A DNA stretch of 64,000 nucleotides from Haplodiscus bocki. Its lineage: Eukaryota. The stretch covers positions 26,908,001 through 26,972,000 of the forward strand of contig OZ296653.1 of the NCBI GenBank assembly GCA_965655095.1, read 5' to 3'. Made by a program: the position numbers and the translations under genes. Below are positions 1-64,000 of the stretch, in pieces (within the stretch, counting starts at the first letter, position 1; every line of letters starts with the position of its first letter). The notes under the pieces were generated by a model. It ran no database searches, had not been told where the DNA came from, and was given only the letters and a program-made list of their open reading frames with translations.

Positions 1-99
1 ACGTTCCAATAAAAATTGTCAAAAAATAAAACTTCGGTCAGTAACAACAGAAAGGACCTCCCCTCTGACAAATGCGCACAGTTATTTTTCGAAGGTAAG

Positions 100-790
100 G
101 CTTGAACAAACAACCGCTCAGCACACTCGCGACGATTTCAGATGTTCCCGTATATAGCAATCTATCCTGGTCGACTCACATCAAAGAACGCCTTTGCAAA
201 GCTGACAAAATGTTACACTGCTTACGACGTAACGTTGCGTATCTATGAAAACAGTCGTCAAATTGGTTCTCTATAAGTCCATAATTCTGACAATTGTCAG
301 TTATGGCCTGAGTTGTGCACAGCTGACAAGAGGGAGCATCTGAGCTCTTGAAATTTCCCCAGTAGAAATCTTTGAAATGGGTGTGGTACTTCAGGTAAAG
401 ATCCGCAGTACAACGAACAGCTGTAGCTGCTAAAAGTCTTTCATCTTCCCCTCTTTCTGCAAACAAACGCATCTCTTTTCCAACTAAGTTGTATCAAGAT
501 GAGGAATTTAAAAGCATTGAGGTACCATTTTCTACCGAAATAGGAGATCGGAATGTGGCCTTATTCAATTTGCCAAAACGAAGAACAGAAAGAGATATGG
601 GCGAGGTTATCCACTTCAAACGCAGGATTGCCGAAAGAACAAATTGTTATGTCAACTTGGAAACCGAGGGCTGAAAAACCAAGTCCTCAGTCTCGTAGAA
701 GTTCGTGAATGAGAAGTACTCACCCGACAACTGGTGTTCTTAGCAGCTGTGTTGCGACTATCAAGACTGCAGAGATAAGTGGGTGATATT
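100..790 (+). mobile_element. Decayed non-LTR (LINE) retrotransposon remnant, RT C-terminal region
   Basis: Broken reading frames give HIKERLCKADKMLHCLRRNV...KSIILTIVSYGLSC, resembling the post-RT 'HI..K..R.L..L.R / Y.S.I.P.L.YG' region of CR1/L2/RTE-type ORF2. Multiple stops and frameshifts; boundaries approximate. Confidence 0.5.
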
Positions 791-1331
791 CTTTTGTGAT
801 ACTGCCAAAAAGAGCCACAGGAACGTCCGGTTTACGAGAAAAAAGACCACCAGTTGAGGCAACCAAATTTGGACAAGAAATAAGACTATTTCCCTCTCGT
901 ATACTGCGTTCTTATCAGATATAATGTTTATGTTTCCTAGTGAAAATGGATGCTCTATCTGTTTTGAATAAAAAGTTTTCTTCTTTCTTCTTTCTTCTAA
1001 AAAAATGCCAGGGCGAGATCCGCGCATCTTGACTGCAAATCATCAACAGCAACAAAAAGGTTTTTGCCAACCAGTGGTTTCTCAGATTATTTACAAGTTT
1101 TAGACTCCAGTTTGGGTACATCATTTGCTTTCATAGCCCTTACTGATCAAGTATTTTGCCAGAGCTGTTCCTCGCCTAATTAAGGAATTAGGTGTAACTT
1201 TGGTCACCGTTGGTTATTTTCGGAAAGTCCTAAGGGAAAGCTACGAAATGCATTGAGCTTTGACACCATTTTTTGTCCCTTTAGAGTTTGCATATTCTTA
1301 GCTTGTGAAAGGGTTGTTTTTTTCAGTAGTC

Positions 1332-2375
1332 ATGTCTGTAGTTTCGTATGTTTATGAATCATTATGGGAAGACCGTGAAGTCAAATTCGATCTTGGCAAA
1401 AACTTGTTGCGCCCTCGGGCAGGTGAATTTGTCATAGACCGACTAGAGGGCGTTGAGGATACGAAGGGCAACAATGGAGAAAAAGGTCGACTGATTGTCA
1501 CAAATCTCCGTCTAATCTGGCACGCCTTGGAGTACCCCAAAATTAATCTATCTATTGGCCTTGGTAACATTTTGAACCTTACTAAAAAGTTATCATCATC
1601 AAAACTTCGTGGTGGCGAAACCGAGTCTTTGTATATCTTGACAAAATATAACAACACCAAGTTTGAATTTATATTTACAAGCATAATTCCTGGAAATCCC
1701 AGACTCTATACTACTGTACATAGTGTACATAGAGCGTATGAAACGTCAAAGCTGTACCGTGAGCTGAAACTTAGAACTGCAGTTTTGGAGGGAAAGGAAT
1801 TGAATTTGCTTCCACTGGAAAAATTGTGCTCAAAGGTAGATGGAGCCTGGAACTTGTCAAACGACCAAGGAAACTTGGGAGTCATGTATATCACTAATGT
1901 TCGCGTCGTATGGCATGCGATGCCCAAAACTAACTTCAACGTTTCCATTCCCTGGGTACAAATAAAAACCATTAAGGTGAGAAACTCCAGATTTGGGCCT
2001 GCTTTGGTTATTGAGTCCTCCAAAATCAGCGGCGGGTACGTTTTGGGCTTCAAAATAGACCCGGAAGATAAATTAACGGATGTGCTGAAACAATTGCTGG
2101 CTTTTTATGAGACGTACTACAAGAAACCACAGCTTGGAGTCGAATATATTCTCGAAAATTCCAAGGCTGGAATTGGGGACGCAGCTAAAGCGTTAGAGAA
2201 TCTGGTGGATGATGTGGAAATAGAGACCGGAAATCAAGATACATTGGCTGCTTACTATAACGCAGGTGGAGATAGTGACAGTAAAAGAGAAATTGTGTAC
2301 TCCGATGTTCTGGGTCTGGCTATTGAAAAACCAAAAGAGGGTTTTACTATTCAGAGTTTGTGGGAACTCAACTGA
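1332..2375 (+). CDS. BBS5: Bardet-Biedl syndrome 5 protein (BBSome subunit, tandem PH-like domains), single coding exon, 347 aa
   Basis: Translation MSVVSYVYESLWEDREVKFD...VEDTKGNNGEKGRLIVTNLRLIWH...WNLSNDQGNLG...TNVRVVWHA...FNVSIP...SGGYVLGFKIDP...LGLAIEKPKEGFTIQSLWE follows the known BBS5 family along its whole length. ATG at 1332 aligns with the family N-terminus; the ORF-track start at 1305 is a GTG. Confidence 0.95.
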   Translation: MSVVSYVYESLWEDREVKFDLGKNLLRPRAGEFVIDRLEGVEDTKGNNGEKGRLIVTNLRLIWHALEYPKINLSIGLGNILNLTKKLSSSKLRGGETESLYILTKYNNTKFEFIFTSIIPGNPRLYTTVHSVHRAYETSKLYRELKLRTAVLEGKELNLLPLEKLCSKVDGAWNLSNDQGNLGVMYITNVRVVWHAMPKTNFNVSIPWVQIKTIKVRNSRFGPALVIESSKISGGYVLGFKIDPEDKLTDVLKQLLAFYETYYKKPQLGVEYILENSKAGIGDAAKALENLVDDVEIETGNQDTLAAYYNAGGDSDSKREIVYSDVLGLAIEKPKEGFTIQSLWELN

Positions 2376-2959
2376 AAAGTATACTCCCTAATATATTTGT
2401 TTTCAGGTATTAAAGATGAAAACGACTAGATTATTTAATGTAAATACTATTCTGATTGCTTAATTACTTATTGCAATTGTAAATGTAAGCATGTATGTAA
2501 TGTTAAGGTGTAAATTATGTAGATAATTTGCTGTTGTTTCGAATTGTACCGTGGTAGAAAAATCTTCCTCGACAAATGAAATTTCTAAATGCAATTTTCA
2601 GTTTTCATCTCATATTGAGCTTTTTTCGTAGCGATTTATAGAAGGTTTTAATTCAGAAGGATCCGCTCTATTAAATACAATGTTTGAATTGGGAAAAGCA
2701 GGCGTTGTGAACTGTGAAATTAAGATAACATTCGCTTTATTAAGTTATTCGTAGCAAATAGTAAATATTTGAGTATAAATAATTTGATTTAGAAACTTTT
2801 TGCAAACATTGGAGAGGATCGATAAAGGGCGTATAAAACCGACTTACTGTCTCCACGTGCAGCCACAGTCGTAAAGCTGACCATTTATCCTAGAAACGTA
2901 CAAAAATCAAAAAAAAAACTTGACAATAAACCTTGTTGAAGACCAATAGAAAACTTGAA

Positions 2960-4695
2960 GAACAATGTCAGTGAAATATTTTCAAGTGTACACTCATCAT
3001 CAGCATACAGTCTAAAAATAAAAAAAAATCAAGCTTGAAGTTATTCAAATCAGTCACTAGGAATTTCAGCATGAGGTGAAGTCTATGCTCACATAACCAG
3101 AGTGGTTTTCATTTGCACATGCGACTCCAGGCTTCACAATCGGATGGTGAGTGGGCGCTGTCGGTATTCGTCTCGAGAATTTAGTGCATGTTTTTCTTTC
3201 GCTATGAAGCCTCCAGGGTTAACAGTTTATTTTGGTTATTGCTCGCCGCAAGTACATCAGCCAGTCCAATCTTGATTTCCGAGACAGCCTTGAAGGTGTT
3301 CACCAATCGGCGCCGATGTCCTTGGGTGCTCAAAAAGTCTGGTTGTGAGATGTACCGTTTAGCCGACATAGCAGGAAATGCATCCCGAACAGACAATTTT
3401 GTAAACCCTACTTCTGAGTTCCTTCGGAACCGGGACCTTAAGAGATGGCAAGGCTGTCTTAAGTTTCCTTGTGAAGATTACTGAGCACGCAGCTGTTTTT
3501 CTGAGTTTGGCAGACAATTGATCAGATATTCGGCCTCGGTATGGAGTCACAAACAAATTTCGAGCTGGGCGCACTTCTCTTTGGTCTTGCAATGTGGTGT
3601 CTGGCTGTGGCGTAGCCTCTTTCGATAATATCTCGATCGTATTTCTGATAATAGGGGCGTAGAAGGTTGGAAGATAATGGTTGGCTTCAAGGTATGTGGT
3701 AAGCCTGTTTACAGCATTGCCAAAATTGGCTCAATTCGACTCAGTGTGGTGGATACGGTGGATTTCGCCTTCTACGTTTGGTTTACATTTGGTGGGGGCA
3801 CAAGCAAAATAGGACAGGTATACACCTGTGTCAGAGGGCTTCGTGTACCAGTATAAGCTCAACCTGTTTTGGCTGCGGGTAACCAGCAAGACCAGAAAAG
3901 CAAGTTCGCTGTGTGTTTCATGCTCAATTGTGAATTCAAGATTCAGATGGAGCGTGTTAGCTGTCTTGAACACGTTTTCAACCTCGTCGCGTCTTACCGA
4001 CCGTATAATGTTGTCCACATAACGTGCGAATATCTTCGCTGGAACAGAAAGGGGGTTCAACCATGTTCCAATGGGGTGTTGTTTGCGAGCATCTTCACGT
4101 CCATTCGCATTCTATTGATCTTCGAAGTTCCGAAATCGAGAGCCTGGTGCATCGGCGGTGAAACCAATCACCGCAAATGCAACATTGAACTGAATTACCT
4201 CCAACGTTTCCGCTGCATGCCCCGCATGGAAAAAACACATTTGCCACGATTGGGAAAGCTGTCCCGGGTCTGTCATTCTGCATGAAATTTCCTCTTCCTG
4301 CAATCACAGTTCCAAACTGTTTCATCCAAATGTTTGCCTGGTAAACAGCAAGTTTTGACCCCATCGGTAATCAATCTATTTGCGAGCTTTGCCCAATTCA
4401 GCCTTCAAGAGGCGTCTCTGGAAATTCTGCACAATGGGGGGCTCGAAACACCCGTTTTTTGGGATCCGGAATCTAAGAAAATTCGGGATCACATCGTTGA
4501 TCAAACACTCTTCCAAAAAAACAATGCACAGCTCAGTGATTTGAGTCGTCTGATTGCATTTTTGATACGCCGAGAAAAGATTCCACTTTTTGCATAGGAA
4601 CAATGTCTTTTTCAGAAATCGAAAGCGAAGAAACATTGACGGATAAATATCATCAGCAATGCAGTCTAAAAAAACACCAAAAATCAAGCATGCTA
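2960..4695 (-). mobile_element. Penelope-like retroelement remnant (RT + GIY-YIG endonuclease), internally deleted and frameshifted
   Basis: Minus-strand pieces in Penelope order: N-terminal FLEECLINDVIPNFLRF, motif PMGSKLAVYQANIWM, ARYVDNI (YVDD), thumb LEFTIEHE...LAFLVLLV...WYTKPSDTGVYL, and GIY-YIG VYKIVCSGCISCYVG. A related ~45-nt block (catcagca..cagtctaaaaa..aatcaagc) at ~2997-3035 and ~4651-4693 suggests pseudo-LTR repeats. Confidence 0.85.
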
Positions 4696-6990
4696 CCGGA
4701 ATTTTTTCAGCACAATTCCGGAAATTTTTCGCTCAAAGTCCGAAAACGATCAAGAATGAACAAAATTTTTACGAGTTAAAGTATGTGGAAGTCCTCCTCC
4801 GAACACATAGAACTGCTTTGACAACCCCGCTGACACCTAACCGCTCAAATTCCGGAAATATTTGTAGGTTCATGAATTTTGTTTCAAAAGTTTGTCCCCG
4901 ATCCTCTGGGTGCACAATATTCTTTTTCAACATTTCAATCAAAAGTTGTTTTACCCAAAGTCCCAAAAGACTTCGCTGAAAGCCCAACAAAAATTATGAG
5001 CTTGTCGTTTGTTCTCGATTGCATCCCAGAACTTTCTTCTTGACACGTAGAAAGCAATTGTGACCATCTTGCAGTAACATTGTTGTCAACCGGCTGAAGA
5101 TAACTGAAAATCGAAATTTTTCCAAGAAAATTTTCTTCTCATTGTTTCTGTGGAGAGGTTGAATGCAGTTTTGAAAACCCTTCCTAGAAATTTTAGCTTA
5201 ATGTTTGTAAACTTTCTGATCAGAAACGAATAGTTTTTGACTCAGAGTCCGAAAAAGAACAACAGTTCATTAGGATTTTCTGAGGAAATTCTTTCAAAAT
5301 TTTCTCCCGGACACTTAGACGGCGTTATTAACAAAAACAGCTGAAAAAAATTCTTCCATAGTACAAAAAACTATGAATTTTTGGAAAAAATAAACATTCG
5401 AAAAAGTTCTCCATGACTATTAGAACGCAGTTTTGACAACACCAATTCATAATTCTTTGCTCGAAGTCCCAAAAAGTATTGGTTCGCATTTCTTCGAGTT
5501 TTTTCTTAAAAATATTCCACTGGACATGTGGGAATCAATTTTCAGAACACTACCAAAAAACTTCCTTGCTCGAAGTGCGAAAAAATTTTGAGTATCAAAA
5601 ACTTCTGGGCTGAAAAGGTCCTTCTGTGTTCTTTGAAATTTTTGGTGAGAACCCCAGCGAAACAGCGGAATTTTCTTCTGCACAACGCCAGAATAAATTT
5701 CTAATTTTTCAGATTTTCTCCAAAAATTGTTTTATGAAAGTCAGTTTTGAGAATAACAGTCTTTGTCCAAAATCGAACTTTCTGAGCTAATATCGAGCCT
5801 CCTCGCACCCCAGGGTACCTATGTTTTTCCTGAAGTTCGCGGCAAGTACCTTTTTGGGCCATTTCTTATCAAACGTCGACAGAGATCATAGCAGCGCTGC
5901 TGCACCTCTTGTAAATGTCTATACTCGAGCGTACCGAAGGCTTCACTCAAATCTTTTTAAAGGCTTTATTTCATTTTATTCCGTCTGGAACTGCATTTTA
6001 TTTCTTTTAATATAGCCAATGCGTCAACAGTAGATTGTTTTTAACGAAAGTCGAATTTCTGGTCATAGAAAAACTAAATATTTCCCAGTATGGGTACAAC
6101 CTTTCATGCAGTACTTTCTCCAAGATTTCAATACACTCGAGCAAAAATACAAGTCAATGGTTGTTCTGATCGCTTGCAGGGCTTGCCTGATATAAGGGAA
6201 GAATTTTTATATCTTTCAAACGCTCGGGAAAACGCCAGTCACCAAGGAAAAATACATTATATTTTAAATGGGGTGTAAACCTCAGCCTCACTTTTCCGTA
6301 ACAGTACATTGCTTTTTTCATCGATCTCGCTCGAATGCTTATGTTTTTTGAATCATATAGTAATTTTAACGCATTTTTCGTGCAGAGTCTGAGGCAAACG
6401 TATATTGTGATTGGCATTTCTTACAGCAACTGCAGCAATATTAACTTTGTTCATCGGCTCTGATAGTTTCGAACCGAGTGACAAAGTGTTTATTGACATG
6501 AATTTTCTGTCCTTAGAATTGACGAAATTTTTCCCGTCGTGTCTGAGCTTGTCACTTCTTGTTCTTATCAATTTTTCCAATGAGTTTGCCTATTAACTTG
6601 AATACTGGCTTCGAACCCCCAATACATTTTTGAACTTTTCAAACAATTGGTTTTGTCGCAGGCTGCCGCCTGTGACGGCCAAGTCTACACGGTAAACTGT
6701 AACAACACACAGCCAGGTACATAAACCAAGTTTCTGCCTTTTTTGAAGATTTAAAAAATTCTAAAAACCAATTAACTGTAAGTACTGTACAAATTCCCCC
6801 ACTTTAGAGAATACACTACACCTACTTATATAAATTTACTCATGTTTATATATTTAGATACATATTTTATTACTGTGTAAAATCCATACTAAAAGCAAGA
6901 GCGCTAGCATCAATTGAGAAAACAATTTAAGCGAACATTTACAGTACTTAACTAATGCACAAATACTGTACTGGAACCTGATTGGTAAAA
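3631..6990 (+). repeat. Segmental duplication unit X, copy 1 (direct copy at ~42499-45858)
   Basis: tctcgatcgtatttctgataataggggcgtag at 3631 recurs at 42499. The ORF track repeats identically or nearly so (3731/42598, 3869/42736, 4659/43524, 4769/43634). Confidence 0.9.
5760..6653 (-). mobile_element. Decayed LINE reverse-transcriptase fragment (copies at ~7200-8090 + and ~44620-45519 -)
   Basis: Minus-strand translation across stops gives YDQKFDFR*KQSTVDALAIL...KDLSEAFGTLEY, a degenerate QFGFRxxxSTxDAL...DLSKAFDT non-LTR RT motif. Confidence 0.6.
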
Positions 6991-7010
6991 ACAGATTGGA
7001 GCCTGATTGG
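6654..7010 (+). mobile_element. Truncated LTR 5' fragment of Gypsy family B
   Basis: Begins TGTCGCAGGCTGCCGCCTGTGACGG, as do the LTRs at 39581 and 45520, and follows the 45520 LTR to ggaacctgattggtaaaaaca. Confidence 0.85.
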
Positions 7011-7014
7011 TAAG

Positions 7015-7199
7015 TAAGTTTGTATATGTAGGTATAACGTATTCTCTAAAATGGGGGAAACTTGTCCAGCACTTACATTCAATTGGATTTTAGAATTTTT
7101 TATCTTCAAACAAGGGCAATGAGTTGGTTTGTGTACCTAGCTGTGTGTTGCTATAGTTTACCGTGTAGACTTGGCCGTCACAGGCGGCAGCCTGCGACA
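7015..7199 (-). mobile_element. Inverted truncated LTR 5' fragment of Gypsy family B
   Basis: ccgtcacaggcggcagcctgcgaca (ending 7199) is the reverse complement of the LTR start, with the same flanking LINE sequence as 6654 and 45520. Confidence 0.85.
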
Positions 7200-10100
7200 A
7201 ACAATTTTTTGAAAGATTCAAAAATGTATTGGGGATTGATGCGAGTATTCAAGTTAATTCGCGAACTCGGTAGAAAAACCGATAAGAACAAGAATTGACA
7301 AGCCTAGATACTATTGGGGAAAATTCGTCAATTCTATGGACAGAAAATTCATGTCAATAAATACTTTGTCACTCGGTTCGAAACTATCAGAGCCGATGAA
7401 CAAAGTTATAATTGCTTCAGTTTCTGTAAGAAATGTCAATCACACTAGAGGTTTGCCTCAGACTCCGCACGAAAAATGCGTTAAAATTACTATATGTTTC
7501 AAAAATAAGCATTCGAGCGAGATCGATGAAAAAAGCAATGTACTGTTACGGAAATTGAGGCTGAGGTTTACACCCCATTTAAAATAAAATGTATTTTTCC
7601 TTGGTGACTGGCGTTTTGCCGAGCGTTTGAAAGCTATAAAAATTCTTCCCTTATATAAGGCAAGCCCTGCAAACGGTCAGAACAACCATTGACTTGTATT
7701 TTTGCTCCAGTGTATTGAAATCTTGGAAAAAATACTGCATGAAATGTTGTACCCATACTTGGAAATATTTAGTTTTTCTATGACCAGAAATTCGATTTTC
7801 GTTAAAAACAATCTACTGTTGACGCATTGGCTATATTAAAAAAATAAAATGCAGTTCCAGACGAAATAAAATGAAATAAAGCCTTTAAAAAGATTGGAGT
7901 GAAGCCTTCGGTACGCTCGAGTATAGACATTTACAAGAGGTGCAGCAGCGCTGCTATGATCTCTGTCGACGTTTGATAAGAAATGGCCCAAAAATGTACT
8001 TGCTGCGAACTTCAGGAAAAACATAGGTACCCTGGGGTGCGAGGAGGCTCGATATTAGCTCAGAAACTTCGATTTTGGACAAAGACTGTTATTCTCAAAA
8101 CTGACTTTCATAAAACAATTTTTGGAGAAAATCTGAAAAATTAGAAATTTATTCTGGCGTTGCGCAGAAGAAAATTCCGCTGTTTCGCTGGGGTTCTCAC
8201 CAAAAATTTCAAAGAACACAGAAGGACCTTTTCAGCCCAGAAGTTTTTGATACTCAAAATTTTTTCGCACTTCGGGCAAGGAAGTTTTTTGGTAGTGTTC
8301 TGAAAATTGATTCCTACATTTCCAGTGGAATATTTTTAGGAAAAAACTCGAAGAAATGCGAACCAATACTTTTTGGGACTTCGAGCAAAGAATTATGAAT
8401 TGGTGTTGTCAAAACTGCGTTCTAATAGTCATGGAGAACTTTTTCGAATGTTTATTTTTTCCAAAAATTCATAGTTTTTTGTACTATGGAAGAATTTTTT
8501 TCAGCTGTTTTTGTTAAAAATGCCGTCTAAGTGTCCGGGGGAAAAGTTTGAATGAATTTTCTCAAAAATTCCCGTTGAACTGTTGTTCTTTTTCGGACTC
8601 TGAGTCAAAAACTATTCGTTTCTGATCAGAAAGTTTACAAACATTAGGCTAAAATTTCTAGGAAGGGTTTTCAAAACTGCATTCAACCTCTCCACAGAAA
8701 CAATGAGAAGAAAATTTTCATGGAAAAGTTTCGATTTTCAGTTATCATGTAGCATGCTTGATTTTTGGTGTATTTTTAGACTGTATTGCTGACGATATTT
8801 ATCCGTCAATGTTCCTTCCCTTTCGACTTCTGAAAAGGACATTGCACCAATAGAAAACTTGTTGGGAACACAGAAAGAGAAGCAGATCGTTGGAAGCGTT
8901 CAAAAAATGACAAAAAAGTTCAAGTAAAAAATATAACAACAAAAACTGGGATCACAGAAACGAGTTGAAAATTTTGTTTTGATAATTGCAAAATCAGGTC
9001 GAGAAAACGTCGATATGTTGAGAACGAAGACAACTTAGGCGCTCGTGTTTCGCCTGGAAAAATGCGTTTTGATCAATTAATAGGGAAAATCCTCGAGACC
9101 TCGCTCTGAAAGTGGAAGACCAGAGGAGCCTCCAAATGCCTGGTGCATCCTGTGGACCGATAATGGGATTTGCGAAGAACACTGAGAAAACTAGGGAAAG
9201 AAATTTTTGGTTACCAGCTGCGTTATTGTTGTATTCAAAAACCCTTGTGCAGATAACCGAGATAAGGGAACGGATCCGAATGCTGATCCTTTCTTCAAAT
9301 TACGTATTCACAATTTCAATATTTGCAATTGAACATTTATCTTTGACAATGTAAACAAACTCTGACATTTCAATTTCATCCACTTCGCCACCTTATTGTT
9401 GGTAAGGTAGACTCGAGTTAGATTGTACCCTGATCATTACAATATCCGTTTTAATTGTATCAAGTAAATTTTGTCTAATCACCACTGCTTTTGAATTCGC
9501 TTTCATGTACCCTTTGTGATTGCGAATTTTACAGTCTAGTCTTCTTTCACTTCCCGTAGAACTCGAACTAATTTTTTGTGAAATTTTAATCAAAAGCTGC
9601 GATCTGATGAGTGAATTACCCACAGGAAGTGAAGACTTCGAAAGCTAACGGACTTACAAGTCATGGAAGTTCAGCATGTTGTTTGTAAGCCAAAAGTCGG
9701 AAGATCCGTCAAATTTCCTGTAACAAATGAGTCATGAGTTTTCGCTGCAACAACAGTATGGGATTGAGTACTGAGATCCTAGTGTAACTACACAGCAAGA
9801 TATCAGACTAAATGGCAAGTTTTACGTGATAACAAGCGGCGAAGAGCCAAATTGTCACCGCCGGTGTGGCTCAAAGGACTCTCATAGGACGGACTTGATT
9901 TTAATGTTTGAAACAAAAATGTTTTTTTTTTTTGGTTTTAAGAGTATGAAAACAGATTGTGATAGGATTCGAACACGCTGCTTACCGATTTGTTAGACCT
10001 AATTGGGGTTTTCGCAGATTGGAGCTTCTGATGGAAAAGGCTCAAAATTGCAGAAACTTTTTTCGTCCAAAGTCCGAATAGTTTTCTAAAATCTGGAACA

Positions 10101-13100
10101 TATAGTTTGTTCTCACTTGTTTTCCAATGCCTTCGTCCGGACACGTAGAATGCTGTTTTGTCAACCCTGTCGAAATGACTTTGTAGAAAGTCCAAAAACT
10201 TTTCGCTCAACGTCCAAAATTACTTGGAAAAGGATGATTTATCCGTCAGTGTTCCTTCCCTTTCGACTTCTGAAAAAGACATTGCACCAATAGAAAACTT
10301 GTTGGGAACACAGAAAGAGAAGCAGATCGTTGGAAGCGTTCAAAAAATCTCAAAAAAGTTCAAGTAAAAATATAACAACAAAAACTGGGATCACAGAAAC
10401 GAGTTGAAAATTTTGTTTTGATAATTTCAAAACCAGGTCGAATTTGCAGAAACTTTTTTCGTCCAAAGTCCGAATAATTTTCTAAAATTTTGAACACATA
10501 GTTTTTTCTCACTTGTTTTTCAAAACGTTCTTCCTGACACGTAGAATGCTGTTTTGACAACCCTGTCGAAATGATTTTTGTAGAAAGTCCAAAAACTTTT
10601 CGCTCAATGTCTAAAATTAATTGGAAAAGGATGATTTTTATCAAAAAAAGGTAATGCTCAAAAACTTCATCCGGACACCTTAGTGTTGGGAAAGACAAAG
10701 GGCATAAACGGACAAAAAAAGTCAAATAAGAAACTAATCTGCAAAATTTGCTCTATCTGCGAGGCCTTGGGTCCATAAAAAAGTAGTTCTAATGCCTAAA
10801 CTCCAAACAAACAAAACCAACGTCGGGCCGAGCCCAAAAACCATATTTGAAAACAATCGAACAAGTCTCATATCGCCGAAAACCAAAAGTGTTTTCTGAA
10901 AAATCCGTTCTTCCGCAAACTCGCATCAAAAAGTTGTTTATCACCTCTCAAGTTGACTGACCATTCAATGAACAAGTTCGGGCGAGCCCAACAGGGTATT
11001 TAAAAACAATCAAGCATTGGTTGTAAGAACGGAAAACCAAAGTAATTTCCGAAACCGGTGATCATTCGCATGGAGAGACGTTTTGTATCTCCGAAATCAC
11101 TCAACATGTAACGAACAATGTGAGCACGACCAGGTACCATATTCAAAAATAAGTCATGGTTCCTTTTGCTAAGATGTGAAGAAAACTACATGTTCTGAAT
11201 ATCTCGTTCCCTTGCAATTCACGTTTGAATTTTCCTTATTCCACCCAAAACTTGACCTGAAAATTTTGTTGACACCAAAAGCACATTTGAAAACAAATCA
11301 CCGTTCACTGGGCTTCACTGAAAAGAAAAATACTCTCTTAAAACGTCACTTGTTCGCAAAGTCAAACCGGAAAGTTGCTTTCACAACTCGAAGATCAGCT
11401 AACTGTAAATGAACAAAATTGGGAGATCTTTAAAACACATTTGATGAATATTAAACCTTCATTGAGTAATTCTGAAAATGATCAGGCATTCTGAGAGGAT
11501 AGTTTTCTTTGGAAATGTTGTTCTTTCGAAAAGCTACATAGAACCTGATACAATATAGTCCATGAATTCAATTTTTCACTGCAAATGTGATTGAGTCCCA
11601 ATTTCGAACTTGAAAACAAGTAGACGTTCGAGCAATGCTAAAAGCAAAACTTTTTTCTGCAAAGTCGTTCCTTTTGTAAAATTACAGCCAAAAAATTCTA
11701 CCATTACGCCTTTGACTTGACATCTGCTTAAATTGATTCGAGGGAGTCCAAAAACCAAATATGAAATCAAGCGTTTCTTGCCCAGCGTTTTGAACAAAAA
11801 ACAATTGCTACATTTGTCTTTCGTGCTCAAAGTCTGAGCGGAAGATGCTTTTGCAACCCAAACTAAACTAACAAGGAATAATCATTTGAAGAGCGACCAA
11901 AAAGTTTAATTGAAAACAGTTAAGGGTACGTTGGGCAATGCGGAGAACAAAATGGTGTGTTGAACTTTTTTTCGTAAATTAGCGTCAAAAAAACTTTTTG
12001 AAACGCCCGAATTTGACTGAATTGTGCTGTCAATCCTTGGGCGTTCTCAGAAATGAATTTCGAAAACAAAAAAGCTTTCTTCAATCAATGCTGAAAAAAC
12101 TACCTACAGAAAAAAAATGTCACTTCTCAAAAACGAATCGAAAAGTATATTTTCACTCGTTATCAACTAACATTTTGACAAAGGGTCTGGAGGAGCCCAA
12201 AGACCATTTACGAAAACAAGTAAACGTTCATCGAGCTAAACCAAACACAGAATTAATTTCTAAAAAGTCCCTCTTTTTTGAATTCAGTTCAAAAAAAACA
12301 CGTTTGACCGTTCCTGACTCAACTGAACATCTCATGCTCATAAATTGGAACCGCTTTTGAAAACAAATCAACTTTTATTGCCCGACACAAAAAGATAAAC
12401 TTAGTACAACTTTTGCGTCTCCAAAAAAATCGATTTTAATTCATCAAACTCAATATTCGATGTAGCAGTCCAAAAGAAGTTTTTGAAAGGAATTTAACGT
12501 TAGTTTCACAATGCTCAAAAGCGTAAAATTTCCTGAAAAAAAAACGTTCTTTCAAACAATCCGCATCTAGGAGGGTAGTTTACAAACCCAAAGTCAACTC
12601 AACGCTTTGCAATTGGGCGAGTGTAAAAACTCTACTTTAGATAAAATATTTCTTCGCCGCAGCAAGATCGAAAAAACAAATTCCGGCAGAAACCATTTTT
12701 TTCAGATTCTTTAGAAAAAGATCGTTGTCTGAAGAACTGCGCTTTTGAAAGATCACTACACAAAATGGGGTTTAGAAAGCCGGGCGACAAAGAATTCAAA
12801 TCAAAGTTTTTTTCAACTTCTTTTACAGTTGATTATGGTACATGAGCTAAGGAAAACAATTCATTTGCAGGGCTTGGTGAGATTGAAAGTCTTTTCCAAA
12901 AACTTTAACAGTTTGCTATTGCAAGAAACAGATCTTGTATTTTAATTTGGCACAACTCAGAGCAAGTCGTTAAACATCAAACCACACAAAAATGTAATTC
13001 TTAGGTACGTTGGTTCATTCCACCTACAAAAAAATACAATGATTATACTCTGCACTCTTTGTTTTAGTGAATTAGGGTCTTTTAACGCAAAATCAGGTTT

Positions 13101-16100
13101 CCCTCAATTGTGCTTCAAAACAATTTTGCGAAAATTACATTAGTCTTTTTTGTAAAAGAGGCCAGCCTTGTGTTTGGTTTGACGGATGTGGCACCAATTG
13201 CAGGCTTAGAGGGTAACAAAATGTTTTGTAAATTGAAAAAAATCAGGGAAAGTTTGAATAAGTTTTCTGCGTCGATAGGAAAAAAAGCTCGATGGAAACT
13301 TTTAGGCTGTGCGGCAAATGGATCCAATGACACAAAAATTGCGACTCCCTTTTGAAGCCGCTGAACTACAGCGCCTCGATTTGATGACCAATACATTTCC
13401 CTGGGCAACATCGAGTTTGACATCGTTTTACGTTTGTAGATTTGATCTTAAGTATTTTTTAGTACTCTGAGAAACTGAAAGCATCCCAATATCTTCATTT
13501 GAAGCGAGCTCGAAACAAATTGAGAGAAAAAACAAAAAAACTTCTTGACTTGGTGTTAGACAATCAACTTCCTGCAAACCAGTAGGCACCCACAAAGCAT
13601 GTAACTTGTTTGCAAACAGCATGATATCTTCGTGTCCGGTTCTTGTAAGTTTCCTAATAGTACAGCGTTTCTGCATTTTTACAAAATTGATCTTTCTGTA
13701 GTGACTCTGAAATTTTACGAATCCAATGTTCGTTTTTGGTCTGCTTATGAACGTGAGTGGAATGTTGAAACTGGCTTGAAATTAGAAAGGCAGTGTGGCA
13801 CAAACGCTAGAGCCAACAACAACTGTCCCATATTCCGTACAATTGTTGCTCTTTGTACCGATTTGGGTTCCTGTACCATTTGGAATTCCAAAACTTTTGA
13901 GAATTTTAACAATTTATCGTTCTGAAATCACTAACTTGGGCATAATTAACATCAAAAAAAGACGCAACCGGAAAGTCTCCATCGCATTTACATTAGGAGT
14001 ATCATCTTTAATTTCCGTAATCCAAGAAGCAAAGTTCCTAAAAGTGGAAACAACGATTATTGACAACCTTTGTTATCAAGCACACTTGGCAAACTTCAGG
14101 GGATAACTGTGACAAGCAGATCTAGCATCAGGATCCGGAGTCACAGAAGTAAAGCACGTAGCTCACTGAGGAAGAATGAACTGGGAAGTTTTGTATTCCA
14201 ACAGAAAAGTTTTTGGAACCATCGTTCAGGTTGACAAAACGCCTTCCAGGAGAATTTGGTTAGGGGAATACAGATCATGGAAAACATTTTTTCTCATAGG
14301 AGGAAAAACAGCCTGTAAGTAGATATTGATATTGTCAATTCCCACGCATGTCAGGTTTTCAAACGATCATCATGTTTCCTGAATTTGCTCAAGGCAGCCT
14401 GGTTGCCCAGACCGAAATCACAAATGGCAAAACGAGTTCTAGATCCCTCCATTTGGTGGAACGCGCAAAATGTTTTTGAAAACATTCAAAAACAAAGTGT
14501 TCATCCAAGAGAGCTGCAACCAAAATTATCTGCTTCTGATCGGCCGTTTTCTCACAAATTATGCGATAGTAAAAAAAATGATCATTGTCAAATCACGCAG
14601 AAGTTCATTTTTTTCTCTGGGCGCTTTAATACATTATAATTTTTGAAACCAGTCCTTCGCCAAAATCTTGAACAGTCCAACTTGTTGGCATTGCGAATTT
14701 AATCACTGAGATCCTGCAAGTATTCCTATTTTACTGGCCGGTTTTTCTTCATCATCGTGCTTTTCAATGGCACTATCTCTGTCCGTGGAGTGTTTTTCAC
14801 GAAGAAACGGAACTGGCAACTGTCTCTAATTTATCGACGATAGGAGCTCGTTTTGTTGTCTCCCAAAAAAATGCGGCTTGCGAACAGTTGAGTTCCACAA
14901 ACTGTCACTTTCAGAAAAACTAGGACTTTGCGTTCACTTTCAATTGTCCCACAGAAGCTGTGAAGCAACTGATACTGAATCTAAAGACAATCCCAGTCCT
15001 TTGCACTGATGGAACTACAAAACAGAACGGTATCAAACAGTTTTCGGTTAGAAGTTGAAACCTTTGTAAGATTTGGATGATCTGACATGTCAGGTGGCAA
15101 AGTCGTAGAGACAATGCATTTCTTCATCTGATTTACGCTTCGTTTTTTTCAAATCTGAAAGCGCTTTCTGAGGCAGTGACGTTGTTTTGAAGAATGACTG
15201 GCGCCACAATATTTTCTTGGGGTTAAGGAGACCGCCAAAAAACATACAAAATAGCACAAAAAAACAATGTCATTGCCTCAGAAACGAACGCAGTGGCGTT
15301 CAGAATTGAATATAACGAAACGTAGATCAAAACGAGGAATGCATTGTCTCTACGACGTTGCCACCTGACATATCAGATCATCAACAACTTACAAAATTTT
15401 CAACTTCGAATCAAAAACTGTTTGATACCGTTCTGTTTTGTAGTTCTATCAGTGCAAAGGACTGGGATTGTCTGTAGATTCAATATCAGTTGCTTCACAG
15501 CTTCTGTGGGACAATTGAAAGTGAACGCAAAGTCCTAGTTTTTCTGAACGTGACAATTGGTGGAACTCAACTGTTCGCAAGCCGCATTTTTTTGTGAGAC
15601 AACAAAACCATTTCCTATCGTCGATAAATTTGAGACAGTTGCTAGTTCCGTTTTTTCGTAAAAAACACTCCACGGACAGAGATAGTGCCATTAAAAAACA
15701 CGATGATGAAACAATACCGGCTAGTAGAATAGGAAAACCTGCACGAGCTTAGTGATTAAATTCCCTATGTCAACAAGTTGGACTGTTCAAGATTTTGGCG
15801 AAGGACTGGTTTAAAAAGTTATAATGTAATAAGGTGACCAGAGAAAAAAATGATTTTCTGCGTGATTTGACAATGATCATTTCTTTACTATCGCATATTT
15901 TGTGAGAAAACGGCCCATCAGAAGCAGATGATTTTGTTTGCAGCTCTTTTGGATGAACACTTTGTTTTTGAATGTTTTCAAAAACATTTTGCGCGTTCCA
16001 CCAAATGGAGGGATCTGGAATTCGTTTTGCCATTTGTGATTTTGGTCTGGGCAACAAGGCTGCCTTGAGGAAATTCAGGAAACATGATGATCGTTTGAAA

Positions 16101-18334
16101 ACCTGACATGCGTGGGAATTGACAATATCAATATCTACTTACAGGCTGTTTTTCCTCCTATGAGAAAAAATTTTTTCCATGATCTATATTCCCCTAACCA
16201 AATTCTCCTGGAAGGCGTTTTGTCAACCTGAACGATGGTTCCACAAACTTTTCTGTTGGAATACAAAACTTCCCAATTCATTCTTCCTCAGTGAGCTACG
16301 TGCTTTACTTCTGCGACTCCGGATCCTGATTTTGGATCTGCTTGTCACAGTTATCCCCTGGAATTTGCCAAATGTGCTTGATAACAAAGCCTGTCAACTA
16401 TCGTCGTTTTCACTTTTAGGAACTTTGTTTCTTGGATTACGGAAATTAAAGATGATACTCCTAATGTAAAAGCGATGGAGGCTTTCCGGTTGCGTCTTTT
16501 TTTGATGTTAATTATGTCCAATTTAGTGATTTCGGAATGAGAATTTGTTGAAATTCTCAAAAGTCTTGGAATTCTAAATGGTACAGGAACCCAAATTGGT
16601 ACAAAGAGCAACAATTGTATGGAATATGGGACAGTTGTTGTTGGCTCTAGCGTTTGTGCCACACTGCTTTTTTAATTTCAAGCCAGTTTCAACATTCCAC
16701 TCACGTTCATAATCAGACCAAAAACGAACATTGGTTTCCTAAAAGTTTCAGAGTCACTAAATAAGGATCAACTTTGTAAAAATACAGAAACGCTGCATTA
16801 ATTTTAAGCTGACGAGTATCAGAGATGATGATATCATGCTGTTTTCAAACCATTTTTTTGACTGCCTACTCGCTCTCAAAAAGGTGATTCTGTAGCGCCT
16901 AGTCTGGAACATAATGATTTAATCTCTCAATTTGTTCTGCGTGCGCGTAAAAAGAAGGTACTGGGTTGTTTTCTTATACTCAGAGTGGTAAAACAAAATT
17001 TCACGATCAAATCCGCCAATGCAAAATTTTTCGGACTCAATGTTTTCCAGGAAAGTGAATTGATCTTCAAATCACGACGACTTAGTTCAGCAGCTGGTAA
17101 AAGATGTCGCAACTAAATCGTCATATGGTTCATTCGCTGCACTGCTTAAAAGTTTTCATCGACCTTTGCCACCCAAGGAAATAGAGTACTTTTTGAAAGT
17201 TTTTTCAATGTTTTTCATTTTACAAATTTTTCTGTTACCTCTAAGCCTTCAATTGGCGCCCCATCAATCACAACAAAAACAACGCCGTCCTCTTTTACAA
17301 AAAAACTAATGTAATTTTTTACAAAAAATTTTGAAGCACCAGCGAGTGAAACAAGATTCTGCCTAGTACTTATAGGATTGCTATGTTTGATGCGCTGCAG
17401 GTCAGAGATTGGCAAAAACCGTCCCATACTATTTGTTAAAGGATCCTTTTGAGGCACTCGATAAAGCTTTCATCGCTTTTTGTCAACTGTAGAGTACTGT
17501 GCGTTTTTGAAAGTTTGAGAAGTTTTTTTTTACATTAAAAAGTAGCTTGTTTTTCCTCCAAACTGCAGTATCTTTTAAAGCAATGAGGTTTCCTAAGTTA
17601 GTATAGCAAAGAATGCAGCATTTTATCAATGCAAATCATTGTAGGTGGAATGAACTAACGTACCTAACAGTTATGTATCTGTGTGGTTTGATGTTCAAAG
17701 AATTGCCTTGAAGTGTGCAAATTCATAGTACAAGGTCTGTTTCCTACAATAGCAAGCTATCTACAAGTTTTAGAAATTACTAATAGGCTCACCAGGCCCT
17801 GCAATTGAAATGTTTTCAGTGGCTCGGGTAACATACTTAAAATTTGCTGACAAGAATCTGCCAGAACAGCAACTTTTTTAGTTTTCCGTCCCCCGGCATC
17901 ATGAACCTCATTTTGTGTAGTGATCTTTTAATAGCACATTTCTTCGGACAACGCTCTTTTCCAAAAGAAGCTGACAAAAACTGATTTTTTCCAGAAAATT
18001 GTTCTTTTGAGCTCGAGGTGACGAAGAAATAATTCATCGCCAATAGGTTTATTAAGCTTGCCCAATTGCAAATTGTTGGTTTGAGTTAAGATGTGTAAAC
18101 TATCTTCCTAGATGCGGATTGTTGGGAGAACAAATTTTTCGGAAAATTTTACGCTTTTGAGCATTGTGAAACTAAAGTTAAGTTCTATTCAAAAACATTT
18201 TTTGGACTTCTACAACAAATGTTGAGTTTAGAGATGTAACATCAGTTTTTTTATGCGGACGCAAATTTTGTCCTGAAAAAATCTTTTTGTGTCGGGCAAA
18301 AGAAGCTTATCTGTTTACAAAGGTGGTTCCAATT

Positions 18335-21300
18335 TATGGGCATCAGATGTTCAGTTGAGTCAGGAGAGGTCAAAACTTCTTCTTTGAACTGAATTCAAGA
18401 AAGATCGACTTTGTAAGAAATAATTCTGTGTTTGGCTGTGCCCGATGGACTTCTACTTGTTTTCGTGTAGGATCTTTTGGCTCCTCCAGACCCTTTGTCA
18501 AAACGCTAGTTGATGAGGGGTGAAAATATCTTTTCGATGTGTTTTTGCGGGGGAACATTTTCTTCAGTAGGTAGTTTTTTTCAGCATTGCTGGAAAAACG
18601 TCTTTTTTTGTTTTCAAAAGTTGTTTCTGAGAAAGCGCAAACTTTGGCAGCATGTGCTCAGTGGAGTTCAGATGAGTAAAAATGTCTTTTCAAAGCTAAT
18701 TTTGGAAAAAAAAGCTGCAACACACTCTTTTGTTCTCCGCAATGCCCACCGTAATTTTAACTGTTTTCAATTAACAAATTTAGGTTGCCCAAAAAAGTAA
18801 TTTTGATTGTTAGTTAAGTTTAGGGTGTAAAAAGATAGTCCTTTCAGACTTTGCGAAAGGGAGACAATTAAAGCAATTTTTTCGTTCAAAACAGTGGGCA
18901 ACAAACGCTTGGTTTCATATTTGGTTTTCGGACTCCCTCAAATCATTTTAGGCAGATGTCAAGTCAAAGGCGGAATGGTAAAACTTTGGGGTGTGGTTTT
19001 GAATAAGGAACGACTTTGCAGAAGAAATATTTGCTTTTAGCATTGCTCGAACGTCTACTTGTTTTCATGTTTGAAATTGGGACTCAATCACGTTTGCAGT
19101 CAAAAATTGAATTCATGGACTATATTGTATCGATTTCCATGTAGCTTTTTGAAAGAACAACATTTCCAAAGAAAACTATCCTCTCAGAATGCCTGATCAT
19201 TTTCGGAATTACTCAATGAAGGTTTAATTGTCATCAAATGTGTTTCAAAGGACGCCGAACTTTGTTCGTTTACGGTTAGCTGATCTCCGAGTTGTGAAAG
19301 AAACTTTCCGGTTCATTTTTGCGATCAAATGACGCTTTAAGAGAGAATTTTTCTTTTCAGTGAAGCCCAGTGAACGGTGATTTGTTTTCAAAGATGCTTT
19401 TGGTGTCGCCAAAACTTTCAGGTCAAGTTTTAGGTGGAATGAGGAAAATTCAAACGTCAATTTCAAAGGAACGACATATTCAGAAAGTGTAGTTTTCTTT
19501 ACATCCTAGGAAAATGAACCATCACTTATTTTTGAATCTGGTACCTGGTCGTGCTAATATTGTTCGTTACATGTTGAGTGATTTCGGAGATTTAAAACTT
19601 CTCTCGATGCGAAAGATCACCTGTTTCAGAAATTACTTTCGTTTGCCGTTCTTGCAACCAATGCTTGATTGTTTTTAAAGGCCCTTTTAGGCTCGTCTAA
19701 ACTTGTTAATTGAACGCTCAGTCAAGTTGAGAAGTGATAAACACCTTCTTGATACGAGTTCGTGGAAGAACGGAATTTTCAGAAACACTTTTGGTTTTCG
19801 GCGATATGAGACATATTCGATTGTTTTCAAATAAGGTTTTTTGGGCTCGGCCCCACGTTGGTTTTGTCTGTTTAGAGTCTAGGCATTAGAAGTACTTTCT
19901 TTATAGACCCAAGGCCTCGCAGAAAGAGCAATTTTTGCGGATTAGCATATTTGACTTTTTTTTGTCCATTTATACCCTTTGTTTTCCTATACTACTGTGT
20001 CCAGATGAACTTTTTGAGGAAAACTTTTTTTCATAAAAGGTATCAGTTTTCAAACAGTTTTGGACATTGAGCGAAAGTTGTTTGAGTTTTCTACAGAAAA
20101 CACTTCGAAAAATTTGTCAAAAATGCATTCTACGTGTCTGGAGGAACGTATTGGAAAACAACTGAGAACAAACTATGTGTTCAAGATTTTAGAAAACTAT
20201 TCGCACTTAGGACGAGAAAAGTTTCTGCAATTTTGAACCTTCTCCGTCAAAAACACCTATCTGTGAAAACCCCAAATAAATCTAACAAATCGCTAAGCAG
20301 CGTGTTCAAATCCTATCACAATCTATTTCCGTATACCTAAAACCAGAAAAAAAAACATTTTTATTTCAAACATTAAAATCAAGTCCGTCCTATGAGAGTC
20401 CTTTGAGCCACACCGGCGGTGACAATTTGGCTCTTCGCCGCTTGTTATCACGTGCAACGTGCCATTCAGTCTGATATGTTGCTGTGTAGTTACACTAGTA
20501 TCTCAGTACTCATACCCATACTGTTGATGCAGCGAAAACTCATGACTCATTTGTTTCAGGAAATTTGACGGATCTTCCGACTTTTGGCTTACAAACAACA
20601 TGCTGATTGGCCATGACTTGTACGCCCATTGGCTTTTGAAGTCTTTATGGGTATCAGATGTTCAGTTGAGTCAGGAAAAATCAAACCTTCTTTCTTGAAC
20701 TGAATTCAAGAAAGAGCGATTTTTTAAAAATTACTTCTGTGTTTGGTTTAGCTCGATGAACATTTACTTGTTTTCGTGTATGGTTTTGGTCTCCTCCACA
20801 CCTTTTGTCAGAACGTTAGTTGATAAGGAGTTAAAATATTTTTTCGTTGTGTTTTTGCGATGGAACGTTTTCTTCAGTTGGTAGTTATTTTCAGCCTTGC
20901 TTTAAAAACGTTTCCTTGTTTTCGAAAGTTGTTTCTGAGAAAGCGCAATCTTTGACAGCAAGTGCTTAGTCGAGTTCAGACGAGTAAAAATGTGTTTTCA
21001 AAGCTAATTTTGGAAAAAAAGCTCCAACACATTCTTTTGTTATCCGCAAAGCCCACCGTACTTTCAACTGTTTTCAATTAACAATTTTAGGTTGCCCCTA
21101 AAACGGTTATTGATTGTTAGTTAGGTTTGGGGTGTAAAAGGATCGACCACTCAGACTTTGTGAACGGAAGACAGTTTAGGCAATTTTTTTTCGTTCAAAA
21201 CAGTGGCCAACAAACGATTGCTTTCATGTTTGGTTTTCGGACGCCCTCAAATCATTTTAAGCAGATGTCAAGTCAAATGCGGAATGGTAAAACTTTTTGG

Positions 21301-24300
21301 GTGTAGTTTTGCATAAGTAACGATTTTGCAGAAAGTAAATTTGCCTTTAGAATTACCCGAACGTCTTTTTGTTTTCATGTTTGAAATTGGGACTCAATCA
21401 CATTTACAGTCAAAAATTGAATTCAAGGAATATATTGCATCGTGTTCTATGTAGCTTTTCGAAAGAACAACATTTCCCAATAAAACTTCTTTTCAGAATG
21501 CAACATTTTTTTCGGAATTACTCAAGGATGGTTTACTTGTCATCAAATGTGTTTTAATGATCGCCGAACTCTGTTCATTCACGGTTAGCTGATCTTCCAG
21601 TTGTGAAAGCAATTTTCCGGTTTGACTTTGCGAACAAATGACGTTTTAAGAGAGTATTTTTATCTTCAGTGATGCCCAGTGAACGGTGATTTGTTTTCAA
21701 ATGTGCTTTTAGTGTCGCCAATTCTTTTAGGTCCAGTTTTAGGTGGAAGAAGGAAAATTGAAACGTCAATTGCAAAGGAACTAGATATTCAGAACGTGTA
21801 GTTTTCTGTACATCCCAGCAAAAGGAACCATCAGTTATTTTTGAATATGGTACCTGGTCGTGCCCAAATTGTTCAATACATGTTGAGTGGTTTTGGAGAT
21901 ACAAAACTTCTCTCCATGCGAATGATCAACGGTTTCAGAAATTACTTTGGTTTTCCGTTCTTGCAACCAATGCTTGATTGTTTTTAAAGGCCCTGTTGGG
22001 CTCGCTCGAACATGTACATTGAATGGTCAGTCAACTTGAGAGGTGATAAACAACTTTTTGATGCGAGTTTGCGGAAGAACGTATTTTTCAGAAAACACTT
22101 TTGGTTTTCGGCGATATGATACATGTTCGATTGTTTTCAAATATGGTTTTTGGAGTCGGCCCCACGTTGGTTTTGTCTGTTTAGAGTTTAGGCATTGGAA
22201 CTACTTTCTTTATAGACCCAAGACCTCGCAGAAAGAGCAAATTTTGCAGATTAGTTTTGCATTTTTGACTTTTTCTCTCCTTTTATGCCCATTGTCCTTC
22301 CTATAATACTACGGTGTCCGCATGAACTTTTTGAGGAATAACTTTTTTTGATAAAAATTATCTTCTTCGAAATGTTTTAGAAATTGAGCGAAAAGTTTTG
22401 GTACTTTTTACAAAAATCATTTCGACAGGGTTGTCAAAACAGCATTCTACGTGTCCGGACGAACGTATTGGACAACAAGTGAGAACAAACTATGTGTTCA
22501 AAATTTTAGAAATTTATTCGGACTTTGGACGAAAAAATTTTCTGCAATTTTGAGCCTTTTCCATCAGAAGCTCCTATCTGCGAAAATCCTTTTTAGGTCT
22601 AACAAATTGGTAAGCATCGTGTTCGAATCCTATCACAATCTGTTTTCGTACACTTAAAACCAAAAAGAAAACATTTTTGTTTCAAACATTAAAATTAAGT
22701 CCGTCCTATGAGAGTCCTTTGAGCCACACCGGCGGTGACAATTTGGCTGTTCGCCGCTTGTTATCACGTATAACCTGCCATTTAGTGTGATATCTTGCTT
22801 TGTAGTTACACTAGGATCTCAGTACTTAATCCCATACTGTTGATGCAGCGAAAACTCATGACTCATTTGTTTCAGGAAATTTGACGGATCTTCCGACTTT
22901 TGGCTTACAAACAACATGCTGAAGAAAGAGCAATTTATTAAAAGTTCTTTGTTTGGATCAACTCGATGAACCTTTACTTGTTTTCGTGTATGGCTTTGGT
23001 CTCCTCCAGACCTTTTGTCAATACGTTAGTTGATAAGGAGTGAAAATATATTTTTCGATGTGTTTTTGCGAAGGAACATTTTCCTAAGTCGGTAATTTTG
23101 TTATTTTCATCAGCATTGCCTGGAAAACGTTTTCTTGTTTTGGAAAGTTGATTCCGAGAAAGCGCAAACTTTGACAGCATGTGCTCGGTTGAGTTCGTAC
23201 GAGTGAAAATATCTTTTGAAAGCTGATTTTGGAAAAAAACTTTAACACACTATTTTGTTCCCCGCAATGCCCACCGTACTTTTAACTGTTTTCAATCAAC
23301 TTTTTTAGGTTGCCCGTAAAATGGTTATTGATTGTTAGTTAAGTTTGGAGTGTAAAAGGATCGTCCCTTCAGACTTATTGAACGGAAGACAATTTAAGCT
23401 TTTTTTTCGTTCAAAATCGTGGGCAACCTTTTAAGCAGATGTCAAGTCAAATGAGGAATGGTAAAATTTTTTTGGTGTAATTTTGCATAAGGAACGACTT
23501 TGCAGAAAATACTTTTGCTTTTAGCATTGCTCCAACGTCTACTTGTTTTCATGTTAGAAATTGGAACTCAATCACCTTTGCAGTCAAAGATTGAATTCAT
23601 TGAATATATTGAATGGTGTTCTATGTAGCTTTCCGAAAGAACCACATTTCCGAAAAAAACTATCCTCTCAGAACGCATTATCATTTTCGGGAATTACTCA
23701 ACGAAAGTTTAATTGTCATCAAATGTGTTTTACAGATCGCCCAATTTTGTTCATTTACGGTCAGCTGATCTCCGAGTTGAAAAAGCAACTTTCCGGTTCG
23801 ATTTTGCTAGCAAATGACGTTTTAAGAGAGTATATTTTTTTCAGTGATGCCCAGTGAACGGTGATTTGTTTTCAAATGTGCTTTTGGTGTCGCAAAACGT
23901 TCAAGTCAAGTTTTAGGTGCAATGAGGAAAATTCATACGTCAATTGCAAGGGAACCAGATATTCAGAACGTGTAGTTTTCTTTACATCCATCACTTTTTT
24001 TTGAATATGGTACATGGTCGTGCTCATATTGTTCACTACATGTTGAGTGATTTCGGAGTTACAAAACTTTCTCGATGCGAATGATCACCGGTTTCAAAAA
24101 CTTTTTTGGTTTTCCGTTCTTGCAACCAGTGCTTGATTGTTTTTAAAGGCCCTGTTTGGCTCGCCCGAACCTGTTGAGTGAATGCTCAGTCAATTTGAGA
24201 GGTGATAAACACCTTTTTGATGAGAGTTTGCGGAGGAACGGAATTATCAGAAACACTTTTGGTTTTCAACGATATGAGACATGTTCTATTGTTTTCAAAT

Positions 24301-25098
24301 CTGGTTTTTGGGCTCGGCCCCACGTTGGTTTTGTTTGTTGAGAGTTAAACATTGGAACTACTTTTTTATGGACCCAAGGCCTCGCACAGAGAGAGCAAAT
24401 TTTGCAGATTAGTTTTGCACATTTGACCTTTTCTGTCCACTTATGCCCTTTGTCTTTCCTATAATACAAGGTGTCCGGATGAACTTTTTGAGGAATACCT
24501 TTTTTGATAAAAATAATCTTTTTCCGATTATTTTTGGACATCGAGCGAAAAAAGTTTGGACTTTCTACGAAAATAATTTCGGCAGGGTTGTCAAAACTGG
24601 ATTCTACCTGTCCGGAGGAACGTATTGGAAAACAACTGAGAACAAACTATGTGTTCAAGATTTTAGAAAACTAATCGCACTTAGGACGAGAAAAGTTTAT
24701 GCAATTTTGAACCTTCTCCGTCAAAAACTCCTATCTGTGAAAACCCCAATTAAATCTAACAAATCGGTAAGCAGCGTGTTCAAATCCTATCACAATCTAT
24801 TTTCGTATACTTAAACCAGAAAAAAAACATTTTTGTTTCAAACATTAAAATCAAGTCCGTCCTATGAGAGTCCTTTGAGCCACACCGGCGGTGACAATTT
24901 GGCTCTTCGCCGCTTGTTATCACGTACAACGTGCCATTTAGTCTGATATGTTGCTGTGTAGTTACACTAGGATCTCAGTACTCAATCCCATACTGTTGAT
25001 GCAGCGAAAACTCATGACTCATTTGTTTCAAGAAAATTGACGGAGCTTCCGACTTTTGGCTTACAAACAACATGCTGAACGTCCATGACTTGTACGTC
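18335..25098 (+). repeat. Three diverged tandem copies of a ~2.2-2.3-kb unit (~18335-20643, ~20644-22921, ~22922-25098)
   Basis: The block aagtccgtcctatgagagtcctttgagccacaccggcggtgacaatttgg...aaacaacatgctga recurs at ~20381, ~22697 and ~24853. A single inverted copy lies at ~9650-12345. Confidence 0.88.
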
Positions 25099-27059
25099 TG
25101 TCGCAGGTTGCCGCCTGTGACGGCATGATCTACTCCGTCAATTACAACGGGCAGAACTCAGTCACACAGAGCTACGCTCTGCCCTTATTTGAAGACTAAT
25201 ATAATAGAACTAGCCTTTAATAAACCGCTGGAAAAAAACCCCCCACCACTTTGAAGTTATATTTTTATATATACTTATATACTAATATATAAATATATAT
25301 ATATAATCTTACAAATATTTATGTATTTATGCGCAAAATCCATACAAATATCGATGAAGCTTGTATCATGAAGGAAAGGTCATAGACAAATGTTTATAGT
25401 GCTCAACTTATTTGCAGTCTTATACTCAAATTTGATTGGTCAAAGACAAGCGATCGTATCAAACACTGACCAAACAGAAGCGCCGCCTAAACATGGTCAA
25501 AATTGGTCACTGGGACCTAATTTTGACCACTTTGCTCAGTGCCAGTGGTCGCTTCCAAACGAAAGGCGAAATACGGCCAAATGAAACCAGAAAGCCAATG
25601 TATGAACAGACATAATTAAAAATGTTGCTATGTACTTATATAAACATATAATTATGTGATTATGTGTTGTAAAATTATTTAGTGCCAATAATTATTAAAT
25701 CCTGAGTGAAAAATATTACCTAGTCAAAAGACGGTCATTGTGCCCACTTTTGACCACCATACTTTGACCTAAAATTAAAACCTGTGTATAAACCTTAATA
25801 TTATAATCATTGCCATATTTAGTATATTATAACTATATTTAACCATCCATTATATGAAATAAGCATGCAAACATGGTTTTATTATCCCTGAACATTTATC
25901 CAGTTTCCATGACCATATTTTGGTGGTCATGGTTTTGCGGCATATATTCTTTGATGCTACCCATATTACTATTTTTAAAACTAACGTCATGATGACGAAA
26001 CATATATTTCGGGTTAAACCTCTTTGATGTTGTTTATATTACTATTTTTAAAACTGACGTCATGATGACGAAACATAGTTCGGGTTGAACCCCCTTTGAT
26101 GTTTAATATAAATAGAACCCGAGGACATGACGTCAAAGAAGTGAGCCCTCCAATTGGACAGCGAAGATGAGGAAAAGGGGGCGAACCTAAAAGAAAAATC
26201 ATCGCCAGAAGAGTGTTTTTCCATCCTGAAAACAGTTCACTGTAACGATCATTTAAACTGATGCAATTTATTTGTGGATTATCTGTATTGTAAGAGAAGA
26301 AAACTGCCCTCTTCAAAACAGACGATTATAATACTCTTTGAAACTGACATTATTCTTTGTCCCTGTTAAAACACTTTACAAACATTGTAACTTGAAGTAT
26401 CATTTCATTTTTGTGTCACTGTTGACTTTCGCTGTTATTACAATTCAGTTATTAAACAAACATGGTTTCTACCAGAAAGAAAAGGCAGTCAAGCAAAAGA
26501 CTCCTCAACCAATTAGATGATTTTGATCAGGACGTGATCATTGGCAACACCACAAGCGAGAGGCCAGAAAATGTTGTGGTCAATGGGGGTGTTGATGACC
26601 AGGATTTTACCGGTGGTACTTCTAATGTTAGTTCAATAGTTAATGAGAACGCATTGAATGTGAAAACTTTGGAAAGGTGTTTTAACGAAAGGATTGATAG
26701 GGAAATGAGCAATATTGTGGACACAGTTGAAGATAGGATACAGAATGCGGTTTTGACCGCCATTGATAACATTGTCACTCCTAAAATTGAATTAGCTATT
26801 AGGTCAATAAATGCATCCTCTGGACAAGATGTGACCAGTGCGTCTGGAAACTCAGAACGTAGGGAATATGAGGGGATTAACGCCTCTTTTGAAAACGCAT
26901 CTGCAAACAACAGAACATTAGGTATGGCTAATACGAACGATGAAACTCGCCACGATTTTCATGACGGAGTGAGCGAATTACCGGTCTTAGAGGCACAGTT
27001 TGACCGGCAACTAGCTACTCACCACATGCCGTCAGGAGCTAGTAGCGAAGTTCATCACA
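25099..27059 (+). repeat. 5' LTR of family A element
   Basis: TGTCGCAGG...GAAGTTCATCACA. Colinear with 39581-41541, differing by about a dozen substitutions counted by eye. Confidence 0.95.
25964..26160 (+). promoter_or_regulatory. Putative LTR promoter/enhancer: ~73-bp direct repeat x2, CRE-like TGACGTCA (26055, 26128), TATAAATA (~26107), CCAAT (~26150)
   Basis: Motifs read directly. TGACGTCA also occurs about 300 nt upstream of gag in the family-B LTR (46637). Function is inferred. Confidence 0.45.
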
Positions 27060-28435
27060 TGGTGACAGGAGTTAAAGAACGCCACGACATGCTGACAGAA
27101 GGTTCACAACAGATACACAACCGTCATCACATGGTGACAGGAGTTAAAGAACGCCACGATATGCTGACAGAAGGTTCACAACAGATCCACAACCGTCATC
27201 ACATGATGACAGGAGCTAAAGAACAAATTCATAACCACCATGACATGGTGGCAAGAGGTGCAGAAGAGTTTCGCAATAGTCATCACATGGTAACAGGACA
27301 AACAGCCCACATAAACCAAATCCCTGAGTTCTTGACTGGACGCACTCAAACATCACGCAACCCGTCATCTCACCAATATCAGAACCTGTCAACACAAGTA
27401 TCACAAGACAACAATTTACCAGTGGTCGAACATACACCAACACATCAAAATTTAGACGCAAACAACTCCATCAATCGTCTAGCTGACGCAATTGCTGGAA
27501 TTACCACCCAACAACCATCACAAGCAACCATAATGCTCAAACCAGTATCCACAAGCACACTATCTTTCGATGGCAAAAATGAGAAATTCGAACTATTTGA
27601 AGACCTTTTTCACACAATGCTCAAAATGCAACCTGAAAAGACAGAAGCCATGAAAATTAACCATTTTCATGCTCATTTACGAAAAGAAGCACTTCAAACA
27701 TTCAGAAACATCAGTGCAGTCAATAAAAAAACTCTTGATGACGTATTAATTGTTTTCCGACGCAAATATGTCAAACCCGAATCACAAGCTACAGCTAAAC
27801 ACAAATGGCACAAACTTACATTCGATCCCAATACAAAATCACTCCCTGATTTCTTAGAAGAGCTCAACGAATGTGCCGAAAAAGCGTTCGGTGACAACGC
27901 CCAACACATGATTGACAGCTTATTATACGCAAAACTACCACCCCATTTGAAAAGATCACTCAACTTAGCTCATTTGGAAAACGGCACGTATGACCAGATA
28001 GTGGCACATCTTGAAAGAGAGCTAGAACTCAGCGGCTTAGAAAATGATGGTGAGTTGACAATACCCACAATGACAACCGTTCCACTAAATGATAACCAAC
28101 AAAACACTGAACAAACAAAAGTAGTATGCTACTACTGTAAAAAACCAGGCCACGTAATCCGAGATTGCCGTAAACGAATGAGAAAGGAACAGGAACGGGG
28201 GAATGATCCTTCAACCCAAAAGATGAAACCTTCGACATCTAAAACATATGCACCATGTCCTCATTGTCAACGGACAAATCACCCTCCAGAACAGTGTTGG
28301 AGCGGTCCTAACGCCGCTAACAGACCTAAACGGTTCAAACAGGCGTATCCAGAAGACAATCAAAATGATGGGCAAAACCATGGGAATTTGACCTATTCAG
28401 GACCATCATCAATTCTCAAAAACTCTTTAAACTAA
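26462..28435 (+). CDS. gag: Gag polyprotein (657 aa) with two CCHC zinc knuckles; start codon lies inside the 5' LTR
   Basis: CYYCKKPGHVIRDC and CPHCQRTNHPPEQC knuckles, capsid-like FDGKNEKFELFEDLF region, and position upstream of pol. Confidence 0.92.
   Translation: MVSTRKKRQSSKRLLNQLDDFDQDVIIGNTTSERPENVVVNGGVDDQDFTGGTSNVSSIVNENALNVKTLERCFNERIDREMSNIVDTVEDRIQNAVLTAIDNIVTPKIELAIRSINASSGQDVTSASGNSERREYEGINASFENASANNRTLGMANTNDETRHDFHDGVSELPVLEAQFDRQLATHHMPSGASSEVHHMVTGVKERHDMLTEGSQQIHNRHHMVTGVKERHDMLTEGSQQIHNRHHMMTGAKEQIHNHHDMVARGAEEFRNSHHMVTGQTAHINQIPEFLTGRTQTSRNPSSHQYQNLSTQVSQDNNLPVVEHTPTHQNLDANNSINRLADAIAGITTQQPSQATIMLKPVSTSTLSFDGKNEKFELFEDLFHTMLKMQPEKTEAMKINHFHAHLRKEALQTFRNISAVNKKTLDDVLIVFRRKYVKPESQATAKHKWHKLTFDPNTKSLPDFLEELNECAEKAFGDNAQHMIDSLLYAKLPPHLKRSLNLAHLENGTYDQIVAHLERELELSGLENDGELTIPTMTTVPLNDNQQNTEQTKVVCYYCKKPGHVIRDCRKRMRKEQERGNDPSTQKMKPSTSKTYAPCPHCQRTNHPPEQCWSGPNAANRPKRFKQAYPEDNQNDGQNHGNLTYSGPSSILKNSLN
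27020..27307 (+). repeat. In-frame tandem array of eight LTR-end/primer-binding-site-like units (CAYSAYA-TG(G)TGACAGGAG consensus); active PBS at 27060
   Basis: Units start at 27020, 27053, 27083, 27125, 27155, 27197, 27239 and 27281 (spacings 33, 30, 42, 30, 42, 42, 42 nt) and encode H(H/D)M(V/L/M)TG-like peptides. Confidence 0.85.
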
Positions 28436-28500
28436 AAAAGCCACGACTCCAATGGGCAGATTACACATCAGTCAGACAATATGTTATATCTGACCCACCC
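28426..28500 (+). promoter_or_regulatory. Programmed -1 ribosomal frameshift signal (T TTA AAC plus downstream stem)
   Basis: Heptamer 28426-28432 is in correct X XXY YYZ phase immediately before the gag TAA. The -1 frame is open from there into the pol ORF. A GTCAGA...TCTGAC inverted repeat lies at 28471-28494. Confidence 0.85.
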
Positions 28501-31500
28501 CCTACAATATATCACTCTCATCAAACCCTCAACACAGGAATTCCATCAGTTGTCTGGCAGCAACAAATGGAAAAAGCCTATATTCGAAGATACAATACCA
28601 CGCATGTCATTCACAAAACATATCCAGCGTACGAATACGACTACACAGACAACTTCGACACTTACTTCAGACCCCTTGCAGAAGTCGTTGCATACGACCC
28701 ATACTTTGTTGACCCTCAATATGGATTGGATCCCTATTGGGATGACGAAATTTATGATCAGGACAAATTGGAGTACAAAGATACTTACAATAAACCTAAT
28801 GATCAGATCGAATCCGATGATCCGATCACGGATGCACATGTATCACACGCACTACGATACGCAGTGATAGATTTATGGACAGTCAATCCACAATTACCTG
28901 ACACATCACCGTTACCACACTTCCGACCGAGACCACCAAACCAACAAAGGCAAAAAGCAGTCATCGATGACCAAATTTTACCACAGCTCCAGGTAACGCC
29001 AGACGGACTCACAAGGTTTCTCCCGCTCTCAACAAATTTGCCATTAAAAAATAAACGAAAAATGCTTTATTTTCCAATGGATTTCGGGGAGTTAAATATT
29101 GATGGCCTCATAGATACAGGTGCTTTGTCAAGCGCCATTCCGGAAGCCGACTTACGCAAAATTCGATTACTCGCCCCACATACAATATTAAATGAAGGCC
29201 CACCACCTGAGTTCCAAATTATGGTTGCCAATGGACAGTTAGAAGCACCTACTGCAACAGTAGAATTGCAATTCGAAGTCGGTGACATTACGTTCAGAGA
29301 AAAGTTCATAGTTATGACGAACCTCACAAGCCCTTTGATCGGTCTCTTATTCCTACAACGCAACAGTACTATTCTAGATATGCGTCAAGGAATTCTGAAT
29401 TTTCCCTTCTTTTCAATGCAATTGAAAAATGAAGATCGGACATACCCAAACGTTATTGAACCCATAATCAACCCAGTAGATACTACGCTACAACCGGGAA
29501 AACGAACCACAATTTGGGTAAAATCACAAATTTACACGGAAAACGAAGCGACAGGCATAATCCAACCTTCGCCACTTCTGGAAAACGACGAAGATCTCCT
29601 TATTTGCCCAGCAATTTCGTCAACCCAAAACAACAGACATATGGTCCAAATCAGCAATTTTCTAGACCATCCGTATACTCTCAAAAAAGGAACACATATG
29701 GCAAATTTCTCCATATTGACTCCTGAACAAACAAAGCACATTCGACCAGTCAACCCTACTTCGGTGAGACATTTCCTCAACAGTAATCACGATGACGCTA
29801 TTCATTACATAAATAGCCTTCTGAAGACATCGCAACCGGATGAAGTCAATGAGACCTACTGGTTTCCAACGACACAAAATCCGGGCAATGAAAAGGAACA
29901 TACGCCCATACAGACACGCATTCTTAATGAACTACGAGAATTGGAACAATTAGAAAAATTAAATCCACTTGAAAATACCAAATCCCGAAGCCAATTTCTA
30001 TCTAATTTCGATTGGACAGATTCTACTTTACAACCGGATGCCAAACAAGCCGTTGAAGACCTGCTCGTGGAATTTCATGATATCTTTGCGCGACACCGTT
30101 TTGACATCGGAATCAACACAGAATTCAAAGTACAACTCACACCACTAGACAATAGGCCTGCTTACAGTCAAAGCCTCCCAGCTCCGATAAATCTCAAAGA
30201 TGATATCCTTGTGGAACTAGCCCTATTACACAAGTATGGTATCATCACAACACTACCCTTCAGCAAATATGCTAGTCCAATATTCGCACAAAGGAAACCA
30301 AATGGGAAACTACGCCTATTAGTTGACCTTCGGAAAATAAACACACTTATTGCAGATGATTACATCAACAACAACCACCCAGTCAGTACATTAACAGATG
30401 CAGCACAACACATGGCTGGGAAAAATCTGTTCTGCAAACTCGATTGTTCCCAAGCATATCATTGCCTCCAAATGGCCGACCAACAATCAATTGAGCTCCT
30501 TGCATTTAATTTTGCAAGCAGAACATTCGCGTACCGAAGATTGGCACAAGGACTTAGCCGTTCCCTATCAGCATTTTCAAGCTTCATACGCGAATACCTC
30601 GACCCAGTCATCAAAGCTGATCAATGTGCACAATACGTCGACGATATTGGCATAGCCGCCAATACCCCCGAACAATTAATCAAAAACTTACGAGCAGTTT
30701 TCCAATGCTTGCGGAACGCTGGCCTCAAACTCAGCGTGACCAAATGCCATTTCGGAGTACAAGAAGTAGATTTCCTTGGACGAACAATAACAACCAAGGG
30801 GGTTGCCCCTCAAAAACAAAAGATTGCTAAATTCCTTGAAAAAGTCAAATTTCCACGATCCAAAAAAGCACTCCAACGATACATCGGATTCTTGAACTAT
30901 TACCGGAATTATATACTTAGATTGGCAGAACGGCTCACCCCGTTCTTCCAGCTACTCAAAACAACCGATGCCAAAGACAAAATACCGATTACACCTGATA
31001 TCATGAAAGAGTTCAGGGAAATAAATGACGCTTTAGACCGATGTTGCCAATTGGCATTACGTCAGCCATTACCCGGTAAACAACTGGTCCTAATGACCGA
31101 TGCAAGCTTTCAAGCAGCTGGTTACGCAGTATTAATTGAAGACGATCCAAACCAAAAGTTTACTTCAACACGCAAAACTTACGCTCCTATAGCTTATGGT
31201 TCAAAAACATATTCACCATCCCAAATCAAAATGCCCATCTACGCAAAAGAAATTTTAGCCATCTATATGGCCTTCAAAGAATTTGGACATATCTTTTGGG
31301 GCGCCACTAAACCAGTGATCATCATGACAGACAGCAAATCGGTCACCAGATTCTTTCAAACAAAGATGATCCCCCCACCCTTATGGAATGCCTGTGACTT
31401 TGTATTACAATTCAACTTTACTATCGCACACATTCTAGGTAAAATGAACACTGCAGCAGACTTCTTATCTCGTTTGGAGATGGACCCTAATGAAAAAATC

Positions 31501-33790
31501 ATTCTAAAGATCAGAGAAGACATTCAAATAAAACCAATCGAAGTAAACATTGAATCTACAGGCATTGCACAAGAAGAACCGGTCTTCTTTGATCCCACAG
31601 ACCAACAAGAGACCACGGAAAAAGAACTCTGGAAACGTAAAGAAGAAGTACGAAATGCCATACCTAATGAACCACCAGTCATAACAGTGTCCTGTTATTA
31701 CGCCAATGACCTACACAAAGATACAACAATTGTGAACATAGCACAATTGACGAAACCATCACGCATACTCATCGAACAAGACTCAGATCCAACCCTACTA
31801 AATTTCAAACGTGAAATGCTGGGATTACCATTTGACGAACAAATTTTACTAAACGACGCACGTTACATGCACTACTCCAGAAACAAGAAGCGTATCATCA
31901 TCAAGGATGACATTCTCTACCGACAAAACTATAACGATATCGGCGAAGTCAGTCACCTACAAGTCCTTTTGCCCGGACAATTACTTAAAGTGTTATTACA
32001 ATCATTACATGGGACAGCTGGCAAACACCCAGGTATCTCAAAAATGATGCGAGAAATTCGTCAGAAATACTATTTCACTTCAATTGCACCCCACGTTCGA
32101 AACTGGGTTCGTGACTGTGAGATATGCATCCATGACAAACGCATAAACAACACACGAATAACCCCAGAAGTAATCCACATCCCAGAATGGGACCTCGGAC
32201 CAGAAGATCTCATGCAAATTGACTTATTGCCAGAATTACCGCCAAGTGGAGGTTATGAAAATATCATTACGGCGATAGACGTATTTTCGAGATACGCATT
32301 CGCCTATCCAGTATCTAACCCCACAGCAGTAAATACAGCCAAAGTTATCATAGACATTATGACAAGACATGCTTATTTGCCTACCCTCATTATAACAGAC
32401 AAAGGAAGCGTTTTCGTCTCCCAAATCATACATGAAGTCGCTGAAATATTGGGCATCAATTTGAAACATGCCACAACAAAACATGCACAAACCATCGGAG
32501 TCCTAGAACGGGCCCATGCCACAATCAAGACCTCCTTGAAAATGGCATCAGGCGAACACAGAAAACAATGGCATAAATACTTACCTATCGCCATTTTGAA
32601 TTACAACACGACATACCATTCCAGTATCGATTGTGAACCAAGCCGAGTATTCCACGGCAGAGTACCACACAATATTTTAGACCACAAACTTGGATTAAGA
32701 TTCAATCCCAATATCACACCTACTACAGACTTTGCTGAAGAATTACTACGGCGAACCAAAATCCTCTACGACAAAACCAAGAAAAACGTCATGCAGTCAT
32801 ATATCAAATACAAACGATATTACGATAAAAAAAGCAAAAGCTTCACCTTTAAAAGAAAAAGATTACTGCTTTATCCTTCAGCCAAATGCAGACCATCAAG
32901 GGTCAAAAATACCGTTCCGTGACTTCCGATGGATTGGTCCCTACATAGTAGAAAAAGTATTACCAAACAATAATTACATTGTGCGAAAACTCAACACAAA
33001 CAAAACTCAGATTCTACACAGAATTCGTCTCCGAAAATACAACCCTGAAAAACGCCCTGAAGCTAATTATTCGGAAGTGCCATGGCAAACCGACGACAAT
33101 ATTGTTGTCCCGCAGGACGATTTATATACAATTGCATGGGAAGCTGAATTCGGCGGACACCTCTTTGATCTTCCCATCATATATACCGATCCCAACGCAA
33201 TTGACTTTGATGAAAATCACACACAAGGACCAGATACAGTCATTGTCCCACGCTCTTATTTCCAAAACTCAAACAATGGTCAAAATAGGGAAATTTGCCC
33301 CATTTCTGACCAACCAGTACCGCGAACTTTAACACCTACATCGAATGGTCAAAATCAGGAAATTGAGACCAGTACTGACCCAACTCAAAATGATAGCACC
33401 AAACACATTTATGACTCAAGTACCGACGCTGAAATTACATGTAAACCTGTCACACAACCACCATTAACTATGAGTGACACTTCATCAACGCTTGATGACA
33501 ACATTCCCACAGCTGAAAACACTTCCAAAAATGAGTCCGACCACTCTCGAGGCGGTAAATACAACCTACGCCCCAATCCCAATCCTAATTACTCAGAAAT
33601 ATACAGATATCGATGTGTGCAACATTTTATTTTCAGCCCCATTTTTGCGCGTCATTATCATTTTTCATTCTATCTTTTGCGCACACTCTACTCATTTCTT
33701 TCCTTTTTCTTTTCTTGGGGCATATACAAAATTATCAAGAACGTCAACAAAGCCAAACTACAATCAATCAAAAAACAACAAACTAATTAA
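28426..33790 (+). CDS. pol: Pol polyprotein (protease, RT, RNase H, integrase with GPY/F tail); one frameshift at an A7 run (~32827-32833)
   Basis: LIDTGA (protease), LRLLVDLRKIN / KLDCSQAYH / YVDD (RT), TDAS (RNase H), H-x5-H...CEIC and QID/TDKG/LER (integrase). The frame continues as KAKASPL...RWIGPYIVEK in ORF 32732-33790. Confidence 0.93.
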
Positions 33791-33815
33791 TAACAACAAC
33801 AGCTTTAATTAAGAG

Positions 33816-36800
33816 TCAGGACGATTCAGTGTTCGAAGTTTTGCGCTTTGATCGCAACTTCCCAGATAGCAAATCAGCTACTCCACGATAATGCGTCTTA
33901 CTAATATCGATGCGAGGCCGCTGCGCTGGACGACGACGCTGTTCTGGTAGTCTCTCAGAGACAAACACTGGTTCACTCAACGATGCAGATGACTCCACAT
34001 CACTAGCAACCTTCACCGCCTTGTATGATTTCTCAAGCTCAGCTCGAATTTTCTCATAATCGTGATAATTGACAAATTCCCAGGGATTATAACCACACTG
34101 CAGAGCACAATCGCCAAAAGTCTCGAGCAATTCCATGCAACACGAAATCGACTCGGGATCAGTGAAAAAGTTCTCCTCAGTATCACAACCCAAAAGATAC
34201 CCCTGCAGCGGCTCCACAACTGACGACAAATCAACACTCGCCACTCCAACTTTACTTGAGCCAAGCGAAACATCAGGCACTTTTGGGGTAATATGACCCA
34301 AACACAAACAACTCAATTTGAACAGATCCCATGTATACTGTCTGCGTGACAATTCAGGGCAAGACGACAGGAAAGAGACCATATCGTCAACATCTGGACC
34401 AACACCCAACTCGTTCAGATAAACATGTCTCACATCGTCTACGAACTCTATGTAGTCGTCAGCGTGCACGTTCCGCAACTCCCGTGCAACCCAACCCCGG
34501 GAACTGAAGCTTTGGAATAAATGTTGGAAGCAGTCAACAGCAACAGTCTTCGGTAACTTGAACAAAACTCCATAATCAAAGCAAGCTAGCCCAATAACCA
34601 AGTCTGACTTGAATGCGGGATGTCTCACTAACTCCTTAACCACATATTTAACGTATTGTCTGCCCTGGTCAATGAAAGGATTGAAAGACTCGCCCATCAC
34701 CGTCTTCGCCACACTATCCGACTTCGCCTTCTTCCCACGCTCACGCTCCACATCAATTTTTGTCTTGGCGACCTTCAACACTTTGGACCGGAATTCTGTC
34801 TTTCGCATAAATTCAAAGATGCTCAACAGCTCACCCACAGAAAAATCAAAGGATCGCAATGCATCCCAATCCCATTCAGATGGCAGACAGCCACGAGACA
34901 CAACCCTCCGCAACAAACGATGTAAGAAGTCACACAGTTGACCGCACAAGAAAAACCCTTGGTCACGACTGGGCACTGTTGACCGTTTGAAAGCCTCCCG
35001 GTACTCTTGCACAATCACTTTGAACAGTTCCAGACGAGCTTCGAAATAAGGATCACCAGTGACTTGACTATCCAAAGCTTGAACCTAAAATACGAGACAA
35101 TTAAAAACGTTATCACTTGCATTCAACCACATAACAACTATACCCACCCTCCCCTGCACGTGCTGGAACTCTTGACGTTGACTAGTACTGCTGATATATG
35201 CCACAATTTGGGGCCAATGCGCAATCATCTCTTGAACAACAAGGAAAGCAGTGCACAACTCTAATTTTCCATCTTCCAGAGCCTGCAAACATACAATTAT
35301 CAGTCAGCACTTATACTACCAAGACAACCAAAGGGCAACATTACCATTACCTACCATTCTGAAGTACTGTGTTGACTGCACCCAGCGTTCATCGAGGAGC
35401 CCTTTTAACCGCAACAAAAGAGCACGCAACATCGAACACATGTCGATCCTCCCCATCACACTGAAGCTGGGTTTGTGCAACAAACGCTCAAACTGCATAG
35501 GTGTCAACGAAAACGGGTACTGAACACCCGCCTTCCGACCAGGACTTTTATCCAGAACTTTCACAAAGTCAGCATTTGAGCCGCCACAACAAATGATGGT
35601 CGCATCGCCAGAAATCGCACTCAACAATCGGGAAACAAGATCAATATAGCTTTTTGTGGGCGGAACATCCCTTCCACAATGTAACATGGGCAGGCACACC
35701 AAACGCTTGCCCTCCCAAAAACACAGACTCAATGTGCGGCGATGTGAGCTCACAGAAAATTCAATGGAGTATGCCCCCTCACGAGCAATACTAGATGACA
35801 CATGTTTCACCAACTCCAGAAACAGATGATGCAGCAATCCCTGAAATAGCACAAATCGCATGAAAATTAATACCCCCCATACTCCAGCCGGTCAAATACA
35901 AAAAATCCCGACGACTTTTGACTCTACATGTAATACCCACCCAAACAGACTATCAATCCATGGGCAAAAGATGGCACAAATACCAGATTATGACCATAAC
36001 AAAATATGCTCATATACGTACGGAAATGTGGCTCGAGCTCCAATTGAAGTCAGCAGTGCTCGCAGAATGACCCGTCAACACTCCCACCTGGGTCCAGTAC
36101 TCCTCCAACGTCCACAATTGACCTCCTCCACGCAGGAAAATTAACAACAACTCAATCTGTATCAAAGTCCGTGAATTTACAGAGGTAAATGTAAAGGGCT
36201 TCTCTTCCACAACATAATAGAACGGACGTTTGTGATCCAACTCCGGCACATCCAAGTGCATGAACAGCTCCCTCTCCGCTTCCAACTTCGACCCATACAG
36301 TGTACGTCCATCCGAGCCACGTACCTTTGAAGGATAGTACCGGGCACGAAACCTCTGATCAGCCCTCAGATGATGCTCCCGTTGGAAGTGGCGCTTCAAC
36401 TCATATAATCCTCGAGATCTCATGGACACGTTCCTCCTACAAAGCATGCAGTAGAAGCAATGACGGTTCTTCAATGGGTTTTCTGGACCAGTAGCAAAAA
36501 CTTTCGCAAACGGGGCGAGCTCCAGCATCTCCTCGGTGAAAACATACCCACCACCATCTGACCCACTGGGCGAAATTGGGTTCGGTCGACCTTCTCGTGA
36601 CCACTTATACAATTCACCTTTTTTCAGCACATCGGAACGAATTTGCCCAAGAGTCTTCAAACTGTCCGTGTCATTAAATTTGTTCACTTCTGTTCGAGAG
36701 AAACCCAAAACTGCATCTGCCTGACGACTCGAACATGGTTGCTGTAATTGATCACTATCCAATGATTCCGTAATTGTTGGCAAAGAATAGAAAGATCGAG

Positions 36801-37935
36801 AAGCCACACTATCCACAACTGTAGACCCTGACCCACTACGTGAAACAGACCGCCCACTTCCCCTCTCACCAACATTTCTCCCAGGCTTTCCACCAATCTT
36901 CAAAAGAATATCCTCCAGCATTCCAAAAGTGGCCAAAGAAACTTCTAATCCGACGGCCCTGGCAAATTGTATCATTTGATCCGAACTCAGTCCGGTCAGT
37001 TGCTGATGCGGATCCAATTGCACAGGCGGATTGTCAGCGAAGCACTCTTTCAACAGGGTCCTTGCAGACTCACTGGGGTAGTATTTCGACCGCCCACCAC
37101 CCAAACCAGGCTGCGCTGTGGCTCCAGAAACAGCTGGAAGATCAGACTCTACAACTTCAAAAACCCACCCCCCACTCAAATTATCGACTCGTCTTCGGGC
37201 AATTGACTCCAACTCTGACGTACCATACTCTGTGTCATCCAGTCGGGAACTACTAGGGAACGACTGCCCAGTATCTGACATACCAATCACAGGATATCTA
37301 TTACACACCGATTTCCCAATTGAGTCTTCCACATCAAATGCCACACTTTTTGAAGGCCGTTCATCTGCCACGTCAAGCTCCCCATCACACAACGGCCGCT
37401 TCATCCCGACACCAATCTCCTGGCCCCCCAACTCCGCACGCAAAATCTTATCCACCTGACTCCTGGGAAATTCATTGTCACCAGTTACCATGCCACGCCC
37501 TGTATTATCCCGATTAACCAGATTCGAATCCAGCAACTCAAGCACTCCAGCAGGATCAACCTCCGCAATACTCTCTATTCCATCACCCCCCAGCGCTTCC
37601 AGTTTATCTCGCAAAAACTTCTGCAGTCCTTCACTTCCTTCGTCACTACTCGACAACAGACACTCTTGACTACCAACAGCAAAACTCTCCTTATCCACAT
37701 TCCCGCGTTCTTCACTCATTGTCTTTTTACCACCCGTCACTTGCAAGACTGCCAAACTTTTCGACGGAGAAGTTCCTGTCTCCTCAATCATCACGATTTC
37801 TACTCCGCTCCTCCGGGGAAGATCGGGGTAGTTCTCACTTTCTTCAGTGTTGCAGTCTTTAGGCACGTTGGATTCGTTCTCTAAACAATGGAAACTGATA
37901 AATTTACGTGGCAACTCGCCAGCATATTCGCCCAT
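33816..37935 (-). CDS. Predicted spliced antisense gene, ~1267 aa, BED zinc finger / hAT-transposase-like; exons 37935-36022, 35840-35355, 35282-35148, 35084-33816
   Basis: Four consecutive minus-strand ORFs are joined in frame by three phase-0 GT-AG introns: TCC|GTACGT..TTTCAG|GGA, ATG|GTAGGT..TTGCAG|GCT, AGG|GTGGGT..TTTTAG|GTT. FYCMLCRRNVSMRSRGLYELKRHFQREHH is a BED-type C2H2 finger. The start codon is uncertain (first ATG used; the frame is open to 37983). Confidence 0.75.
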
Positions 37936-38898
37936 TTCGAAACCGGATATCCGTAGAGGAAACACGTGTTCGTTCAAAATCAAATCTATCGCGTGTTATC
38001 CTAGCAGTGAAGAGAGAAAAATTGCTCTGGCCAAGCAATCAAACTGCCTTCACTCATCAAGTAGTTCTTGATTCGACATATTCCGACATAATAAAAAGTA
38101 TCACAAAACCCAACACTCACCCATTCAGTAACAGCGATGAAATCTCTGGATTCTCTAAGGACGCTGGCTCTGTCTCCAATTTGTTCGAACACAAGTTAGC
38201 AGAATTCCAAAAACAAGTCCAAAACACGTGGTAAAACAAACAATAATCAATTCAATCACAATTCAAAAACAAGATAATCGAATGCAATATCAATTCAAAG
38301 TTAAACAATTTCAAGAGATGAGAGAGTCGTGGCTGTATAATATGGATTTTGTCATATTATGGTCATTATTGACATGATATTTACCTATCTAACTATATCT
38401 ACATATTTACAAGCTGGGTCAACTTCTGCCAGAGTTGCCCAATATTTGACCTTCGGAATTTCCATCTTTACAACTTTCATCAAAACTTCATTCATTTTCT
38501 TTAATTTTCCTTCGCATCATTATGCTTCACGCTCATTGGCTCTCACTGTTACAAAAGGTGAGCTTACACTCATCAAAGTGAAGTGCCGCTTCAGATTCAC
38601 TACCACGGTCACTTACGGTTATTGATGACCACTTGAAATCCAAGAGTCAATACAACTGTGAAATAAATTACTTAATATCAAAACATGATTTCTTTTAACC
38701 TAACCGCCTTAACCCAACCAACCCTCTCAATTCAACGAAAGTCAAAAACCCGCCATATTTTCCCCAAAAAAACCCTTCAGAATTTTACCCAACTTTCATT
38801 CATACTTTCAGTCTTCAACAAAAACGGTCGCTTTACTTCAAAACTTAGTTTATTCAATCACGGCACTGAAACATTTCAAGAAAAGAGCCTTCGCACAT

Positions 38899-39681
38899 AT
38901 GACTACCACATTCCGTATAGAAGGAGATGAAGAGCCCATGGCAACGGAGCCGATATATCTCTCAAGCGATGAGAGCGAATATTCGACTCCCAACACAACT
39001 CCAGATCACCAACTTGAATGCATTCATCCTGACTCGATCAACCAGTTGATAGCCTCACAACTGGAACAACGGTCAAATATGGGCGCAGAGACCATCGTCT
39101 ACCCGCCAACCCCAAACACGTCTATAATCTCTGCCGACGACGACCCAATGAACCCCACTCCAATAATTGGAAACCCTGATCACTATACGCCTCAGATCCC
39201 ACCCAGACGCCATCACCCAATACAACTTTGCCAACATGTGCAACCTATCCCCGATACGCCGCAATCTCCAACCCCGGAAGATCGTGGGCAGTCAGACGAC
39301 TTCTATCCCGACAATATCCCACTACACAACCCCCCCAATATTGTAGCAGTAGCAGACGACTTGCACAACCTAACATTACACCCTCATCCGCACCGTAACG
39401 AAGTGGTTACAAGTTGTTTGGTATGTGGCAAATCATACGACCAGGTGATCGAAGAAACTGTTGCAGACTACCTCGATCAGACATCACAAACGGGTGAGAC
39501 AGTGCGGGAACGACAAATCAAGAGAAATGCATTCATCGATGGCGTTCAGAGCGGAGTCTTCACTTTTATCCTCCCGGGAGTGTCGCAGGCTGCCGCCTGT
39601 GACGGCATGATCTACTCCGTCAATTACAACGGGCAGAACTCAGTCACACAGAGCTACGCTCTGCCCTTATTTGAAGACTAA
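38899..39681 (+). CDS. Accessory ORF3 (260 aa; Pro/acidic low-complexity N-terminus, CLVC motif), terminating 101 nt inside the 3' LTR
   Basis: ATG-initiated open frame followed by AATAAA at 39701. The C-terminal SQAAACDG..Y..NY...LPLFED peptide is conserved in the family-B LTR. Confidence 0.7.
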   Translation: MTTTFRIEGDEEPMATEPIYLSSDESEYSTPNTTPDHQLECIHPDSINQLIASQLEQRSNMGAETIVYPPTPNTSIISADDDPMNPTPIIGNPDHYTPQIPPRRHHPIQLCQHVQPIPDTPQSPTPEDRGQSDDFYPDNIPLHNPPNIVAVADDLHNLTLHPHPHRNEVVTSCLVCGKSYDQVIEETVADYLDQTSQTGETVRERQIKRNAFIDGVQSGVFTFILPGVSQAAACDGMIYSVNYNGQNSVTQSYALPLFED

Positions 39682-41541
39682 TATAATAGAACTAGCCTTT
39701 AATAAACCGCTGGATAAAAACCCCCCACCACTTTGAAGTTATATTTTTATATATACTTATATACTAATATATAAATATATATATATAATCTTACAAATAT
39801 TTATGTATTTATGCGCAAAATCCATACAAATATCGATGAAGCTTGTATCATGAAGGAAAGGTCATAGACAAATGTTTATAGTGCTCAACTTATTTGCAGT
39901 CTTATACTCAAATTTGATTGGTCAAAGACAAGCGATCGTATCAAACACTGACCAAACAGAAGCGCCGCCTAAACATGGTCAAAATTGGTCACTGGGACCT
40001 AATTTTGACCACTTTGCTCAGTGCCAGTGGTCGCTTCCAAACGAAAGGCGAAATACGGCCAAATGAAACCAGAAAGCCAATGTATGAACAGACATAATTA
40101 AAAATGTTGCTATGTACTTATATAAACATATAATTATGTGATTATGTGTTATAAAATTATTTAGTGCCAATAATTATTAAATCCTGAGTGAAAAATATTA
40201 CCTAGTCAAAAGACGGTCATAGTGCCCACTTTTGACCACCATACTTTGACCTAAAACTAAAACCTGTGTATAAACCTTAATATTAATATCATTGCCATAT
40301 TTAGTATATTATAACTATATTTAACCATCCATTATATGAAATAAGCATGCAAACATGGTTTTATTATCCCTGAACATTTATCCAGTTTCCATGACCATAT
40401 TTTGGTGGTCATGATTTTGCGGCATATATTCTTTGATGCTATCCATATTACTATTTTTAAAACTAACGTCATGATGACGAAACATATATTTCGGGTTAAA
40501 CCTCTTTGATGTTGTTTATATTACTATTTTTAAAACTGACGTCATGATGACGAAACATAGTTCGGGTTGAACCCCCTTTGATGTTTAATATAAATAGAAC
40601 CCGAGGACATGACGTCAAAGAAGTGAGCCCTCCAATTGGACAGCGAAGATGAGGAAAAGGGGGCGAACCTGAAAGAAAAATCATCGCCAGAAGAGTGTTT
40701 TTCCATCCTGAAAACAGTTCACTGTAACGATCATTTAAACTGATGCAATTTATTTGTGGATTATCTGTATTGTAAGAGAAGAAAACTGCCCTCTTCAAAA
40801 CAGACGATTATAATACTCTTTGAAACTGACATTATTCTTTGTCCCTGTTAAAACCCTTTACAAACATTGTAACTTGAAGTATCATTTCATTTTTGTGTCA
40901 CTGTTGACTTTCGCTGTTATTACAATTCAGTTATTAAACAAACATGGTTTCTACCAGAAAGAAAAGGCAGTCAAGCAAAAGACTCCTCAACCAATTAGAT
41001 GATTTTGATCAGGACGTGATCATTGGCAACACCACAAGCGAGAGGCCAGAAAATGTTGTGGTCAATGGGGGTGTTGATGACCAGGATTTTACCGGTGGTA
41101 CTTCTAATGTTAGTTCAATAGTTAATGAGAACGCATTGAATGTGAAAACTTTGGAAAGGTGTTTTAACGAAAGGATTGATAGGGAAATGAGCAATATTGT
41201 GGACACAGTTGAAGATAGGATACAGAATGCGGTTTTGACCGCCATTGATAACATTGTCACTCCTAAAATTGAATTAGCTATTAGGTCAATAAATGCATCC
41301 TCTGGACGAGATGTGACCAGTGCGTCTGGAAACTCAGAACGTAGGGAATATGAGGGGATTAACGCCTCTTTTGAAAACGCATCTGCAAACAACAGAACAT
41401 TAGGTATGGCTAATACGAACGATGAAACTCGCCACGATTTTCATGACGGAGTGAGCGAATTACCGGTCTTAGAGGCACAGTTTGACCGGCAACTACCTAC
41501 TCACCACATGCCGTCAGGAGCTAGTAGCGAAGTTCATCACA
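39581..41541 (+). repeat. 3' LTR of family A element
   Basis: Direct repeat of 25099-27059, followed immediately by the TSD ACGTC. Confidence 0.95.
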
Positions 41542-41552
41542 ACGTCCATTAG
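40944..41552 (+). pseudogene. Gag N-terminal ~199 codons carried by the 3' LTR, running into flanking DNA and stopping after NVH
   Basis: Near-identical to Gag residues 1-199; diverges exactly at the LTR end. Confidence 0.85.
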
Positions 41553-42498
41553 CTTTCGAAGTCTTCACTTCCTGTGGGTAATTCACTCATCAGATCGCAG
41601 CTTTTGATTAAAATTTCACAAAAAATTAGTTCGAGTTCTACGGGAAGTGAAAGAAGACTAGAATGTAAATTTCGCAATCACAAAGGGTACATGAAAGCGA
41701 ATTCAAAAGCAGTGGTGATTAGACAAAATTTACTTGATACAATTAAAACGGATATTGTAATGATCAGGGTACAATCTAACTCGAGTCTACCTTACCAACA
41801 ATAAGGTGGCGAAGTGGATGAAATTGAAATGTCAGAGTTTGTTTACATTGTCAAAGATAAATGTTCAATTGCAAATATTGAAATTGTGAATACGTAATTT
41901 GAAGAAAGGATCAGCATTCGGATCCGTTCCCTTATCTCGGTTATCTGCACAAGGGTTTTTGAATACAACAATAACGCAGCTGGTAACCAAAAATTTCTTT
42001 CCCTAGTTTTCTCAGTGTTCTTCGCAAATCCCATTATCGGTCCACAGGATGCACCAGGCATTTGGAGGCTCCTCTGGTCTTCCACTTTCAGAGCGAGGTC
42101 TCGAGGATTTTCCCTATTAATTGATCAAAACGCATTTTTCCAGGCGAAACACGAGCGCCTAAGTTGTCTTCGTTCTCAACATATCGACGTTTTCTCGACC
42201 TGATTTTGCAATTATCAAAACAAAATTTTCAACTCGTTTCTGTGATCCCAGTTTTTGTTGTTATATTTTTTACTTGAACTTTTTTGTCATTTTTTGAACG
42301 CTTCCAACGATCTGCTTCTCTTTCTGTGTTCCCAACAAGTTTTCTATTGGTGCAATGTCCTTTTCAGAAGTCGAAAGGGAAGGAACATTGACGGATAAAT
42401 ATCGTCAGCAATACAGTCTAAAAATACACCAAAAATCAAGCATGCTACATGATAACTGAAAATCGAAACTTTTCCATGAAAATTTTCTTCTCATTGAT

Positions 42499-43560
42499 CT
42501 CGATCGTATTTCTGATAATAGGGGCGTAGAAGGTTGGAAGATAATGGTTGGCTTCAAGGTATGTGGTAAGCCTGTTTACAGCATTGCCAAAATTGGCTCA
42601 ATTCGACTCAGTGTGGTGGATACGGTGGATTTCGCCTTCTACGTTTGGTTTACATTTGGTGGGGGCACAAGCAAAATAGGACAGGTATACACCTGTGTCA
42701 GAGGGCTTCGTGTACCAGTATAAGCTCAACCTGTTTTGGCTGCGGGTAACCAGCAAGACCAGAAAAGCAAGTTCGCTGTGTGTTTCATGCTCAATTGTGA
42801 ATTCAAGATTCAGATGGAGCGTGTTAGCTGTCTTGAACACGTTTTCAACCTCGTCGCGTCTTACCGACCGTATAATGTTGTCCACATAACGTGCGAATAT
42901 CTTCGCTGGAACAGAAAGGGGGTTCAACCATGTTCCAATGGGGTGTTGTTTGCGAGCATCTTCACGTCCATTCGCATTCTATTGATCTTCGAAGTTCCGA
43001 AATCGAGAGCCTGGTGCATCGGCGGTGAAACCAATCACCGCAAATGCAACATTGAACTGAATTACCTCCAACGTTTCCGCTGCATGCCCCGCATGGAAAA
43101 AGCACATTTGCCACGATTGGGAAAGCTGTCCCGGGTCTGTCATTCTGCATGAAATTTCCTCTTCCTGCAATCACAGTTCCAAACTGTTTCATCCAAATGT
43201 TTGCCTGGTAAACAGCAAGTTTTGACCCCATCGGCAATCAATCTATTTGCGAGCTTTGCCCAATTCAGCCTTCAAGAGGCGTCTCTGGAAATTCTGCACA
43301 ATGGGGGGCTCGAAACACCCGTTTTTTGGGATCCGGAATCTAAGAAAATTCGGGATCACATCGTTGATCAAACACTCTTCCAAAAAAAATGCACAGCTCA
43401 GTGTTTTGTGTCGTCTGATTGCATTTTTGATACGCCGAGAAAAGATTCCACTTTTTGCATAGGAACAATGTCTTTTTCAGAAATCGAAAGCGAAGAAACA
43501 TTGACGGATAAATATCATCAGCAATGCAGTCTAAAAAAACACCAAAAATCAAGCATGCTA
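42499..43560 (-). mobile_element. Second copy of the Penelope-like RT remnant with PHD finger (lacks the GIY-YIG part)
   Basis: Same ORFs as 3731-4687 (PMGSKLAV, CGAC..WFHRRC, RYVDN). Confidence 0.85.
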
Positions 43561-45858
43561 CCGGAATTTTTTCAGAACAATTCCGGAAATTTTTCGCTCA
43601 AAGTCCGAAAACGATCAAGAATGAACAAAATTTTTACGAGTTAAAGTATGTGGAAGTCCTCCTCCGAACACATAGAACTGCTTTGACAACCCCGCTGACA
43701 CCTAACCGCTCAAATTCCGGAAATATTTGTAGGTTCATGAATTTTGTTTCAAAAGTTTGTCCCCGATCCTCTGGGTGCACAATATTCTTTTTCAACATTT
43801 CAATCAAAAGTTGTTTTACCCAAAGTCCCAAAAGACTTCGCTGAAAGCCCAACAAAAATTATGAGCTTGTCGTTTGTTCTCGATTGCATCCCAGAACTTT
43901 CTTCTTGACACGTAGAAAGCAATTGTGACCATCTTGCAGTAACATTGTTGTCAACCGGCTGAAGATAACTGAAAATCGAAATTTTTCCAAGAAAATTTTC
44001 TTCTCATTGTTTCTGTGGAGAGGTTGAATGCAGTTTTGAAAACCCTTCCTAGAAATTTTAGCCTAATGTTTGTAAACTTTCTGATCAGAAACGAATAGTT
44101 TTTGACTCAGAGTCCGAAAAAGAACAACAGTTCAACGGGAATTTTTGAGAAAATTCATTCAAACTTTTCCCCCGGACACTTAGACGGCATTTTTAACAAA
44201 AACAGCTGAAAAAAATTCTTCCATAGTACGAAAAATTATGAGTTTTTAGAAAAAATAAACCTTCGAAAAAGTTCTCCATGACTATTAGAACGCAGTTTTG
44301 ACAACACCAATTCATAATTCTTTGCTCGAAGTCCCAAAAAGTATTGGTTCGCATTTCTTCGAGTTTTTTCCTAAAAATATTCCACTGGAAATGTAGGAAT
44401 CAATTTTCAGAACACTACCAAAAAACTTCCTTGCCCGAAGTGCGAAAAAATTTTGAGTATCAAAAACTTCTGGGCTGAAAAGGTCCTTCTGTGTTCTTTG
44501 AAATTTTTGGTGAGAACCCCAGCGAAACAGCGGAATTTTCTTCTGCGCAACGCCAGAATAAATTTCTAATTTTTCAGATTTTCTCAAAAAAATGTTTTAT
44601 GAAAGTCAGTTTTCAGAATAACAGTCTTTGTCCAAAATCGAACATTCTGAGCTAATATCGAGCCTCCTTGCACCCCAGGGTACCTATGTTTTTCTTGAAG
44701 TTCGAGGCAAGTACCTTTTTGTGCCATTTCGTATCAAACGTCGACAGAGATCATAGCAGCGCTGCTGCACCTCTTGTAAATGTCTATACTCGAGCGTACC
44801 GAAGGCCTCACTCAAATCTTTTTAAGGGCTTTATTTCATTTTTTTTCGTCTGGAACTGCATTTTATTTCTTTTAATATAGCCAATGCGTCAACAGTAGAT
44901 TGTTTTCAACGAAAATCGAATTTCTTGTCATAGAAAAACTAAATATTTCCGTGTATGGGTACAACCTTTCATACAGTATTTTTTCCAAGATTTCAAATAT
45001 ATTCGAGCAAGAATACAAGTCAATGGTTGTTCTAATCGTTTGCAGGGCTTGCCTTATATCAGGGAAGAATTCTGATACCTTTCAAACGCTCGGGAAAACG
45101 CCAGTCACCAAGGAAAAATACCTTTTATTTTAAATGGGGTGTAAACCTCAGCCTCACTTTTCCGTAACAGTACATTGTTTTTTTCATCAATCTCGCTCGA
45201 TTGCTTGTTTTCCAAACATATAGTAATTTTAACGCATTTTTCGTGCGGAGTCTGAGGCAAACGTATAGTGTGATTGACCTTTCTTACAGCAACTGAAGCA
45301 ATATTAACTTTCTTGTTCATCGGCTCTGATACTTTCGAACCGAGTGACAAAGTGTTTATTGACATGAAGTTTCTGTCCTTAGAATTGACAAACTTTCTCC
45401 CGTAGTTTCTAGGCTTGTCATTTCTTATTCTTATCACTTTTTCTACGGAGTTTGCGAATTAATTTGAATACTCCCCTGGAATCCCTAAAACATTTTTGAA
45501 TCTTTCGAAAAATTGGTTTTGTCGCAGGCTGCCGCCTGTGACGGCCAAGTCTACACGATGAACTATAGCAATACACAGGCAGGTACACAAACCAACTTAT
45601 TGCCCTTGTTTGAAGACAAAAATTTTCTAAAATCCTATTAAAGGTAAATGCTGGACAGATCCCCCCCCTTTAGAGAATACACTTTACCTACATTTATAAA
45701 CTTACGTATATTTATATTCCTAGATACATATTTGATTAGTGTGTAAATTCCATACTAACAGCAAGAGCGCTAGCATCAATTGGGAAAGCAAATCAAACGA
45801 ATATTTACAATACTTAACTAATGAACAAATACTGTACTGGAACCTGATTGGTAAAAAC
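42499..45858 (+). repeat. Segmental duplication unit X, copy 2 (Penelope remnant, LINE remnant, family-B LTR start)
   Basis: Direct copy of 3631-6990, near-identical in the Penelope part and more diverged distally. Confidence 0.9.
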
Positions 45859-48632
45859 AAATCAATTCAGCCAAAATTTTGACCAACTAGAAGCAATACT
45901 AGCGAGTGGTCAAAAGTTGGTCAGAGAGACCCCGATTTTGACCAGTTTGATCAAAACAAGCGGTCACCCCCAATTAGAAAGACAAAGGACGGCAAATCAA
46001 AACCACCTTGACCAGAAACCAACCCCCTCTGTCGAATGAACTCATAAATGCTATCCTGACTTACTATATAATTACAGATTTAAATAACGTCTCATTTTAA
46101 CCCATCCAGTGCTTATTGTCAACAAATCCCCAGCAAATATCACAAACGGTCACAAGACGGTACGTACCAATGACCGTCTTAGGCCCACTAAACACTATTA
46201 GTAACTTTACCCAATGGATATGCATTATTATTAAAGTATAGATCATGAATAGTGCTCTGTAATATTATTCTGATCATGTATCAACATTACTGAATGAATG
46301 TGGAAATAAACAAGCTCTAATGACATGAAACTCCTTTTTACTATTTTAACCATGTCAAACAACATCAAATGTGAGTTAACCACCGCCATGGGGTTCCTGG
46401 AATTACCATGACGTTTTGATGACATTCTATGCCCATGTAATCAATTTCCATAAAGTTTAAATCTAATTCCTTGATATAATTTAGAATGCCATAACCAATT
46501 TTGCGTGTCATCATTTTTCGGTGCAACTCTCTTTGGAAGTACAAAGGTGGTGCTAATTTCAATATGATGACACGATGATGTCATGAAACGAGCGGTTCAA
46601 CTGCCTTGATGTGTGATATTTTTGTAGTTGCAGGTATGACGTCAACAGACTAGAAGATACGATTGACTGACGAAATTGGGGTAAAGACATGAACTTCTCA
46701 CCCGAGGTCGACAAAAACACTTTCTTCAGATGAACAGAAATCACCTTGGAAAACATTTGCTCAAACATATGATCTTGAACGTCCAAACAAAAATGTTGAC
46801 CAAAACTTTCATTCAACCTGCTCATATTTTTTCCAAACTAATAAACTTTTAGTAGTTTCTGCATTTCAAATTCTCGTTACATTGTTGTATTGTTATTGAT
46901 ATTGCTATTTCAAGCACAATTGAGTTATTAAAGCAAACATGGTTTCTACTCGCAGGCGAAGACAGTCAAACAGAAGTCATATCAGTCAGTTAGACGACTT
47001 CGATCAAGATATCATTATTGGCAACATTGTGAGTCAAATGCAAGAAAGTGCTACGGTCAATGAAGGTACTGGTGACCAGGATTTTACCGTTGGTACTTCT
47101 GGCAACAATTTAATGTGTAATGGAATTACGGTGAATGTGAAAACGTTGGAAAGATGTCAAAATCAAAGAATTGACAGGGAAATGGGTAATATTGTTGAAA
47201 CGGTTGAAAACAGACTCCAAATCGCAACTTCGATGGCAATTGATAATATCATTGGTCCCAAGATTGAATTGGTGCTTAGGTCAAAAAATTGCTTCTTCTG
47301 GACAGGATATGGCCAGCACAAGAAAAAAATCAGAACGTGAGGAAGGGGTAGGGACTACTGCTGCTTTTGAAAAAGCATCTGAAAACAATAATGTGTTACA
47401 TATATCATGAAAGAATGATGAGACTCGAAACAATATTTTAGACGAGGTAGGTGAATTGTCGGTCACAGGAACACGTATCGACCGGTAATCTCAGACTCAT
47501 CAATTGGTAGCAGGAAAAACAGCCCAAACAAATATAATCCCTGCATTCCGTACTGGGCGCATTTTAACACCACACAATCCACCATCAGGCCAAATTCAGA
47601 ACCTGTCATCACAAGTATCACTAGACAACAATTTATCAAAGGTTGAAAAAAACACCAAGAAATCAAAACTCAGACGCAAACAATTCCATTAACCCTCTGG
47701 CTTACGCAAACGCAGGAATTGCAATCATATAACGACCACAAGCAGCTACAATGCTAAAACCAGTATCCGCAAAGATATTGATTCTTCGTGAAAAAAAACG
47801 AGAAATTTGAACTTTTTGAAGACCTATTTCCGCAATGCTCAAAGTAAAATTAGGATGACGGAGGCGATGAAAATTAACCTTTTGCATGTACATTTACGAA
47901 AAAAGAGCACTTCAAACTTTGAGAACGATAGGTTCATTAAACAAGAAAACTCTCGATGACGTGCTAATTGTGTTTCCCCGAAAATATGACAAACCAGAAA
48001 CAGAAGCTACTGCCTAACATAATGGCACAAACTCACGATGGATCCCAACACAAAATCGTTGTCTGACAACGTAGAGGAGCTCAGCGAATGTGCTGAAAGA
48101 GCGTCTGGTGACAACGCCCAACTTTTGATCGACATCTTACTCTACGCAAAACTGCCATCCATTTTGAAACGATCACTCGATTGAGCCTAACTCGAAAATG
48201 GCACACACCATCAGATTTTCGCACATATCGAAGGAAAACTTGAAATCAGTGGTTTGGAGAATGTTGCAGAATTTTCAATATCCACAAGGACGGCTGTACC
48301 TCCAAATGATAATCAACAAAACACCGAACAAAATATAATCGTATGCCAATTTTGTATAAAACTAGTCCACGTTATTAGAAATTGCCGCAAAAGGATGAAA
48401 AAGGAACAGAAGCAAAGAAATAACCCTTCGATGCAAAATACGAAACCATCAGCATCTAGATCATTTTCGTTCTGTCCTCTTTTTTAACGAACAAATGATC
48501 CTCCAGAAAAACGCTGGAGCGGTCCCAATGCTGCTAATAGACCCAAACGGTTCAGACAAGAACATCCAGCAGACAATCGGAACAAAGTGCAAGAACTAGG
48601 AACTTTGAATCATTCAGGACCTATATCAACAC
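45520..48632 (+). mobile_element. Decayed Gypsy family B (sister of family A): 5' LTR (~45520-47502), PBS-like TGGTAGCAGGA (~47505) and gag pseudogene (46939-~48630)
   Basis: Same LTR start. MVSTRRRRQSNRSHISQLDDFDQD is homologous to family A Gag, with many stops and frameshifts. Similarity ends just before the gag/pol slippery site. Confidence 0.88.
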
Positions 48633-48947
48633 CTTCGAACGTTTCCGATTTTCTTGTTGTTTCAATTTATTAAAATTCTCTGTACTTTTCGGCAGGGTTC
48701 CGATTCAACCCTATCTACCAAAAAAACTAGAACGATAAAACAATCAGAGAGGCAGTCGATATCCAGGAGTTTGAGAGATTATTGATATTCCTCGGACATT
48801 TTCGTAGTCAATGAAAATCTCTGATGCCGGTAACATTCCATGTCAATCTTGACGTAGGTAAAAGAACCTTATCTTTGTAGTTATCCGGAAAACACTTTTC
48901 TCTTGTTCTAAACGGAAACGCGGACATAAACTAGCGCACTTTCTACA

Positions 48948-51900
48948 ATGGCGGCGGTGGCACAATCAACATTTAGCCTTCAAAAACATGAAAGAAGTTT
49001 GGCGGAAAATTGCACAGATTTTGAGTCCTAATTTGGAAGTATCGTCAACGTAACGAATATCGGAAAAAATTAGAGTAGGAGTCCTAAAACTACACTTGCA
49101 GGAATCAGCTTCACAATTTGCCACGCATTAGACGCAGCAACAGGAGGCGACATAAAAAAAAGAAAATTTGCACTGAAAAATCATTTCTGTAACCCAAATT
49201 TCAAGGAAATTCACTGTATTAATATAGAAAATTTGATGTTTATTCACAAGACAGCATCACCGGAAAATTTTTTGGTGAAACTCCAAAGTTTGGCAATAAA
49301 GGCAAACCCGACACCAATAGATCAAAAAGTAGCGCCAATCGACAATACCGTACAAAACGACCATGACAAATTCGATCGAAAAACGCACAAAAATTACAAA
49401 AGGCGAACTTCTGCGCAGATGCAGAGAGCAAGACACATTTTTGCTCGTTAAAAAAGGCAATGCCGAGTTTTATTAGACTGAAACTATTAGCAGAAGCAGA
49501 AGCTGCCACTGTTCAAGAATTTTGCACCAAACCAAGACAAAAACACATTTTAAGAGATCTATGTCCTTTTGATGAATGGTCACGGGACGGCTTCAATGAG
49601 ATGAGTTCGGATCGTTCGGACAAAATCATGACAATAATTTTAAAATTGACAGGGGACCAAAATTCGTTAGAAATCCGAATTGATGCGTTAACACATGAAA
49701 TGGATACATCGCAGCAATCGAGCTCCACAAAAAACAGAATAACATCAAACAACTCTCAGAACTGGCGAGGAAATTTTAGAGGCAAAAACAATCAAAATAG
49801 AGGCAGCCGGGGAATTTAAATCAATTAAGGTCAGAGTTAACAGCAAGAACTCACCGTTTACCGGAAATGTTACAACCAACAGAAACAAAATCGAGGTAGA
49901 TTTGGTAAAAATTATAACACAGGAGATTTTGGAGGACAAAGAACTTTCAGGGCTAATTCGAGAAGACGCTTTTCGAATAATCATCAAGACGACAGTCAGC
50001 AACAGAATCCCGAGCAAAATGAGACAAACACCACGCAGGACGCCGATGCCTATTTTGAAACAACAGGATTTTGGCAGAAAGTATGCTAAACATGTTGATT
50101 TCCCAATCAAACATCACGAAATTGTGAAAAAAATGGTAGAAGCAACTCTAGAAGAGGACAAACACTGTTTAGTTCTCAGTCAAAAATTAAATTCACCACA
50201 CACAACAACCAGCCCAGAAAAATCATTTAATCAATTACACTCTAATCATAAAGTCACTTTATTCTAATCTTCTCTAAAGTTATTTTCTGAAATATGTGGT
50301 CTTGACGATGAAAGTTATACAGAAACAAAAATTACTTAATCGTCACACATGAATGAAGTAAATGCAGTAAAGCCCTATAGAAGGAGATAAAACTTGATGA
50401 ACATACACCTTAAATTCCAAAACAACGTTAACAGAAAAGCTTTGATTGACACTGGAGATTGTGCCAATGCAATGCCAGTGGACTTCTATGAAAAATTAAA
50501 GAAAAACTGTCCAATTTCGAAATCTTTTTTACTACAAGCAACCGTTCTGATTGTGAAAGTAGGCTCAGGGAAAAACATAAAAGTTTTGGGCCAGATTGAC
50601 ATAGCGTTAAAATTCAATGACCATGAGTTCAAGAATAATTTTCTCTTTCTATCGTCAAGGATTAATGTGGTGCTGGGGAACACTTTTTTTCAAAACTCCA
50701 GTATTGAAATCAATCCCAGTGATAAATTGTTGACACTTCTTGAGATGACATACCAACTAAATGAAATTGAATGCCGAAAGGAAGGCTAATCAATTCGTTT
50801 GTGACAAAATTTTGTCATGAAACCACATCATCGGGAAATCTATTCACAAACATATAGAATCGAAAGAACCGTGGAGGCAACACTGGAATGAGAGTCCCGG
50901 ATGCAGAACTTGAGAATACAACTGAATTGCGATTGTTATTCTCAGTGGTTACAGTGGGGAAAAACAAAAAAGCTCCAGTACTAGCTATTAATCTGAACGA
51001 GCAGGCAATTAGCTTCAGCAAAAACAAAATAAAAGCAAGTTTCCATTTTCCATCTCCCCAAGATGAAGGAGACCTCATAAAAATAAGTCCTAATGTATTA
51101 TCATTAGACAAAAAGAAAAACGGCGAAATTTTGAATAAATTAAATCAAATTTTGCAAGTAAGCAAGATGAAGGGCAAAAAACAACTTTCTCGCCCACCAC
51201 CAGAGTATGACAAAATTTGGTTGCCAACTCCAGAAAATTGCCAAAATCCAGATATCCTCCAACCGTTGTAAAAAAATAATTATGATTACATAGCTGAACT
51301 ACAAAAACGAGACTTGGCAAATCATCAAGAAAACGTACAAGACAAAGCCGCCATTTGGAGCAATTCGACTAATCATGGTCCTTTCTCAATGTGGAGAAGA
51401 TACCAGAAATTGAGGCGATATTGGTAGAAAATAGTGATGTTTTACAAAACACCGCTTTCATGTGGGCTTTATTACCGAGCTAAAAATCAAATTAACCCCA
51501 GAGCAAGATCCTCCTGTCTAAGTTTAGAGTCCAACGAATCAAATTCGTTAGAGAGATGAACATTTGGAGGAATTAGCACTGACGCAAAACTATCGTATTG
51601 TTACCTTGCTATCAATTTCCAGATATAGCAGTCCGATATTTCCTCAACGCAAGCCAACCGGGAAACTTCCGTTCTTAATCGATTTAGAACGCGTGAACCT
51701 CCTACTTTTGAATGATTATTCAAAAAACAATTCCATATATTAAATAAGACAGATGCGGTTCATCACTTTGCCGGAAAAAAAATTGTTTAAAAAGCTTGAG
51801 TGCTCGCAAGCTTATCACTCTGAACAAATGACCGATCCATTGTCAGTTCAGTTTCTGTAATTTAACTTTGAATCTTGCACATATGCCTTCACTGGAATAG

Positions 51901-54230
51901 CTCATAGTTCGAATAAATCTGTCAGAGGATTTAGCTCCTTTGTTCGCTTTTATCTCGGGTCACGCCTTGCATCTAATTTCTGTACACAATTTATGGACGA
52001 TTTTAGTTGTGGAGTTGAAACGTTCGATCAGATGGCTCCCACGCTTAGATGGAACCGCTACCGTTTAAGGAAATTGGAGGTAAGGTTGACCCCTCACAAT
52101 AGTGAGTTTGGAATTAGATCTATCGTATTTCTGGGGAATACGATAACCTCTAAGGGTATAAAACCAGAAGATTAAACGAAAGATATATTTGATAGGACCA
52201 TGAAATTACTGGCAGCAGTCGGTCAGTTGAAAAGATTGGTTGGTTTGCCTTATTCTTTAGATCAATCCTCTTTTATCTATCGAAAAACTTTATGCCATGG
52301 TACAAGTTACGGCGCAAGGACGTGGAATTTGTACTAAATGATGTAAATGATTAGCAGTTTGAAAGTTTTGACAAACTCAAGAAAGACCTTTTGCAAAAGA
52401 TACAAGCGAAACTACGATTAGCAAAGCCAGGTCAACACTACGTCATTCTTTGCGATTCAAGCCACCACAGTAGTGGCTTTGTTCAAATGATTGAAGATTA
52501 GTTGCGGGAAACAGATGGAAGACAAAAAAACGTTTGTGCCCAGTTTCTTTTGGCTCACAGGTATTTAACACGAGTCGACTCAAAACATCAACACATTGTG
52601 AAAAAATCCTAGCGGTTTACTTCGCACTAGAGTTCTTTTTTCAGTCACTTTGGGGAGCAAAATAGCCAGTGATAGTTCTAGCGGATAACAAAAGTCTGAT
52701 AAAAATTATCCAATCAAAGTCTCTCCACCCCTCATTATGGAACTCCATGGGTAGAGTCATTGCATACAAAATAGTCCTTGCCCACTTTCCAGGGAGAGCA
52801 AACGCGGTAGTTGATTTTCTATCCATAGAAGGAAAAACGGTTCGAAATGAAGCCAATTCAGGAAAACCACAGATACCACAGAAACTTCTCGATTCAATAC
52901 AGTCTAAAAACGTTTTACAAAACCCAATACCTACTCCGAATGTCCTTTTCCAATCGGCGTCTGTAAAATCAATCGAACTCTACGTTCTTGCATAATTAAC
53001 CTCCATTAAATAACTACAAGAGAAAGATCCAGTTGTTTTACTTTGAACTGACTGACTGCACAGCAGCACTCGTCATTGCGTCAGCAAAAAAAGAAGATAT
53101 GTTTCTGAGATAAGTCCTAACATGGCTTGAACACGGATGCACCGAGGATCTCATGTATGCCTCTTATGAGTTGAGAAAAGATTACAAACATATGACGAGA
53201 CTGCTCATCCACTGAAACATTTTGGTTCGCCAAAGTTTTAATGATGTTGGACAAGTCTCCCAGAACCAAATCTGTGTTCCTAAGCATTTACGTCATGAAA
53301 TGCTGTACAGAATACAAAATTCACAGACCGGTGGTCATCTTGGATTTGTTCGCACAGCAAAAGAATTCCGCAAAAGATTTTACTTTCCCCAATTCTCCGA
53401 ATTCTGACTATTTAAAAGATTTGCAAGATTCGTCATTCGAACAGATTTCACATACAAGATAACGCCTCCTCGAAGCCTATGAAACGTACCGCACCATGTA
53501 TGACACAAATACCCCAGCAAAACCCCTCCAACAGAACCAATACTGTCTTTTGCTTAATACTGCCCCGTTAAGTCAAAAAGATTTCGCAGCGAAAGCAACA
53601 ATGATCTGGTTGTTTCTTATACAGAATTGACAAAATTTTAACACAATCAAATTTTTTGATTTGAGAAGTCGGCACGCCTCAAACGCAATGTGTTCAAAAG
53701 ATTTGGCTCAGACCAATCACTGCAAACTATAATGTTAACGACATTCTTATAAATCCCACAAATTTCATTTGTTGAGCAGGTATAGAACAAATTTTGACAG
53801 TTTTGTTGAAGCACTGGAGCAACCATTCAGTGATGAAATACTCTTTGTACCTGATCAGAAGACCAGTGACTTTGAAAACACCGAAGAAGTGCAACACCTG
53901 AATCAAAGAGCACCCTCAGAGACAGCGCCAGCAGCACTTGCTGGCGCTGCCACACCGGCGACACATCATCAAGAGGCAAACACGGTGCCCCCCCCCCCCC
54001 GTTTTCACCACCACACGCACCTGCACTGCTTGCGACGCCTACCGACCTATTCCCCGAGCCTCGCCGAAATTCTAATCCGGCCCACGTACACGACCACAAT
54101 GCTCAGCCTGGTTTGCCAGAGACCCCCTTACGGTGCCGGATACTACAAACGATGCCTTGCCCAGATCGTTAGAAACTTCTCCAGTCTTGCCACACAAGAG
54201 AAGACGATCTTGAACTCCTGCACCTACTGA
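48948..54230 (+). mobile_element. Decayed gag-pol of a third Gypsy element (family C)
   Basis: Remnant zinc knuckle (~50081-50125), ALIDTG protease (~50440), KLECSQAYH and FMDD RT motifs (~51790-52001), LCDSS RNase H (~52447), and GGHLGFVRTAKEFRKRFYFP integrase N-terminus (~53330). Numerous stops; the integrase core is not evident. Confidence 0.85.
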
Positions 54231-54619
54231 AAAAAATCAATCTTTGGGAGCGTCAGGTTCACAGCGTTCAATTTTGATAAGTATGATCATTACAGGAAGA
54301 TCCCAAGTCGCCGGGTTCTTCAATAGGAGGGTTATTACAAGTTTTTGGCTCAACAAGAGTCCATGCCGTTTCTTTCTAAAGAACGGAAACGCCAACATTT
54401 GAAAGATATAGCTGCCCGAACTCGATCATCTTCCGTATCTAAATTTCCTATACCTAATTCGGAGAAGAGCCCCGAGATATCCATTTTACAAACACGATAC
54501 CCTCAAATCGTGGACGACCAAGACGACCAGGACCATCTTCTGATACTCATTCAGCGCGTTTTCAACTGACTATATATGCAAACATTGAAAACAGCATCAA
54601 TTTACCACCGAATACGAAC

Positions 54620-55025
54620 CAAAACCTATTTCATCAAACCCAACTCGTCTTGGGTCATTGCGTTTCCTGAGATTTAGCAATGTCAACAGGAACAGCGAGG
54701 AGATTCCTACAAAGTTTTCCTAAATTAGCTGAAACCCAGCACCAGTATCCGAACTTACGATCAGGATCATTGGTTGCCCACTTCTGAAAAAAAGCAATTG
54801 GATCTATGCTCTGGTTACAGAAACTAGGAATAACGACTTACCTACAAATTCCAGTTTGGATAGAAACCTGTGCTGTATGAAAAGTCGTATGATTGCACAT
54901 GCAATCGACTCCGTTCAACTACCAGAAATCGGAAAAGGCTTGGATAAATTGAACTGGCGACACATTCCCAGCAGTATAGACAGAAATTTTGGCAAAACTG
55001 ACATTCGCGTAACCGTTTTTTTTCC
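54620..55025 (+). pseudogene. TARG1/OARD1 (Poa1p-like) macrodomain remnant downstream of family C pol
   Basis: LGHCVS*DLAMSTGTARRF...IYALVT...LCCMKSRMIAHAIDSVQLPEIGKGLDKLNW...FGKTDIRVTVF parallels the OARD1 motifs AHCISEDxxMGAGIA...IYYLIT...MPRIGCGLDRLQW...TDIKITVY. Confidence 0.8.
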
Positions 55026-58000
55026 AATAAATTGTCAGTTTTCACGAGTGAAGATAATTGTTTCACAGTTGACCGATGTTCAAGCGATTAGGATTTTCAA
55101 AAACACATCCTTCACATAACTAAAGCTCGAAATCTTGCCCTTGAAAACATGCCTAATTCTCCGACTACAAATGACCGGAACGAACTAGACACACCAAGCT
55201 GAGCTGCCGTTATTTATCAATTACTTGTCAAACAAACTTTCCTTTTTCCTACTCAAAGTAAATTGTTAGCTTAACCAGTTTCCGCGTATTTCCGTCAACC
55301 GATAACATATAATCACCTGTCAAGTCAACACTAATCAGTCCTCGCTGATAGTGCTTCACTTTGCCGTTGATTTTCCGCCATTTAAGTCAGCTGGTTTTTC
55401 CTGGTGGCAACACTAGCTTCCATTAACTTTTTCTACCTACTGTCTTCGTGCATTAACCTGTGAAATTTTCCACAACATAACGATAACTAAAATAGAGGGC
55501 GCAGTTTCAAATCCGCGCCTTCATGTTCAATTCTGGCGCCATCAAATCCAAATTATGGACAGCTTGGTCATAGGACCACGTTCCCTTGGGTCGAGAGCCC
55601 TAATTGCTTCAGCAGCGCAGTTTGCTGACCACGACGCGTTGGACGACTTTCTATTTTGGCTGTTGACACAAGGAGATCCGCAGAGAATTGGCCCTTATTT
55701 ACTGTGTTGTAACAATCTTCACCCACTCGGTATACCTCCCCTCAGCTTTCCACAATTGCATCACAGCATACCTCCAACAATTTTGTTATGGGACCTCTTC
55801 GAGGTAAAGAATTTTACACACTCCAAAGTAGTAATGACAGCTACTATTTCTCTTTGCTGCGGGTTATATTATCCATGACTTGCTGAACTTCACAGTGTTT
55901 GCACCCAACCGCCCCCCCTCCCCGCAAAACATCATATCACAAAAAAACAACAATTTTTAGAAAAAACAATACTATTTTTTCAAAACCCTTTTCTTTTCTT
56001 GTTGTTACGCAGACAGACGACATAAATCTAGCTTGTTTATTTTTTAATTCTTCACAACCGTACTATTTTTTTTGGATTTCGGAATTTCACTCCCGAATAC
56101 TACACAATTATAGCAACCAGCACTTCAAAAAACTCTTTTTCCTTAACTCTTCTCTTTTTCAGAGAGTCTTGCGCCGTATTCAAAGGATACCTTGTTTTTG
56201 TCAATCCATCTGCCAGGCCACCATTGTGAAATACATGGCCACACCGTAGTTTGAAAGGTGCATCGTGAAGCTCTAAGCCCATGTATAACCTTCACTATCC
56301 GATATTGGCGCTTACAGCGACTTATAAATGAAGATTTGGTAACCATCCAGCCTCTCCAGAGTGGTCCGCCCTCATTCACGCCGTTGTACCTTAAGCCCTC
56401 CAATAGATTTTTGATGATGAATTTCTCGTGCTCAAGCTAGTTGACAAGAAACAATAGATACCTTACTTTAGAAAAACTGCTTTTCATAGAAAACAAAAAC
56501 AAAAAGAAAAGTTCTTCCTTTATATATATGCCAATGTATATAGAAAAACTCATGATTTCTCACGCCTAGCCCCACTACACTCGCACAATTTTTTGATATT
56601 TCAGATCCTCCATAAAATGCGCTATTTGGTATGGTTTTTTGAACATCACAAGCACACCAATGACGTTTATCGCCAATTTAACTCAGTTCATGTGAAAGGA
56701 GAATTGGAGTATCCCCGTTAGTCCTGACCTTCAGACGGTGGAGACATGACTCACTTTTTTGTTGGGTTGAGACAGTGCGTCCCCACACGCTTACATGGAG
56801 CCGCTTCATTCATTGTATATTGGCTCAGGCTCTTACCTTTCGTCAACGGGCCTTTGAGGATTGGCTGACCGACTACTTGCAATTCATACGTCATCTCCAA
56901 ATTTGGCTTTAGTTGACATTATTGTCTCAGAACAAGACAAACGCACGGTTATTTTATTCTTTGAATGTATACTGGATTCTGCACGCACATTTTCATCTCT
57001 CGCCTATAACAAGTAAATCTCTTTTTAATCATCTCAATGTTTTTTTTGAAAGTACAAACAGTATTGACATGAGAGAGTTGCGACATCGAAAATTAGAAAA
57101 AAATTAGTCTAGCAGCCACTAAGGATCTTTTTCTGGGCCATTGTGCCTGCTGCATTAGGGCAATTTTTTTCGGAGTTTTTTGTCCCTTTTTCTACACTTT
57201 TTTTCGAACTGGCTCTCCCTTCATCGAATCTGCACTGGTCGTTATCTTTGCAAAAATTCAGACAACCCCTAACAGCTTGACTTTTCAGAAACGCCGATCT
57301 TGGCTGGCAAATACCACTAGTGACACTTCCAAGGGAGCATAATACATCGTGCAGGCCGACACTTACTTTTGTAAGTTGATTGAATTCTAGAACAAAGAAA
57401 AAACATATCAGAAGATTTTTCGGGAAACAACTTTCATCTTCGAGCTGCGATTGAGCTAACCGGACGCAAAAACCTAATTGTTTTCTTCAAACACAGTCCA
57501 AAAGCAGAATGCCCGATGTGGCACTGCCAAAACTGCTGCATTAGGTTTTTACACTCGAAAGGCCAGTTTACCTGTCTCCCATCATTGCTCCAGCAACAAA
57601 GTACCATCTTTTATGGTCTCATTGACTTGAGCGGCCAAACAGTTTCGTCTGAGACTATCCCAGAAAACCAGAAACGTAAGGTATGGGTAGAAGTCAAGCA
57701 GTTAAGCTGGAAATTTCCCCATAAGCCAAAGTTAAGCACCTGAAACCATAGCCCGTCGGTCACGTTGATGTAATCTTGCATAGCTGCTAGAATTTTTCAG
57801 AAAAACAGTCGGATATGGAAAAACTCACCAGCCTCATGATACACCTCCAAACAATTTGACAGCCCTTCAGTTGTGAGTGTCTATTCATTGTGACGGCTTC
57901 CAGTACTTCGTTGTGACTTAAATTCGCAGTGCTTAGAAGCTTGCTGGATTTATCTTTGTTTCATCTGGAATGAAAATTATGACTTTCAGAGTGTCCGCGC

Positions 58001-61000
58001 AACTATGTAACGAGACATTTCGTTGGCCAACTCCTCTCCTTCGATAGATCACAACTGGTGCTTTATATCTGTAAGAGGAAATTGGAGTCCAACTTTTCGT
58101 GAAGTGAAATAAACATAACAAAAAACATTTTCCGCACAGAAAAAAAACGAAAAGGGAAAAAGACGATAAAAACATCCCTCGTATTTGAAAAAAAACAAAA
58201 CAGGAGGCCGTTTTGGACACTCTACTTACTGCTTTATGCGCAAAAGTGGTGGTTCTACCCTGACTATTTGGTCTATTTTTTGAGTTGCCTTGAATATTTT
58301 TACTCAATTCTGGCCATGTAGACATGTTGTTTGTCATTTTTTCTGTCCTGGTGGGAAATTTTGAAAATCCCCCAGGATACGTTACTTATTAAAGCTCCAC
58401 TGCTGCTACTATCCCGACTTTTTCCATGTTCCTCTCGCCTTAGCAAGAACAGCTTTGTTTATCGCTATGGCTACATCATCTGGCAGCCAACATCGAGAAC
58501 TTAAAACTGATTTTCTTCCAAGTCCAAGTTTTTCCACATCCTACTTAGCGTTTTGAAAATCCCCCCAGGCATAAGCACGCCGCATTCCTCTTTGCTTCGG
58601 CTCGCACTGCATCCCACGCTTCCCTACCGTTATTGGGAAAACAGCACTACCTTTTTTTCACGTCACTTTGCGGCAACACATCGCCAAAGCATTAAAAAAC
58701 TTGCTACTTCCCAAAAATAAACTTTTATTGCCGCAAAGTGATATGACCTGAAAATTAGAGATGTTAACTTCTCTTCTCTGACTCTTCAGAGTTGTTTGAT
58801 CAATTTTATCACCTAAGAAAACAAACACGAACACTTTTTTATGATTTGGCCCATTTTGTCTCGCCGGATTTCAGGTGAAATAAACAAAAAAACACACGAA
58901 CTCATTGACAAATGACACATGACTTCGTGCATACTTACGTTTCATTACGCACCTTTTTGATGGTTGCGCATCCGTAACATCAGGCAGTGCAGCAAAGAAG
59001 CACATCACACAATGATACAAGTAATGACCTTTTTTTGGATTGTTATTGCATGTGTTTGATGTTTACCTTTTCAACCTTGTTGCTGAATATCAGCTTTCCA
59101 TCGTGCGATTTTTGCTCAGAAGCGCAGCTTTCAATAACGATTCCGTCAAGCAAGAAGCAAGTCAGCGCAAACTATGTAAGAACACTTTGTCATCCATAGC
59201 TCTTTACTGATCTTTCTTCACTTCGTTTCTTCGGCGTAACTTTTCCCTGAAGCGACACAGCCAGAATAACATTCTTTGGTGTTTTGGCAGACGAATATTT
59301 TTTATATAAGTTGCCCTCTTCTTCGGTTTTTCGCCATCAATTTGTGAAAAGTCCAAAAACTGTACAGCAACAGTTTTTTGTTTCTTACAATTGTTCAATT
59401 TTCGCAATAATTTGTTGTCCGAAGCAAAAATTAGCCGCACCTTGAGTTTTTGTCCAAGGCGCTCAAATAATATGGAAGGATTTGTAGTCTACGTTTGCGG
59501 TCCCATATTGTTCCTTCAATACCCACAGCTATCGCAGGGCCACGCCAAAATGTGATGACAGTATGCACCCACAAGCAGGTTGAATCATTGACGAAGTCGG
59601 CTGTGACATATAAAATCTCAGGCTTCGTTGCATCTGTTTTAATGGCGGCTTTCTGAGGTAGTCAAATGAAAACTTCACAGATGTAGAAACAGTTTCTAAG
59701 TTACGAAATGGGTTGCCATGTTTTGCGATTAGCATTAGCTTTTTACCAACTGGTGCATGCGTAATGCTGTCATCTCCCGCAGTTGCCACATGACGAGCAA
59801 AAAACCAGGGCCCATAAGTTAATCTTCCGCCAAGTTGAATTAATTTCCAAGCACTGGGCATTTCCCTTTCGATTAACCCATCTAAGTGGAAAAACTATGC
59901 GGGAGAGTAGGCTGTAAACTCTTTGTCATGGCTCGTAAAACTTCCTTTCAGGATCTCTTTCCATACTAACAAACTTTTCTCATATTGAACAAAAAATGTA
60001 GTTTTAGTTCCATGTTACATGCAGTTTCGCGGAAAACAGAATCAATTTTGAGTAGCTGTTGATTTTTTACCAATATGGGAAAAATAGACCATTCACACAT
60101 GATTTTGTGTTGCAGTCCAATTTCTTGGATTTCCTTGTTCACGGCCATCCAAGTAAAACAATCTGTTCCATCAATAGTTGACACAAGTTCCCAACCCAGA
60201 CTGGTAAGAGCTTGCTCTTTTAGCACGGGTTTCAATTGGAGCCGTTCCAGCTCATTTCCAATTCGAGTCACACCAAAATTTGCTCAAAAAAAGAGATAGT
60301 AAGGCATTTTCACTTCTAATTGGGCACTTTTAGTTTTTCATAACACTCGATTGATAATATTCTATCTGGTTTTGGATTGCTTTTTGCTTGAAAAAGGCAA
60401 AATCGACTGATTCAGCAATGGTCGTTTACTTCGACCGAAAACGACAAGAAAGCTTTGCCAATCAACCCTTATCCCAAATTTCTGGATCTGCTGTCATTCA
60501 CAGCTGCCATTCCATTCGAACCATTCGAATTCATCCGAAGTACGTCCAACTGAGTATGAATGCAACACATGAGTTGAATTACTAAGTTTTTCATTTACGC
60601 CAGTATACAAAACGTGATTCCGCGCTCTAAACATTTCATTCAACTTGGTATGCTAACTGCAAAATCAAATAGCTATACCATACATGAACTTTACACTACC
60701 TTAAAACGAAAAACACATTGTTTCTATTATGAAGTTTTACATCAAATTCGTGACGGCAAAAATAAAGCGGATCAGAAAGATGATTATGCACATCATGAAC
60801 CACGAATAGTTCACAGCTGCCTCATCCCCAAGCATTTCATTGCATGCTTTAAAAACTGCTTCCTTGCATGCCTCCCCGATACAAATTTTTTCTGGACAAC
60901 ACAATACGGTCTTTCCTTCGAAGGTGTATTTCCAAACACCGTCATGGAGGAGTTCTGAAAAGCTTCTAAACTTCTAAGAACTTTTCGTTGGCATTTTAGA

Positions 61001-61100
61001 AGCAAAAACAAAAAAGGCATTAAACGTAAGAAAAGAAACTTTGCTGGACGCGCCTTACACGACTAAAACAGAAAACACTGTTTTGCCAACCCCAAAAACA

Positions 61101-63291
61101 ATGCTAAATCTCTGGCAACAAGTTCATTTTTTGTCCCAGCGTTTTCTCGAAACTTTTCTTTCAATTCTTTCAATTCATTCAACAGCCTCGGCATCTGGCA
61201 CTGCATCTCTGGAATGGAAATTTGATATCATTCCCGGCCAAACTCCTGGCGCAGTCCCCACTAATGCTATTATCTTCAATCACATAACGAAAATTTTGCT
61301 TGTGAAAAATTTGTGAATCTGGAGTTTCTTGCCCCGTTTCCGAAGTTTGGAGTGAAGGCGAGTGCAGAGCTAGGCGCCTACATTGAAAAAATCGGACTTT
61401 TTGGCAACACCCAAGTTGGCAATGCCACTTGGACTATTAGACGAATTTTCAAAAGAACCAGGCAACTTTTGACATAGAGTGGTAGCTCCATCAAGTGGAG
61501 GAGGAAGTGGGTCTTTTAGAGCAAGAGCTAGATGCTCTCCGCATAAACACTTCTTCCTTCTTCAATACAGACGACAGTACCGTCATGACTGCAAAACACC
61601 GAAAGCCGAGGGCAGCGCTGGTCCCGATGATGGCATCCGCGTCAGTCGGCCTCTTTGTCTTAGGAATAGCACTAGGTGACGGTAGTTGCACAATAGGAGG
61701 TTTGTTGGATCATGCGAGGATCGCGCAAAACAAGGCAGTGAATATTGAACAAATAGCGGACTCTACAGAAAGCCTAGGGCAGGACGTATTTTGAAAACGA
61801 AGCGAAGTAAAAGACAAAATTTGCATGCCTACCGCAATTTTAGCAGCATTAAAAACCGTTCAAGAGGAAATGCCAGACGTTAACAACCGGTACTTGAGAT
61901 GTATAGAAAAACAGTTTGCAATTTTTGAACGTATTATTCATATCCTTCGGAATTTGGATCAGTTAATGCTTTCCGGGTAACAAATACATTTTAATTTTCA
62001 CACGAGTTCATCACTACTAGCGATTACATTTACAAACAATAAAAGCTGTCGAGAGGCCTTATATACATACAAAGTCAACATGATGAACTCGATACAACCT
62101 CTTCTCACTTACTGTCTTCCGATGTCCATAGTTCCACGCGATTCCTTCTTTGCAAAATTAGTAGACGTCGCAGCGGAACAGAGGTGCAAATTGAATCGAC
62201 TTACGTTAGCTATAGCTATGGATGTGATAATTGCTTAATATGAAGCTAAACTACTTCGAGACGTCAATGCGGTTGAACAGGGACTCTTATGGGGCATTGC
62301 AAAACTTCTAGCACTGAAATATACAACGTTCACGGTATTTCGCGCTGTCGCACTTCTGATGTTGCAACCCGAGTCAGATCTTACGATAAAATGGAAACTA
62401 GAAGCTTCCCACCAAGCCATTTCAGAGAACGACAAAGAAACAGCATTTTTAACTGATTCTGACTTGTCAAGATGTTTAGGGGTGTCTCGCTATCAATAAA
62501 CCTAGACATGATTGCAACAGAAATAGGTCAAGTTTTTTGTTCAGCAACTCTCTTTTTCAAAAATTGCGTGGCCCCTTTACAATTTTGCGAAACAGAGCAA
62601 CTAGTTGTGCCGGTGACTGAAAAAACAGGAAACTTGGCTAACGGAGTTTGGCTAATTTCATCCGCTACTACTGCATACGTTTTCTGATTCCGATATGGAG
62701 TCGACCTTGTCTACCGGAATCGTTAAATAACCGGGACACCGCATTTGCATCATTACTTTGAAATGCGGAAAACAACCTCCAGGAGATCACATTAAAAAAC
62801 GTTGGGAATTAAGTACCTGCGATGTTCTTCCTTCAGTAAAAGTAAATGTCAAAATTCCAGATCCTTTAAAAGCACTGTAGAGTGAACTTCCTGAAATCGA
62901 CGATAAGCCTTGTTTCTCGAGTTAGAATGAAGCACGCGTTGTTACGCTTCATGAAGTACGCGAAAAACTACTAGATAGTCCGAAAATGCGCAATCCGAAA
63001 AAACTATTAGAAATAGCACGACCTATTACGTCAAAAATGGCCAATTTACGCCCTTCCCTTTCACGCGAGTTCAAGTCCAACTTATCCACTCGTCGTTCAA
63101 CTTTTTTGAGGGATATCTATTTCGTTGTGTCTATGATGCTTCACATGATTTTTATCTGGCTCCACCAAAGGTTTAAACACCGTCATCCCAACACACCTCT
63201 CCGGTGTGGGTTATTTTGTCATAGAAAACCTCGCCGTGCCGATAGTCGGATGAGCATGAATTATATGTCAGAATCCGCCGTTGACCATTAA
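61101..63291 (+). pseudogene. Decayed env-like class I fusion glycoprotein gene
   Basis: Signal-peptide-like N-terminus, basic cleavage site KHRKPR followed by hydrophobic AALVPMMASASVGLFVLGIALG and a heptad-like segment, Cys-containing ectodomain pieces, and a C-terminal hydrophobic IYFVVSMMLHMIFIWL followed by a basic tail. Many stops and frameshifts. Confidence 0.7.
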
Positions 63292-63885
63292 TCATACGAT
63301 TATTTCAAAAAGGTGGGAGCTTCTGCTAGAACGTTAGCGGAAAAGGACTCTGTTCTTGCATTCGGTACATTGAAGCAAAGAAAGTCCGCTCCGGATTTCC
63401 GAAAACACCACGACTAGTGGTTGACAACGCTCAGCACATGGCTGAGCAGCGTTATTCGCAGACTGAGTTTTGTTTTATGAATTTGGCTGTAAACAAAAAA
63501 AGAGTCGACCGAAACGATAGCCGTTAGGTCCACCCTGCGGTAGAAGGGACAAGATATATCTTTTTCTCTAATCCTGACTGTTTTCAACTTCAGTTCATCT
63601 TTTCATAAACTGTTATCATTTGTTTCTTTTTCAACTCTAGTGCATATATATCGGTAAATTAAATAGACGAGCCATTGCGCTGGTTGGCTGTGTGATTGGC
63701 TATAAAACTTTCAACAACTTTTCCTCAATAGACTCTGTTTTGCTGACTACATGTTAACTCATTTCTTCTTTCAAACATGCTTGGATATGATTATGATTGT
63801 ACGTGTTCCCTCCGGAATACACGGCACACTACTCTGTTGGGCTACAAGCCTTCCTTCGCTTCCACTCGATGATGACAACTCCCTG

Positions 63886-64000
63886 TGGGGAAGTGAGTAG
63901 GCAGCAGGGTAGTGTAACATTCCATGTTATGCTTGACCTAAATGAAAGACTTTTATCTTACTGATTGTCTGGAAAACTTTTTATTCTTATCTAGTATTTT
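63886..64000 (+). mobile_element. Candidate polypurine tract and start of family C 3' LTR (TGTAAC at 63913)
   Basis: Purine-rich GGGGAAGTGAGTAGGCAGCAGGGTAG directly followed by TGTAAC, downstream of the env-like gene. No matching 5' LTR lies in the window. Confidence 0.35.

What the first reader, a model, noticed from the sequence alone, without database searches (positions are those of the whole stretch)
4020..4364. PHD finger inserted within the reverse transcriptase of a Penelope-like element
Seen: RT motif (P)MGSKLAVYQANIWMKQF reads in frame into CGAC...VQCCICGDWFHRRC...EWT(*)RC, a C4HC3 PHD pattern with a damaged last pair. About 20 codons later comes the catalytic ARYVD motif. The same arrangement is at 42890-43237. 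Established: these two RT motifs are normally about 15-20 residues apart. PHD fingers are known in ORF1 of some LINEs, and I do not know them as a standard feature inside Penelope RT. Inference: a Penelope lineage with a chromatin-reader module grafted into the RT palm, possibly directing insertion.
Basis: partly seen in the sequence, partly recalled or inferred. Interest (0 to 1): 0.72.

Follow-up and report, generated by a model that had tools for sequence, protein, structure and literature searches.

The report
PHD finger inside Penelope reverse transcriptase
A dead copy of a Penelope-type jumping gene still shows a small zinc-finger "chromatin reader" module spliced into the middle of its DNA-copying enzyme, and better-preserved relatives show that a whole lineage of these elements keeps the module under selection, probably as a docking device.

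Summary
On the minus strand, RT motif 4(B) (4314-4367) runs in frame into a C4HC3 PHD pattern (4089-4226). RT motif 5(C) follows at 4001-4039.

This copy is a wreck:
- about 368 codons (N-terminal motifs and RT1-3) are deleted;
- a stop sits at the seventh zinc-ligand column;
- one frameshift and five further stops follow.

The "second copy" at 42.9-43.2 kb is a 95-99% duplicate with the same deletion, so it is not independent evidence.

About 34 related protein clusters, and open frames of up to 775 codons in this genome, carry the finger at the same site.
- They are compatible with one clade, sister to PHD-less elements.
- All eight ligands are invariant across 13 fingers that are 35-43% identical.
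- dN/dS of the finger is about 0.055, against 0.29-0.57 for its linkers.
- The fold and profile are closest to Pygopus-type H3K4me-reader PHDs.

Chromatin docking is inferred, not shown. Net charge and pocket-lip residues vary widely between sub-lineages.

PHD inserts were known only in algal Chlamys PLEs, at other sites, so I class this as a new variant of a known kind. The scan noted the same arrangement before on other DNA of this genome (s1-364293 and several first-reader notes).

The parts
3134..4636 (-). Remnant single ORF of a Penelope-like element, copy 1. It is dead: one large internal deletion, one frameshift and six in-frame stops.
   Evidence: tblastn of full-length relatives P0008, P0010 and P0012 maps reference aa 1-84 to 4636-4385, aa 453-539 to 4382-4065 and aa 550-847 to 4039-3137.
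4385..4636 (-). N-terminal region of the ORF. The start Met is at 4634-4636 and the conserved 'IPNFLRFRIPKNGCFE' block is at 4442-4489.
   Evidence: 46% identity to residues 1-84 of P0008 and P0010.
4382..4385 (-). Deletion junction. About 368 reference residues are missing (DKG motif, RT1, RT2, RT2a, RT3(A)).
   Evidence: In one search, aa 84 is followed directly by aa 453. Undeleted sibling copies carry about 1.08 kb here (C9:48891351 to 48892438, C9:44784522 to 44785606, C1:84289295 to 84290378).
4314..4367 (-). RT motif 4(B), PMGSKLAVYQANIWMKQF.
   Evidence: It aligns with G-x-AMG...LAN.WM of all relatives.
4227..4313 (-). Linker 1 between the motif-B helix and the finger.
   Evidence: Across 34 relatives this segment is 11-35 aa long with 15% mean pairwise identity. 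In the AF2 model of a relative it has low confidence (pLDDT about 51).
4089..4226 (-). PHD-type zinc finger (C4HC3), first to last ligand column. A TGA at 4095-4097 occupies the seventh ligand column.
   Evidence: Pfam PHD E=1e-4. The eight ligands are invariant in alignment A1. Nearest solved structures are Pygopus PHDs.
4040..4088 (-). Linker 2. It holds a net 1-nt frameshift between about 4040 and 4065.
   Evidence: The frame changes between the HSPs ending at 4065 and starting at 4039-4060. Among relatives the linker is 4-31 aa with 9% identity.
4001..4039 (-). RT motif 5(C), AKIFARYVDNIIR (catalytic YVDD degraded to YVDN).
3659..4000 (-). RT motifs 6(D) and 7(E) and the start of the thumb (HLNLEFTIE, YWYTKPSDTG, ...YLPTFY), with a stop at 3731-3733.
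   Evidence: 49-51% identity to P0007, P0009 and P0012.
3224..3406 (-). GIY-YIG endonuclease with the CCHH motif (VYKIVCSGC..YVG, ..EH..H). It is broken by four stops.
   Evidence: Relatives hit Pfam GIY-YIG weakly: 17.6-17.9 bits, below the 22.6-bit cut-off.
42502..43386 (-). Copy 2 of the same deleted element (finger at 42956-43093, motif B at 43181-43234, motif C at 42868-42906). It is cut off at 42497 by another repeat.
   Evidence: 95-99% DNA identity over 3630-6996 versus 42497-45862, including non-PLE flank and the same deletion.

Best explanation
**What it is (shown).** The window holds two duplicated, dead, internally deleted copies of a canonical Penelope-like element with a C-terminal GIY-YIG endonuclease. 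By its endonuclease and linker motifs it is of the Penelope/Poseidon type.

Its lineage carries a 46-51-residue PHD zinc finger inserted in the loop between the motif 4(B) helix and the motif 5(C) beta-hairpin of the RT palm. The finger hangs on two short linkers that are variable in length and poorly conserved. It is a lineage feature kept by purifying selection, probably gained once.

**How it works (inferred).**
- The finger folds as an independent cross-braced two-zinc module on the outside of the palm.
- It most likely serves as a docking module that tethers the RT-endonuclease ribonucleoprotein to chromatin during target-primed reverse transcription.
- The favoured ligand is the N-terminal tail of histone H3.
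- The methyl-K4 preference is uncertain and probably differs between sub-lineages.

In the window copies themselves the module is non-functional debris.
For: **The insert is a lineage feature.**
- It is present at the same site in all 8 sibling copies covering this region.
- It is present in other PLE families of this genome, one of them with open frames of 525-775 codons.
- It is present in about 34 protein clusters from other assemblies and metagenomes, while 50 relatives have the short 32-38-aa spacing.

**One origin is compatible with the data.**
- On a tree built without the insert columns the PHD-bearers form one clade: support 94/86, and 99% of bootstrap trees need only one change.
- With 96 rows, the tree that holds them together is 37.6 lnL better than the tree found by the free quick search (p-AU 0.91).

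**It is a genuine PHD.**
- 7 Cys and 1 His, plus V14, W29, W51 and G54, are invariant in 13 fingers that are only 35-43% identical.
- 13 of 13 hit PF00628, and an intact finger of this genome scores 31.7 bits against a 24-bit cut-off.
- A profile search of the PDB puts Pygopus PHD on top at E=8e-10.
- The AF2 model (pLDDT 82) matches Pygo, Alfin-like, BPTF, MLL1 and TAF3 reader PHDs at TM 0.62-0.78.

**It is a module on tethers.**
- Mean pairwise identity is 0.38 for the finger at near-constant length. It is 0.15 and 0.09 for the linkers, which vary in length.
- In the full model the RT core has pLDDT above 90, the finger 75-79 and the linkers 51-64.

**It is under selection.** dN/dS of the finger is 0.057 and 0.054 in two independent pairs. 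The linkers give 0.57 and 0.285, and the RT core gives 0.064.

**The histone groove is largely kept.** Counts are for the equivalents of human Pygo1 residues in 28 fingers. The roles of these residues are taken from PMC2726290.
- W366: W in 28 of 28.
- V350: V in 25 of 28.
- A356: a small residue in 28 of 28.
- I357: I or V in 22 of 28.
Against: **No binding evidence of any kind was obtained.**

**The pocket differs from Pygopus.**
- The lip Asp (D352 equivalent) is kept in 4 of 28 fingers.
- E360 is acidic in 10 of 28.
- The second cage wall (Y341 equivalent) is aromatic in 8 of 28.

**Net charge is not what a histone-tail binder usually shows.** It runs from -8 to +10 with a median of +2, against -5 for human Pygo1. 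The families of this genome are basic: +5 for L010, and +4 to +6 for relatives of the window's family. That suits nucleic-acid binding at least as well as binding a basic histone tail.

**The last ligand pair is an unusual C-x-C in 21 of 28 fingers.**

**Other gaps.**
- The orientation of the finger relative to the RT cleft is not known, because no inter-domain confidence was available.
- Clade assignment rests on motifs, not on a tree with reference PLEs.
- Hammerhead ribozymes, typical of canonical PLEs, were not detected.
Confidence: 0.55

Rival explanations
1. The finger is a nucleic-acid-binding or purely structural zinc module. It would hold the template RNA, the primer or target DNA, or stabilise the palm, and would have nothing to do with histones.
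For: - Most fingers are net basic, up to +10, including those of this genome.
- The Pygopus lip residues D352 and E360 are mostly lost.
- The finger sits next to the catalytic hairpin.
- A Cys-free insert at the same loop in P0080 shows the site tolerates other additions.
Against: - The best-conserved non-ligand positions are those that floor and divide the H3 K4 and A1 pockets in Pygo1.
- The closest solved folds are all histone-tail readers.
- Several sub-lineages are strongly acidic, -4 to -8.
- Flexible, variable linkers do not fit a rigid structural brace.
Confidence: 0.25
2. The finger is an adaptor for a host protein. An example would be a BCL9/Legless-like partner bound on the rear face, as in Pygopus. 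It would recruit the element to a host complex rather than reading histones directly.
For: Pygopus PHDs are the nearest relatives by profile and by fold. Precomputed Pfam labels many of these proteins PHD_Pygo.
Against: - My hand mapping suggests the Pygo residues that contact HD1 (T375, A378, L382) are not clearly kept.
- Loop 2 is two residues shorter, and the C3-C4 spacing differs.
- The clade's fingers vary greatly on their surface.
Confidence: 0.08
3. One reading: a chance Cys-rich stretch, or a secondary insertion peculiar to this dead copy.
For: The window finger alone scores just under the Pfam cut-off (22.7 against 24 bits). The two window copies are duplicates of one event.
Against: The same insert, at the same site and with invariant ligands, is in sibling copies, in other families of this genome and in about 34 clusters elsewhere. 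It is under purifying selection.
Confidence: 0.02

Closest known systems
Chlamys Penelope-like elements of Chlamydomonas with PHD insertions (Craig et al. 2021, PMC8557442)
   Same: A PLE protein that carries a PHD finger as an in-frame insertion inside a catalytic domain. The authors likewise propose a chromatin-related role.
   Different: - Those are N-terminal-EN elements of green algae that lack the CCHH motif. Their finger lies between RT2a and RT3(A), or between the H and E residues of the endonuclease. Five families are reported.
- Here the element is a canonical C-terminal-EN element with CCHH, in an animal genome of 1.5 Gb. The finger lies between RT4(B) and RT5(C), in a clade of at least 34 protein clusters.
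Pygopus PHD finger (an H3K4me2/3 reader that also binds BCL9/Legless HD1; PDB 2vpe, 2vpg, 3zpv, 2dx8)
   Same: - Best profile match (E=8e-10) and best fold match (TM 0.72-0.78, 32-38% identity).
- The same 12-residue loop 1 in most fingers.
- The equivalents of W366, V350, A356 and I357 are conserved.
   Different: - There is no Pygo NHD and no Pygo gene context.
- The invariant Asp of the EVND motif is kept in only 4 of 28 fingers.
- The C3-C4 spacing is x2 rather than x3, and loop 2 is two residues shorter.
- The last pair is mostly C-x-C.
- Charge ranges from -8 to +10.

It works like, and may descend from, this kind of finger. It is not a Pygopus family member.
PHD domains in ORF1 of CR1 and L2 LINEs (Kapitonov and Jurka 2003; Metcalfe and Casane 2014, PMC4120745)
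   Same: A PHD finger used as a shuffled accessory module of a target-primed retrotransposon. It is proposed, without functional tests, to help target the host genome.
   Different: In those elements the finger is in the separate ORF1 protein or at an ORF terminus, and ORF2 is described as highly constrained. Here it is embedded inside the polymerase fold itself.
Chromodomain-bearing integrases of chromoviruses (Ty3/gypsy). This comparison rests on my own knowledge and was not checked here.
   Same: A retroelement enzyme fused to a histone-mark reader that biases integration.
   Different: A different reader fold and a different enzyme. This one's has not.

Membership tests
Penelope-like elements, canonical C-terminal EN+ (Penelope/Poseidon type) | RT with PLE motifs and a telomerase-like fold | tested here: met
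   - Motifs 3(A)-7(E) and the thumb align across 100 relatives.
- The Pfam RVT_1 hit is weak.
- The AF2 model of the 568-aa open frame has pLDDT 83, and its top Foldseek hit is TERT 6usr.
Penelope-like elements, canonical C-terminal EN+ (Penelope/Poseidon type) | N-terminal conserved region with the DKG motif | tested here: met
   'VPFDKGMGF' is present in the 775-codon frame L022:397-2721 and in P0005, P0008 and P0010. It is absent from the window copy only because of the deletion.
Penelope-like elements, canonical C-terminal EN+ (Penelope/Poseidon type) | C-terminal GIY-YIG endonuclease with the CCHH motif (two Cys between GIY and YIG) | tested here: met
   - 'VYQITCPGCQSSYVGQT..EH..H' is in relatives and 'VYKIVCSGCISCYVG' is in the window.
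- Pfam GIY-YIG scores 17.6-17.9 bits, below the cut-off.
- The definition is from PMC8557442.
Penelope-like elements, canonical C-terminal EN+ (Penelope/Poseidon type) | No CX2-5CxxC zinc-finger-like linker upstream of GIY-YIG (this separates Penelope/Poseidon from Neptune and Nematis) | tested here: met
   No CxxC lies between the thumb and GIY in L010, L022 or P0001-P0014, by inspection.
Penelope-like elements, canonical C-terminal EN+ (Penelope/Poseidon type) | Hammerhead ribozyme motifs in the pseudo-LTRs | tested here: inconclusive
   There is no Rfam hammerhead hit in the window or in 8 related loci, at gathering or at E<=1. PLE hammerheads are minimal and the flanks searched were short.
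Penelope-like elements, canonical C-terminal EN+ (Penelope/Poseidon type) | Placement inside the named clade on a tree with reference (Repbase) PLEs | not tested
PHD finger (PF00628) | C4HC3 ligand set with cross-brace spacing | tested here: met
   The pattern is C-x2-C-x10-15-C-x2-C-x4-H-x2-C-x15-19-C-x1-2-C/H. All eight ligands are invariant in A1. The last pair is C-x-C in 21 of 28 fingers and C-x2-C or C-x2-H in 7.
PHD finger (PF00628) | Score above the curated Pfam cut-off | tested here: met
   The L010 finger scores 31.7 bits against 24, and 13 of 13 members hit. The truncated window finger scores 22.7 bits, just under the cut-off.
PHD finger (PF00628) | PHD fold | tested here: met
   The AF2 model has pLDDT 82. 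Foldseek matches Pygo, AL3, BPTF, MLL1 and TAF3 PHDs at TM 0.62-0.78 and rmsd 1.3-2.5 Å.
PHD finger (PF00628) | Binds two zinc ions | not testable with these tools
   This needs metal analysis of recombinant protein.
Pygopus PHD subfamily | EVND motif with invariant V and D (Pygo loop) | tested here: not met
   V is kept in 25 of 28 fingers, but D in only 4 of 28. The definition is in PMC2726290.
Pygopus PHD subfamily | BCL9/Legless HD1-contact residues (T375, A378, L382) and the long loop 2 | tested here: inconclusive
   By hand mapping, S or T sits at the T375 position in most fingers and the A378 position is mostly E. Loop 2 is mostly 17 residues, which I counted by hand as two fewer than in Pygo1. 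The register is uncertain.
H3K4me-reading PHD fingers (functional class) | Aromatic or semi-aromatic cage and H3 A1/T3 groove | tested here: inconclusive
   - The divider Trp is invariant.
- The floor positions (V, a small residue, I/V) are conserved.
- The second wall is aromatic in only 8 of 28 fingers. An extra loop Tyr or Phe is present in 14 of 28.
- The lip Asp is mostly lost.
- No binding data exist.

The most novel reading that the evidence does not exclude
A deep lineage of animal Penelope-like elements uses a reader finger built into the polymerase palm to dock its RT-endonuclease on H3-tail-marked nucleosomes, and so chooses where target-primed reverse transcription starts.

The same type of finger is also built into a different RT loop (between motifs 6(D) and 7(E)) of an APE-type LINE in the same genome. 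If both are functional, RT-embedded chromatin readers would be a recurrent, convergent solution among target-primed retroelements of marine invertebrates. The acidic and basic sub-types might read different ligands.
Probability: 0.3. Interest if true: 0.8.

Novelty: new variant of a known kind. Interest (0 to 1): 0.55.

Why it matters
- **RT engineering.** Reverse transcriptases of target-primed elements are regarded as structurally constrained, and accessory domains normally sit at termini or in a separate ORF1. A folded reader domain tolerated and selected inside the B-C loop of the palm shows a permissive site for engineering such enzymes. A PLE enzyme has recently been made active in vitro (PMC11167929), and R2 retrotransposons are being explored for gene therapy (PMC13188248).
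- **Target choice.** It gives a concrete, testable hypothesis for how some Penelope-like elements pick integration sites. Almost nothing is known about this.
- **Annotation.** Gene predictions in invertebrate genomes that carry 'Pygopus-type PHD' labels may be these elements.

Tried and rejected
- **Complex prediction.** I ran the L010 finger, two Zn and residues 2-36 of this genome's own histone H3 (L055:1486-1896:-). The verdict was 'no answer' with score 0.01. This is not evidence either way.
- **Hammerhead ribozymes.** None were found in the window or in 8 related loci.
- **ESM Atlas look-alikes.** The B-PHD-C segment gave no usable hit.
- **Host Pygopus gene as a possible donor.** I searched with the human Pygo1 stretch printed. 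There was one weak hit (E=6e-4). It is a 174-aa ORF with a canonical acidic PHD and no other Pfam domain, not an obvious Pygopus gene. The origin of the finger stays open.
- **RNA evidence of activity.** No holder run is on record as RNA.
- **Larger quick tree.** The 96-row tree first placed the PHD-less clade inside a PHD-bearing grade, needing 4 changes. Two of those came from fragments that do not cover the insert. The AU test showed the one-clade tree is in fact better, so I do not claim a secondary loss.
- **Organism names for the relatives.** All are unnamed ENA assemblies. One contig is from the marine metagenome project PRJEB4352. Runs sharing words with the L022 family include coral and coral-reef metagenomes.
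Full report
**What is in the window.**

The feature lies on the minus strand. Full-length relatives were mapped onto the window by tblastn. That shows a single degraded ORF of a Penelope-like element (PLE) running from 4636 down to 3134.
- Reference residues 1-84 map to 4636-4385. They include the start Met and the conserved 'IPNFLRFRIPKNGCFE' block.
- They are followed directly by residue 453 at 4382. About 368 residues are therefore deleted: the DKG region and RT motifs 1 to 3(A).
- Next come RT motif 4(B) (4314-4367), an 87-nt linker, and the Cys/His pattern C-x2-C-x10-C-x2-C-x4-H-x2-C (4149-4226).
- The frame continues to a TGA at 4095-4097 and a final Cys at 4089-4091.
- A net 1-nt frameshift lies between 4040 and 4065.
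- Then follow RT motif 5(C), AKIFARYVDNIIR (4001-4039); motifs 6 and 7 and the thumb; and a GIY-YIG endonuclease with the CCHH signature (3224-3406).
- The ORF ends at 3134-3136, with five further in-frame stops on the way.

**The second site is not independent.**

The block 3630-6996 is 95-99% identical to 42497-45862. The identity covers more than 2 kb of sequence upstream of the ORF that other copies of the family do not share. It also covers the same 368-residue deletion. The two copies descend from one insertion that was later duplicated. Copy 2 is cut off at 42497 by another repeat.

**Is the finger a quirk of this corpse?**

No. A DNA search of the genome (G000, 1.5 Gb) finds sibling copies about 82% identical.
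- Four of them have about 1.08 kb where the window has its deletion.
- All eight siblings that cover this region carry the insert.
- In them the C-terminal part reads W-x-C-x-C, followed by about 16 residues and then the motif-C block.
- The window's stop therefore sits at the column of the seventh ligand.

A protein search with the window's 89-aa piece finds about 25 further loci that match across both motif B and the finger at 32-45% identity.
- One such family has copies 90-94% alike, with open frames of 525, 568 and 775 codons.
- These frames contain DKG, RT1-7, the finger, the thumb and GIY-YIG.
- None of the frames seen is complete to the N-terminus.
- The 775-codon frame has changes at one ligand column and at the conserved Trp before the last ligand pair.

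**Beyond this genome.**

Two word-index searches returned 101 protein clusters.
- In 50 of them the distance from G-x-AMG to RYxDD is 32-38 residues.
- In 28 it is 94-125 residues, with the Cys-rich insert.
- Six more fragments also show the finger.
- One PHD-less protein (P0080) has a Cys-free 25-residue expansion at the same loop, so the site is permissive.
- All PHD-bearers come from unnamed ENA assemblies or metagenomes. One contig is from a marine metagenome project.
- Runs that share words with this genome's family include coral and coral-reef metagenomes.
- The host is probably a reef invertebrate, but it was not named to me.

**Evolution.**

I built a careful tree without the insert columns. 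On it the 17 PHD-bearers form one clade (94/86; 99% of bootstrap trees need one change). They are sister to a well-supported PHD-less clade.

A quick tree of 96 rows instead drew the PHD-less clade inside a PHD grade. The AU test showed that the tree holding all PHD-bearers together is 37.6 log-likelihood units better (p-AU 0.91). One gain is therefore compatible with the data, and I do not claim a loss.

**The finger is conserved.**
- Across 13 fingers that are 35-43% identical, the seven Cys and one His, plus a Val, two Trp and a Gly, are invariant.
- Among 34 members the finger keeps a length of 46-51 residues and 38% mean pairwise identity.
- The two linkers vary from 11-35 and 4-31 residues, at 15% and 9% identity.

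**The finger is under selection.** I computed Nei-Gojobori dN/dS on two independent pairs with DNA in hand.

| Pair | Finger | Linkers | RT core |
|---|---|---|---|
| P0012 vs P0013 | 0.057 | 0.57 | 0.064 |
| P0001 vs P0002 | 0.054 | 0.285 | not computable (dS saturated) |

Synonymous divergence in the finger and the RT core is close to saturation, so the ratios are rough. The contrast is clear all the same: the finger is as constrained as the catalytic core, and its tethers are not.

**What kind of finger.**
- All 13 tested fingers hit Pfam PHD. The intact one from this genome scores 31.7 bits against a cut-off of 24.
- The truncated window finger scores 22.7 bits.
- A profile of the 13 hits Pygopus PHD structures first (E=8e-10), then Alfin-like, EBS, MLL and BPTF.
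- Precomputed Pfam labels on the database proteins read PHD_Pygo.
- An AF2 model of the finger (pLDDT 82) superposes on Pygo PHDs at TM 0.72-0.78 and rmsd 1.3-2.0 Å. It superposes on other H3K4me2/3 readers at TM 0.62-0.70.
- In an AF2 model of the 568-codon frame (pLDDT 83) the RT core is confident, above 90. The finger scores 75-79 and the two linkers 51-64.
- That is what a separately folded module on flexible tethers would give. It sits between the motif-B helix (residues 165-182) and the motif-C hairpin (268-280).
- The best solved match of the whole model is telomerase RT. That fits the known PLE-TERT kinship (PMC8557442).

**Function: inference only.**

Using the Pygo1-H3K4me2 structure paper (PMC2726290), I mapped its key residues onto 28 fingers.

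| Pygo1 residue | Role | In the 28 fingers |
|---|---|---|
| W366 | pocket divider | W in 28 |
| V350 | pocket floor | V in 25 |
| A356 | pocket floor | small residue in 28 |
| I357 | T3 contact | I or V in 22 |
| Y341 | second cage wall | aromatic in 8 |
| D352 | pocket lip | Asp in 4 |
| E360 | contacts A1 and R2 | acidic in 10 |

Net charge runs from -8 to +10, against -5 for Pygo1. The acidic, Pygo-like sub-lineages are P0037, P0039, P0040, P0014 and P0007. The fingers of this genome are basic.

My reading is that the H3-tail groove is largely kept. The methyl-lysine preference is unsettled and may differ between sub-lineages. Nucleic-acid binding is a serious rival for the basic types. 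I put about 0.55 on chromatin docking, 0.25 on a nucleic-acid or structural role, and less than 0.1 on a host-protein adaptor.

**Comparison with what is known.**
- By its motifs the element is a canonical C-terminal-EN PLE of the Penelope/Poseidon kind: DKG, GIY-YIG with CCHH, and no CX2-5CxxC linker (criteria).
- Placement on a reference tree was not possible. No hammerhead ribozyme was found.
- In the searchable literature, PHD fingers inside PLE proteins are reported only for five Chlamys families of Chlamydomonas. There they lie between RT2a and RT3(A), or inside the endonuclease.
- Further searches for Penelope with PHD or Pygopus found nothing else.
- PHD fingers are common shuffled modules of CR1 and L2 ORF1, and ORF2 is described as constrained.
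- The library lacks most subscription journals and Repbase Reports, so prior description elsewhere cannot be excluded.
- I class this as a new variant of a known kind.

**Related observation.**

An APE-type LINE of the same genome has 1027- and 984-codon open frames (L068:3600-6683:-, L069:1770-4724:+).
- It carries a similar C4HC3 finger between RT motifs 6(D) and 7(E).
- That finger is 45% identical to the window's finger over 40 residues.
- It matches the PLE finger profile at 95.7% probability.
- PHD-only matches lie in long open frames at several other loci.

This hints that this type of finger moves between retroelements and has been built into RT loops more than once.

**Earlier notes of the scan.**

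The same arrangement was noted on other pieces of this genome. One follow-up (s1-364293) reached the same reading. I repeated the tests independently on different DNA.

Noticed in passing
L068:3600-6683 (-) and L069:1770-4724 (+), that is G000:C2:50622500-50631500 and G000:C3:1505000-1513000: An APE-type LINE has open frames of 1027 and 984 codons (Pfam Exo_endo_phos plus RVT_1). It carries a PHD-like C4HC3 finger inserted between RT motif 6(D) ('KKTKVL') and motif 7(E) ('FTYLG'). The finger is 45% identical to the window's over 40 residues. One search lists PHD-only matches in long open frames (484-1029 codons) at several more loci.
   Followed up: partly
L067:1261-1785 (-), G000:C5: A 174-aa ORF has a canonical, acidic, Pygopus-like PHD finger (C-x2-C last pair, Pfam PHD 30.5 bits) and no other Pfam domain. 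It may be an ORF1-type protein of another retroelement and a candidate donor type for the RT-embedded fingers.
   Followed up: partly
window 1305-2375 (+): A complete, uninterrupted 356-codon ORF for a Bardet-Biedl syndrome 5 protein (Pfam BBL5 E=1e-131). It lies about 760 bp from the 3' end of the PLE remnant. An intronless BBS5 in an animal genome is unusual and may be a retrogene.
   Followed up: partly
window 5099-8746, 8701-9653, 41544-42496 and 17592-25101: A foldback lies next to the PLE: 5099-6840 is an inverted copy of 7013-8746 at 94% identity. 8701-9653 recurs inverted at 41544-42496 at 99.7%. A tandem array of units of about 2.2 kb (82-92% alike) spans roughly 17.6-25.1 kb.
   Followed up: no
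P0080 (843 aa, PHD-less clade): A Cys-free, proline-rich expansion of about 25 residues sits in the same loop between RT4(B) and RT5(C). This loop is therefore a permissive insertion site in PLE RTs.
   Followed up: partly
P0041, P0043-P0045, P0047, P0008 compared with the rest of the PHD-bearing proteins: The last zinc-ligand pair differs between sub-lineages. It is C-x-C in 21 of the 28 fingers parsed and C-x2-C or C-x2-H in 7. Net charge of the finger, computed on all 35 PHD-bearing rows, ranges from -8 to +10. The ligand bound may have diverged.
   Followed up: partly
G000:C4:15.58-16.31 Mb and G000:C37: There is a very large tandem array of histone genes with a period of about 4.6 kb. At least 150 intact 136-codon H3 ORFs were scored.
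   Followed up: no

Follow-up and report, generated by a model that had tools for sequence, protein, structure and literature searches.

An in-frame array of LTR-end and tRNA-Leu primer sites within gag of a Ty3/gypsy element from Haplodiscus bocki, and an LTR boundary that differs among related subfamilies

The end of an LTR is usually taken as fixed. Here, we describe a Ty3/gypsy lineage that offers a natural record of stepwise movement of this boundary, in the form of dated copies, TSD-checked pairs, and preserved tRNA copies. In the element found in the 64-kb stretch of DNA that was analysed (the window), the working LTR end and its primer-binding site (PBS) form one unit of an eight-unit array that lies inside gag. 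This array is probably a stack of old and spare LTR-end/tRNA-Leu primer sites that arose from reverse-transcription errors and are kept if gag remains in frame, the end of a subfamily usually lying at the first intact one. The ratchet that we propose is static in the subfamily of the window copy and mobile in its kin.

Element and array

The window contains a 16.4-kb Ty3/gypsy element flanked by a matching 5-bp TSD. Its two LTRs, with termini TG...CA, differ by 13 mismatches in 1961 bp, and the element is young; the 1.5-Gb host genome holds many relatives of it. The parts of the element are as follows.

25094 to 25098, plus strand: left TSD, a 5-bp match with the right TSD
25099 to 27059, plus strand: 5' LTR, TG...CA, 1961 bp, the last ~600 nt of which encode the Gag N terminus
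26462 to 28435, plus strand: gag ORF, starting in the LTR and running through att and PBS, with a zinc knuckle and a weak Retrotrans_gag match below the cut-off
28369 to 33790, plus strand: pol (protease-RT-RNase H-integrase), in two overlapping frames in the window copy
39581 to 41541, plus strand: 3' LTR, which carries unit 1 (41502 to 41534) and has the att of unit 2 as its terminus
41542 to 41546, plus strand: right TSD, matching the left TSD

The order of the pol domains is of the Ty3/gypsy type, and the RT matches include Ty3 and foamy virus structures. The gag frame is open from 26456 to 28435, with an ATG at 26462, ~600 nt inside the LTR. In five of six comparisons, mismatches in the LTR-coded part of gag number 53 to 62 at third codon positions and 24 to 32 at first and second positions, a difference of about 2-fold; the counts for the closest relative are 19, 14, and 22 by codon position. 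Judging from these substitutions, LTR-coded gag is under coding constraint. Upstream of the 3' LTR (39560 to 39580), a pyrimidine run is followed by a short G-rich end with no clear polypurine tract; the sister clade carries a purine run.

An eight-unit, in-frame att + PBS array inside gag had been reported in a preliminary description of this DNA, and we found it at the same positions and in a single frame. The att starts lie at 27020, 27053, 27083, 27125, 27155, 27197, 27239, and 27281, with spacings of 33, 30, 42, 30, 42, 42, and 42. A search of the 64-kb window with the 18-nt motif, allowing at most 3 mismatches, returned nine sites on the plus strand, namely the eight units plus the copy of unit 1 in the 3' LTR, and none on the minus strand; the array is beyond chance. 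The same description had assigned a single such site, at 47505, to a decayed family B, which the motif search recovered at 4 mismatches, and had named units 2, 4, 7, and 8 as those that retain CA/TGG, as they do. Sequence common to the units is limited to a core of 7 plus 11 to 13 nt, and the spacers fall into 30-, 33-, and 42-nt classes.

27020 to 27052, plus strand: unit 1, former boundary, now inside the LTR, PBS decayed (3 mismatches in 11)
27053 to 27072, plus strand: head of unit 2, working LTR end (27059) and 13-nt PBS for tRNA-Leu(CAG/CAA)
27083 to 27124, plus strand: unit 3, PBS decayed
27125 to 27144, plus strand: head of unit 4, a second perfect 13-nt PBS, with no LTR end found there genome-wide
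27155 to 27280, plus strand: units 5 to 7, PBS decayed or weak, spacers resembling distant sister-clade units
27281 to 27299, plus strand: head of unit 8, one mismatch in the window copy, with downstream sequence that matches the downstream sequence of single-site relatives
47498 to 47515, plus strand: single att + PBS site of a decayed relative (family B), from the 18-nt motif search

Primer tRNA

The PBS had been thought to be one mismatch from a tRNA-Leu(CAG)-type site. This needs correction: the host tRNA-Leu(CAG) and the intron-bearing tRNA-Leu(CAA), which have a common 3' end, pair with units 2 and 4 at 13/13 positions. The other six units pair less well, with predicted tRNA duplexes of −16.1 kcal/mol for unit 7 and −13.4 kcal/mol for unit 8 versus −24.0 kcal/mol for the perfect site. 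Six-unit copies mostly have a 12-nt PBS match in unit 4. At the working site, the PBS match is perfect in 28 of 31 copies, one of the remaining three rows being misaligned. Among the host tRNAs listed, the tRNA ends that fit units 7 and 8 were those of minor tRNA-Leu variants and of a decayed tRNA-like repeat, and no second primer was found; a check with ARAGORN also missed the intron-bearing tRNA-Leu, so that its negative outcome carries little weight.

Several observations on tRNA-Leu sequences were made in passing. The decayed tRNA-like repeat family is dispersed (L354 to L368) and is not called as tRNA. Intron-bearing tRNA-Leu(CAA) occurs in a large tandem cluster with a 424-bp period and acceptor-stem variants (L070 to L072, L347 to L350, and L369 to L383; C1 from ~161.09 Mb). 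Three independent 18-nt copies (L247, L251, and L253) have a common two-base variant that no tRNA gene in the assembly was found to carry, a hint that some variant of tRNA-Leu is missing or has been lost.

LTR boundary in the subfamily and across the lineage

Thirty loci of the window subfamily were picked by the sequence upstream of unit 1. Sixteen are 5' LTRs, with 4 (2 loci), 6 (10 loci), or 8 (4 loci) units, and all 14 LTR ends (14/14) lie at unit 2; one ten-unit copy exists, and unit number in the subfamily ranges from 4 to 10. Genome-wide, the unit-2 context is followed by a non-T base in 48 matches and by the PBS in 52. No LTR end of this subfamily at units 3, 4/6, 7, or 8 was found among the genome-wide matches to the downstream contexts: the patterns of downstream att followed by a non-T base, which are blind to ends followed by T and to mutated copies, gave 0, 2, 1, and 2 matches, of which four are internal and one is the LTR end of another subfamily. 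A second perfect site is present in seven elements (the window element, five pairs with a TSD of 5/5 or 4/5, and one further pair; a close sister subfamily contributes two of the seven), all of which nonetheless end at unit 2. RNA accessibility was set aside as the cause of the use of unit 2 over unit 4, given that the predicted difference is small (unpaired, 0.38 versus 0.24).

Since every LTR end found for the subfamily lies at unit 2, the downstream units of the window element were not seen in use. The preliminary proposal that the boundary steps along the array is supported at the level of the lineage, among subfamilies and related elements, but not within the window subfamily. A uniform end unit and an absence of downstream units complementary to a host tRNA had been named as the marks of an ordinary coding minisatellite; the window subfamily has the first, whereas unit 4, through its 13/13 pairing with host tRNA-Leu, departs from the second.

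Among relatives, the boundary lies elsewhere. In single-site relatives, the LTR terminates at the sequence preceding unit 1 (5 ends in a set of 30 loci), and since these relatives share the upstream sequence, we interpret unit 1 as the old boundary. In samples likewise selected by the sequence upstream of unit 1, LTRs of a subfamily that retains an intact unit 1 end at site 1 (15/15 ends), and those of a subfamily in which units 1 and 2 are dead end at site 3 (17/17 ends); in another subfamily, two LTRs end at site 4. These boundary counts, like those of frame and decay given below, refer to related copies and not to independent events. On a tree of 26 LTR tails that included 10 of 40 site-2 rows and 8 of 16 site-3 rows, with 4 misclassified or duplicate rows removed beforehand, the boundary states need four changes, which is the minimum possible; the tree was rooted at the midpoint, and the direction of change rests on outgroup proteins. 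Five Gags, 33 to 56% identical, each carry one motif, so that a single site is the likely starting state. Overall, the boundary lies mostly at the 5'-most unit with an intact CA and PBS and rarely further downstream, the exceptions being L149, L155/L259, L160, L340/L341, and L352/L334. The likely reason that subfamilies end at different repeats is that copying errors add repeats and the first working site usually wins.

Origin of units

The genome has 59 places, versus 0 for the control, where an att precedes an 18-nt tRNA copy, a length that the search pattern demanded, such that shorter copies were uncounted. Among the 30 places examined, which form 14 groups by downstream sequence, 5 run on into the tRNA, and in the other 25 the copy ends at base 18 or no more than 2 nt from it. 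Base 19 of the copy faces tRNA position 58, methylation of which we take to stop plus-strand strong-stop synthesis. Units that start with 18 bases of tRNA copy are, on this junction pattern, likely the fossil of a misplaced plus-strand transfer.

One such unit, 105 nt long and present in 7 of 30 loci in one sample, combines an 18-nt tRNA copy with 87 nt from the LTR end of another subfamily, in frame. The 87-nt part is identical to the donor LTR end at 75 of 87 positions, and the LTR that bears the unit is 94% identical to the LTR of its own subfamily and 34% identical to the upstream part of the donor's. At another locus, L232, a 33-nt unit is composed of tRNA copy and 15 nt that resemble the element's own LTR end. 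None of the eight units of the window element bears the 18-nt signature, and their origin is therefore inferred from relatives. Many 30- and 42-nt units could be ordinary slippage products, and in L234 and the 42-nt cases, an existing unit may have been overwritten by the tRNA copy rather than a new one created. The 30-nt units of the window match sister-clade units at 27 to 28 of 30 positions and the 42-nt units at 32 to 35 of 42, with flanks at background (0.35 to 0.41 versus 0.35 to 0.36 for shuffled sequence); this likeness points to exchange between the clades at the shared core.

At L231, L250, L251, L256, and L257, the junction is followed by a long read-through copy of tRNA-Leu, which in L256 and L257 covers almost the entire tRNA and mismatches it at base 19. 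There are also tandem arrays of ~2.45 kb at L253 to L255, L386, L387, and L398 (C6, ~41.98 Mb) and at L242 to L246 (C4, ~57.29 Mb); in the C6 array, each repeat is made up of an LTR, an 18-nt copy of the tRNA, and unrelated sequence of ~0.65 kb.

Ends downstream of an intact site

Found through a targeted pattern, L352/L334 is a whole element (TSD 5/5; LTRs 98.0% identical over 2089 bp) that ends at site 5, with site 3 intact in both LTRs, while L309/L310 (TSD 5/5) and L316/L317 have the same five-unit array but end at site 3. The solo LTR L149, with two perfect sites inside, and L160, with four units, both have a TSD of 5/5. The terminus of L340/L341 (TSD 5/5) lies downstream of a perfect 18-nt site, with which its unit is predicted to pair. 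As read from these termini, priming in individual elements has taken place downstream of a site that is intact.

Thirty sister-clade loci, whose LTR tails are at least 94% alike, comprise ends at site 1 (11), site 2 (13), and site 3 (1), ends after the 105-nt unit (3), and 5' LTRs (2); 11 of the ends have a TSD of 5/5 or 4/5. A reading of L176, L182, and L188 as a non-autonomous family was wrong, as TSDs are present at L176 and L188 and each of the three ends after the 105-nt unit.

An ordinary coding minisatellite, with the junction trapped among slippage repeats and no role for priming, would account for variation by whole units (4, 6, 8, or 10) that leaves the frame intact and for a boundary that stays put in the window subfamily, even in the seven elements with a second perfect site. 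Slippage likely describes the recent change in copy number within that subfamily. As an account of the array, we regard it as unlikely: it leaves unexplained the presence of unit 1 inside both LTRs, the subfamily ends at sites 1 to 5, and the tRNA copies of exactly 18 nt at the start of units, and it is contradicted at the lineage level by L352/L334 and the 105-nt unit.

Reading frame and decay of unused sites

All gag-linked arrays in the clade of the window element (48/48) span a multiple of three; for arrays called sister clade, of which one row (L322) is misclassified, 17 of 23 are in frame. Of 45 arrays with an intact upstream site, 25 have an intact last PBS, versus 11 of 12 arrays without such a site (related copies), and in the subfamily with an intact unit 1, the last site is decayed in all 10 of the arrays shown. 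Single-site elements (n = 16) have 3 PBS mismatches in total. At least two intact sites are held by 31 of 57 arrays. Unused sites are poorly kept, and a by-product therefore fits better than maintained spares. Selection aimed at the TGG of spare sites was ruled out, as PBS position 6 changes as often as position 3.

A different reading is that the junction is an evolved modular socket, in which several in-frame primer sites would be kept, the choice among them made by local RNA pairing, and the shared core employed for exchanging LTR/Gag-N modules across distant clades and for buffering tRNA-fragment silencing. The 105-nt unit does have a stretch complementary to the PBS directly upstream of it; we find this reading unlikely.

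The preliminary description suggested adaptive spare or decoy sites, extra PBS copies that would act as a buffer against PBS mutation or silencing by tRNA fragments. Two divergent clades and many subfamilies contain arrays, more than one site is often intact, and a priming-versus-silencing trade-off at the PBS has been argued for mouse ERVs (PMC7472051, in the part drawn on here). We nevertheless consider this quite unlikely, given the decay of unused sites and the near-perfect upkeep of the working one. Every intact site, moreover, matches one tRNA, such that one fragment would hit all of them. Selection for a His-rich Gag N-terminal repeat, with the primer-like DNA incidental, would fit the conserved frame and the coding constraint on LTR-coded gag but is very unlikely, as repeat number varies from 1 to 10 with many amino acid changes and the conserved residues are those spelled by att and PBS.

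Proposed mechanism

The preferred reading, a by-product stack of LTR-end/primer sites, would proceed as follows. Its starting point would be a gag that begins in the LTR and crosses the junction, as observed here, with a single site, as observed in distant relatives. Plus-strand strong-stop DNA carrying the 18-nt tRNA copy would then land upstream of the PBS, at the element's own or a relative's LTR end, and create a new unit, a step suggested by the junction sequences; units would subsequently be duplicated, deleted, and traded between clades via the shared core. The ratchet would be tolerated because gag must stay in frame, and the surviving arrays are those in frame. The boundary would settle at the first site with an intact CA and PBS, the pattern seen in most of the lineage, and rarely further down. 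Decayed upstream sites would be copied into both LTRs, making return hard, and the boundary would thereby ratchet downstream. In the window element, the ratchet would have moved once, by 33 bp.

Comparison with known systems

The GAG of Ty1 also starts inside the LTR, and the Ty1 LTR end is fixed. Engineered retroviral vectors with two PBS (Voronin and Pathak, 2004) can reportedly initiate at both sites; those vectors are artificial, whereas the arrangement described here occurs naturally, keeps the frame, and is heritable, and in this clade the upstream site is strongly favored. As in yeast Ty1, in which cis-elements for reverse transcription lie within the GAG region and the 5' UTR is 53 nt (PMC3592414), the priming elements here lie in the gag region. 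Ty1, however, is a copia-type element with one PBS, and the part of PMC3592414 drawn on here describes no array for it. Drosophila gypsy and yeast Ty3 resemble the present lineage in having more than one site for the primer tRNA, but their second site is located at the distant 3' end and pairs with a different part of the tRNA (PMC1635307, in part), while the sites here all pair with the CCA end, stand in tandem, and each have their own LTR end.

Retroviruses copy the tRNA into the PBS, and Ty1 and Ty3 inherit the PBS; this lineage mostly inherits a PBS of 11 to 13 nt, as Ty elements do, and sometimes fixes an 18-nt tRNA copy. The part of PMC7472051 from which that background comes covers point changes in a single noncoding PBS; it deals neither with newly formed units nor with a boundary that moves. 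Two templates are needed for the 105-nt unit, in contrast to the second transfer of retroviruses, which is cited as intramolecular (PMC12789967, in the part consulted). In the literature searched, with subscription papers outside its scope, we found no precedent for a natural in-frame primer-site array with a moving LTR end, and this variant of Ty3/gypsy junction architecture is real and apparently undescribed.

The lineage opens two questions to tests on genome data: the choice in vivo among several primer sites, and the fate of plus-strand strong-stop DNA in Ty3/gypsy elements. It further suggests a route for LTR lengthening and for the exchange of parts between divergent families, and it calls for caution in PBS and LTR annotation, in which the wrong site can be picked.

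Surroundings in the window

The region between pol and the 3' LTR contains further ORFs with no Pfam match: 36010 to 37995 (minus strand; 661 aa, with a Cys/His zinc-finger-like motif), 33816 to 35084 (minus), 35316 to 35891 (minus), and 38713 to 39681 (plus). The element is set in a tandem repeat of ~2.2 to 2.3 kb with an inverted block (8701 to 25098). The first bases of the LTR recur at 6654 (plus), 7199 (minus), and 45520 (plus), within a 3.4-kb repeat with long inverted arms (3630 to 8746 and 42497 to 45862). A homologue of Bardet-Biedl syndrome 5 occupies 1302 to 2375 (plus) as a single open frame of 357 aa.

Follow-up and report, generated by a model that had tools for sequence, protein, structure and literature searches.

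How can the gag gene of a retrotransposon begin inside its LTR, and what becomes of a reading frame that is carried along with every 3′ and solo LTR? The question arose from a 64,000-nt stretch of the Haplodiscus bocki genome (hereafter the window), for which a preliminary description had placed the start of gag ~600 nt inside an LTR. We consider it probable that the window holds a member of a Ty3/gypsy family whose ~2-kb LTR encodes the first 185–246 codons of Gag under selection, and whose LTR boundary has likely been shifted by primer-site switching.

Self-comparison of the window delimited a 16.4-kb Ty3/gypsy element (25099–41541, hereafter element A), bounded by a TSD and by direct LTRs of 1961 bp each (25099–27059 versus 39581–41541; 99.3% identity, TG...CA termini). 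The features of this element and of a related copy, B, are as follows:

25094–25098, no strand: left TSD ACGTC, flanking the 5′ LTR
25099–27059, + strand: 5′ LTR, 1961 bp, TG...CA (self-comparison)
26462–28435, + strand: gag ORF, 657 aa, codons 1–199 within the LTR (ORF list, domain search, dN/dS)
28369–32922, + strand: pol frame, PR-RT-RH-IN, ending where another + frame (32699–33790) overlaps
28426–28432, + strand: TTTAAAC heptamer where gag stops, pol lying in the −1 frame; putative frameshift site (sequence)
33816–37995, − strand: antisense ORFs of 422, 191 and 661 codons stop-to-stop, no Pfam match, recurring in other copies
38899–39681, + strand: 3′ sense ORF, 260 aa, crossing the PPT region into the 3′ LTR (ORF list, dN/dS)
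39581–41541, + strand: 3′ LTR (self-comparison)
40944–41552, + strand: Gag N-terminal frame as duplicated in the 3′ LTR, 199 + 3 codons, the latter from junction, TSD and flank (ORF list)
41542–41546, no strand: right TSD ACGTC, flanking the 3′ LTR
45519–48635, + strand: decayed copy B, with a 5′ LTR to ~47503, ATG at 46939 and a broken gag, interrupted at ~48635

Element A is a member of Ty3/gypsy (Metaviridae). The best solved-structure matches of its RT were to Ty3 RT, with foamy-virus RT a close second, and its pol does not have the integrase-before-RT order of Ty1/Pseudoviridae. The gag product matched zf-CCHC over the cut-off and Retrotrans_gag weakly and under the cut-off (E 0.0025). 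We take the TTTAAAC heptamer at the gag stop to be of the slippery type. A long polypurine tract is absent 5′ of the 3′ LTR, where the sequence is GGGAG after a pyrimidine run and CCCCCC (39565–39580); the GGGAG junction is kept across LTR pairs and is itself protein-coding. One or two long antisense ORFs were present in all 20 other copies viewed (L091–L110), one of them often exactly 422 codons long. The longest antisense ORF has a Cys/His cluster, presumably zinc finger-like.

The surrounding DNA is rich in repeats, with nested large inverted repeats (e.g. 13087–17362 and 5099–8746) at 3630–25100 and 41544–45512, three tandem 2.2–2.3-kb units at 18.3–25.1 kb, and a 953-bp repeat relationship with 8701–9653 that element A interrupts. 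A decayed gypsy-type element of another family, with a gag beginning MAAVAQST, interrupts copy B (48635–54200). Tried as an outgroup for the position of the gag start, this family at 48.6 kb had copies too broken to inform.

The ATG at 26462 opens a 657-aa gag ORF with a CCHC knuckle, of which 598 nt (199 1/3 codons) are intra-LTR. The PBS follows the LTR directly, so that 598 nt separate this ATG from the LTR end downstream. The duplicate frame at 40944 likewise runs across the TSD, as had been described, but it gains just 3 codons and is closed by a stop at 41552, for a total of 202 aa. The gag start context is not a chance occurrence, because we found at least 1,147 exact copies of it in the genome (control 0) and the same start ATG in 41/41 copies (the window's own and 40 that were fetched as matches to the N-terminal peptide); 29 of the 41 have an intact gag of at least 567 aa. 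Copy B had been presented as a second family with the same layout and a conserved peptide. The layout held (LTR from 45519, ATG at 46939, PBS-like sequence at ~47504), whereas the intact second family did not: B is decayed, with a stop at codon 134. Its identity to element A is 71%, and its best relatives reach 71% at the amino acid or 79% at the nucleotide level; it is a decayed, divergent member of element A's family.

Selection on the LTR codons and the putative domain they encode

The LTR-borne frame had been suggested to be under selection, and a dN/dS comparison agreed with this. Between 11 subfamily representatives, pairwise dN/dS of LTR codons 1–186 was 0.23 (CI 0.18–0.30; subfamily groups set by eye, pairs non-independent, CI bootstrapped over codons), with block values of 0.09 for codons 1–30, 0.39 for 31–62, 0.12 for 63–120 and 0.35 for 121–186. 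For the same representatives, the capsid had a value of 0.07 and the NC region one of 0.19. In four shifted frames, dN/dS was 0.94–1.17 and each copy contained 6–32 stops; an antisense frame with shared third positions gave 0.31. Substitutions were also enriched at third positions of the LTR codons (0.27 versus 0.13 and 0.13), and the gag frame was stop-free. An accidental open frame, conserved on account of RNA or DNA signals, would fit the zero synonymous changes at codons 114–116, around an AATAAA, but is almost certainly wrong: it is refuted by the third-position bias together with the confinement of stops to the other frames. That the LTR codons encode the Gag N-terminus under purifying selection is well supported.

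Within single elements, the differences that separate the 5′ from the 3′ LTR were neutral (28 of 115 synonymous, 30.7 expected, p = 0.67; 27 pairs), and a cruder dN/dS between 5′ and 3′ LTRs was 0.67 (20 of 21 pairs). As these intra-element differences arose after insertion and are neutral, selection acts on the lineages that transpose, which is what one would expect of LTR codons that belong to Gag.

The opposite end of the LTR is coding as well:

25101–25199, + strand: U3-encoded tail of the 3′ ORF, 32 codons plus stop, present in both LTRs (dN/dS 0.37)

In most intact copies, the 3′ ORF stops 98 nt inside the LTR; in element A it extends 100 nt into the 3′ LTR. The 80 codons that precede the LTR had a dN/dS of 0.18 (11 copies), and the part within U3 one of 0.37 (15 copies), where the other frames gave 1.1 and 1.7. 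The LTR is coding under selection at both of its ends. The 3′ ORF had no Atlas match.

One could imagine the LTR part as a shared first exon that is spliced to the 3′ sense ORF, yielding a CERV-like RNA-export protein. The ORF is under selection, a donor-like GTRAG lies at ATG+507 in phase 0 in 41/41 copies of one set, and the window has a TTTCAG at ~38811 that is in phase with this site and open to the ATG. Yet the acceptor reads TTTCAA or TTCCAA in most of 20 other copies, the frames upstream of the 3′ ORF ATG hold stops or vary in phase between subfamilies, and the donor is not universal, being lost in L111 and in the young intact subfamily L153. We regard such an exon as quite unlikely.

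As to what the LTR codons encode, the preliminary description had pointed to a basic N-terminus and a helical segment, and both proved to be conserved:

26474–26500, + strand: basic motif RKKRQSSKR, codons 5–13, putatively NLS- or RNA-binding-like
26627–26818, + strand: predicted long amphipathic helix, residues 56–119 (AlphaFold; dN/dS 0.12 for codons 63–120)

The basic motif falls within the most constrained block (dN/dS 0.09, codons 1–30). With a 40-row alignment, AlphaFold predicted the helix at residues 56–119, with block-mean pLDDT of 72–93 over residues 71–120 and low values elsewhere; a single-sequence fold of full Gag had a pLDDT of 41. The hydrophobic period of the helix peaks at 3.75–3.9, not 3.5, so that it falls short of a demonstrated canonical heptad coiled coil. 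Searches for homologues of the N-terminal domain outside the family gave no Pfam match and a best Atlas score of 0.76, of low recognition; there was no viral fold match at E ≤ 0.001, and none of the best 150 representatives was named. The LTR-encoded part may nevertheless be a true N-terminal Gag domain, combining a basic localisation or RNA-binding patch with a long oligomerising helix, and it could work like the coiled-coil N-terminus of Cer1 Gag.

The att+PBS array and the LTR boundary

Immediately downstream of the 5′ LTR, as well as within it, the gag frame reads through primer-site sequences:

27020–27037, + strand: decayed att+PBS unit within the LTR, at ATG+565, the LTR end of other subfamilies
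27060–27072, + strand: active PBS for tRNA-Leu(CAG), 13-nt match, junction CAC ATG GTG in the gag frame
27073–27298, + strand: six further att+PBS-like units, in frame, with spacings of 30 and 42 nt

Directly beyond the 5′ LTR, 13 nt match a host tRNA-Leu(CAG) at its 3′ end, added CCA included. The complement to this tRNA spans 11–13 nt, and in L023 it reaches 17/18 nt; ARAGORN called a tRNA-Leu(CAG) gene in 2 of 10 scanned loci. Ends resembling the 3′ end of tRNA-Leu(CAG) also occur in tandem at G000:C1:161.07–161.14 Mb, with ~1,000 matches on one strand at ~424-bp spacing. The junction of LTR end and PBS is read as His-Met-Val in the gag frame. Both the LTR end (att) and the PBS are therefore protein-coding, in keeping with the earlier claim, with 185–246 LTR codons preceding the junction.

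This junction offers an ATG of its own, and Gag might start mainly there (Met200), with the upstream frame a minor extension. CA followed by TG always yields an ATG, all LTR-end classes have this ATG in the gag frame, and the product would be of ordinary Gag size. However, two of the LTR blocks have dN/dS of 0.09–0.12, near that of the capsid, the sequence context of the start at 26462 is conserved, and a scanning ribosome would meet several in-frame ATGs earlier. A main start at Met200 is thus highly improbable, and we retain the ATG at 26462 as the gag start.

The combination of LTR end and PBS, which encodes His-His-Met-Val-Thr-Gly in the gag frame, repeats as a tandem array. In intact copies, 144/146 att+PBS-like sites share a single phase, with spacings mainly of 30, 33, 42 and 72 nt; the background was 0 matches in 36,400 positions. 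L175 (G000:C719) has ten such units in the gag frame. The LTR itself ends at different units in different copies. Among the 28 usable of 29 fetched LTR pairs, the end lies at ATG+556 (1), +565 (11), +598 (13), +640 (1) or +670 (2); for five pairs, the BLAST end was off by 1–7 nt by chance and the end was read at CATCACA. A solo LTR with a TSD (L161) ends at +739 and has four scored units, the last one least decayed. The 28 pairs and this solo LTR thus define classes of 185, 188, 199, 213, 223 or 246 codons (+1 nt), and the longer classes hold decayed PBS sequence at +565, the end of the short class.

Because the LTR-end classes differ and decayed PBS copies persist inside LTRs, it is likely that PBS switching has shifted the boundary outward, in steps of whole codons. 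PBS-derived sequence inside LTRs would most simply have originated outside them. None of 8 pattern matches showed an LTR ending at a downstream array unit. The subfamily tree is unrooted and resolved only in part, and there are mosaic copies (the LTR and capsid parts of L112 fall into different groups); the direction and number of shifts consequently rest on the pattern of decay. This ratchet accounts for at most 58 codons, not for the first 188.

We propose that the att+PBS unit becomes duplicated when plus-strand transfer occurs out of register or when slippage takes place, and that, since the array is Gag-coding, duplications would survive only as multiples of three. The first intact att+PBS would fix the LTR end; once it has decayed, the next unit would prime, and the LTR would gain 11–58 codons. 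The first 188 codons may have entered the LTR by relocation of the PBS into gag, or by overprinting of U5 upstream of the junction ATG.

Possible expression of the LTR-borne frames

The LTR contains candidate signals for reaching the gag ATG and for polyadenylation:

26107–26155, + strand: promoter-like module of a TATA-like element, TGACGTCA and CCAAT, recognisable across subfamilies; putative function
26444–26461, + strand: acceptor-like TTCAG, preceded by a pyrimidine-rich tract and followed by an A-rich context of the start; candidate acceptor for SL trans-splicing, or candidate initiator
26806–26811, + strand: AATAAA within the LTR codons; candidate poly(A) signal

The promoter-like module lies 310–355 nt upstream of the gag ATG, with several ATGs between it and Met1. 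In 81 of 86 non-independent copies, an AG follows a pyrimidine-rich tract (64% versus 40% further upstream) 13–14 nt before the ATG; the initiator-like TCAGT, present in 75 of the 86, fits almost as well. The host genome has at least 1,387 matches (control 0) to an SL motif published for an acoel (available text of PMC9911081). Trans-splicing of the SL to the conserved AG, or initiation there, would make the gag ATG the first AUG, and unprocessed RNA from the upstream start could serve as the genome. In genomic DNA, there were 0 matches to retrocopied SL-to-gag junctions and 0 to a poly(A) tail after the coding AATAAA.

Several further observations touch on these signals. Most subfamilies have AATAAA or ATTAAA ~20 nt past the stop of the 3′ ORF (25219–25224 in the window), which makes this another candidate poly(A) signal. 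Just past the acceptor-like AG lie 8 bases (26449–26456, TTATTAAA) that recur near the 3′ end of the SL motif; this overlap of TTATTAAA may be chance in AT-rich DNA. The intronless host BBS5 (1332–2375), roughly equidistant (52–59%) from named animals, has an acceptor-like T-run and CAG 5 nt before its ATG. The SL motif also stands at the head of numerous dispersed inserts, which belong to a few recurring families (L117–L140), one with a PHD-finger-like ORF, and 0 of these 24 loci viewed had a GT donor after the motif. These inserts look like SL-capped retrocopies or non-LTR elements.

The same frame is present in every intact 3′ or solo LTR. Of 20 unpaired matches fetched, 11 were solo LTRs with a TSD, 3 were 3′ LTRs and 6 were ambiguous. 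Read-through tails of the 11 solo LTRs ranged from 2 to 72 codons. In a larger set (67 short-frame rows, hand-picked from 150), the median tail was 14 codons, equal to the median of 14 for random host DNA; 13/67 tails had at least 50 codons versus 10% expected, and some of the long rows may be broken 5′ copies. The proposal that insertions generate productive Gag–host fusions was not supported, as the tails match random host DNA and the 5′/3′ LTR differences are neutral. Admittedly, every intact 3′ or solo LTR frame enters the flank, two of the tails in the set of 11 solo LTRs have 52 and 72 codons, and the donor-like site at ATG+507 could splice to host exons. Still, the typical tail is no longer than chance provides, element A's own is 3 codons, and the donor-like site is missing from L153 and L111. 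It is very unlikely that insertions routinely make functional Gag–host fusion proteins.

Alternatively, solo and 3′ LTRs might express a standalone fragment of ~200 aa that would hold the family in check by binding full-length Gag, as in Ty1, where a truncated Gag is trans-dominant (available text of PMC7175516). Each LTR has a promoter-like module and an acceptor-like AG, at least 1,147 start contexts are intact, 11 of the 20 unpaired matches are TSD-flanked solo LTRs whose frame is open, and the fragment would include the long predicted helix. We nevertheless think this unlikely: the 28 synonymous changes among 115 across 27 LTR pairs are as neutrality predicts, Gag fully accounts for the selection between subfamilies, and the Ty1 fragment derives from an internally initiated transcript, not from the LTR. 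We also doubt a broader reading, in which the LTR would be a portable cassette of promoter, acceptor, ATG, NLS and helix, fed by the ratchet, and more than 1,000 LTRs would make Gag-fragment mRNAs that tune assembly. If true, the family would possess a copy-number sensor that grows stronger with each insertion and outlasts loss of the internal region, with its own or passing host transcripts turned into SL-capped mRNAs. Our preferred reading is that the LTR codons serve Gag, and that the frames of 3′ and solo LTRs would be passive by-products with short random tails.

Comparison with known systems

LTR elements make up about half of the genome in the host group (available text of PMC9911081). 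Ordinary LTR anatomy is described in PMC3601003 (available text), and the ICTV profile of the sister family likewise has non-coding LTRs of ordinary anatomy (PMC8515867). Literature searches by phrase, narrow in scope, returned nothing on a long LTR-encoded Gag domain or on tandem PBS switching. A gag start upstream of the PBS is known from Ty1, and the scale and the ratchet of element A are unmatched in the literature searched, which is weak evidence of absence. Annotation tools mask LTRs or seek gag only between them, so an LTR-encoded Gag domain would be missed. The in-phase att+PBS arrays record how an LTR boundary can move, and they form a natural series for asking which primer site defines the LTR end.

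In size, element A resembles Ogre and Tat of plants and Burro of planarians, which exceed 15 kb, have LTRs of at least 2 kb and carry extra sense and antisense ORFs of unknown function (PMC6431247, PMC6317226). They differ in that their LTRs are treated as non-coding and a gag start inside them goes unmentioned in the available text of the same two papers.

Cer1/CERV of C. elegans, a gypsy element in an SL trans-splicing host, has an acceptor before its ATG (available text of PMC3315495 and PMC10309623), where element A has the acceptor-like AG. Cer1 further shares a long helical Gag N-terminus, a basic NLS-like motif and an unexplained ORF before the 3′ LTR (available text of PMC10309623). 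This likeness is one of described features. The Cer1 LTRs, at 492 bp, are shorter, and its 5′ UTR runs beyond them (variants at nt 957 and 1175 are called 5′ UTR), so the Cer1 ATG lies outside the LTR. Element A is also without conserved sites for a CERV-type splice. In Cer1, the SL1 acceptor is used by a spliced RNA, not by the 8-kb gag-pol RNA (available text of PMC3315495), and the analogy is therefore no proof that gag is trans-spliced in element A.

A coding PBS is known from Ty1 of Saccharomyces cerevisiae, which has about a dozen codons upstream of this site. Its PBS lies inside GAG, at RNA nt 94–104 (available text of PMC4974528), and the statement in the preliminary description that gag is established to begin downstream of the PBS was therefore too strong. 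As in element A, the PBS is part of the GAG ORF and the start codon precedes it (same source). Ty1 differs in its copia domain order and its initiator-Met primer, where element A has a Leu primer. Element A, unlike Ty1, places 185–246 codons upstream of its PBS, which form a conserved domain of their own and lead into an in-frame array of att+PBS units.

What the first reader, a model, noticed from the sequence alone, without database searches (positions are those of the whole stretch)
33816..37983. LTR retrotransposon carrying an intron-containing antisense gene derived from a BED-finger/hAT-like DNA transposase
Seen: four minus-strand ORFs inside the intact element are joined exactly in frame by three phase-0 GT-AG introns (36021-35841, 181 nt; 35354-35283, 72 nt; 35147-35085, 63 nt). 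The product is about 1267 aa with no internal stop. It has a long Ser/Gly/acidic N-terminus and a BED-type finger (CMLC-x16-H-x4/5-H). Downstream segments sit where the hAT catalytic region would be (SIAREGAYSIEF, lacking the Asp of F/YSLxxDE) and where the hAT C-terminal region would be (CPELSRRQYTWDLFKLSCLCL). Established: introns in the sense orientation are lost on retrotransposition, while antisense introns are not spliced from genomic RNA and so persist. Inference: the element has domesticated a probably catalytically dead class II transposase as its own DNA-binding accessory factor (anti-silencing, targeting or transcriptional control). The gene ends tail-to-tail just after pol, I see no TIRs or 8-bp TSD, and by eye the region shares the element's A/C-rich plus strand. 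All three points argue for long residence rather than a fresh nested insertion.
Basis: partly seen in the sequence, partly recalled or inferred. Interest (0 to 1): 0.92.

Follow-up and report, generated by a model that had tools for sequence, protein, structure and literature searches.

The report
Retrotransposon with conserved spliced antisense gene
A young, high-copy Ty3/gypsy retrotransposon carries on its opposite strand a four-exon gene for a 1267-residue zinc-finger protein that its relatives have kept under selection for a long time; the protein may descend from a hAT DNA transposase, but that origin is only weakly supported.

Summary
Four minus-strand exons (37935-33816) join in frame through three GT-AG introns at the stated coordinates and give a 1267-aa protein.

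The gene is an integral part of a complete 16.4-kb Ty3/gypsy element (25099-41541):
- The LTRs are 1961 bp and 99.3% identical, with a 5-bp target duplication ACGTC.
- All 30 fetched genomic copies carry the gene with the same flanks.
- 89 of 90 splice-site pairs are intact, and 13 of 30 spliced frames are open.
- Pairwise dN/dS is 0.38, against 0.76 and 1.25 in the wrong frames.
- Relatives in four other ENA assemblies share only 26-34% protein identity (pol 62-66%). They keep the tail-to-tail position next to pol. Where contig and divergence allowed a check, they also keep the intron positions.

A recent nested insertion and chance ORFs are therefore excluded.

The hAT/BED origin is only weakly supported. 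Hermes and DUF4371/FAM200-ZBED5 families top several fold and language-model searches. However, no Pfam, PDB-sequence or profile match reaches significance, and no DDE triad is conserved.

Expression and splicing could not be tested because no RNA run is available. Function is inferred, not shown.

First-stage readers noted the same kind of gene at ten or more other places in this genome.

The parts
25094..25098 (.). Target-site duplication ACGTC, 5' copy
   Evidence: The same 5 bases follow the 3' LTR at 41542-41546.
25099..27059 (+). 5' LTR, 1961 bp, TG...CA
   Evidence: 99.3% identical to 39581-41541. The termini were read. Six other genomic copies end at the same base as the 3' LTR.
27060..27077 (+). 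Primer-binding-site-like sequence TGGTGACAGGAGTTAAAG, directly after the LTR
   Evidence: It is repeated at 27132 within a 72-nt tandem repeat. Which tRNA it matches was not tested.
26462..28435 (+). gag ORF (657 aa); it starts inside the 5' LTR
   Evidence: zf-CCHC E 2.6e-5, above Pfam's cut-off; Retrotrans_gag is weak (E 0.0025, below the cut-off). ORF coordinates.
28567..33790 (+). pol (PR-RT-RNaseH-INT), in two overlapping frames: 28567-32922 and 32732-33790
   Evidence: RVT_1 E 2.5e-24, RT_RNaseH, Integrase_H2C2 and rve pass their cut-offs; Integrase_p58_C lies just below its cut-off.
33816..35084 (-). Antisense gene exon 4 (422 codons plus stop). An all-alpha domain is followed by a poorly modelled tail that ends in basic stretches
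   Evidence: In the model, residues 1-262 are helical and mostly at pLDDT above 85. 784 representative clusters match at E<=1e-3. Basic stretches RRRPAQRPR and KLRSKRK located.
35085..35147 (-). Intron 3 (63 nt, GT-AG, phase 0)
   Evidence: Kept in 29 of 30 copies. Same exon break in L031.
35148..35282 (-). Antisense gene exon 3 (45 codons)
   Evidence: Homologous exons in L031, L034 and L057. pN/pS 0.48.
35283..35354 (-). Intron 2 (72 nt, GT-AG, phase 0)
   Evidence: Kept in 30 of 30 copies. Same position with GT-AG in L057.
35355..35840 (-). Antisense gene exon 2 (162 codons). The homologous stretch of relative P0391 (from L033) is predicted as beta-beta-beta-alpha-beta-alpha, an RNase-H-like topology
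   Evidence: Secondary structure of the P0391 model (low confidence). Language-model neighbours of the window's own exon 2 are PilM/FtsA, which I recall have an RNase-H-like fold. pN/pS 0.44.
35841..36021 (-). Intron 1 (181 nt, GT-AG, phase 0)
   Evidence: Kept in 30 of 30 copies. Same codon position in L057 (70 nt, GT-AG) and in all exon-1 ORFs of relatives, which read on as 'VS' = GTnAGy.
36022..37935 (-). Antisense gene exon 1 (638 codons from the ATG at 37935). The N-terminal half is Ser/Gly/Leu/Glu-rich, with a conserved module at 37068-36898, followed by the finger region
   Evidence: pN/pS is 0.49 for the N-terminal part and 0.26 for the finger part.
36370..36450 (-). CCHH zinc finger (C-x2-C-x16-H-x4/5-H)
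37936..39580 (-). Spacer between the antisense ATG and the 3' LTR; presumed site of the antisense promoter and 5' UTR
   Evidence: Inference only. Sequence read; no RNA data. It also holds a plus-strand ORF at 38899-39681.
33626..33809 (-). Candidate poly(A) signals of the antisense mRNA (ATTAAA at 33809, AATAAA at 33631), which would overlap the 3' end of pol
   Evidence: Use of these signals is not shown.
39581..41541 (+). 3' LTR
41542..41546 (.). Target-site duplication ACGTC, 3' copy

Best explanation
The region is an integral accessory gene of a Ty3/gypsy LTR retrotransposon lineage. It lies between pol and the 3' LTR on the opposite strand and has four exons and three spliceosomal introns.

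The protein has 1267 residues:
- a long, low-complexity N-terminal half with one conserved module;
- a CCHH zinc finger;
- a core with RNase-H-like strand/helix order but no conserved DDE triad;
- a confident all-alpha domain of about 260 residues;
- a basic C-terminal tail.

Shown here: the gene travels with the element in every copy examined. It has stayed tail-to-tail with pol while pol diverged to about 63-66% and the gene to about 26-34% identity. Its intron positions are conserved, and it is under purifying selection.

Inferred:
- It is transcribed from its own promoter in the 1.6-kb spacer before the 3' LTR. It is spliced and polyadenylated over the end of pol.
- The introns persist because they are antisense in the genomic RNA and so are never removed from the template that is reverse transcribed.
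- The protein most likely descends from a hAT-type (Buster/ZBED5-like) DNA transposase that lost catalysis. My odds for this origin are about 0.6.
- It works in trans as a nuclear nucleic-acid-binding factor that helps the element, for example by controlling LTR transcription or chromatin state, or by guiding integration. My odds for this class of function are about 0.5, and about 0.3 for transcription or anti-silencing in particular.
For: Anatomy: exon-intron structure; complete element with LTRs, TSD and PBS; gag and pol domains.

Integral to the family:
- 30 of 30 fetched copies are colinear over the gene plus about 1.5 kb on each side at 95-99% identity; 28 span the whole stretch, and two end about 670 bp short on the same (3'-LTR-ward) side.
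- The first look found 1250 DNA and 3850 protein candidates in the genome.
- About 85 of the 99 scored exon-4 copies, at 89-100% aa identity, have an open 422-aa frame.

Selection:
- 13 of 30 spliced frames are open and 89 of 90 GT-AG pairs are kept.
- Nei-Gojobori dN/dS is 0.38, and 0.25-0.33 for the most diverged pairs. The control frames give 0.76 and 1.25.
- Every exon segment gives 0.26-0.52.

Deep conservation:
- 784 clusters at 50% identity match exon 4.
- Relatives in ENA assemblies ERZ1742291, ERZ25074608, ERZ26859043 and ERZ26696514 are convergent with a gypsy pol.
- pol identity is 62-66% against 26-34% for the antisense protein.
- Intron positions are shared.

hAT lead:
- Foldseek ranks 1-8 are all Hermes.
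- ESM Atlas fold neighbours carry Dimer_Tnp_hAT or FAM200-ZBED5 (TM 0.42-0.44).
- All ten best named language-model neighbours are DUF4371/FAM200-ZBED5.
- Sub-threshold Pfam hits are zf-C2H2_12 and zf-BED.
Against: No transcript evidence. The only runs that hold the sequence behave like genomic DNA and show no joint at the predicted introns. No intron-less junction exists as DNA in the genome.

The hAT link has no significant sequence support:
- no Pfam hit reaches threshold;
- no PDB sequence hit;
- hhalign against a real hAT of this genome gives probability below 1%;
- the core model is poor (pLDDT 59);
- Foldseek and the language-model search with exon 4 do not point to hAT.

The function is pure inference. 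Selection on a trans-acting product of a multicopy element is hard to interpret.
Confidence: 0.72

Rival explanations
1. The gene is a conserved antisense accessory gene of the element, but it does not derive from a hAT transposase. It came from a host zinc-finger gene or is of unknown origin, and the hAT resemblances are fold-class noise.
Against: Several methods, on two separate parts of the protein, point to the same superfamily in the right order: for the finger+core, for the all-alpha domain. Finger, then RNase-H-like core, then a large all-alpha domain is the hAT layout.
Confidence: 0.35
2. It is a recent nested insertion of a hAT transposon or host gene into this one copy.
For: GC content of the gene (0.45-0.49) is slightly above gag-pol (0.40-0.43).
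Against: All 30 copies carry it with the same flanks. Relatives with pol at 62-66% identity carry it at the same place. There are no TIRs. The strand skew matches the rest of the element.
Confidence: 0.01
3. The open frames are not translated. What matters is an antisense RNA, for example for dsRNA or small-RNA-based copy-number control, and the frames are incidental.
For: Antisense transcripts with regulatory roles are known for retroelements (review PMC7264820). No protein or RNA evidence exists here.
Against: dN/dS is 0.38 in this frame only. A frame of about 1270 codons is kept open across four exons in many copies. Protein-level conservation holds down to 26% identity, with conserved motifs and intron phase.
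Confidence: 0.04
4. The protein is still an active transposase or nuclease that gives the element a second, DNA-level way of moving or of integrating.
For: RNase-H-like strand order in the core. One glutamate in the first strand ('xEF') is invariant in the six sequences compared.
Against: No conserved acidic residue at the second and third candidate catalytic positions. There are no TIRs. The element has a complete integrase and a 5-bp TSD typical of integrase.
Confidence: 0.03

Closest known systems
Antisense additional ORFs between pol and the 3' LTR of plant Ty3/gypsy elements (aORF-3R: maize Grande gene23, rice RIRE2, Silene Retand, Tat lineages); reviews PMC7264820 and PMC4408406
   Same: Same place and orientation in the element. 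Present in most copies of a family. Old within lineages. Some carry transposon-related domains (Transposase_28, PMD). A promoter of its own is shown for Grande. Function is unknown and thought to be regulatory and nuclear.
   Different: No sequence relation (no Pfam hit). The host is a different, unnamed 1.5-Gb genome. Here there are three conserved spliceosomal introns, and the review does not mention introns in such ORFs. The protein is much larger (1267 aa) and has a hAT-like layout.
Antisense proteins of deltaretroviruses (HTLV-1 HBZ), cited in PMC7264820
   Same: A retroelement gene on the minus strand near the 3' LTR, expressed from a spliced antisense mRNA, acting as a nuclear regulator of the element.
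   Different: From my own knowledge, HBZ is a short bZIP protein transcribed from within the 3' LTR. There is no sequence or fold relation. Here neither the promoter nor splicing has been observed.
Host proteins derived from Buster-type hAT transposases (ZBED5, FAM200, GTF2IRD2, SCAND3; Pfam DUF4371, FAM200-ZBED5_RNase-like, zf-C2H2_12)
   Same: These are the nearest neighbours by language-model features and appear among fold neighbours. The layout matches: a finger, an RNase-H-like core, then an all-alpha domain. Loss of catalytic residues is common in such proteins (own knowledge).
   Different: No match passes any family threshold. This gene is multicopy and rides inside a retrotransposon, whereas those are single-copy host genes.
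Hermes transposase (PDB 2bw3, 4d1q, 8edg)
Extra ORFs captured by bdelloid rotifer LTR retrotransposons (PMC5408684) and the CERV protein of C. elegans Cer1 (PMC10309623)
   Same: Animal LTR retrotransposons that carry a third, non-env gene serving the element. CERV is needed for export of genomic RNA.
   Different: Those ORFs are in sense orientation and are expressed from spliced sense messages. They have unrelated domains.

Membership tests
Ty3/gypsy (Metaviridae) LTR retrotransposon | Two LTRs with TG...CA ends, a short target-site duplication, and a PBS next to the 5' LTR | tested here: met
   LTRs are 1961 bp and 99.3% identical. TSD is ACGTC. TGG... follows directly after the 5' LTR. The tRNA match was not tested.
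Ty3/gypsy (Metaviridae) LTR retrotransposon | gag with a zinc knuckle; pol in the order PR-RT-RNaseH-INT | tested here: met
   zf-CCHC, RVT_1, RT_RNaseH, Integrase_H2C2 and rve pass their cut-offs, in that order; the protease models (gag-asp_proteas, Asp_protease_2) lie just below theirs.
Antisense additional ORF between pol and the 3' LTR (aORF-3R type) | ORF on the opposite strand between pol and the 3' LTR, present in most copies of the family | tested here: met
   The arrangement is the same in distant relatives.
Antisense additional ORF between pol and the 3' LTR (aORF-3R type) | Antisense transcript from a promoter of its own | not testable with these tools
   No RNA run holds the sequence. 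The four runs found behave like DNA.
Antisense additional ORF between pol and the 3' LTR (aORF-3R type) | Sequence relation to the plant aORF domains (PMD, Transposase_28) | tested here: not met
   No Pfam hit to these or any other family.
hAT superfamily transposase | N-terminal BED-type zinc finger | tested here: inconclusive
hAT superfamily transposase | RNase-H-like catalytic core | tested here: inconclusive
hAT superfamily transposase | Conserved DDE catalytic triad | tested here: not met
   At the candidate positions the family shows E/S/V (first strand), S/G ('CSG'/'CGG', after strand 4) and variable residues after 'LP' in exon 4. The register was set by eye.
hAT superfamily transposase | Large all-alpha insertion domain within the core | tested here: inconclusive
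hAT superfamily transposase | C-terminal hAT dimerisation domain (PF05699) | tested here: not met
   No hit in 36 family members, even at E<=10. hhalign against PF05699-bearing ORFs of the same genome gives probability below 1%. The same model finds 150 true hAT copies in this genome.
hAT superfamily transposase | Terminal inverted repeats and an 8-bp target-site duplication around the gene | tested here: not met
   Only two short internal inverted pairs were found.

The most novel reading that the evidence does not exclude
A whole lineage of Ty3/gypsy retrotransposons took in a class II (hAT) transposase gene long ago, in antisense orientation, introns included. The lineage has since depended on its catalytically dead product as a necessary accessory factor, for example to tether the integration complex to chosen chromatin or to protect its LTRs from silencing. 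That would be domestication of one transposon class by another, rather than by the host.
Probability: 0.3. Interest if true: 0.85.

Novelty: new variant of a known kind. Interest (0 to 1): 0.64.

Why it matters
Antisense extra genes of LTR retrotransposons are known mainly from plants, and their function is still open. This is a very abundant, young and deeply conserved example, with clear selection, conserved introns and a foldable domain. It therefore offers a tractable protein for asking what such genes do.

The conserved introns are a natural demonstration that genes carried antisense in a retroelement escape intron loss.

If the hAT origin holds, it would show a retrotransposon domesticating a DNA-transposase scaffold for its own use. 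That would be a route of gene flow between transposon classes which is rarely documented.

In practice, such genes will be mis-annotated as host genes (thousands of exon-sized ORFs sit unnamed in public assemblies), so naming the family would clean up annotation.

Tried and rejected
RNA evidence. The run search returned four runs of one study, none on record as RNA. Laying them gave fragmented, very deep contigs typical of a genomic repeat and no joint at the predicted introns. This says nothing about expression.

Processed copies. 24-mers across the three exon junctions, with up to 2 mismatches, have no match in the genome.

Sequence homology to known families:
- Pfam on all exons, on distant relatives and on 70 family members: nothing over threshold.
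- PDB sequence search with both profiles: nothing.
- hhalign of both family profiles against a 588-aa hAT ORF and C-terminal hAT pieces of the same genome: probability below 1%. Searches were flawed by wrong-frame ORFs and were redone. The hAT profile was thin (Neff about 1.5), so this is a weak test.

Other steps that led nowhere:
- Foldseek against PDB with the exon-4 model gave no meaningful hit, and exon 4 by language-model features gave only generic helical proteins.
- Papers: five completed searches found no description of an intron-bearing antisense gene or of a hAT-like gene inside an LTR retrotransposon.

I first took the 1961-bp repeat for an LTR plus the start of a second, tandem element. 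Six other copies that end at the same base showed that it is simply a long LTR in which the gag ORF starts.

Disclosure. One search classified variants against an in-memory column-majority state of the antisense coding region. That string was neither printed nor saved. I replaced it with pairwise comparisons of natural copies.
Full report
**1. What is in the sequence**

The stretch lies inside a complete LTR retrotransposon at 25099-41541.
- A self-comparison of the window gives one long direct repeat, 25099-27059 = 39581-41541, 1961 bp at 99.3% identity.
- I first suspected a tandem arrangement, because the repeat runs past the start of the gag ORF (26462). Six other genomic copies all lose homology at window position 41541-41548, so the repeat is simply a long LTR in which gag begins.
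- The LTR starts TG and ends CA. It is followed by TGGTGACAGG... and is flanked on both sides by ACGTC.
- On the plus strand lie a gag ORF with a zinc knuckle and a pol with protease, RT, RNase H and integrase in Ty3/gypsy order.

**2.

- On the minus strand the three proposed introns begin GTACGT, GTAGGT and GTGGGT. They end in pyrimidine-rich tracts plus CAG, CAG and TAG.
- All three are phase 0. Joining the four exons gives 3852 nt with one terminal stop.
- The first ATG (37935) aligns with the N-terminus of relatives' exon-1 ORFs. The protein is therefore 1267 aa.
- There are no terminal inverted repeats around the gene.
- The A/C-rich plus-strand skew of gag-pol continues across the gene.

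**3. It is a real gene of the element, not an accident of this copy**

- A DNA search of the window's own 1.5-Gb genome found 1250 candidates. All 36 further matches scored are 96-99% identical, and 32 of them span the whole 4.2 kb.
- The 30 loci fetched are colinear with the window over about 1.5 kb on each side as well; 28 span the whole stretch and two end about 670 bp short on the same side.
- In these copies 89 of 90 GT-AG pairs are kept, and 13 of 30 have the whole spliced frame open.
- A protein search with exon 4 found at least 3850 candidates. Of the 99 scored (89-100% identity), about 85 have an uninterrupted 422-codon frame.
- Pairwise Nei-Gojobori comparison of 12 natural copies with open frames gives dN/dS 0.38, and 0.25-0.33 for the most diverged pairs. 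The two shifted frames give 0.76 and 1.25.
- Each exon segment on its own gives 0.26-0.52.
- No plus-strand ORF longer than 138 aa overlaps the gene, so the constraint belongs to the minus-strand frame.
- reached a similar figure, but it used an in-memory majority state as its reference. I set it aside for the reason given under Tried and rejected.

**4. It is old**

- Exon 4 matches 784 clusters (50% identity representatives) at E<=1e-3. All are unnamed, exon-sized ORFs from ENA assemblies.
- I looked up nine relatives in four other assemblies: ERZ1742291, ERZ25074608, ERZ26859043 and ERZ26696514. Wherever the contig is long enough, the homologue lies tail-to-tail with a gypsy pol.
- Against the window, pol of these relatives is 62-66% identical, but the antisense protein only 26-34%. 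The gene evolves fast, yet it has been kept since before these lineages split.
- The exon structure is kept too. L031 has separate ORFs that match exons 2, 3 and 4.
- In L057, intron 1 (70 nt) and intron 2 lie at the same codons with GT-AG.
- All exon-1 ORFs of relatives read on past the junction as 'VS', which is the donor GTnAGy.
- L034 may differ at intron 3.

**5. What the protein looks like**

- No exon, and none of 70 family members, hits a Pfam family above threshold. Neither family profile hits a PDB sequence.
- AlphaFold2 on exon 4 with 36 sequences gives a confident all-alpha domain for residues 1-262 and a poorly modelled tail.
- AlphaFold2 on a relative's ORF that spans finger, intron-1 read-through and exon 2 (P0391 from L033) gives a confident finger region. 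The following core is weak (pLDDT about 50-70), with strand-strand-strand-helix-strand-helix order.

**6. The hAT question**

For:
- Foldseek of the finger+core model against 350,542 PDB chains puts Hermes transposase at ranks 1-8 (E 0.09-0.6).
- ESM Atlas fold neighbours include clusters with Dimer_Tnp_hAT, FAM200-ZBED5_RNase-like and DUF4371.
- All ten best named language-model neighbours of the finger+core are DUF4371/FAM200-ZBED5/GTF2IRD2-type clusters (0.82-0.88).
- The window's exon 2 alone lands on PilM/FtsA, which I recall to have an RNase-H-like fold.
- Sub-threshold finger hits are zf-C2H2_12, the finger that accompanies FAM200-ZBED5 domains, and zf-BED.

Against:
- Every one of these scores is below the level the tools call reliable.
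- Profile-profile comparison with a genuine 588-aa hAT ORF of this genome finds nothing.
- The PF05699 model, which finds 150 true hAT copies in this genome, misses the family entirely.

I put the hAT origin at about 0.6. Whatever its origin, the family has no conserved acidic triad. At the by-eye equivalents of the three catalytic positions the residues vary (E/S/V), are 'CSG'/'CGG', or vary. A catalytically inactive protein is therefore likely.

**7. How it probably works**

Shown: the gene's position, structure, conservation and selection.

Inferred:
- Transcription starts in the 1.6-kb spacer before the 3' LTR.
- Splicing removes three introns that the sense genomic RNA never removes, because they are in antisense there.
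- Polyadenylation uses ATTAAA (33809) or AATAAA (33631), over the end of pol.
- The basic C-terminal stretches could direct nuclear import.
- The protein then binds nucleic acid through the finger and core, and binds partners through the all-alpha domain and the long disordered N-terminus.
- By analogy with plant antisense ORFs, HTLV-1 HBZ and host proteins derived from hAT transposases, the likeliest role is control of the element's own transcription or chromatin state. Integration targeting and handling of genomic RNA are alternatives.
- None of this could be tested here. No RNA run was available.

**8. Comparison with what is known**

- Antisense ORFs between pol and the 3' LTR are established in plant gypsy elements and some fungi. 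Some carry transposon-related domains, and their function is unknown (PMC7264820, PMC4408406).
- The review text does not mention introns in such ORFs. My five completed paper searches found no description of an intron-bearing or hAT-like antisense gene in an LTR retrotransposon.
- The held library is incomplete, and Repbase-type annotations could not be searched.
- I therefore class this as a new variant of a known kind.
- First-stage readers of this scan noted the same kind of gene at ten or more other places in this genome, one of them with nine exons. None of those notes has been followed up.

Noticed in passing
window 26462-27059 and 40944-41552: The gag ORF starts about 600 nt inside the 5' LTR, so the 3' LTR carries the same ORF start (202-aa ORF). 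This is an unusually long coding overlap with an LTR.
   Followed up: partly
window 27053-27270: The last bases of the LTR plus the PBS-like sequence (CATCACA|TGGTGACAGGAGTTAAAG) recur 72 nt downstream (27132) in a short tandem repeat. The repeat is translated within gag as repeated 'HHMVTGVKERHDMLTEGSQQIHNR'. This may amount to duplicated primer-binding sites.
   Followed up: partly
window 25982-26135 (and the same places in the 3' LTR): Three units, 73 nt apart, each hold a CRE-like palindrome (TAACGTCA or TGACGTCA) in the U3-like part of the LTR. They are candidate host bZIP-responsive enhancer repeats.
   Followed up: no
window 38899-39681 (+): A 260-aa plus-strand ORF lies between the antisense gene and the 3' LTR and runs into the LTR start. 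It has no Pfam hit. Another first-stage note (s1-382666) covers it. L057 shows a 261-aa ORF on the same side of the antisense gene (8151-8936).
   Followed up: no
window 33819-34298: The last 160 codons of exon 4 have a much higher synonymous difference between copies (pS 0.108) than the rest of the gene (0.02-0.04), while pN/pS stays at 0.28. Unexplained.
   Followed up: no
window 8701-9653 and 41544-42496; 18300-25100: The element sits in other repeats. The DNA just after its 3' TSD matches 8701-9653 in inverted orientation at 99.7%. Upstream is a tandem array with a unit of about 2157 bp, 82-95% identical.
   Followed up: no
L033:2109-3386: In this relative, intron 1 is in frame and free of stops, so a gene caller reads finger, intron and exon 2 as one 425-aa ORF (P0391).
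   Followed up: yes
L059 (ENA ERZ25074608): Next to the antisense-gene homologue, the pol region appears duplicated and fragmented (rve and RT_RNaseH each called twice). This suggests a rearranged or nested copy.
   Followed up: no

What the first reader, a model, noticed from the sequence alone, without database searches (positions are those of the whole stretch)
38899..39706. Accessory ORF3 overlaps the 3' LTR start and its C-terminus is conserved across diverged LTR families
Seen: the last ~33 codons lie in the LTR. Family A reads SQAAACDGMIYSVNYNGQNSVTQSYALPLFED*. The family-B LTR at 45520 reads SQAAACDGQVYTMNYSNTQAGTQTNLLPLFED, with the same length and spacing despite heavy nucleotide divergence in the rest of the LTR. 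Both ends of this LTR are therefore coding. Inference: a real, selected protein of unknown function (possible metal binding via H/CLVC/C), placed like the U3-overlapping accessory genes of complex retroviruses (nef, sag). The AATAAA at 39701 would need to be bypassed by full-length genomic RNA.
Basis: partly seen in the sequence, partly recalled or inferred. Interest (0 to 1): 0.7.

Follow-up and report, generated by a model that had tools for sequence, protein, structure and literature searches.

The report
Retrotransposon accessory gene overlapping its LTR
A gypsy-type jumping gene of an animal carries an extra, conserved protein-coding gene with no known relatives that runs into its terminal repeat, as HIV nef does, and whose protein likely acts as a nuclear regulator through a predicted SUMO-binding motif.

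Summary
Confirmed, with corrections. ORF3 (38899-39681, 260 aa) lies in an intact 16.4-kb Ty3/gypsy element (25099-41541, 5-bp target duplication). Its last 32 codons and stop lie in the 3' LTR. It is a real gene: dN/dS between subfamilies is 0.07-0.19, close to pol, also for LTR codons 237-260, and full-length homologs at about 30% identity occur in other genomes. The most striking part, SQAAACD, is mostly a DNA constraint: codons 216-237 lose synonymous variation and hold a short purine run plus a 9-bp hairpin at the LTR end, as at the polypurine tract/att site inside HIV nef. The AATAAA at 39701 is absent from many subfamilies, and the histidines are not conserved. Distant homologs keep a SIM-like motif (10 of 13 against 1 expected), a C-x(7-8)-[DE][ST]PxSP motif and a CxxC-plus-two-helix domain with no Pfam, PDB or ESM Atlas match. 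ORF3 sits back to back with antisense ORFs that are also under purifying selection. Best reading: a non-env regulatory accessory protein from an internal promoter that engages host SUMO, likely against silencing. That function is inferred only: there are no RNA or binding data.

The parts
38899..39681 (+). ORF3, 260-aa accessory gene (acidic, net charge -26; 2 Lys; no transmembrane segment)
38950..38979 (+). SIM-like motif PIYLSSDESE (aa 18-27): hydrophobic core followed by Ser/acidic run
   Evidence: SIM definition from PMC12751080 passages
39217..39270 (+). central conserved motif aa 107-124 (P-I-x-x-C111 ... P-D-T-P-x-S-P); the C111 segment is missing in some subfamilies
39409..39558 (+). 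predicted folded core aa 171-220: C173-x2-C176 followed by two helices (pLDDT 84-97)
39544..39609 (+). dual-use cis element in codons 216-237: synonymous variation suppressed; includes purine run GGGAG (39576-39580, presumed plus-strand priming site) and the LTR start
39582..39603 (.). 9-bp hairpin/inverted repeat with 4-nt loop at the LTR left end, encoding SQAAACD
39610..39681 (+). LTR-encoded tail aa 238-260 plus stop, constrained at the protein level
39701..39706 (+). AATAAA, present in only part of the subfamilies
37996..38898 (.). non-coding spacer between the divergent antisense ORFs and ORF3; conserved blocks including ATTGG (reverse CCAAT) at 38535-38539; candidate internal bidirectional promoter
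36010..37995 (-). antisense ORF (661 codons stop to stop) with a zinc-finger-like C-terminal part
35316..35891 (-). antisense ORF (191 codons), probably an exon of the same antisense gene
33816..35084 (-). antisense ORF (422 codons), probably an exon of the same antisense gene
39581..41541 (+). 3' LTR (1961 bp)
25099..27059 (+). 5' LTR (99.3% identical to the 3' LTR), containing the first ~200 gag codons
26462..28435 (+). gag (Retrotrans_gag weak, zf-CCHC)
28369..33790 (+). pol, PR-RT-RH-IN order; in this copy it lies in two frames (28369-32922 and 32699-33790)
27060..27071 (+). PBS-like TGG-starting site directly after the 5' LTR, inside gag
45520..45617 (+). start of a family-B 5' LTR carrying the homologous tail codons, not part of an ORF3 here

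Best explanation
[quoted passage not shown] Shown: the gene is under purifying selection; codons 216-237 double as a DNA/RNA cis element at the LTR end; codons 238-260 are held by the protein. Inferred: ORF3 is transcribed from an internal promoter in the 900-bp spacer that it shares back to back with the antisense ORFs. The protein would be a long acidic disordered arm (SIM-like motif, Ser/Thr-Pro motif) on a small CxxC two-helix domain. The arm would dock on SUMO-modified chromatin or silencing factors, and so titrate or displace SUMO-dependent repression and keep the LTR promoter active. Because the tail is copied with the LTR at each round of reverse transcription, the gene end and the LTR end are inherited together.
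For: Selection: column-wise dN/dS 0.07 (A1 vs A2) over aa 156-260 and over aa 237-260; A vs B over aa 237-260 pS 0.75-0.87 against pN 0.29-0.34; shifted frames 0.67-4.8 where computable outside the hairpin. Shared variants pN/pS 0.14 (aa 154-215) and 0.33 (aa 238-260) against 0.99 for singletons in the tail, Fisher p 0.008 (108 loci). ORF3 0.12-0.19 against pol 0.10-0.11 and gag 0.19-0.22 in three natural pairs. Full ORF in 22 of the 30 closest copies. Same gag-pol-antisense-ORF3-LTR layout in 6 of 8 fetched elements, 3 of them family B. Homologs: 365 proteins at E<=0.001; three tested have best matches of only 44-54% in this genome, so they come from other genomes. SIM-like motif in 10 of 13 representatives against 1.0 expected from shuffles; it is kept while the flanking aa 31-100 diverge (pN 0-0.24 against 0.07-0.43). 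The host has a SUMO gene. SUMO/SIM scaffolds serve transposon silencing in Drosophila (PMC8490990 passages) and viral SIM proteins counter host repression (PMC12751080 passages). Spacer: conserved non-coding blocks; TGACC 5 observed against 1.1 expected there and 11 against 1.8 in the LTR; ATTGG also upstream of a 30%-identical homolog.
Against: There is no expression, localisation or binding evidence of any kind. The SIM pattern was written after seeing the sequences, SIMs are loose motifs, the 13 representatives are related by descent, and 3 of 13 lack it. The window's core PIYL has only two of V/I/L. An acidic hydrophobic patch could equally be an activation motif. The protein has 2 Lys and no obvious nuclear signal. 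The TGACC motif was also picked after the fact. The frame from the SIM-like motif to the end is open in only 30 of 69 mid-range and 1 of 10 family-B-like copies; this fits decay after insertion but shows that most older copies are broken. The model outside aa 171-220 is low in confidence (mean pLDDT 61, pTM 0.35).
Confidence: 0.42

Rival explanations
1. ORF3 is a Tas/Tax-like transactivator: the acidic arm is an activation domain and the CxxC two-helix domain binds, directly or through a host factor, sites shared by the spacer and the LTR.
For: Net charge -26 with hydrophobic-acidic patches. The TGACC motif is enriched in both the spacer and the LTR but not in gag-pol. Foamy viruses use an internal promoter and Tas response elements in both it and U3 (PMC3798896 passages).
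Against: No DNA-binding fold was matched; few basic residues; the strict Ser-Ser-Asp after the hydrophobic core fits a SIM pattern more closely than a loose activation domain. Not exclusive with the best explanation.
Confidence: 0.22
2. ORF3 acts after transcription, like CERV or Rev: it helps export, protect or package genomic RNA, possibly through the conserved hairpin at its own 3' end.
For: A novel phospho-regulated accessory protein exports Cer1 genomic RNA (PMC10309623 abstract). ORF3 has a conserved [ST]PxSP motif, and the element probably has spliced antisense transcripts. The hairpin is conserved.
Against: The protein is strongly acidic with no Arg-rich RNA-binding stretch beyond one short basic helix face; the hairpin lies at the att end, where reverse transcription and integration suffice to explain it.
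Confidence: 0.14
3. ORF3 is a partner of the antisense zinc-finger-like protein or of integrase and tethers integration or regulation to SUMO-marked chromatin.
For: ORF3 and the antisense ORFs travel together and share higher synonymous divergence than pol in family B (pS 0.75-0.88 against 0.46-0.49), as expected for one exchanged cassette.
Against: B_L066 keeps LTRs, gag, pol and ORF3 but has no antisense ORF match; no interaction data.
Confidence: 0.12
4. The conserved frame is a by-product of nucleotide constraint at the LTR end and no functional protein is made.
For: True for codons 216-237: commonest-codon share 0.955-0.96 against 0.74-0.75 elsewhere; S-Q-A-A-A use the same 5 of 5 codons in a 30%-identical homolog against 22 of 65 elsewhere.
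Against: Near-saturated synonymous divergence with low dN on both sides of that segment, only in this frame; conserved start context and stop position; C-D-G are kept through three synonymous changes in L163.
Confidence: 0.03
5. ORF3 is an env-like or small fusogenic membrane protein for cell-to-cell spread.
For: It sits at the env position, sense strand, upstream of the 3' LTR.
Against: Highest 19-residue hydropathy is 1.35, in the cis-constrained segment; the N-terminus is acidic with no signal peptide; no env family match.
Confidence: 0.03

Closest known systems
HIV-1 nef overlapping the polypurine tract, att site and U3
   Same: Sense accessory ORF running through the plus-strand priming site into the 3' LTR, with synonymous sites frozen at the PPT and integrase attachment site (PMC2666660 passages), as here at codons 216-237.
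   Different: No sequence or fold match; host element is Ty3/gypsy without env; only 32 codons lie in the LTR; the purine run is 5 nt and is followed by a hairpin; no N-terminal Met-Gly.
Foamy virus tas/bel2 region
   Same: Accessory genes between pol/env and the 3' LTR expressed from an internal promoter with response elements shared with the LTR (PMC3798896 passages); inferred here, not shown.
   Different: No homology; the presumed promoter here is a non-coding spacer between divergent genes, not inside env; bel2 running into U3 is recalled, not read.
Plant Retand/Grande (Tat lineage) elements with antisense ORFs
   Same: Long pol-3'LTR region with conserved antisense ORFs; Grande gene23 is nuclear and has its own promoter (PMC11963269 passages; PMC7264820 parts 1-2 of 3).
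   Different: Animal host; no TRP28 match; an additional selected sense gene that enters the LTR.
CERV of C. elegans Cer1; ORF3 types of bdelloid LTR elements
   Same: Non-env accessory proteins of animal LTR retrotransposons (PMC10309623 abstract; PMC5408684 passages).
   Different: CERV comes from a spliced mRNA and exports RNA; bdelloid ORF3s are env, GDSL, DEDDy or TM proteins. None matches this ORF3, and an LTR overlap is not mentioned in what I read.
Viral SIM-containing regulators (HSV ICP0, KSHV K-bZIP, LANA)
   Same: SIM-like motif in a disordered region of a virus-like element's regulatory protein (PMC12751080 passages).
   Different: No RING or bZIP domain and no homology; binding untested.

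Membership tests
Ty3/gypsy LTR retrotransposon (Metaviridae) | pol order PR-RT-RH-IN with gypsy-type RT | tested here: met
   Pfam order; best PDB sequence matches include Ty3 RT at E 1e-28
Ty3/gypsy LTR retrotransposon (Metaviridae) | two LTRs with TG..CA ends and a short target duplication | tested here: met
   1961-bp LTRs, ACGTC duplication
Ty3/gypsy LTR retrotransposon (Metaviridae) | PBS after the 5' LTR | tested here: inconclusive
   TGG-starting site directly after the LTR in most fetched elements; the matching host tRNA was not looked up
Ty3/gypsy LTR retrotransposon (Metaviridae) | polypurine tract of 8 nt or more before the 3' LTR | tested here: not met
   only the last 5 positions are purine in 96-100% of 110 loci, preceded by pyrimidines; 8-49 nt range from PMC7264820
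env / env-like ORF3 | signal peptide and transmembrane segment | tested here: not met
   highest 19-residue hydropathy 1.35, acidic N-terminus
Nef / Sag / Tas / Bet retroviral accessory proteins | sequence homology to the family profile | tested here: not met
   no such Pfam match for the window protein, 24 close members or 14 distant members; no PDB sequence match under E 0.65
Nef / Sag / Tas / Bet retroviral accessory proteins | shared fold | tested here: inconclusive
   models of moderate confidence; best Z 4.0 and 4.8 on generic helix pairs; no Foldseek match at E<=0.001
Nef / Sag / Tas / Bet retroviral accessory proteins | sense ORF overlapping U3 of the 3' LTR | tested here: met
SUMO-interacting motif (SIM) proteins | four-residue hydrophobic core with adjacent acidic/Ser run in a disordered region | tested here: met
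   10 of 13 representatives against 1.0 expected; region low in pLDDT; pattern written after seeing the data
SUMO-interacting motif (SIM) proteins | non-covalent binding to SUMO | not testable with these tools
zinc-binding domain | four conserved ligands in contact | tested here: inconclusive
   C173 87%, C176 92%, C234 95%, C111 96% of rows that have it; C111 segment absent in some subfamilies; C234 lies in the cis element; model coordinates could not be inspected
foamy-type internal-promoter cassette | transcript starting inside the element upstream of the accessory gene | not testable with these tools
   no RNA run was listed; conserved non-coding blocks only

The most novel reading that the evidence does not exclude
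A Ty3/gypsy lineage has independently evolved a complex-retrovirus architecture: a bidirectional accessory cassette whose sense gene is welded to the LTR end and encodes a SUMO-reading anti-silencing factor of a new protein family, a retrotransposon counterpart of the herpesviral SIM effectors, aimed at the SUMO step of transposon silencing.
Probability: 0.25. Interest if true: 0.85.

Novelty: new variant of a known kind. Interest (0 to 1): 0.6.

Why it matters
Accessory genes of LTR retrotransposons are mostly unexplained, and few transposon-encoded counter-silencing proteins are known in animals. Here an unannotated protein family, selected about as strongly as pol and spread over several genomes, comes with a concrete and cheap test (one short motif, one host SUMO). 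The overlap also repeats the nef arrangement in a non-retroviral lineage, with a short purine run and a hairpin in place of a standard polypurine tract, which bears on how plus-strand priming and the LTR end are defined. The lineage is abundant: 1501 exact copies of the 25-nt LTR start in this genome.

Tried and rejected
Expression: no RNA holder listed; the four listed runs behave as genomic contigs and the listed joints include no GT..AG skip (94 further joints not shown), which says nothing on expression. SUMO-ORF3 complex prediction: tool not available, no result. Search for poly(A)-tailed ORF3 copies: not run. Fold searches: nothing significant in BFVD, PDB Foldseek or VIA-wide; absence does not show a new fold. 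ESM Atlas: no usable hit for aa 150-260; P0266 gave only scores under 0.9. Pfam and PDB profiles: no credible match. IMG/VR: 20 pattern matches, none confirmed; phage records: no RT match. Hairpin covariation inside this genome: 1501 unchanged, 16 and 94 single changes, 3 exact double changes against 1.0 expected, inconclusive; the 94 are at a CpG. AATAAA as a conserved poly(A) signal and a TATA/short-R model built on it: rejected as family-wide. His ligands: rejected. An upstream 60-70-codon extension seen in predicted proteins: treated as non-coding, since the region has frame-breaking indels and a conserved downstream ATG context; not tested by dN/dS. Host lineage: the BBS5 gene in the window is at most 59% identical to named animal proteins among 120 listed, so the host is an animal of undetermined lineage; an acoel guess was looked up (passages of PMC9911081) and not established. 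Earlier scan findings: none. Literature searches (listings only unless cited) showed no description of this protein or of this overlap in a gypsy element; subscription papers, repeat databases and supplements were not seen.

Full report
THE ELEMENT. The finding lies in a complete LTR retrotransposon at 25099-41541 (16,443 bp). The LTRs are 1961 bp with 13 differences, begin TG, end CA and are flanked by the duplication ACGTC. Gag (26462-28435) starts inside the 5' LTR; pol has the order PR-RT-RH-IN and Ty3 RT is among its best PDB matches. Between pol and the 3' LTR are three antisense ORFs (33816-35084, 35316-35891, 36010-37995), a 900-bp spacer and ORF3 (38899-39681). The host is an animal with a 1.5-Gb assembly; its BBS5 is at most 59% identical to named proteins among the 120 listed, and its lineage was not determined. 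The exact 25-nt LTR start occurs 1501 times in the genome, the reversed control 0 times.

THE OBSERVATION. Both peptides, the coordinates and the AATAAA are as described. Codons 229-260 and the stop are inside the LTR. Contigs of run X1 break off at 39581 into unlike flanks (62 contigs, agreement 0.37), confirming the boundary. The LTR at 45520 is a 5' LTR followed by gag and encodes no ORF3. Of 30 family-B LTR loci fetched, one (L041) had ORF3 upstream at 57% identity. Searching with it gave 9 family-B ORF3 loci among 30 fetched. Eight loci were extended to 20 kb: six show pol, antisense ORFs and ORF3 in the same order (three family B, three A2), B_L066 lacks the antisense ORFs, and B_L061 shows only ORF3 and its LTR.

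IS IT A GENE? Yes. With 30 A1, 21 A2 and 9 B copies, column-wise NG86 gave dN/dS 0.07 for aa 156-260 (A1 vs A2) and 0.12-0.18 against B; for the LTR codons 237-260, pS 0.54 and pN 0.06 (A1 vs A2) and pS 0.75-0.87 with pN 0.29-0.34 against B. The two shifted frames gave 0.67-4.8 outside the hairpin. Natural pairs gave ORF3 0.12-0.19, pol 0.10-0.11, gag 0.19-0.22 and the antisense ORFs 0.07-0.18 (three A2 pairs; B pairs are saturated). The full ORF is open in 22 of the 30 closest copies, but from the SIM-like motif to the end in only 30 of 69 mid-range and 1 of 10 family-B-like copies. All these loci were picked by best score among some 4,100 candidates, which favours intact copies.

WHAT HOLDS THE OVERLAP. 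Two different constraints. Codons 229-236 show no difference at all between the groups' commonest codons. Over 110 loci the commonest-codon share is 0.955-0.96 for codons 218-236 against 0.74-0.75 on either side. In a metagenome homolog only 30% identical (L163), S-Q-A-A-A use the same 5 of 5 codons, against 22 of 65 elsewhere, and 19 nt from the LTR start are identical. The segment folds as a 9-bp hairpin (z -2.7) preceded by only five purines. Among 251 stored homologs with the motif, V231 and T233 occur together in 7, alone in 2 and 9; the two changes fall on the bases that close the loop and would be compensatory. Five of the seven are distant proteins that may be one or two events, their DNA was not seen, and within this genome the double change (3 against 1.0 expected) is inconclusive. 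C-D-G are kept in L163 through three synonymous changes, so the protein also matters there. The same split is reported for HIV-1 nef at the polypurine tract and integrase attachment site (PMC2666660, passages). That the LTR starts at the same codon in distant elements is inferred; L163 is too short to show it. The AATAAA sits at the homologous place in 28 of 29, 25 of 64 and 0 of 9 copies by falling identity and is not a family trait.

THE PROTEIN. A profile of 24 copies found 365 proteins at E<=0.001 among 1.84 billion representatives (150 listed); a profile of 14 mostly distant ones found 85. None carries a name or Pfam domain. Several distant clusters have 27-136 members, as expected for active families. 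Three distant proteins match this genome at only 44-54%, so the family spans other genomes. Among 65 rows under 45% identity the conserved positions are S22-S23-D24 after a hydrophobic core, P107-I108, C111, P116, D119, P121, S123-P124, C173, C176-G177, Y191-L192, T195, E200, A211, G215 and 227-236; no His reaches 60%. AlphaFold2 folds only aa 171-220 with confidence (pLDDT 84-97; CxxC then two helices); the LTR-encoded tail scores 37-61 (first model). Fold and family searches found nothing significant. The protein is acidic (net -26) with no transmembrane segment. Of 391 stored proteins, 157 had the full layout and collapsed to 13 representatives under 65% identity in the C-domain; 10 of 13 carry a SIM-like motif (for example IIYLSSDDEE, IICISSDEES, VVVVSDDEDS), shuffles predict 1.0, and P0231, P0232 and P0496 lack it. 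The pattern was written after seeing the sequences. It fits the published definition of a four-residue hydrophobic core with acidic and phosphorylatable Ser residues, which the same review calls a loose motif (PMC12751080, passages). The host encodes a SUMO. Binding could not be modelled.

EXPRESSION. No RNA data exist in reach. The spacer keeps conserved non-coding blocks across A and B, including ATTGG, which also lies about 450 nt upstream of the distant L163 gene. TGACC is enriched in the spacer (5 against 1.1) and in the non-coding LTR (11 against 1.8) but not in gag-pol (15 against 12) (motif chosen after the fact). Most subfamilies start three codons upstream in an A-A-A-G-C-x-A-T-G-G context. 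An internal, probably bidirectional promoter is the simplest reading and is inferred.

MECHANISM AND ODDS. Real gene: about 0.95. Function: SUMO-engaging nuclear regulator, likely anti-silencing, 0.42; transactivator 0.22; RNA export or packaging 0.14; partner or tether of the antisense protein or integrase 0.12; env-like 0.03; no protein 0.03. The SUMO link to transposon silencing is from Drosophila (PMC8490990, passages); whether this host uses it is unknown.

COMPARISON. By placement it works like nef (MMTV sag recalled only); by presumed expression like foamy tas/bel2 (PMC3798896, passages) and plant Grande/Retand accessory genes (PMC11963269, passages; PMC7264820, parts 1-2 of 3). It is a member of none of these protein families by sequence. 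Non-env accessory genes are known in animal LTR elements (PMC10309623, abstract; PMC5408684, passages). Five literature searches listed no paper on this family; repeat databases, subscription papers and supplements were not seen and may hold the element.

VERDICT. A genuine, previously unannotated accessory protein family in a nef-like overlap with the LTR: a new variant of a known kind. Interest 0.6; 0.85 if the SUMO-directed anti-silencing role holds.

Noticed in passing
window 26462-27270: Gag starts about 600 nt inside the 5' LTR, and the LTR-end/PBS junction (CATCACA|TGG) is itself gag coding sequence, repeated in at least six degenerate tandem copies (HHMVTG-like repeats).
   Followed up: partly
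window 33816-37995 (-): Three antisense ORFs under purifying selection (dN/dS 0.07-0.18) with GT..AG-like ends between them, probably one spliced gene; a weak Spin-doc zinc-finger match (E 0.017, below cut-off).
   Followed up: partly
window 33816-39681 against L093/L094 and L099/L100: Synonymous divergence of the accessory cassette to family B (0.75-0.88) is much higher than that of pol (0.46-0.49), suggesting cassette exchange by recombination or constraint on pol codons.
   Followed up: no
window 38049-38061, 38566-38578 and LTR right ends: The motif ACTCATCA occurs twice in the spacer and also forms the LTR right end in other subfamilies.
   Followed up: no
L095/L096 (G000:C8:37205501-37225500): A family-B element with both LTRs, gag, pol and ORF3 but no match to the antisense ORFs.
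   Followed up: no
window 1332-2375 (+): Intronless BBS5 gene, at most 59% identical to named animal proteins; one unnamed JGI protein is 76% identical.
   Followed up: partly
window 3630-13076, 13087-17362, 17592-25101, 41544-45862: Large local duplications and inversions: 3630-6996 matches 42497-45862 (95%), a 4.3-kb inverted repeat at 13087-17362, and a tandem array of about 2.3-kb units at 18.3-25.1 kb into whose end the element inserted.
   Followed up: no
window 51441-52824 (+): Fragments of a more distant gypsy RT/RNase H (about 38% to this pol).
   Followed up: no
G000, LTR position 15: The G of a CpG at the LTR start is changed to A in 94 copies against 16 for a non-CpG C-to-T change, consistent with CpG methylation decay in this host.
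   Followed up: no
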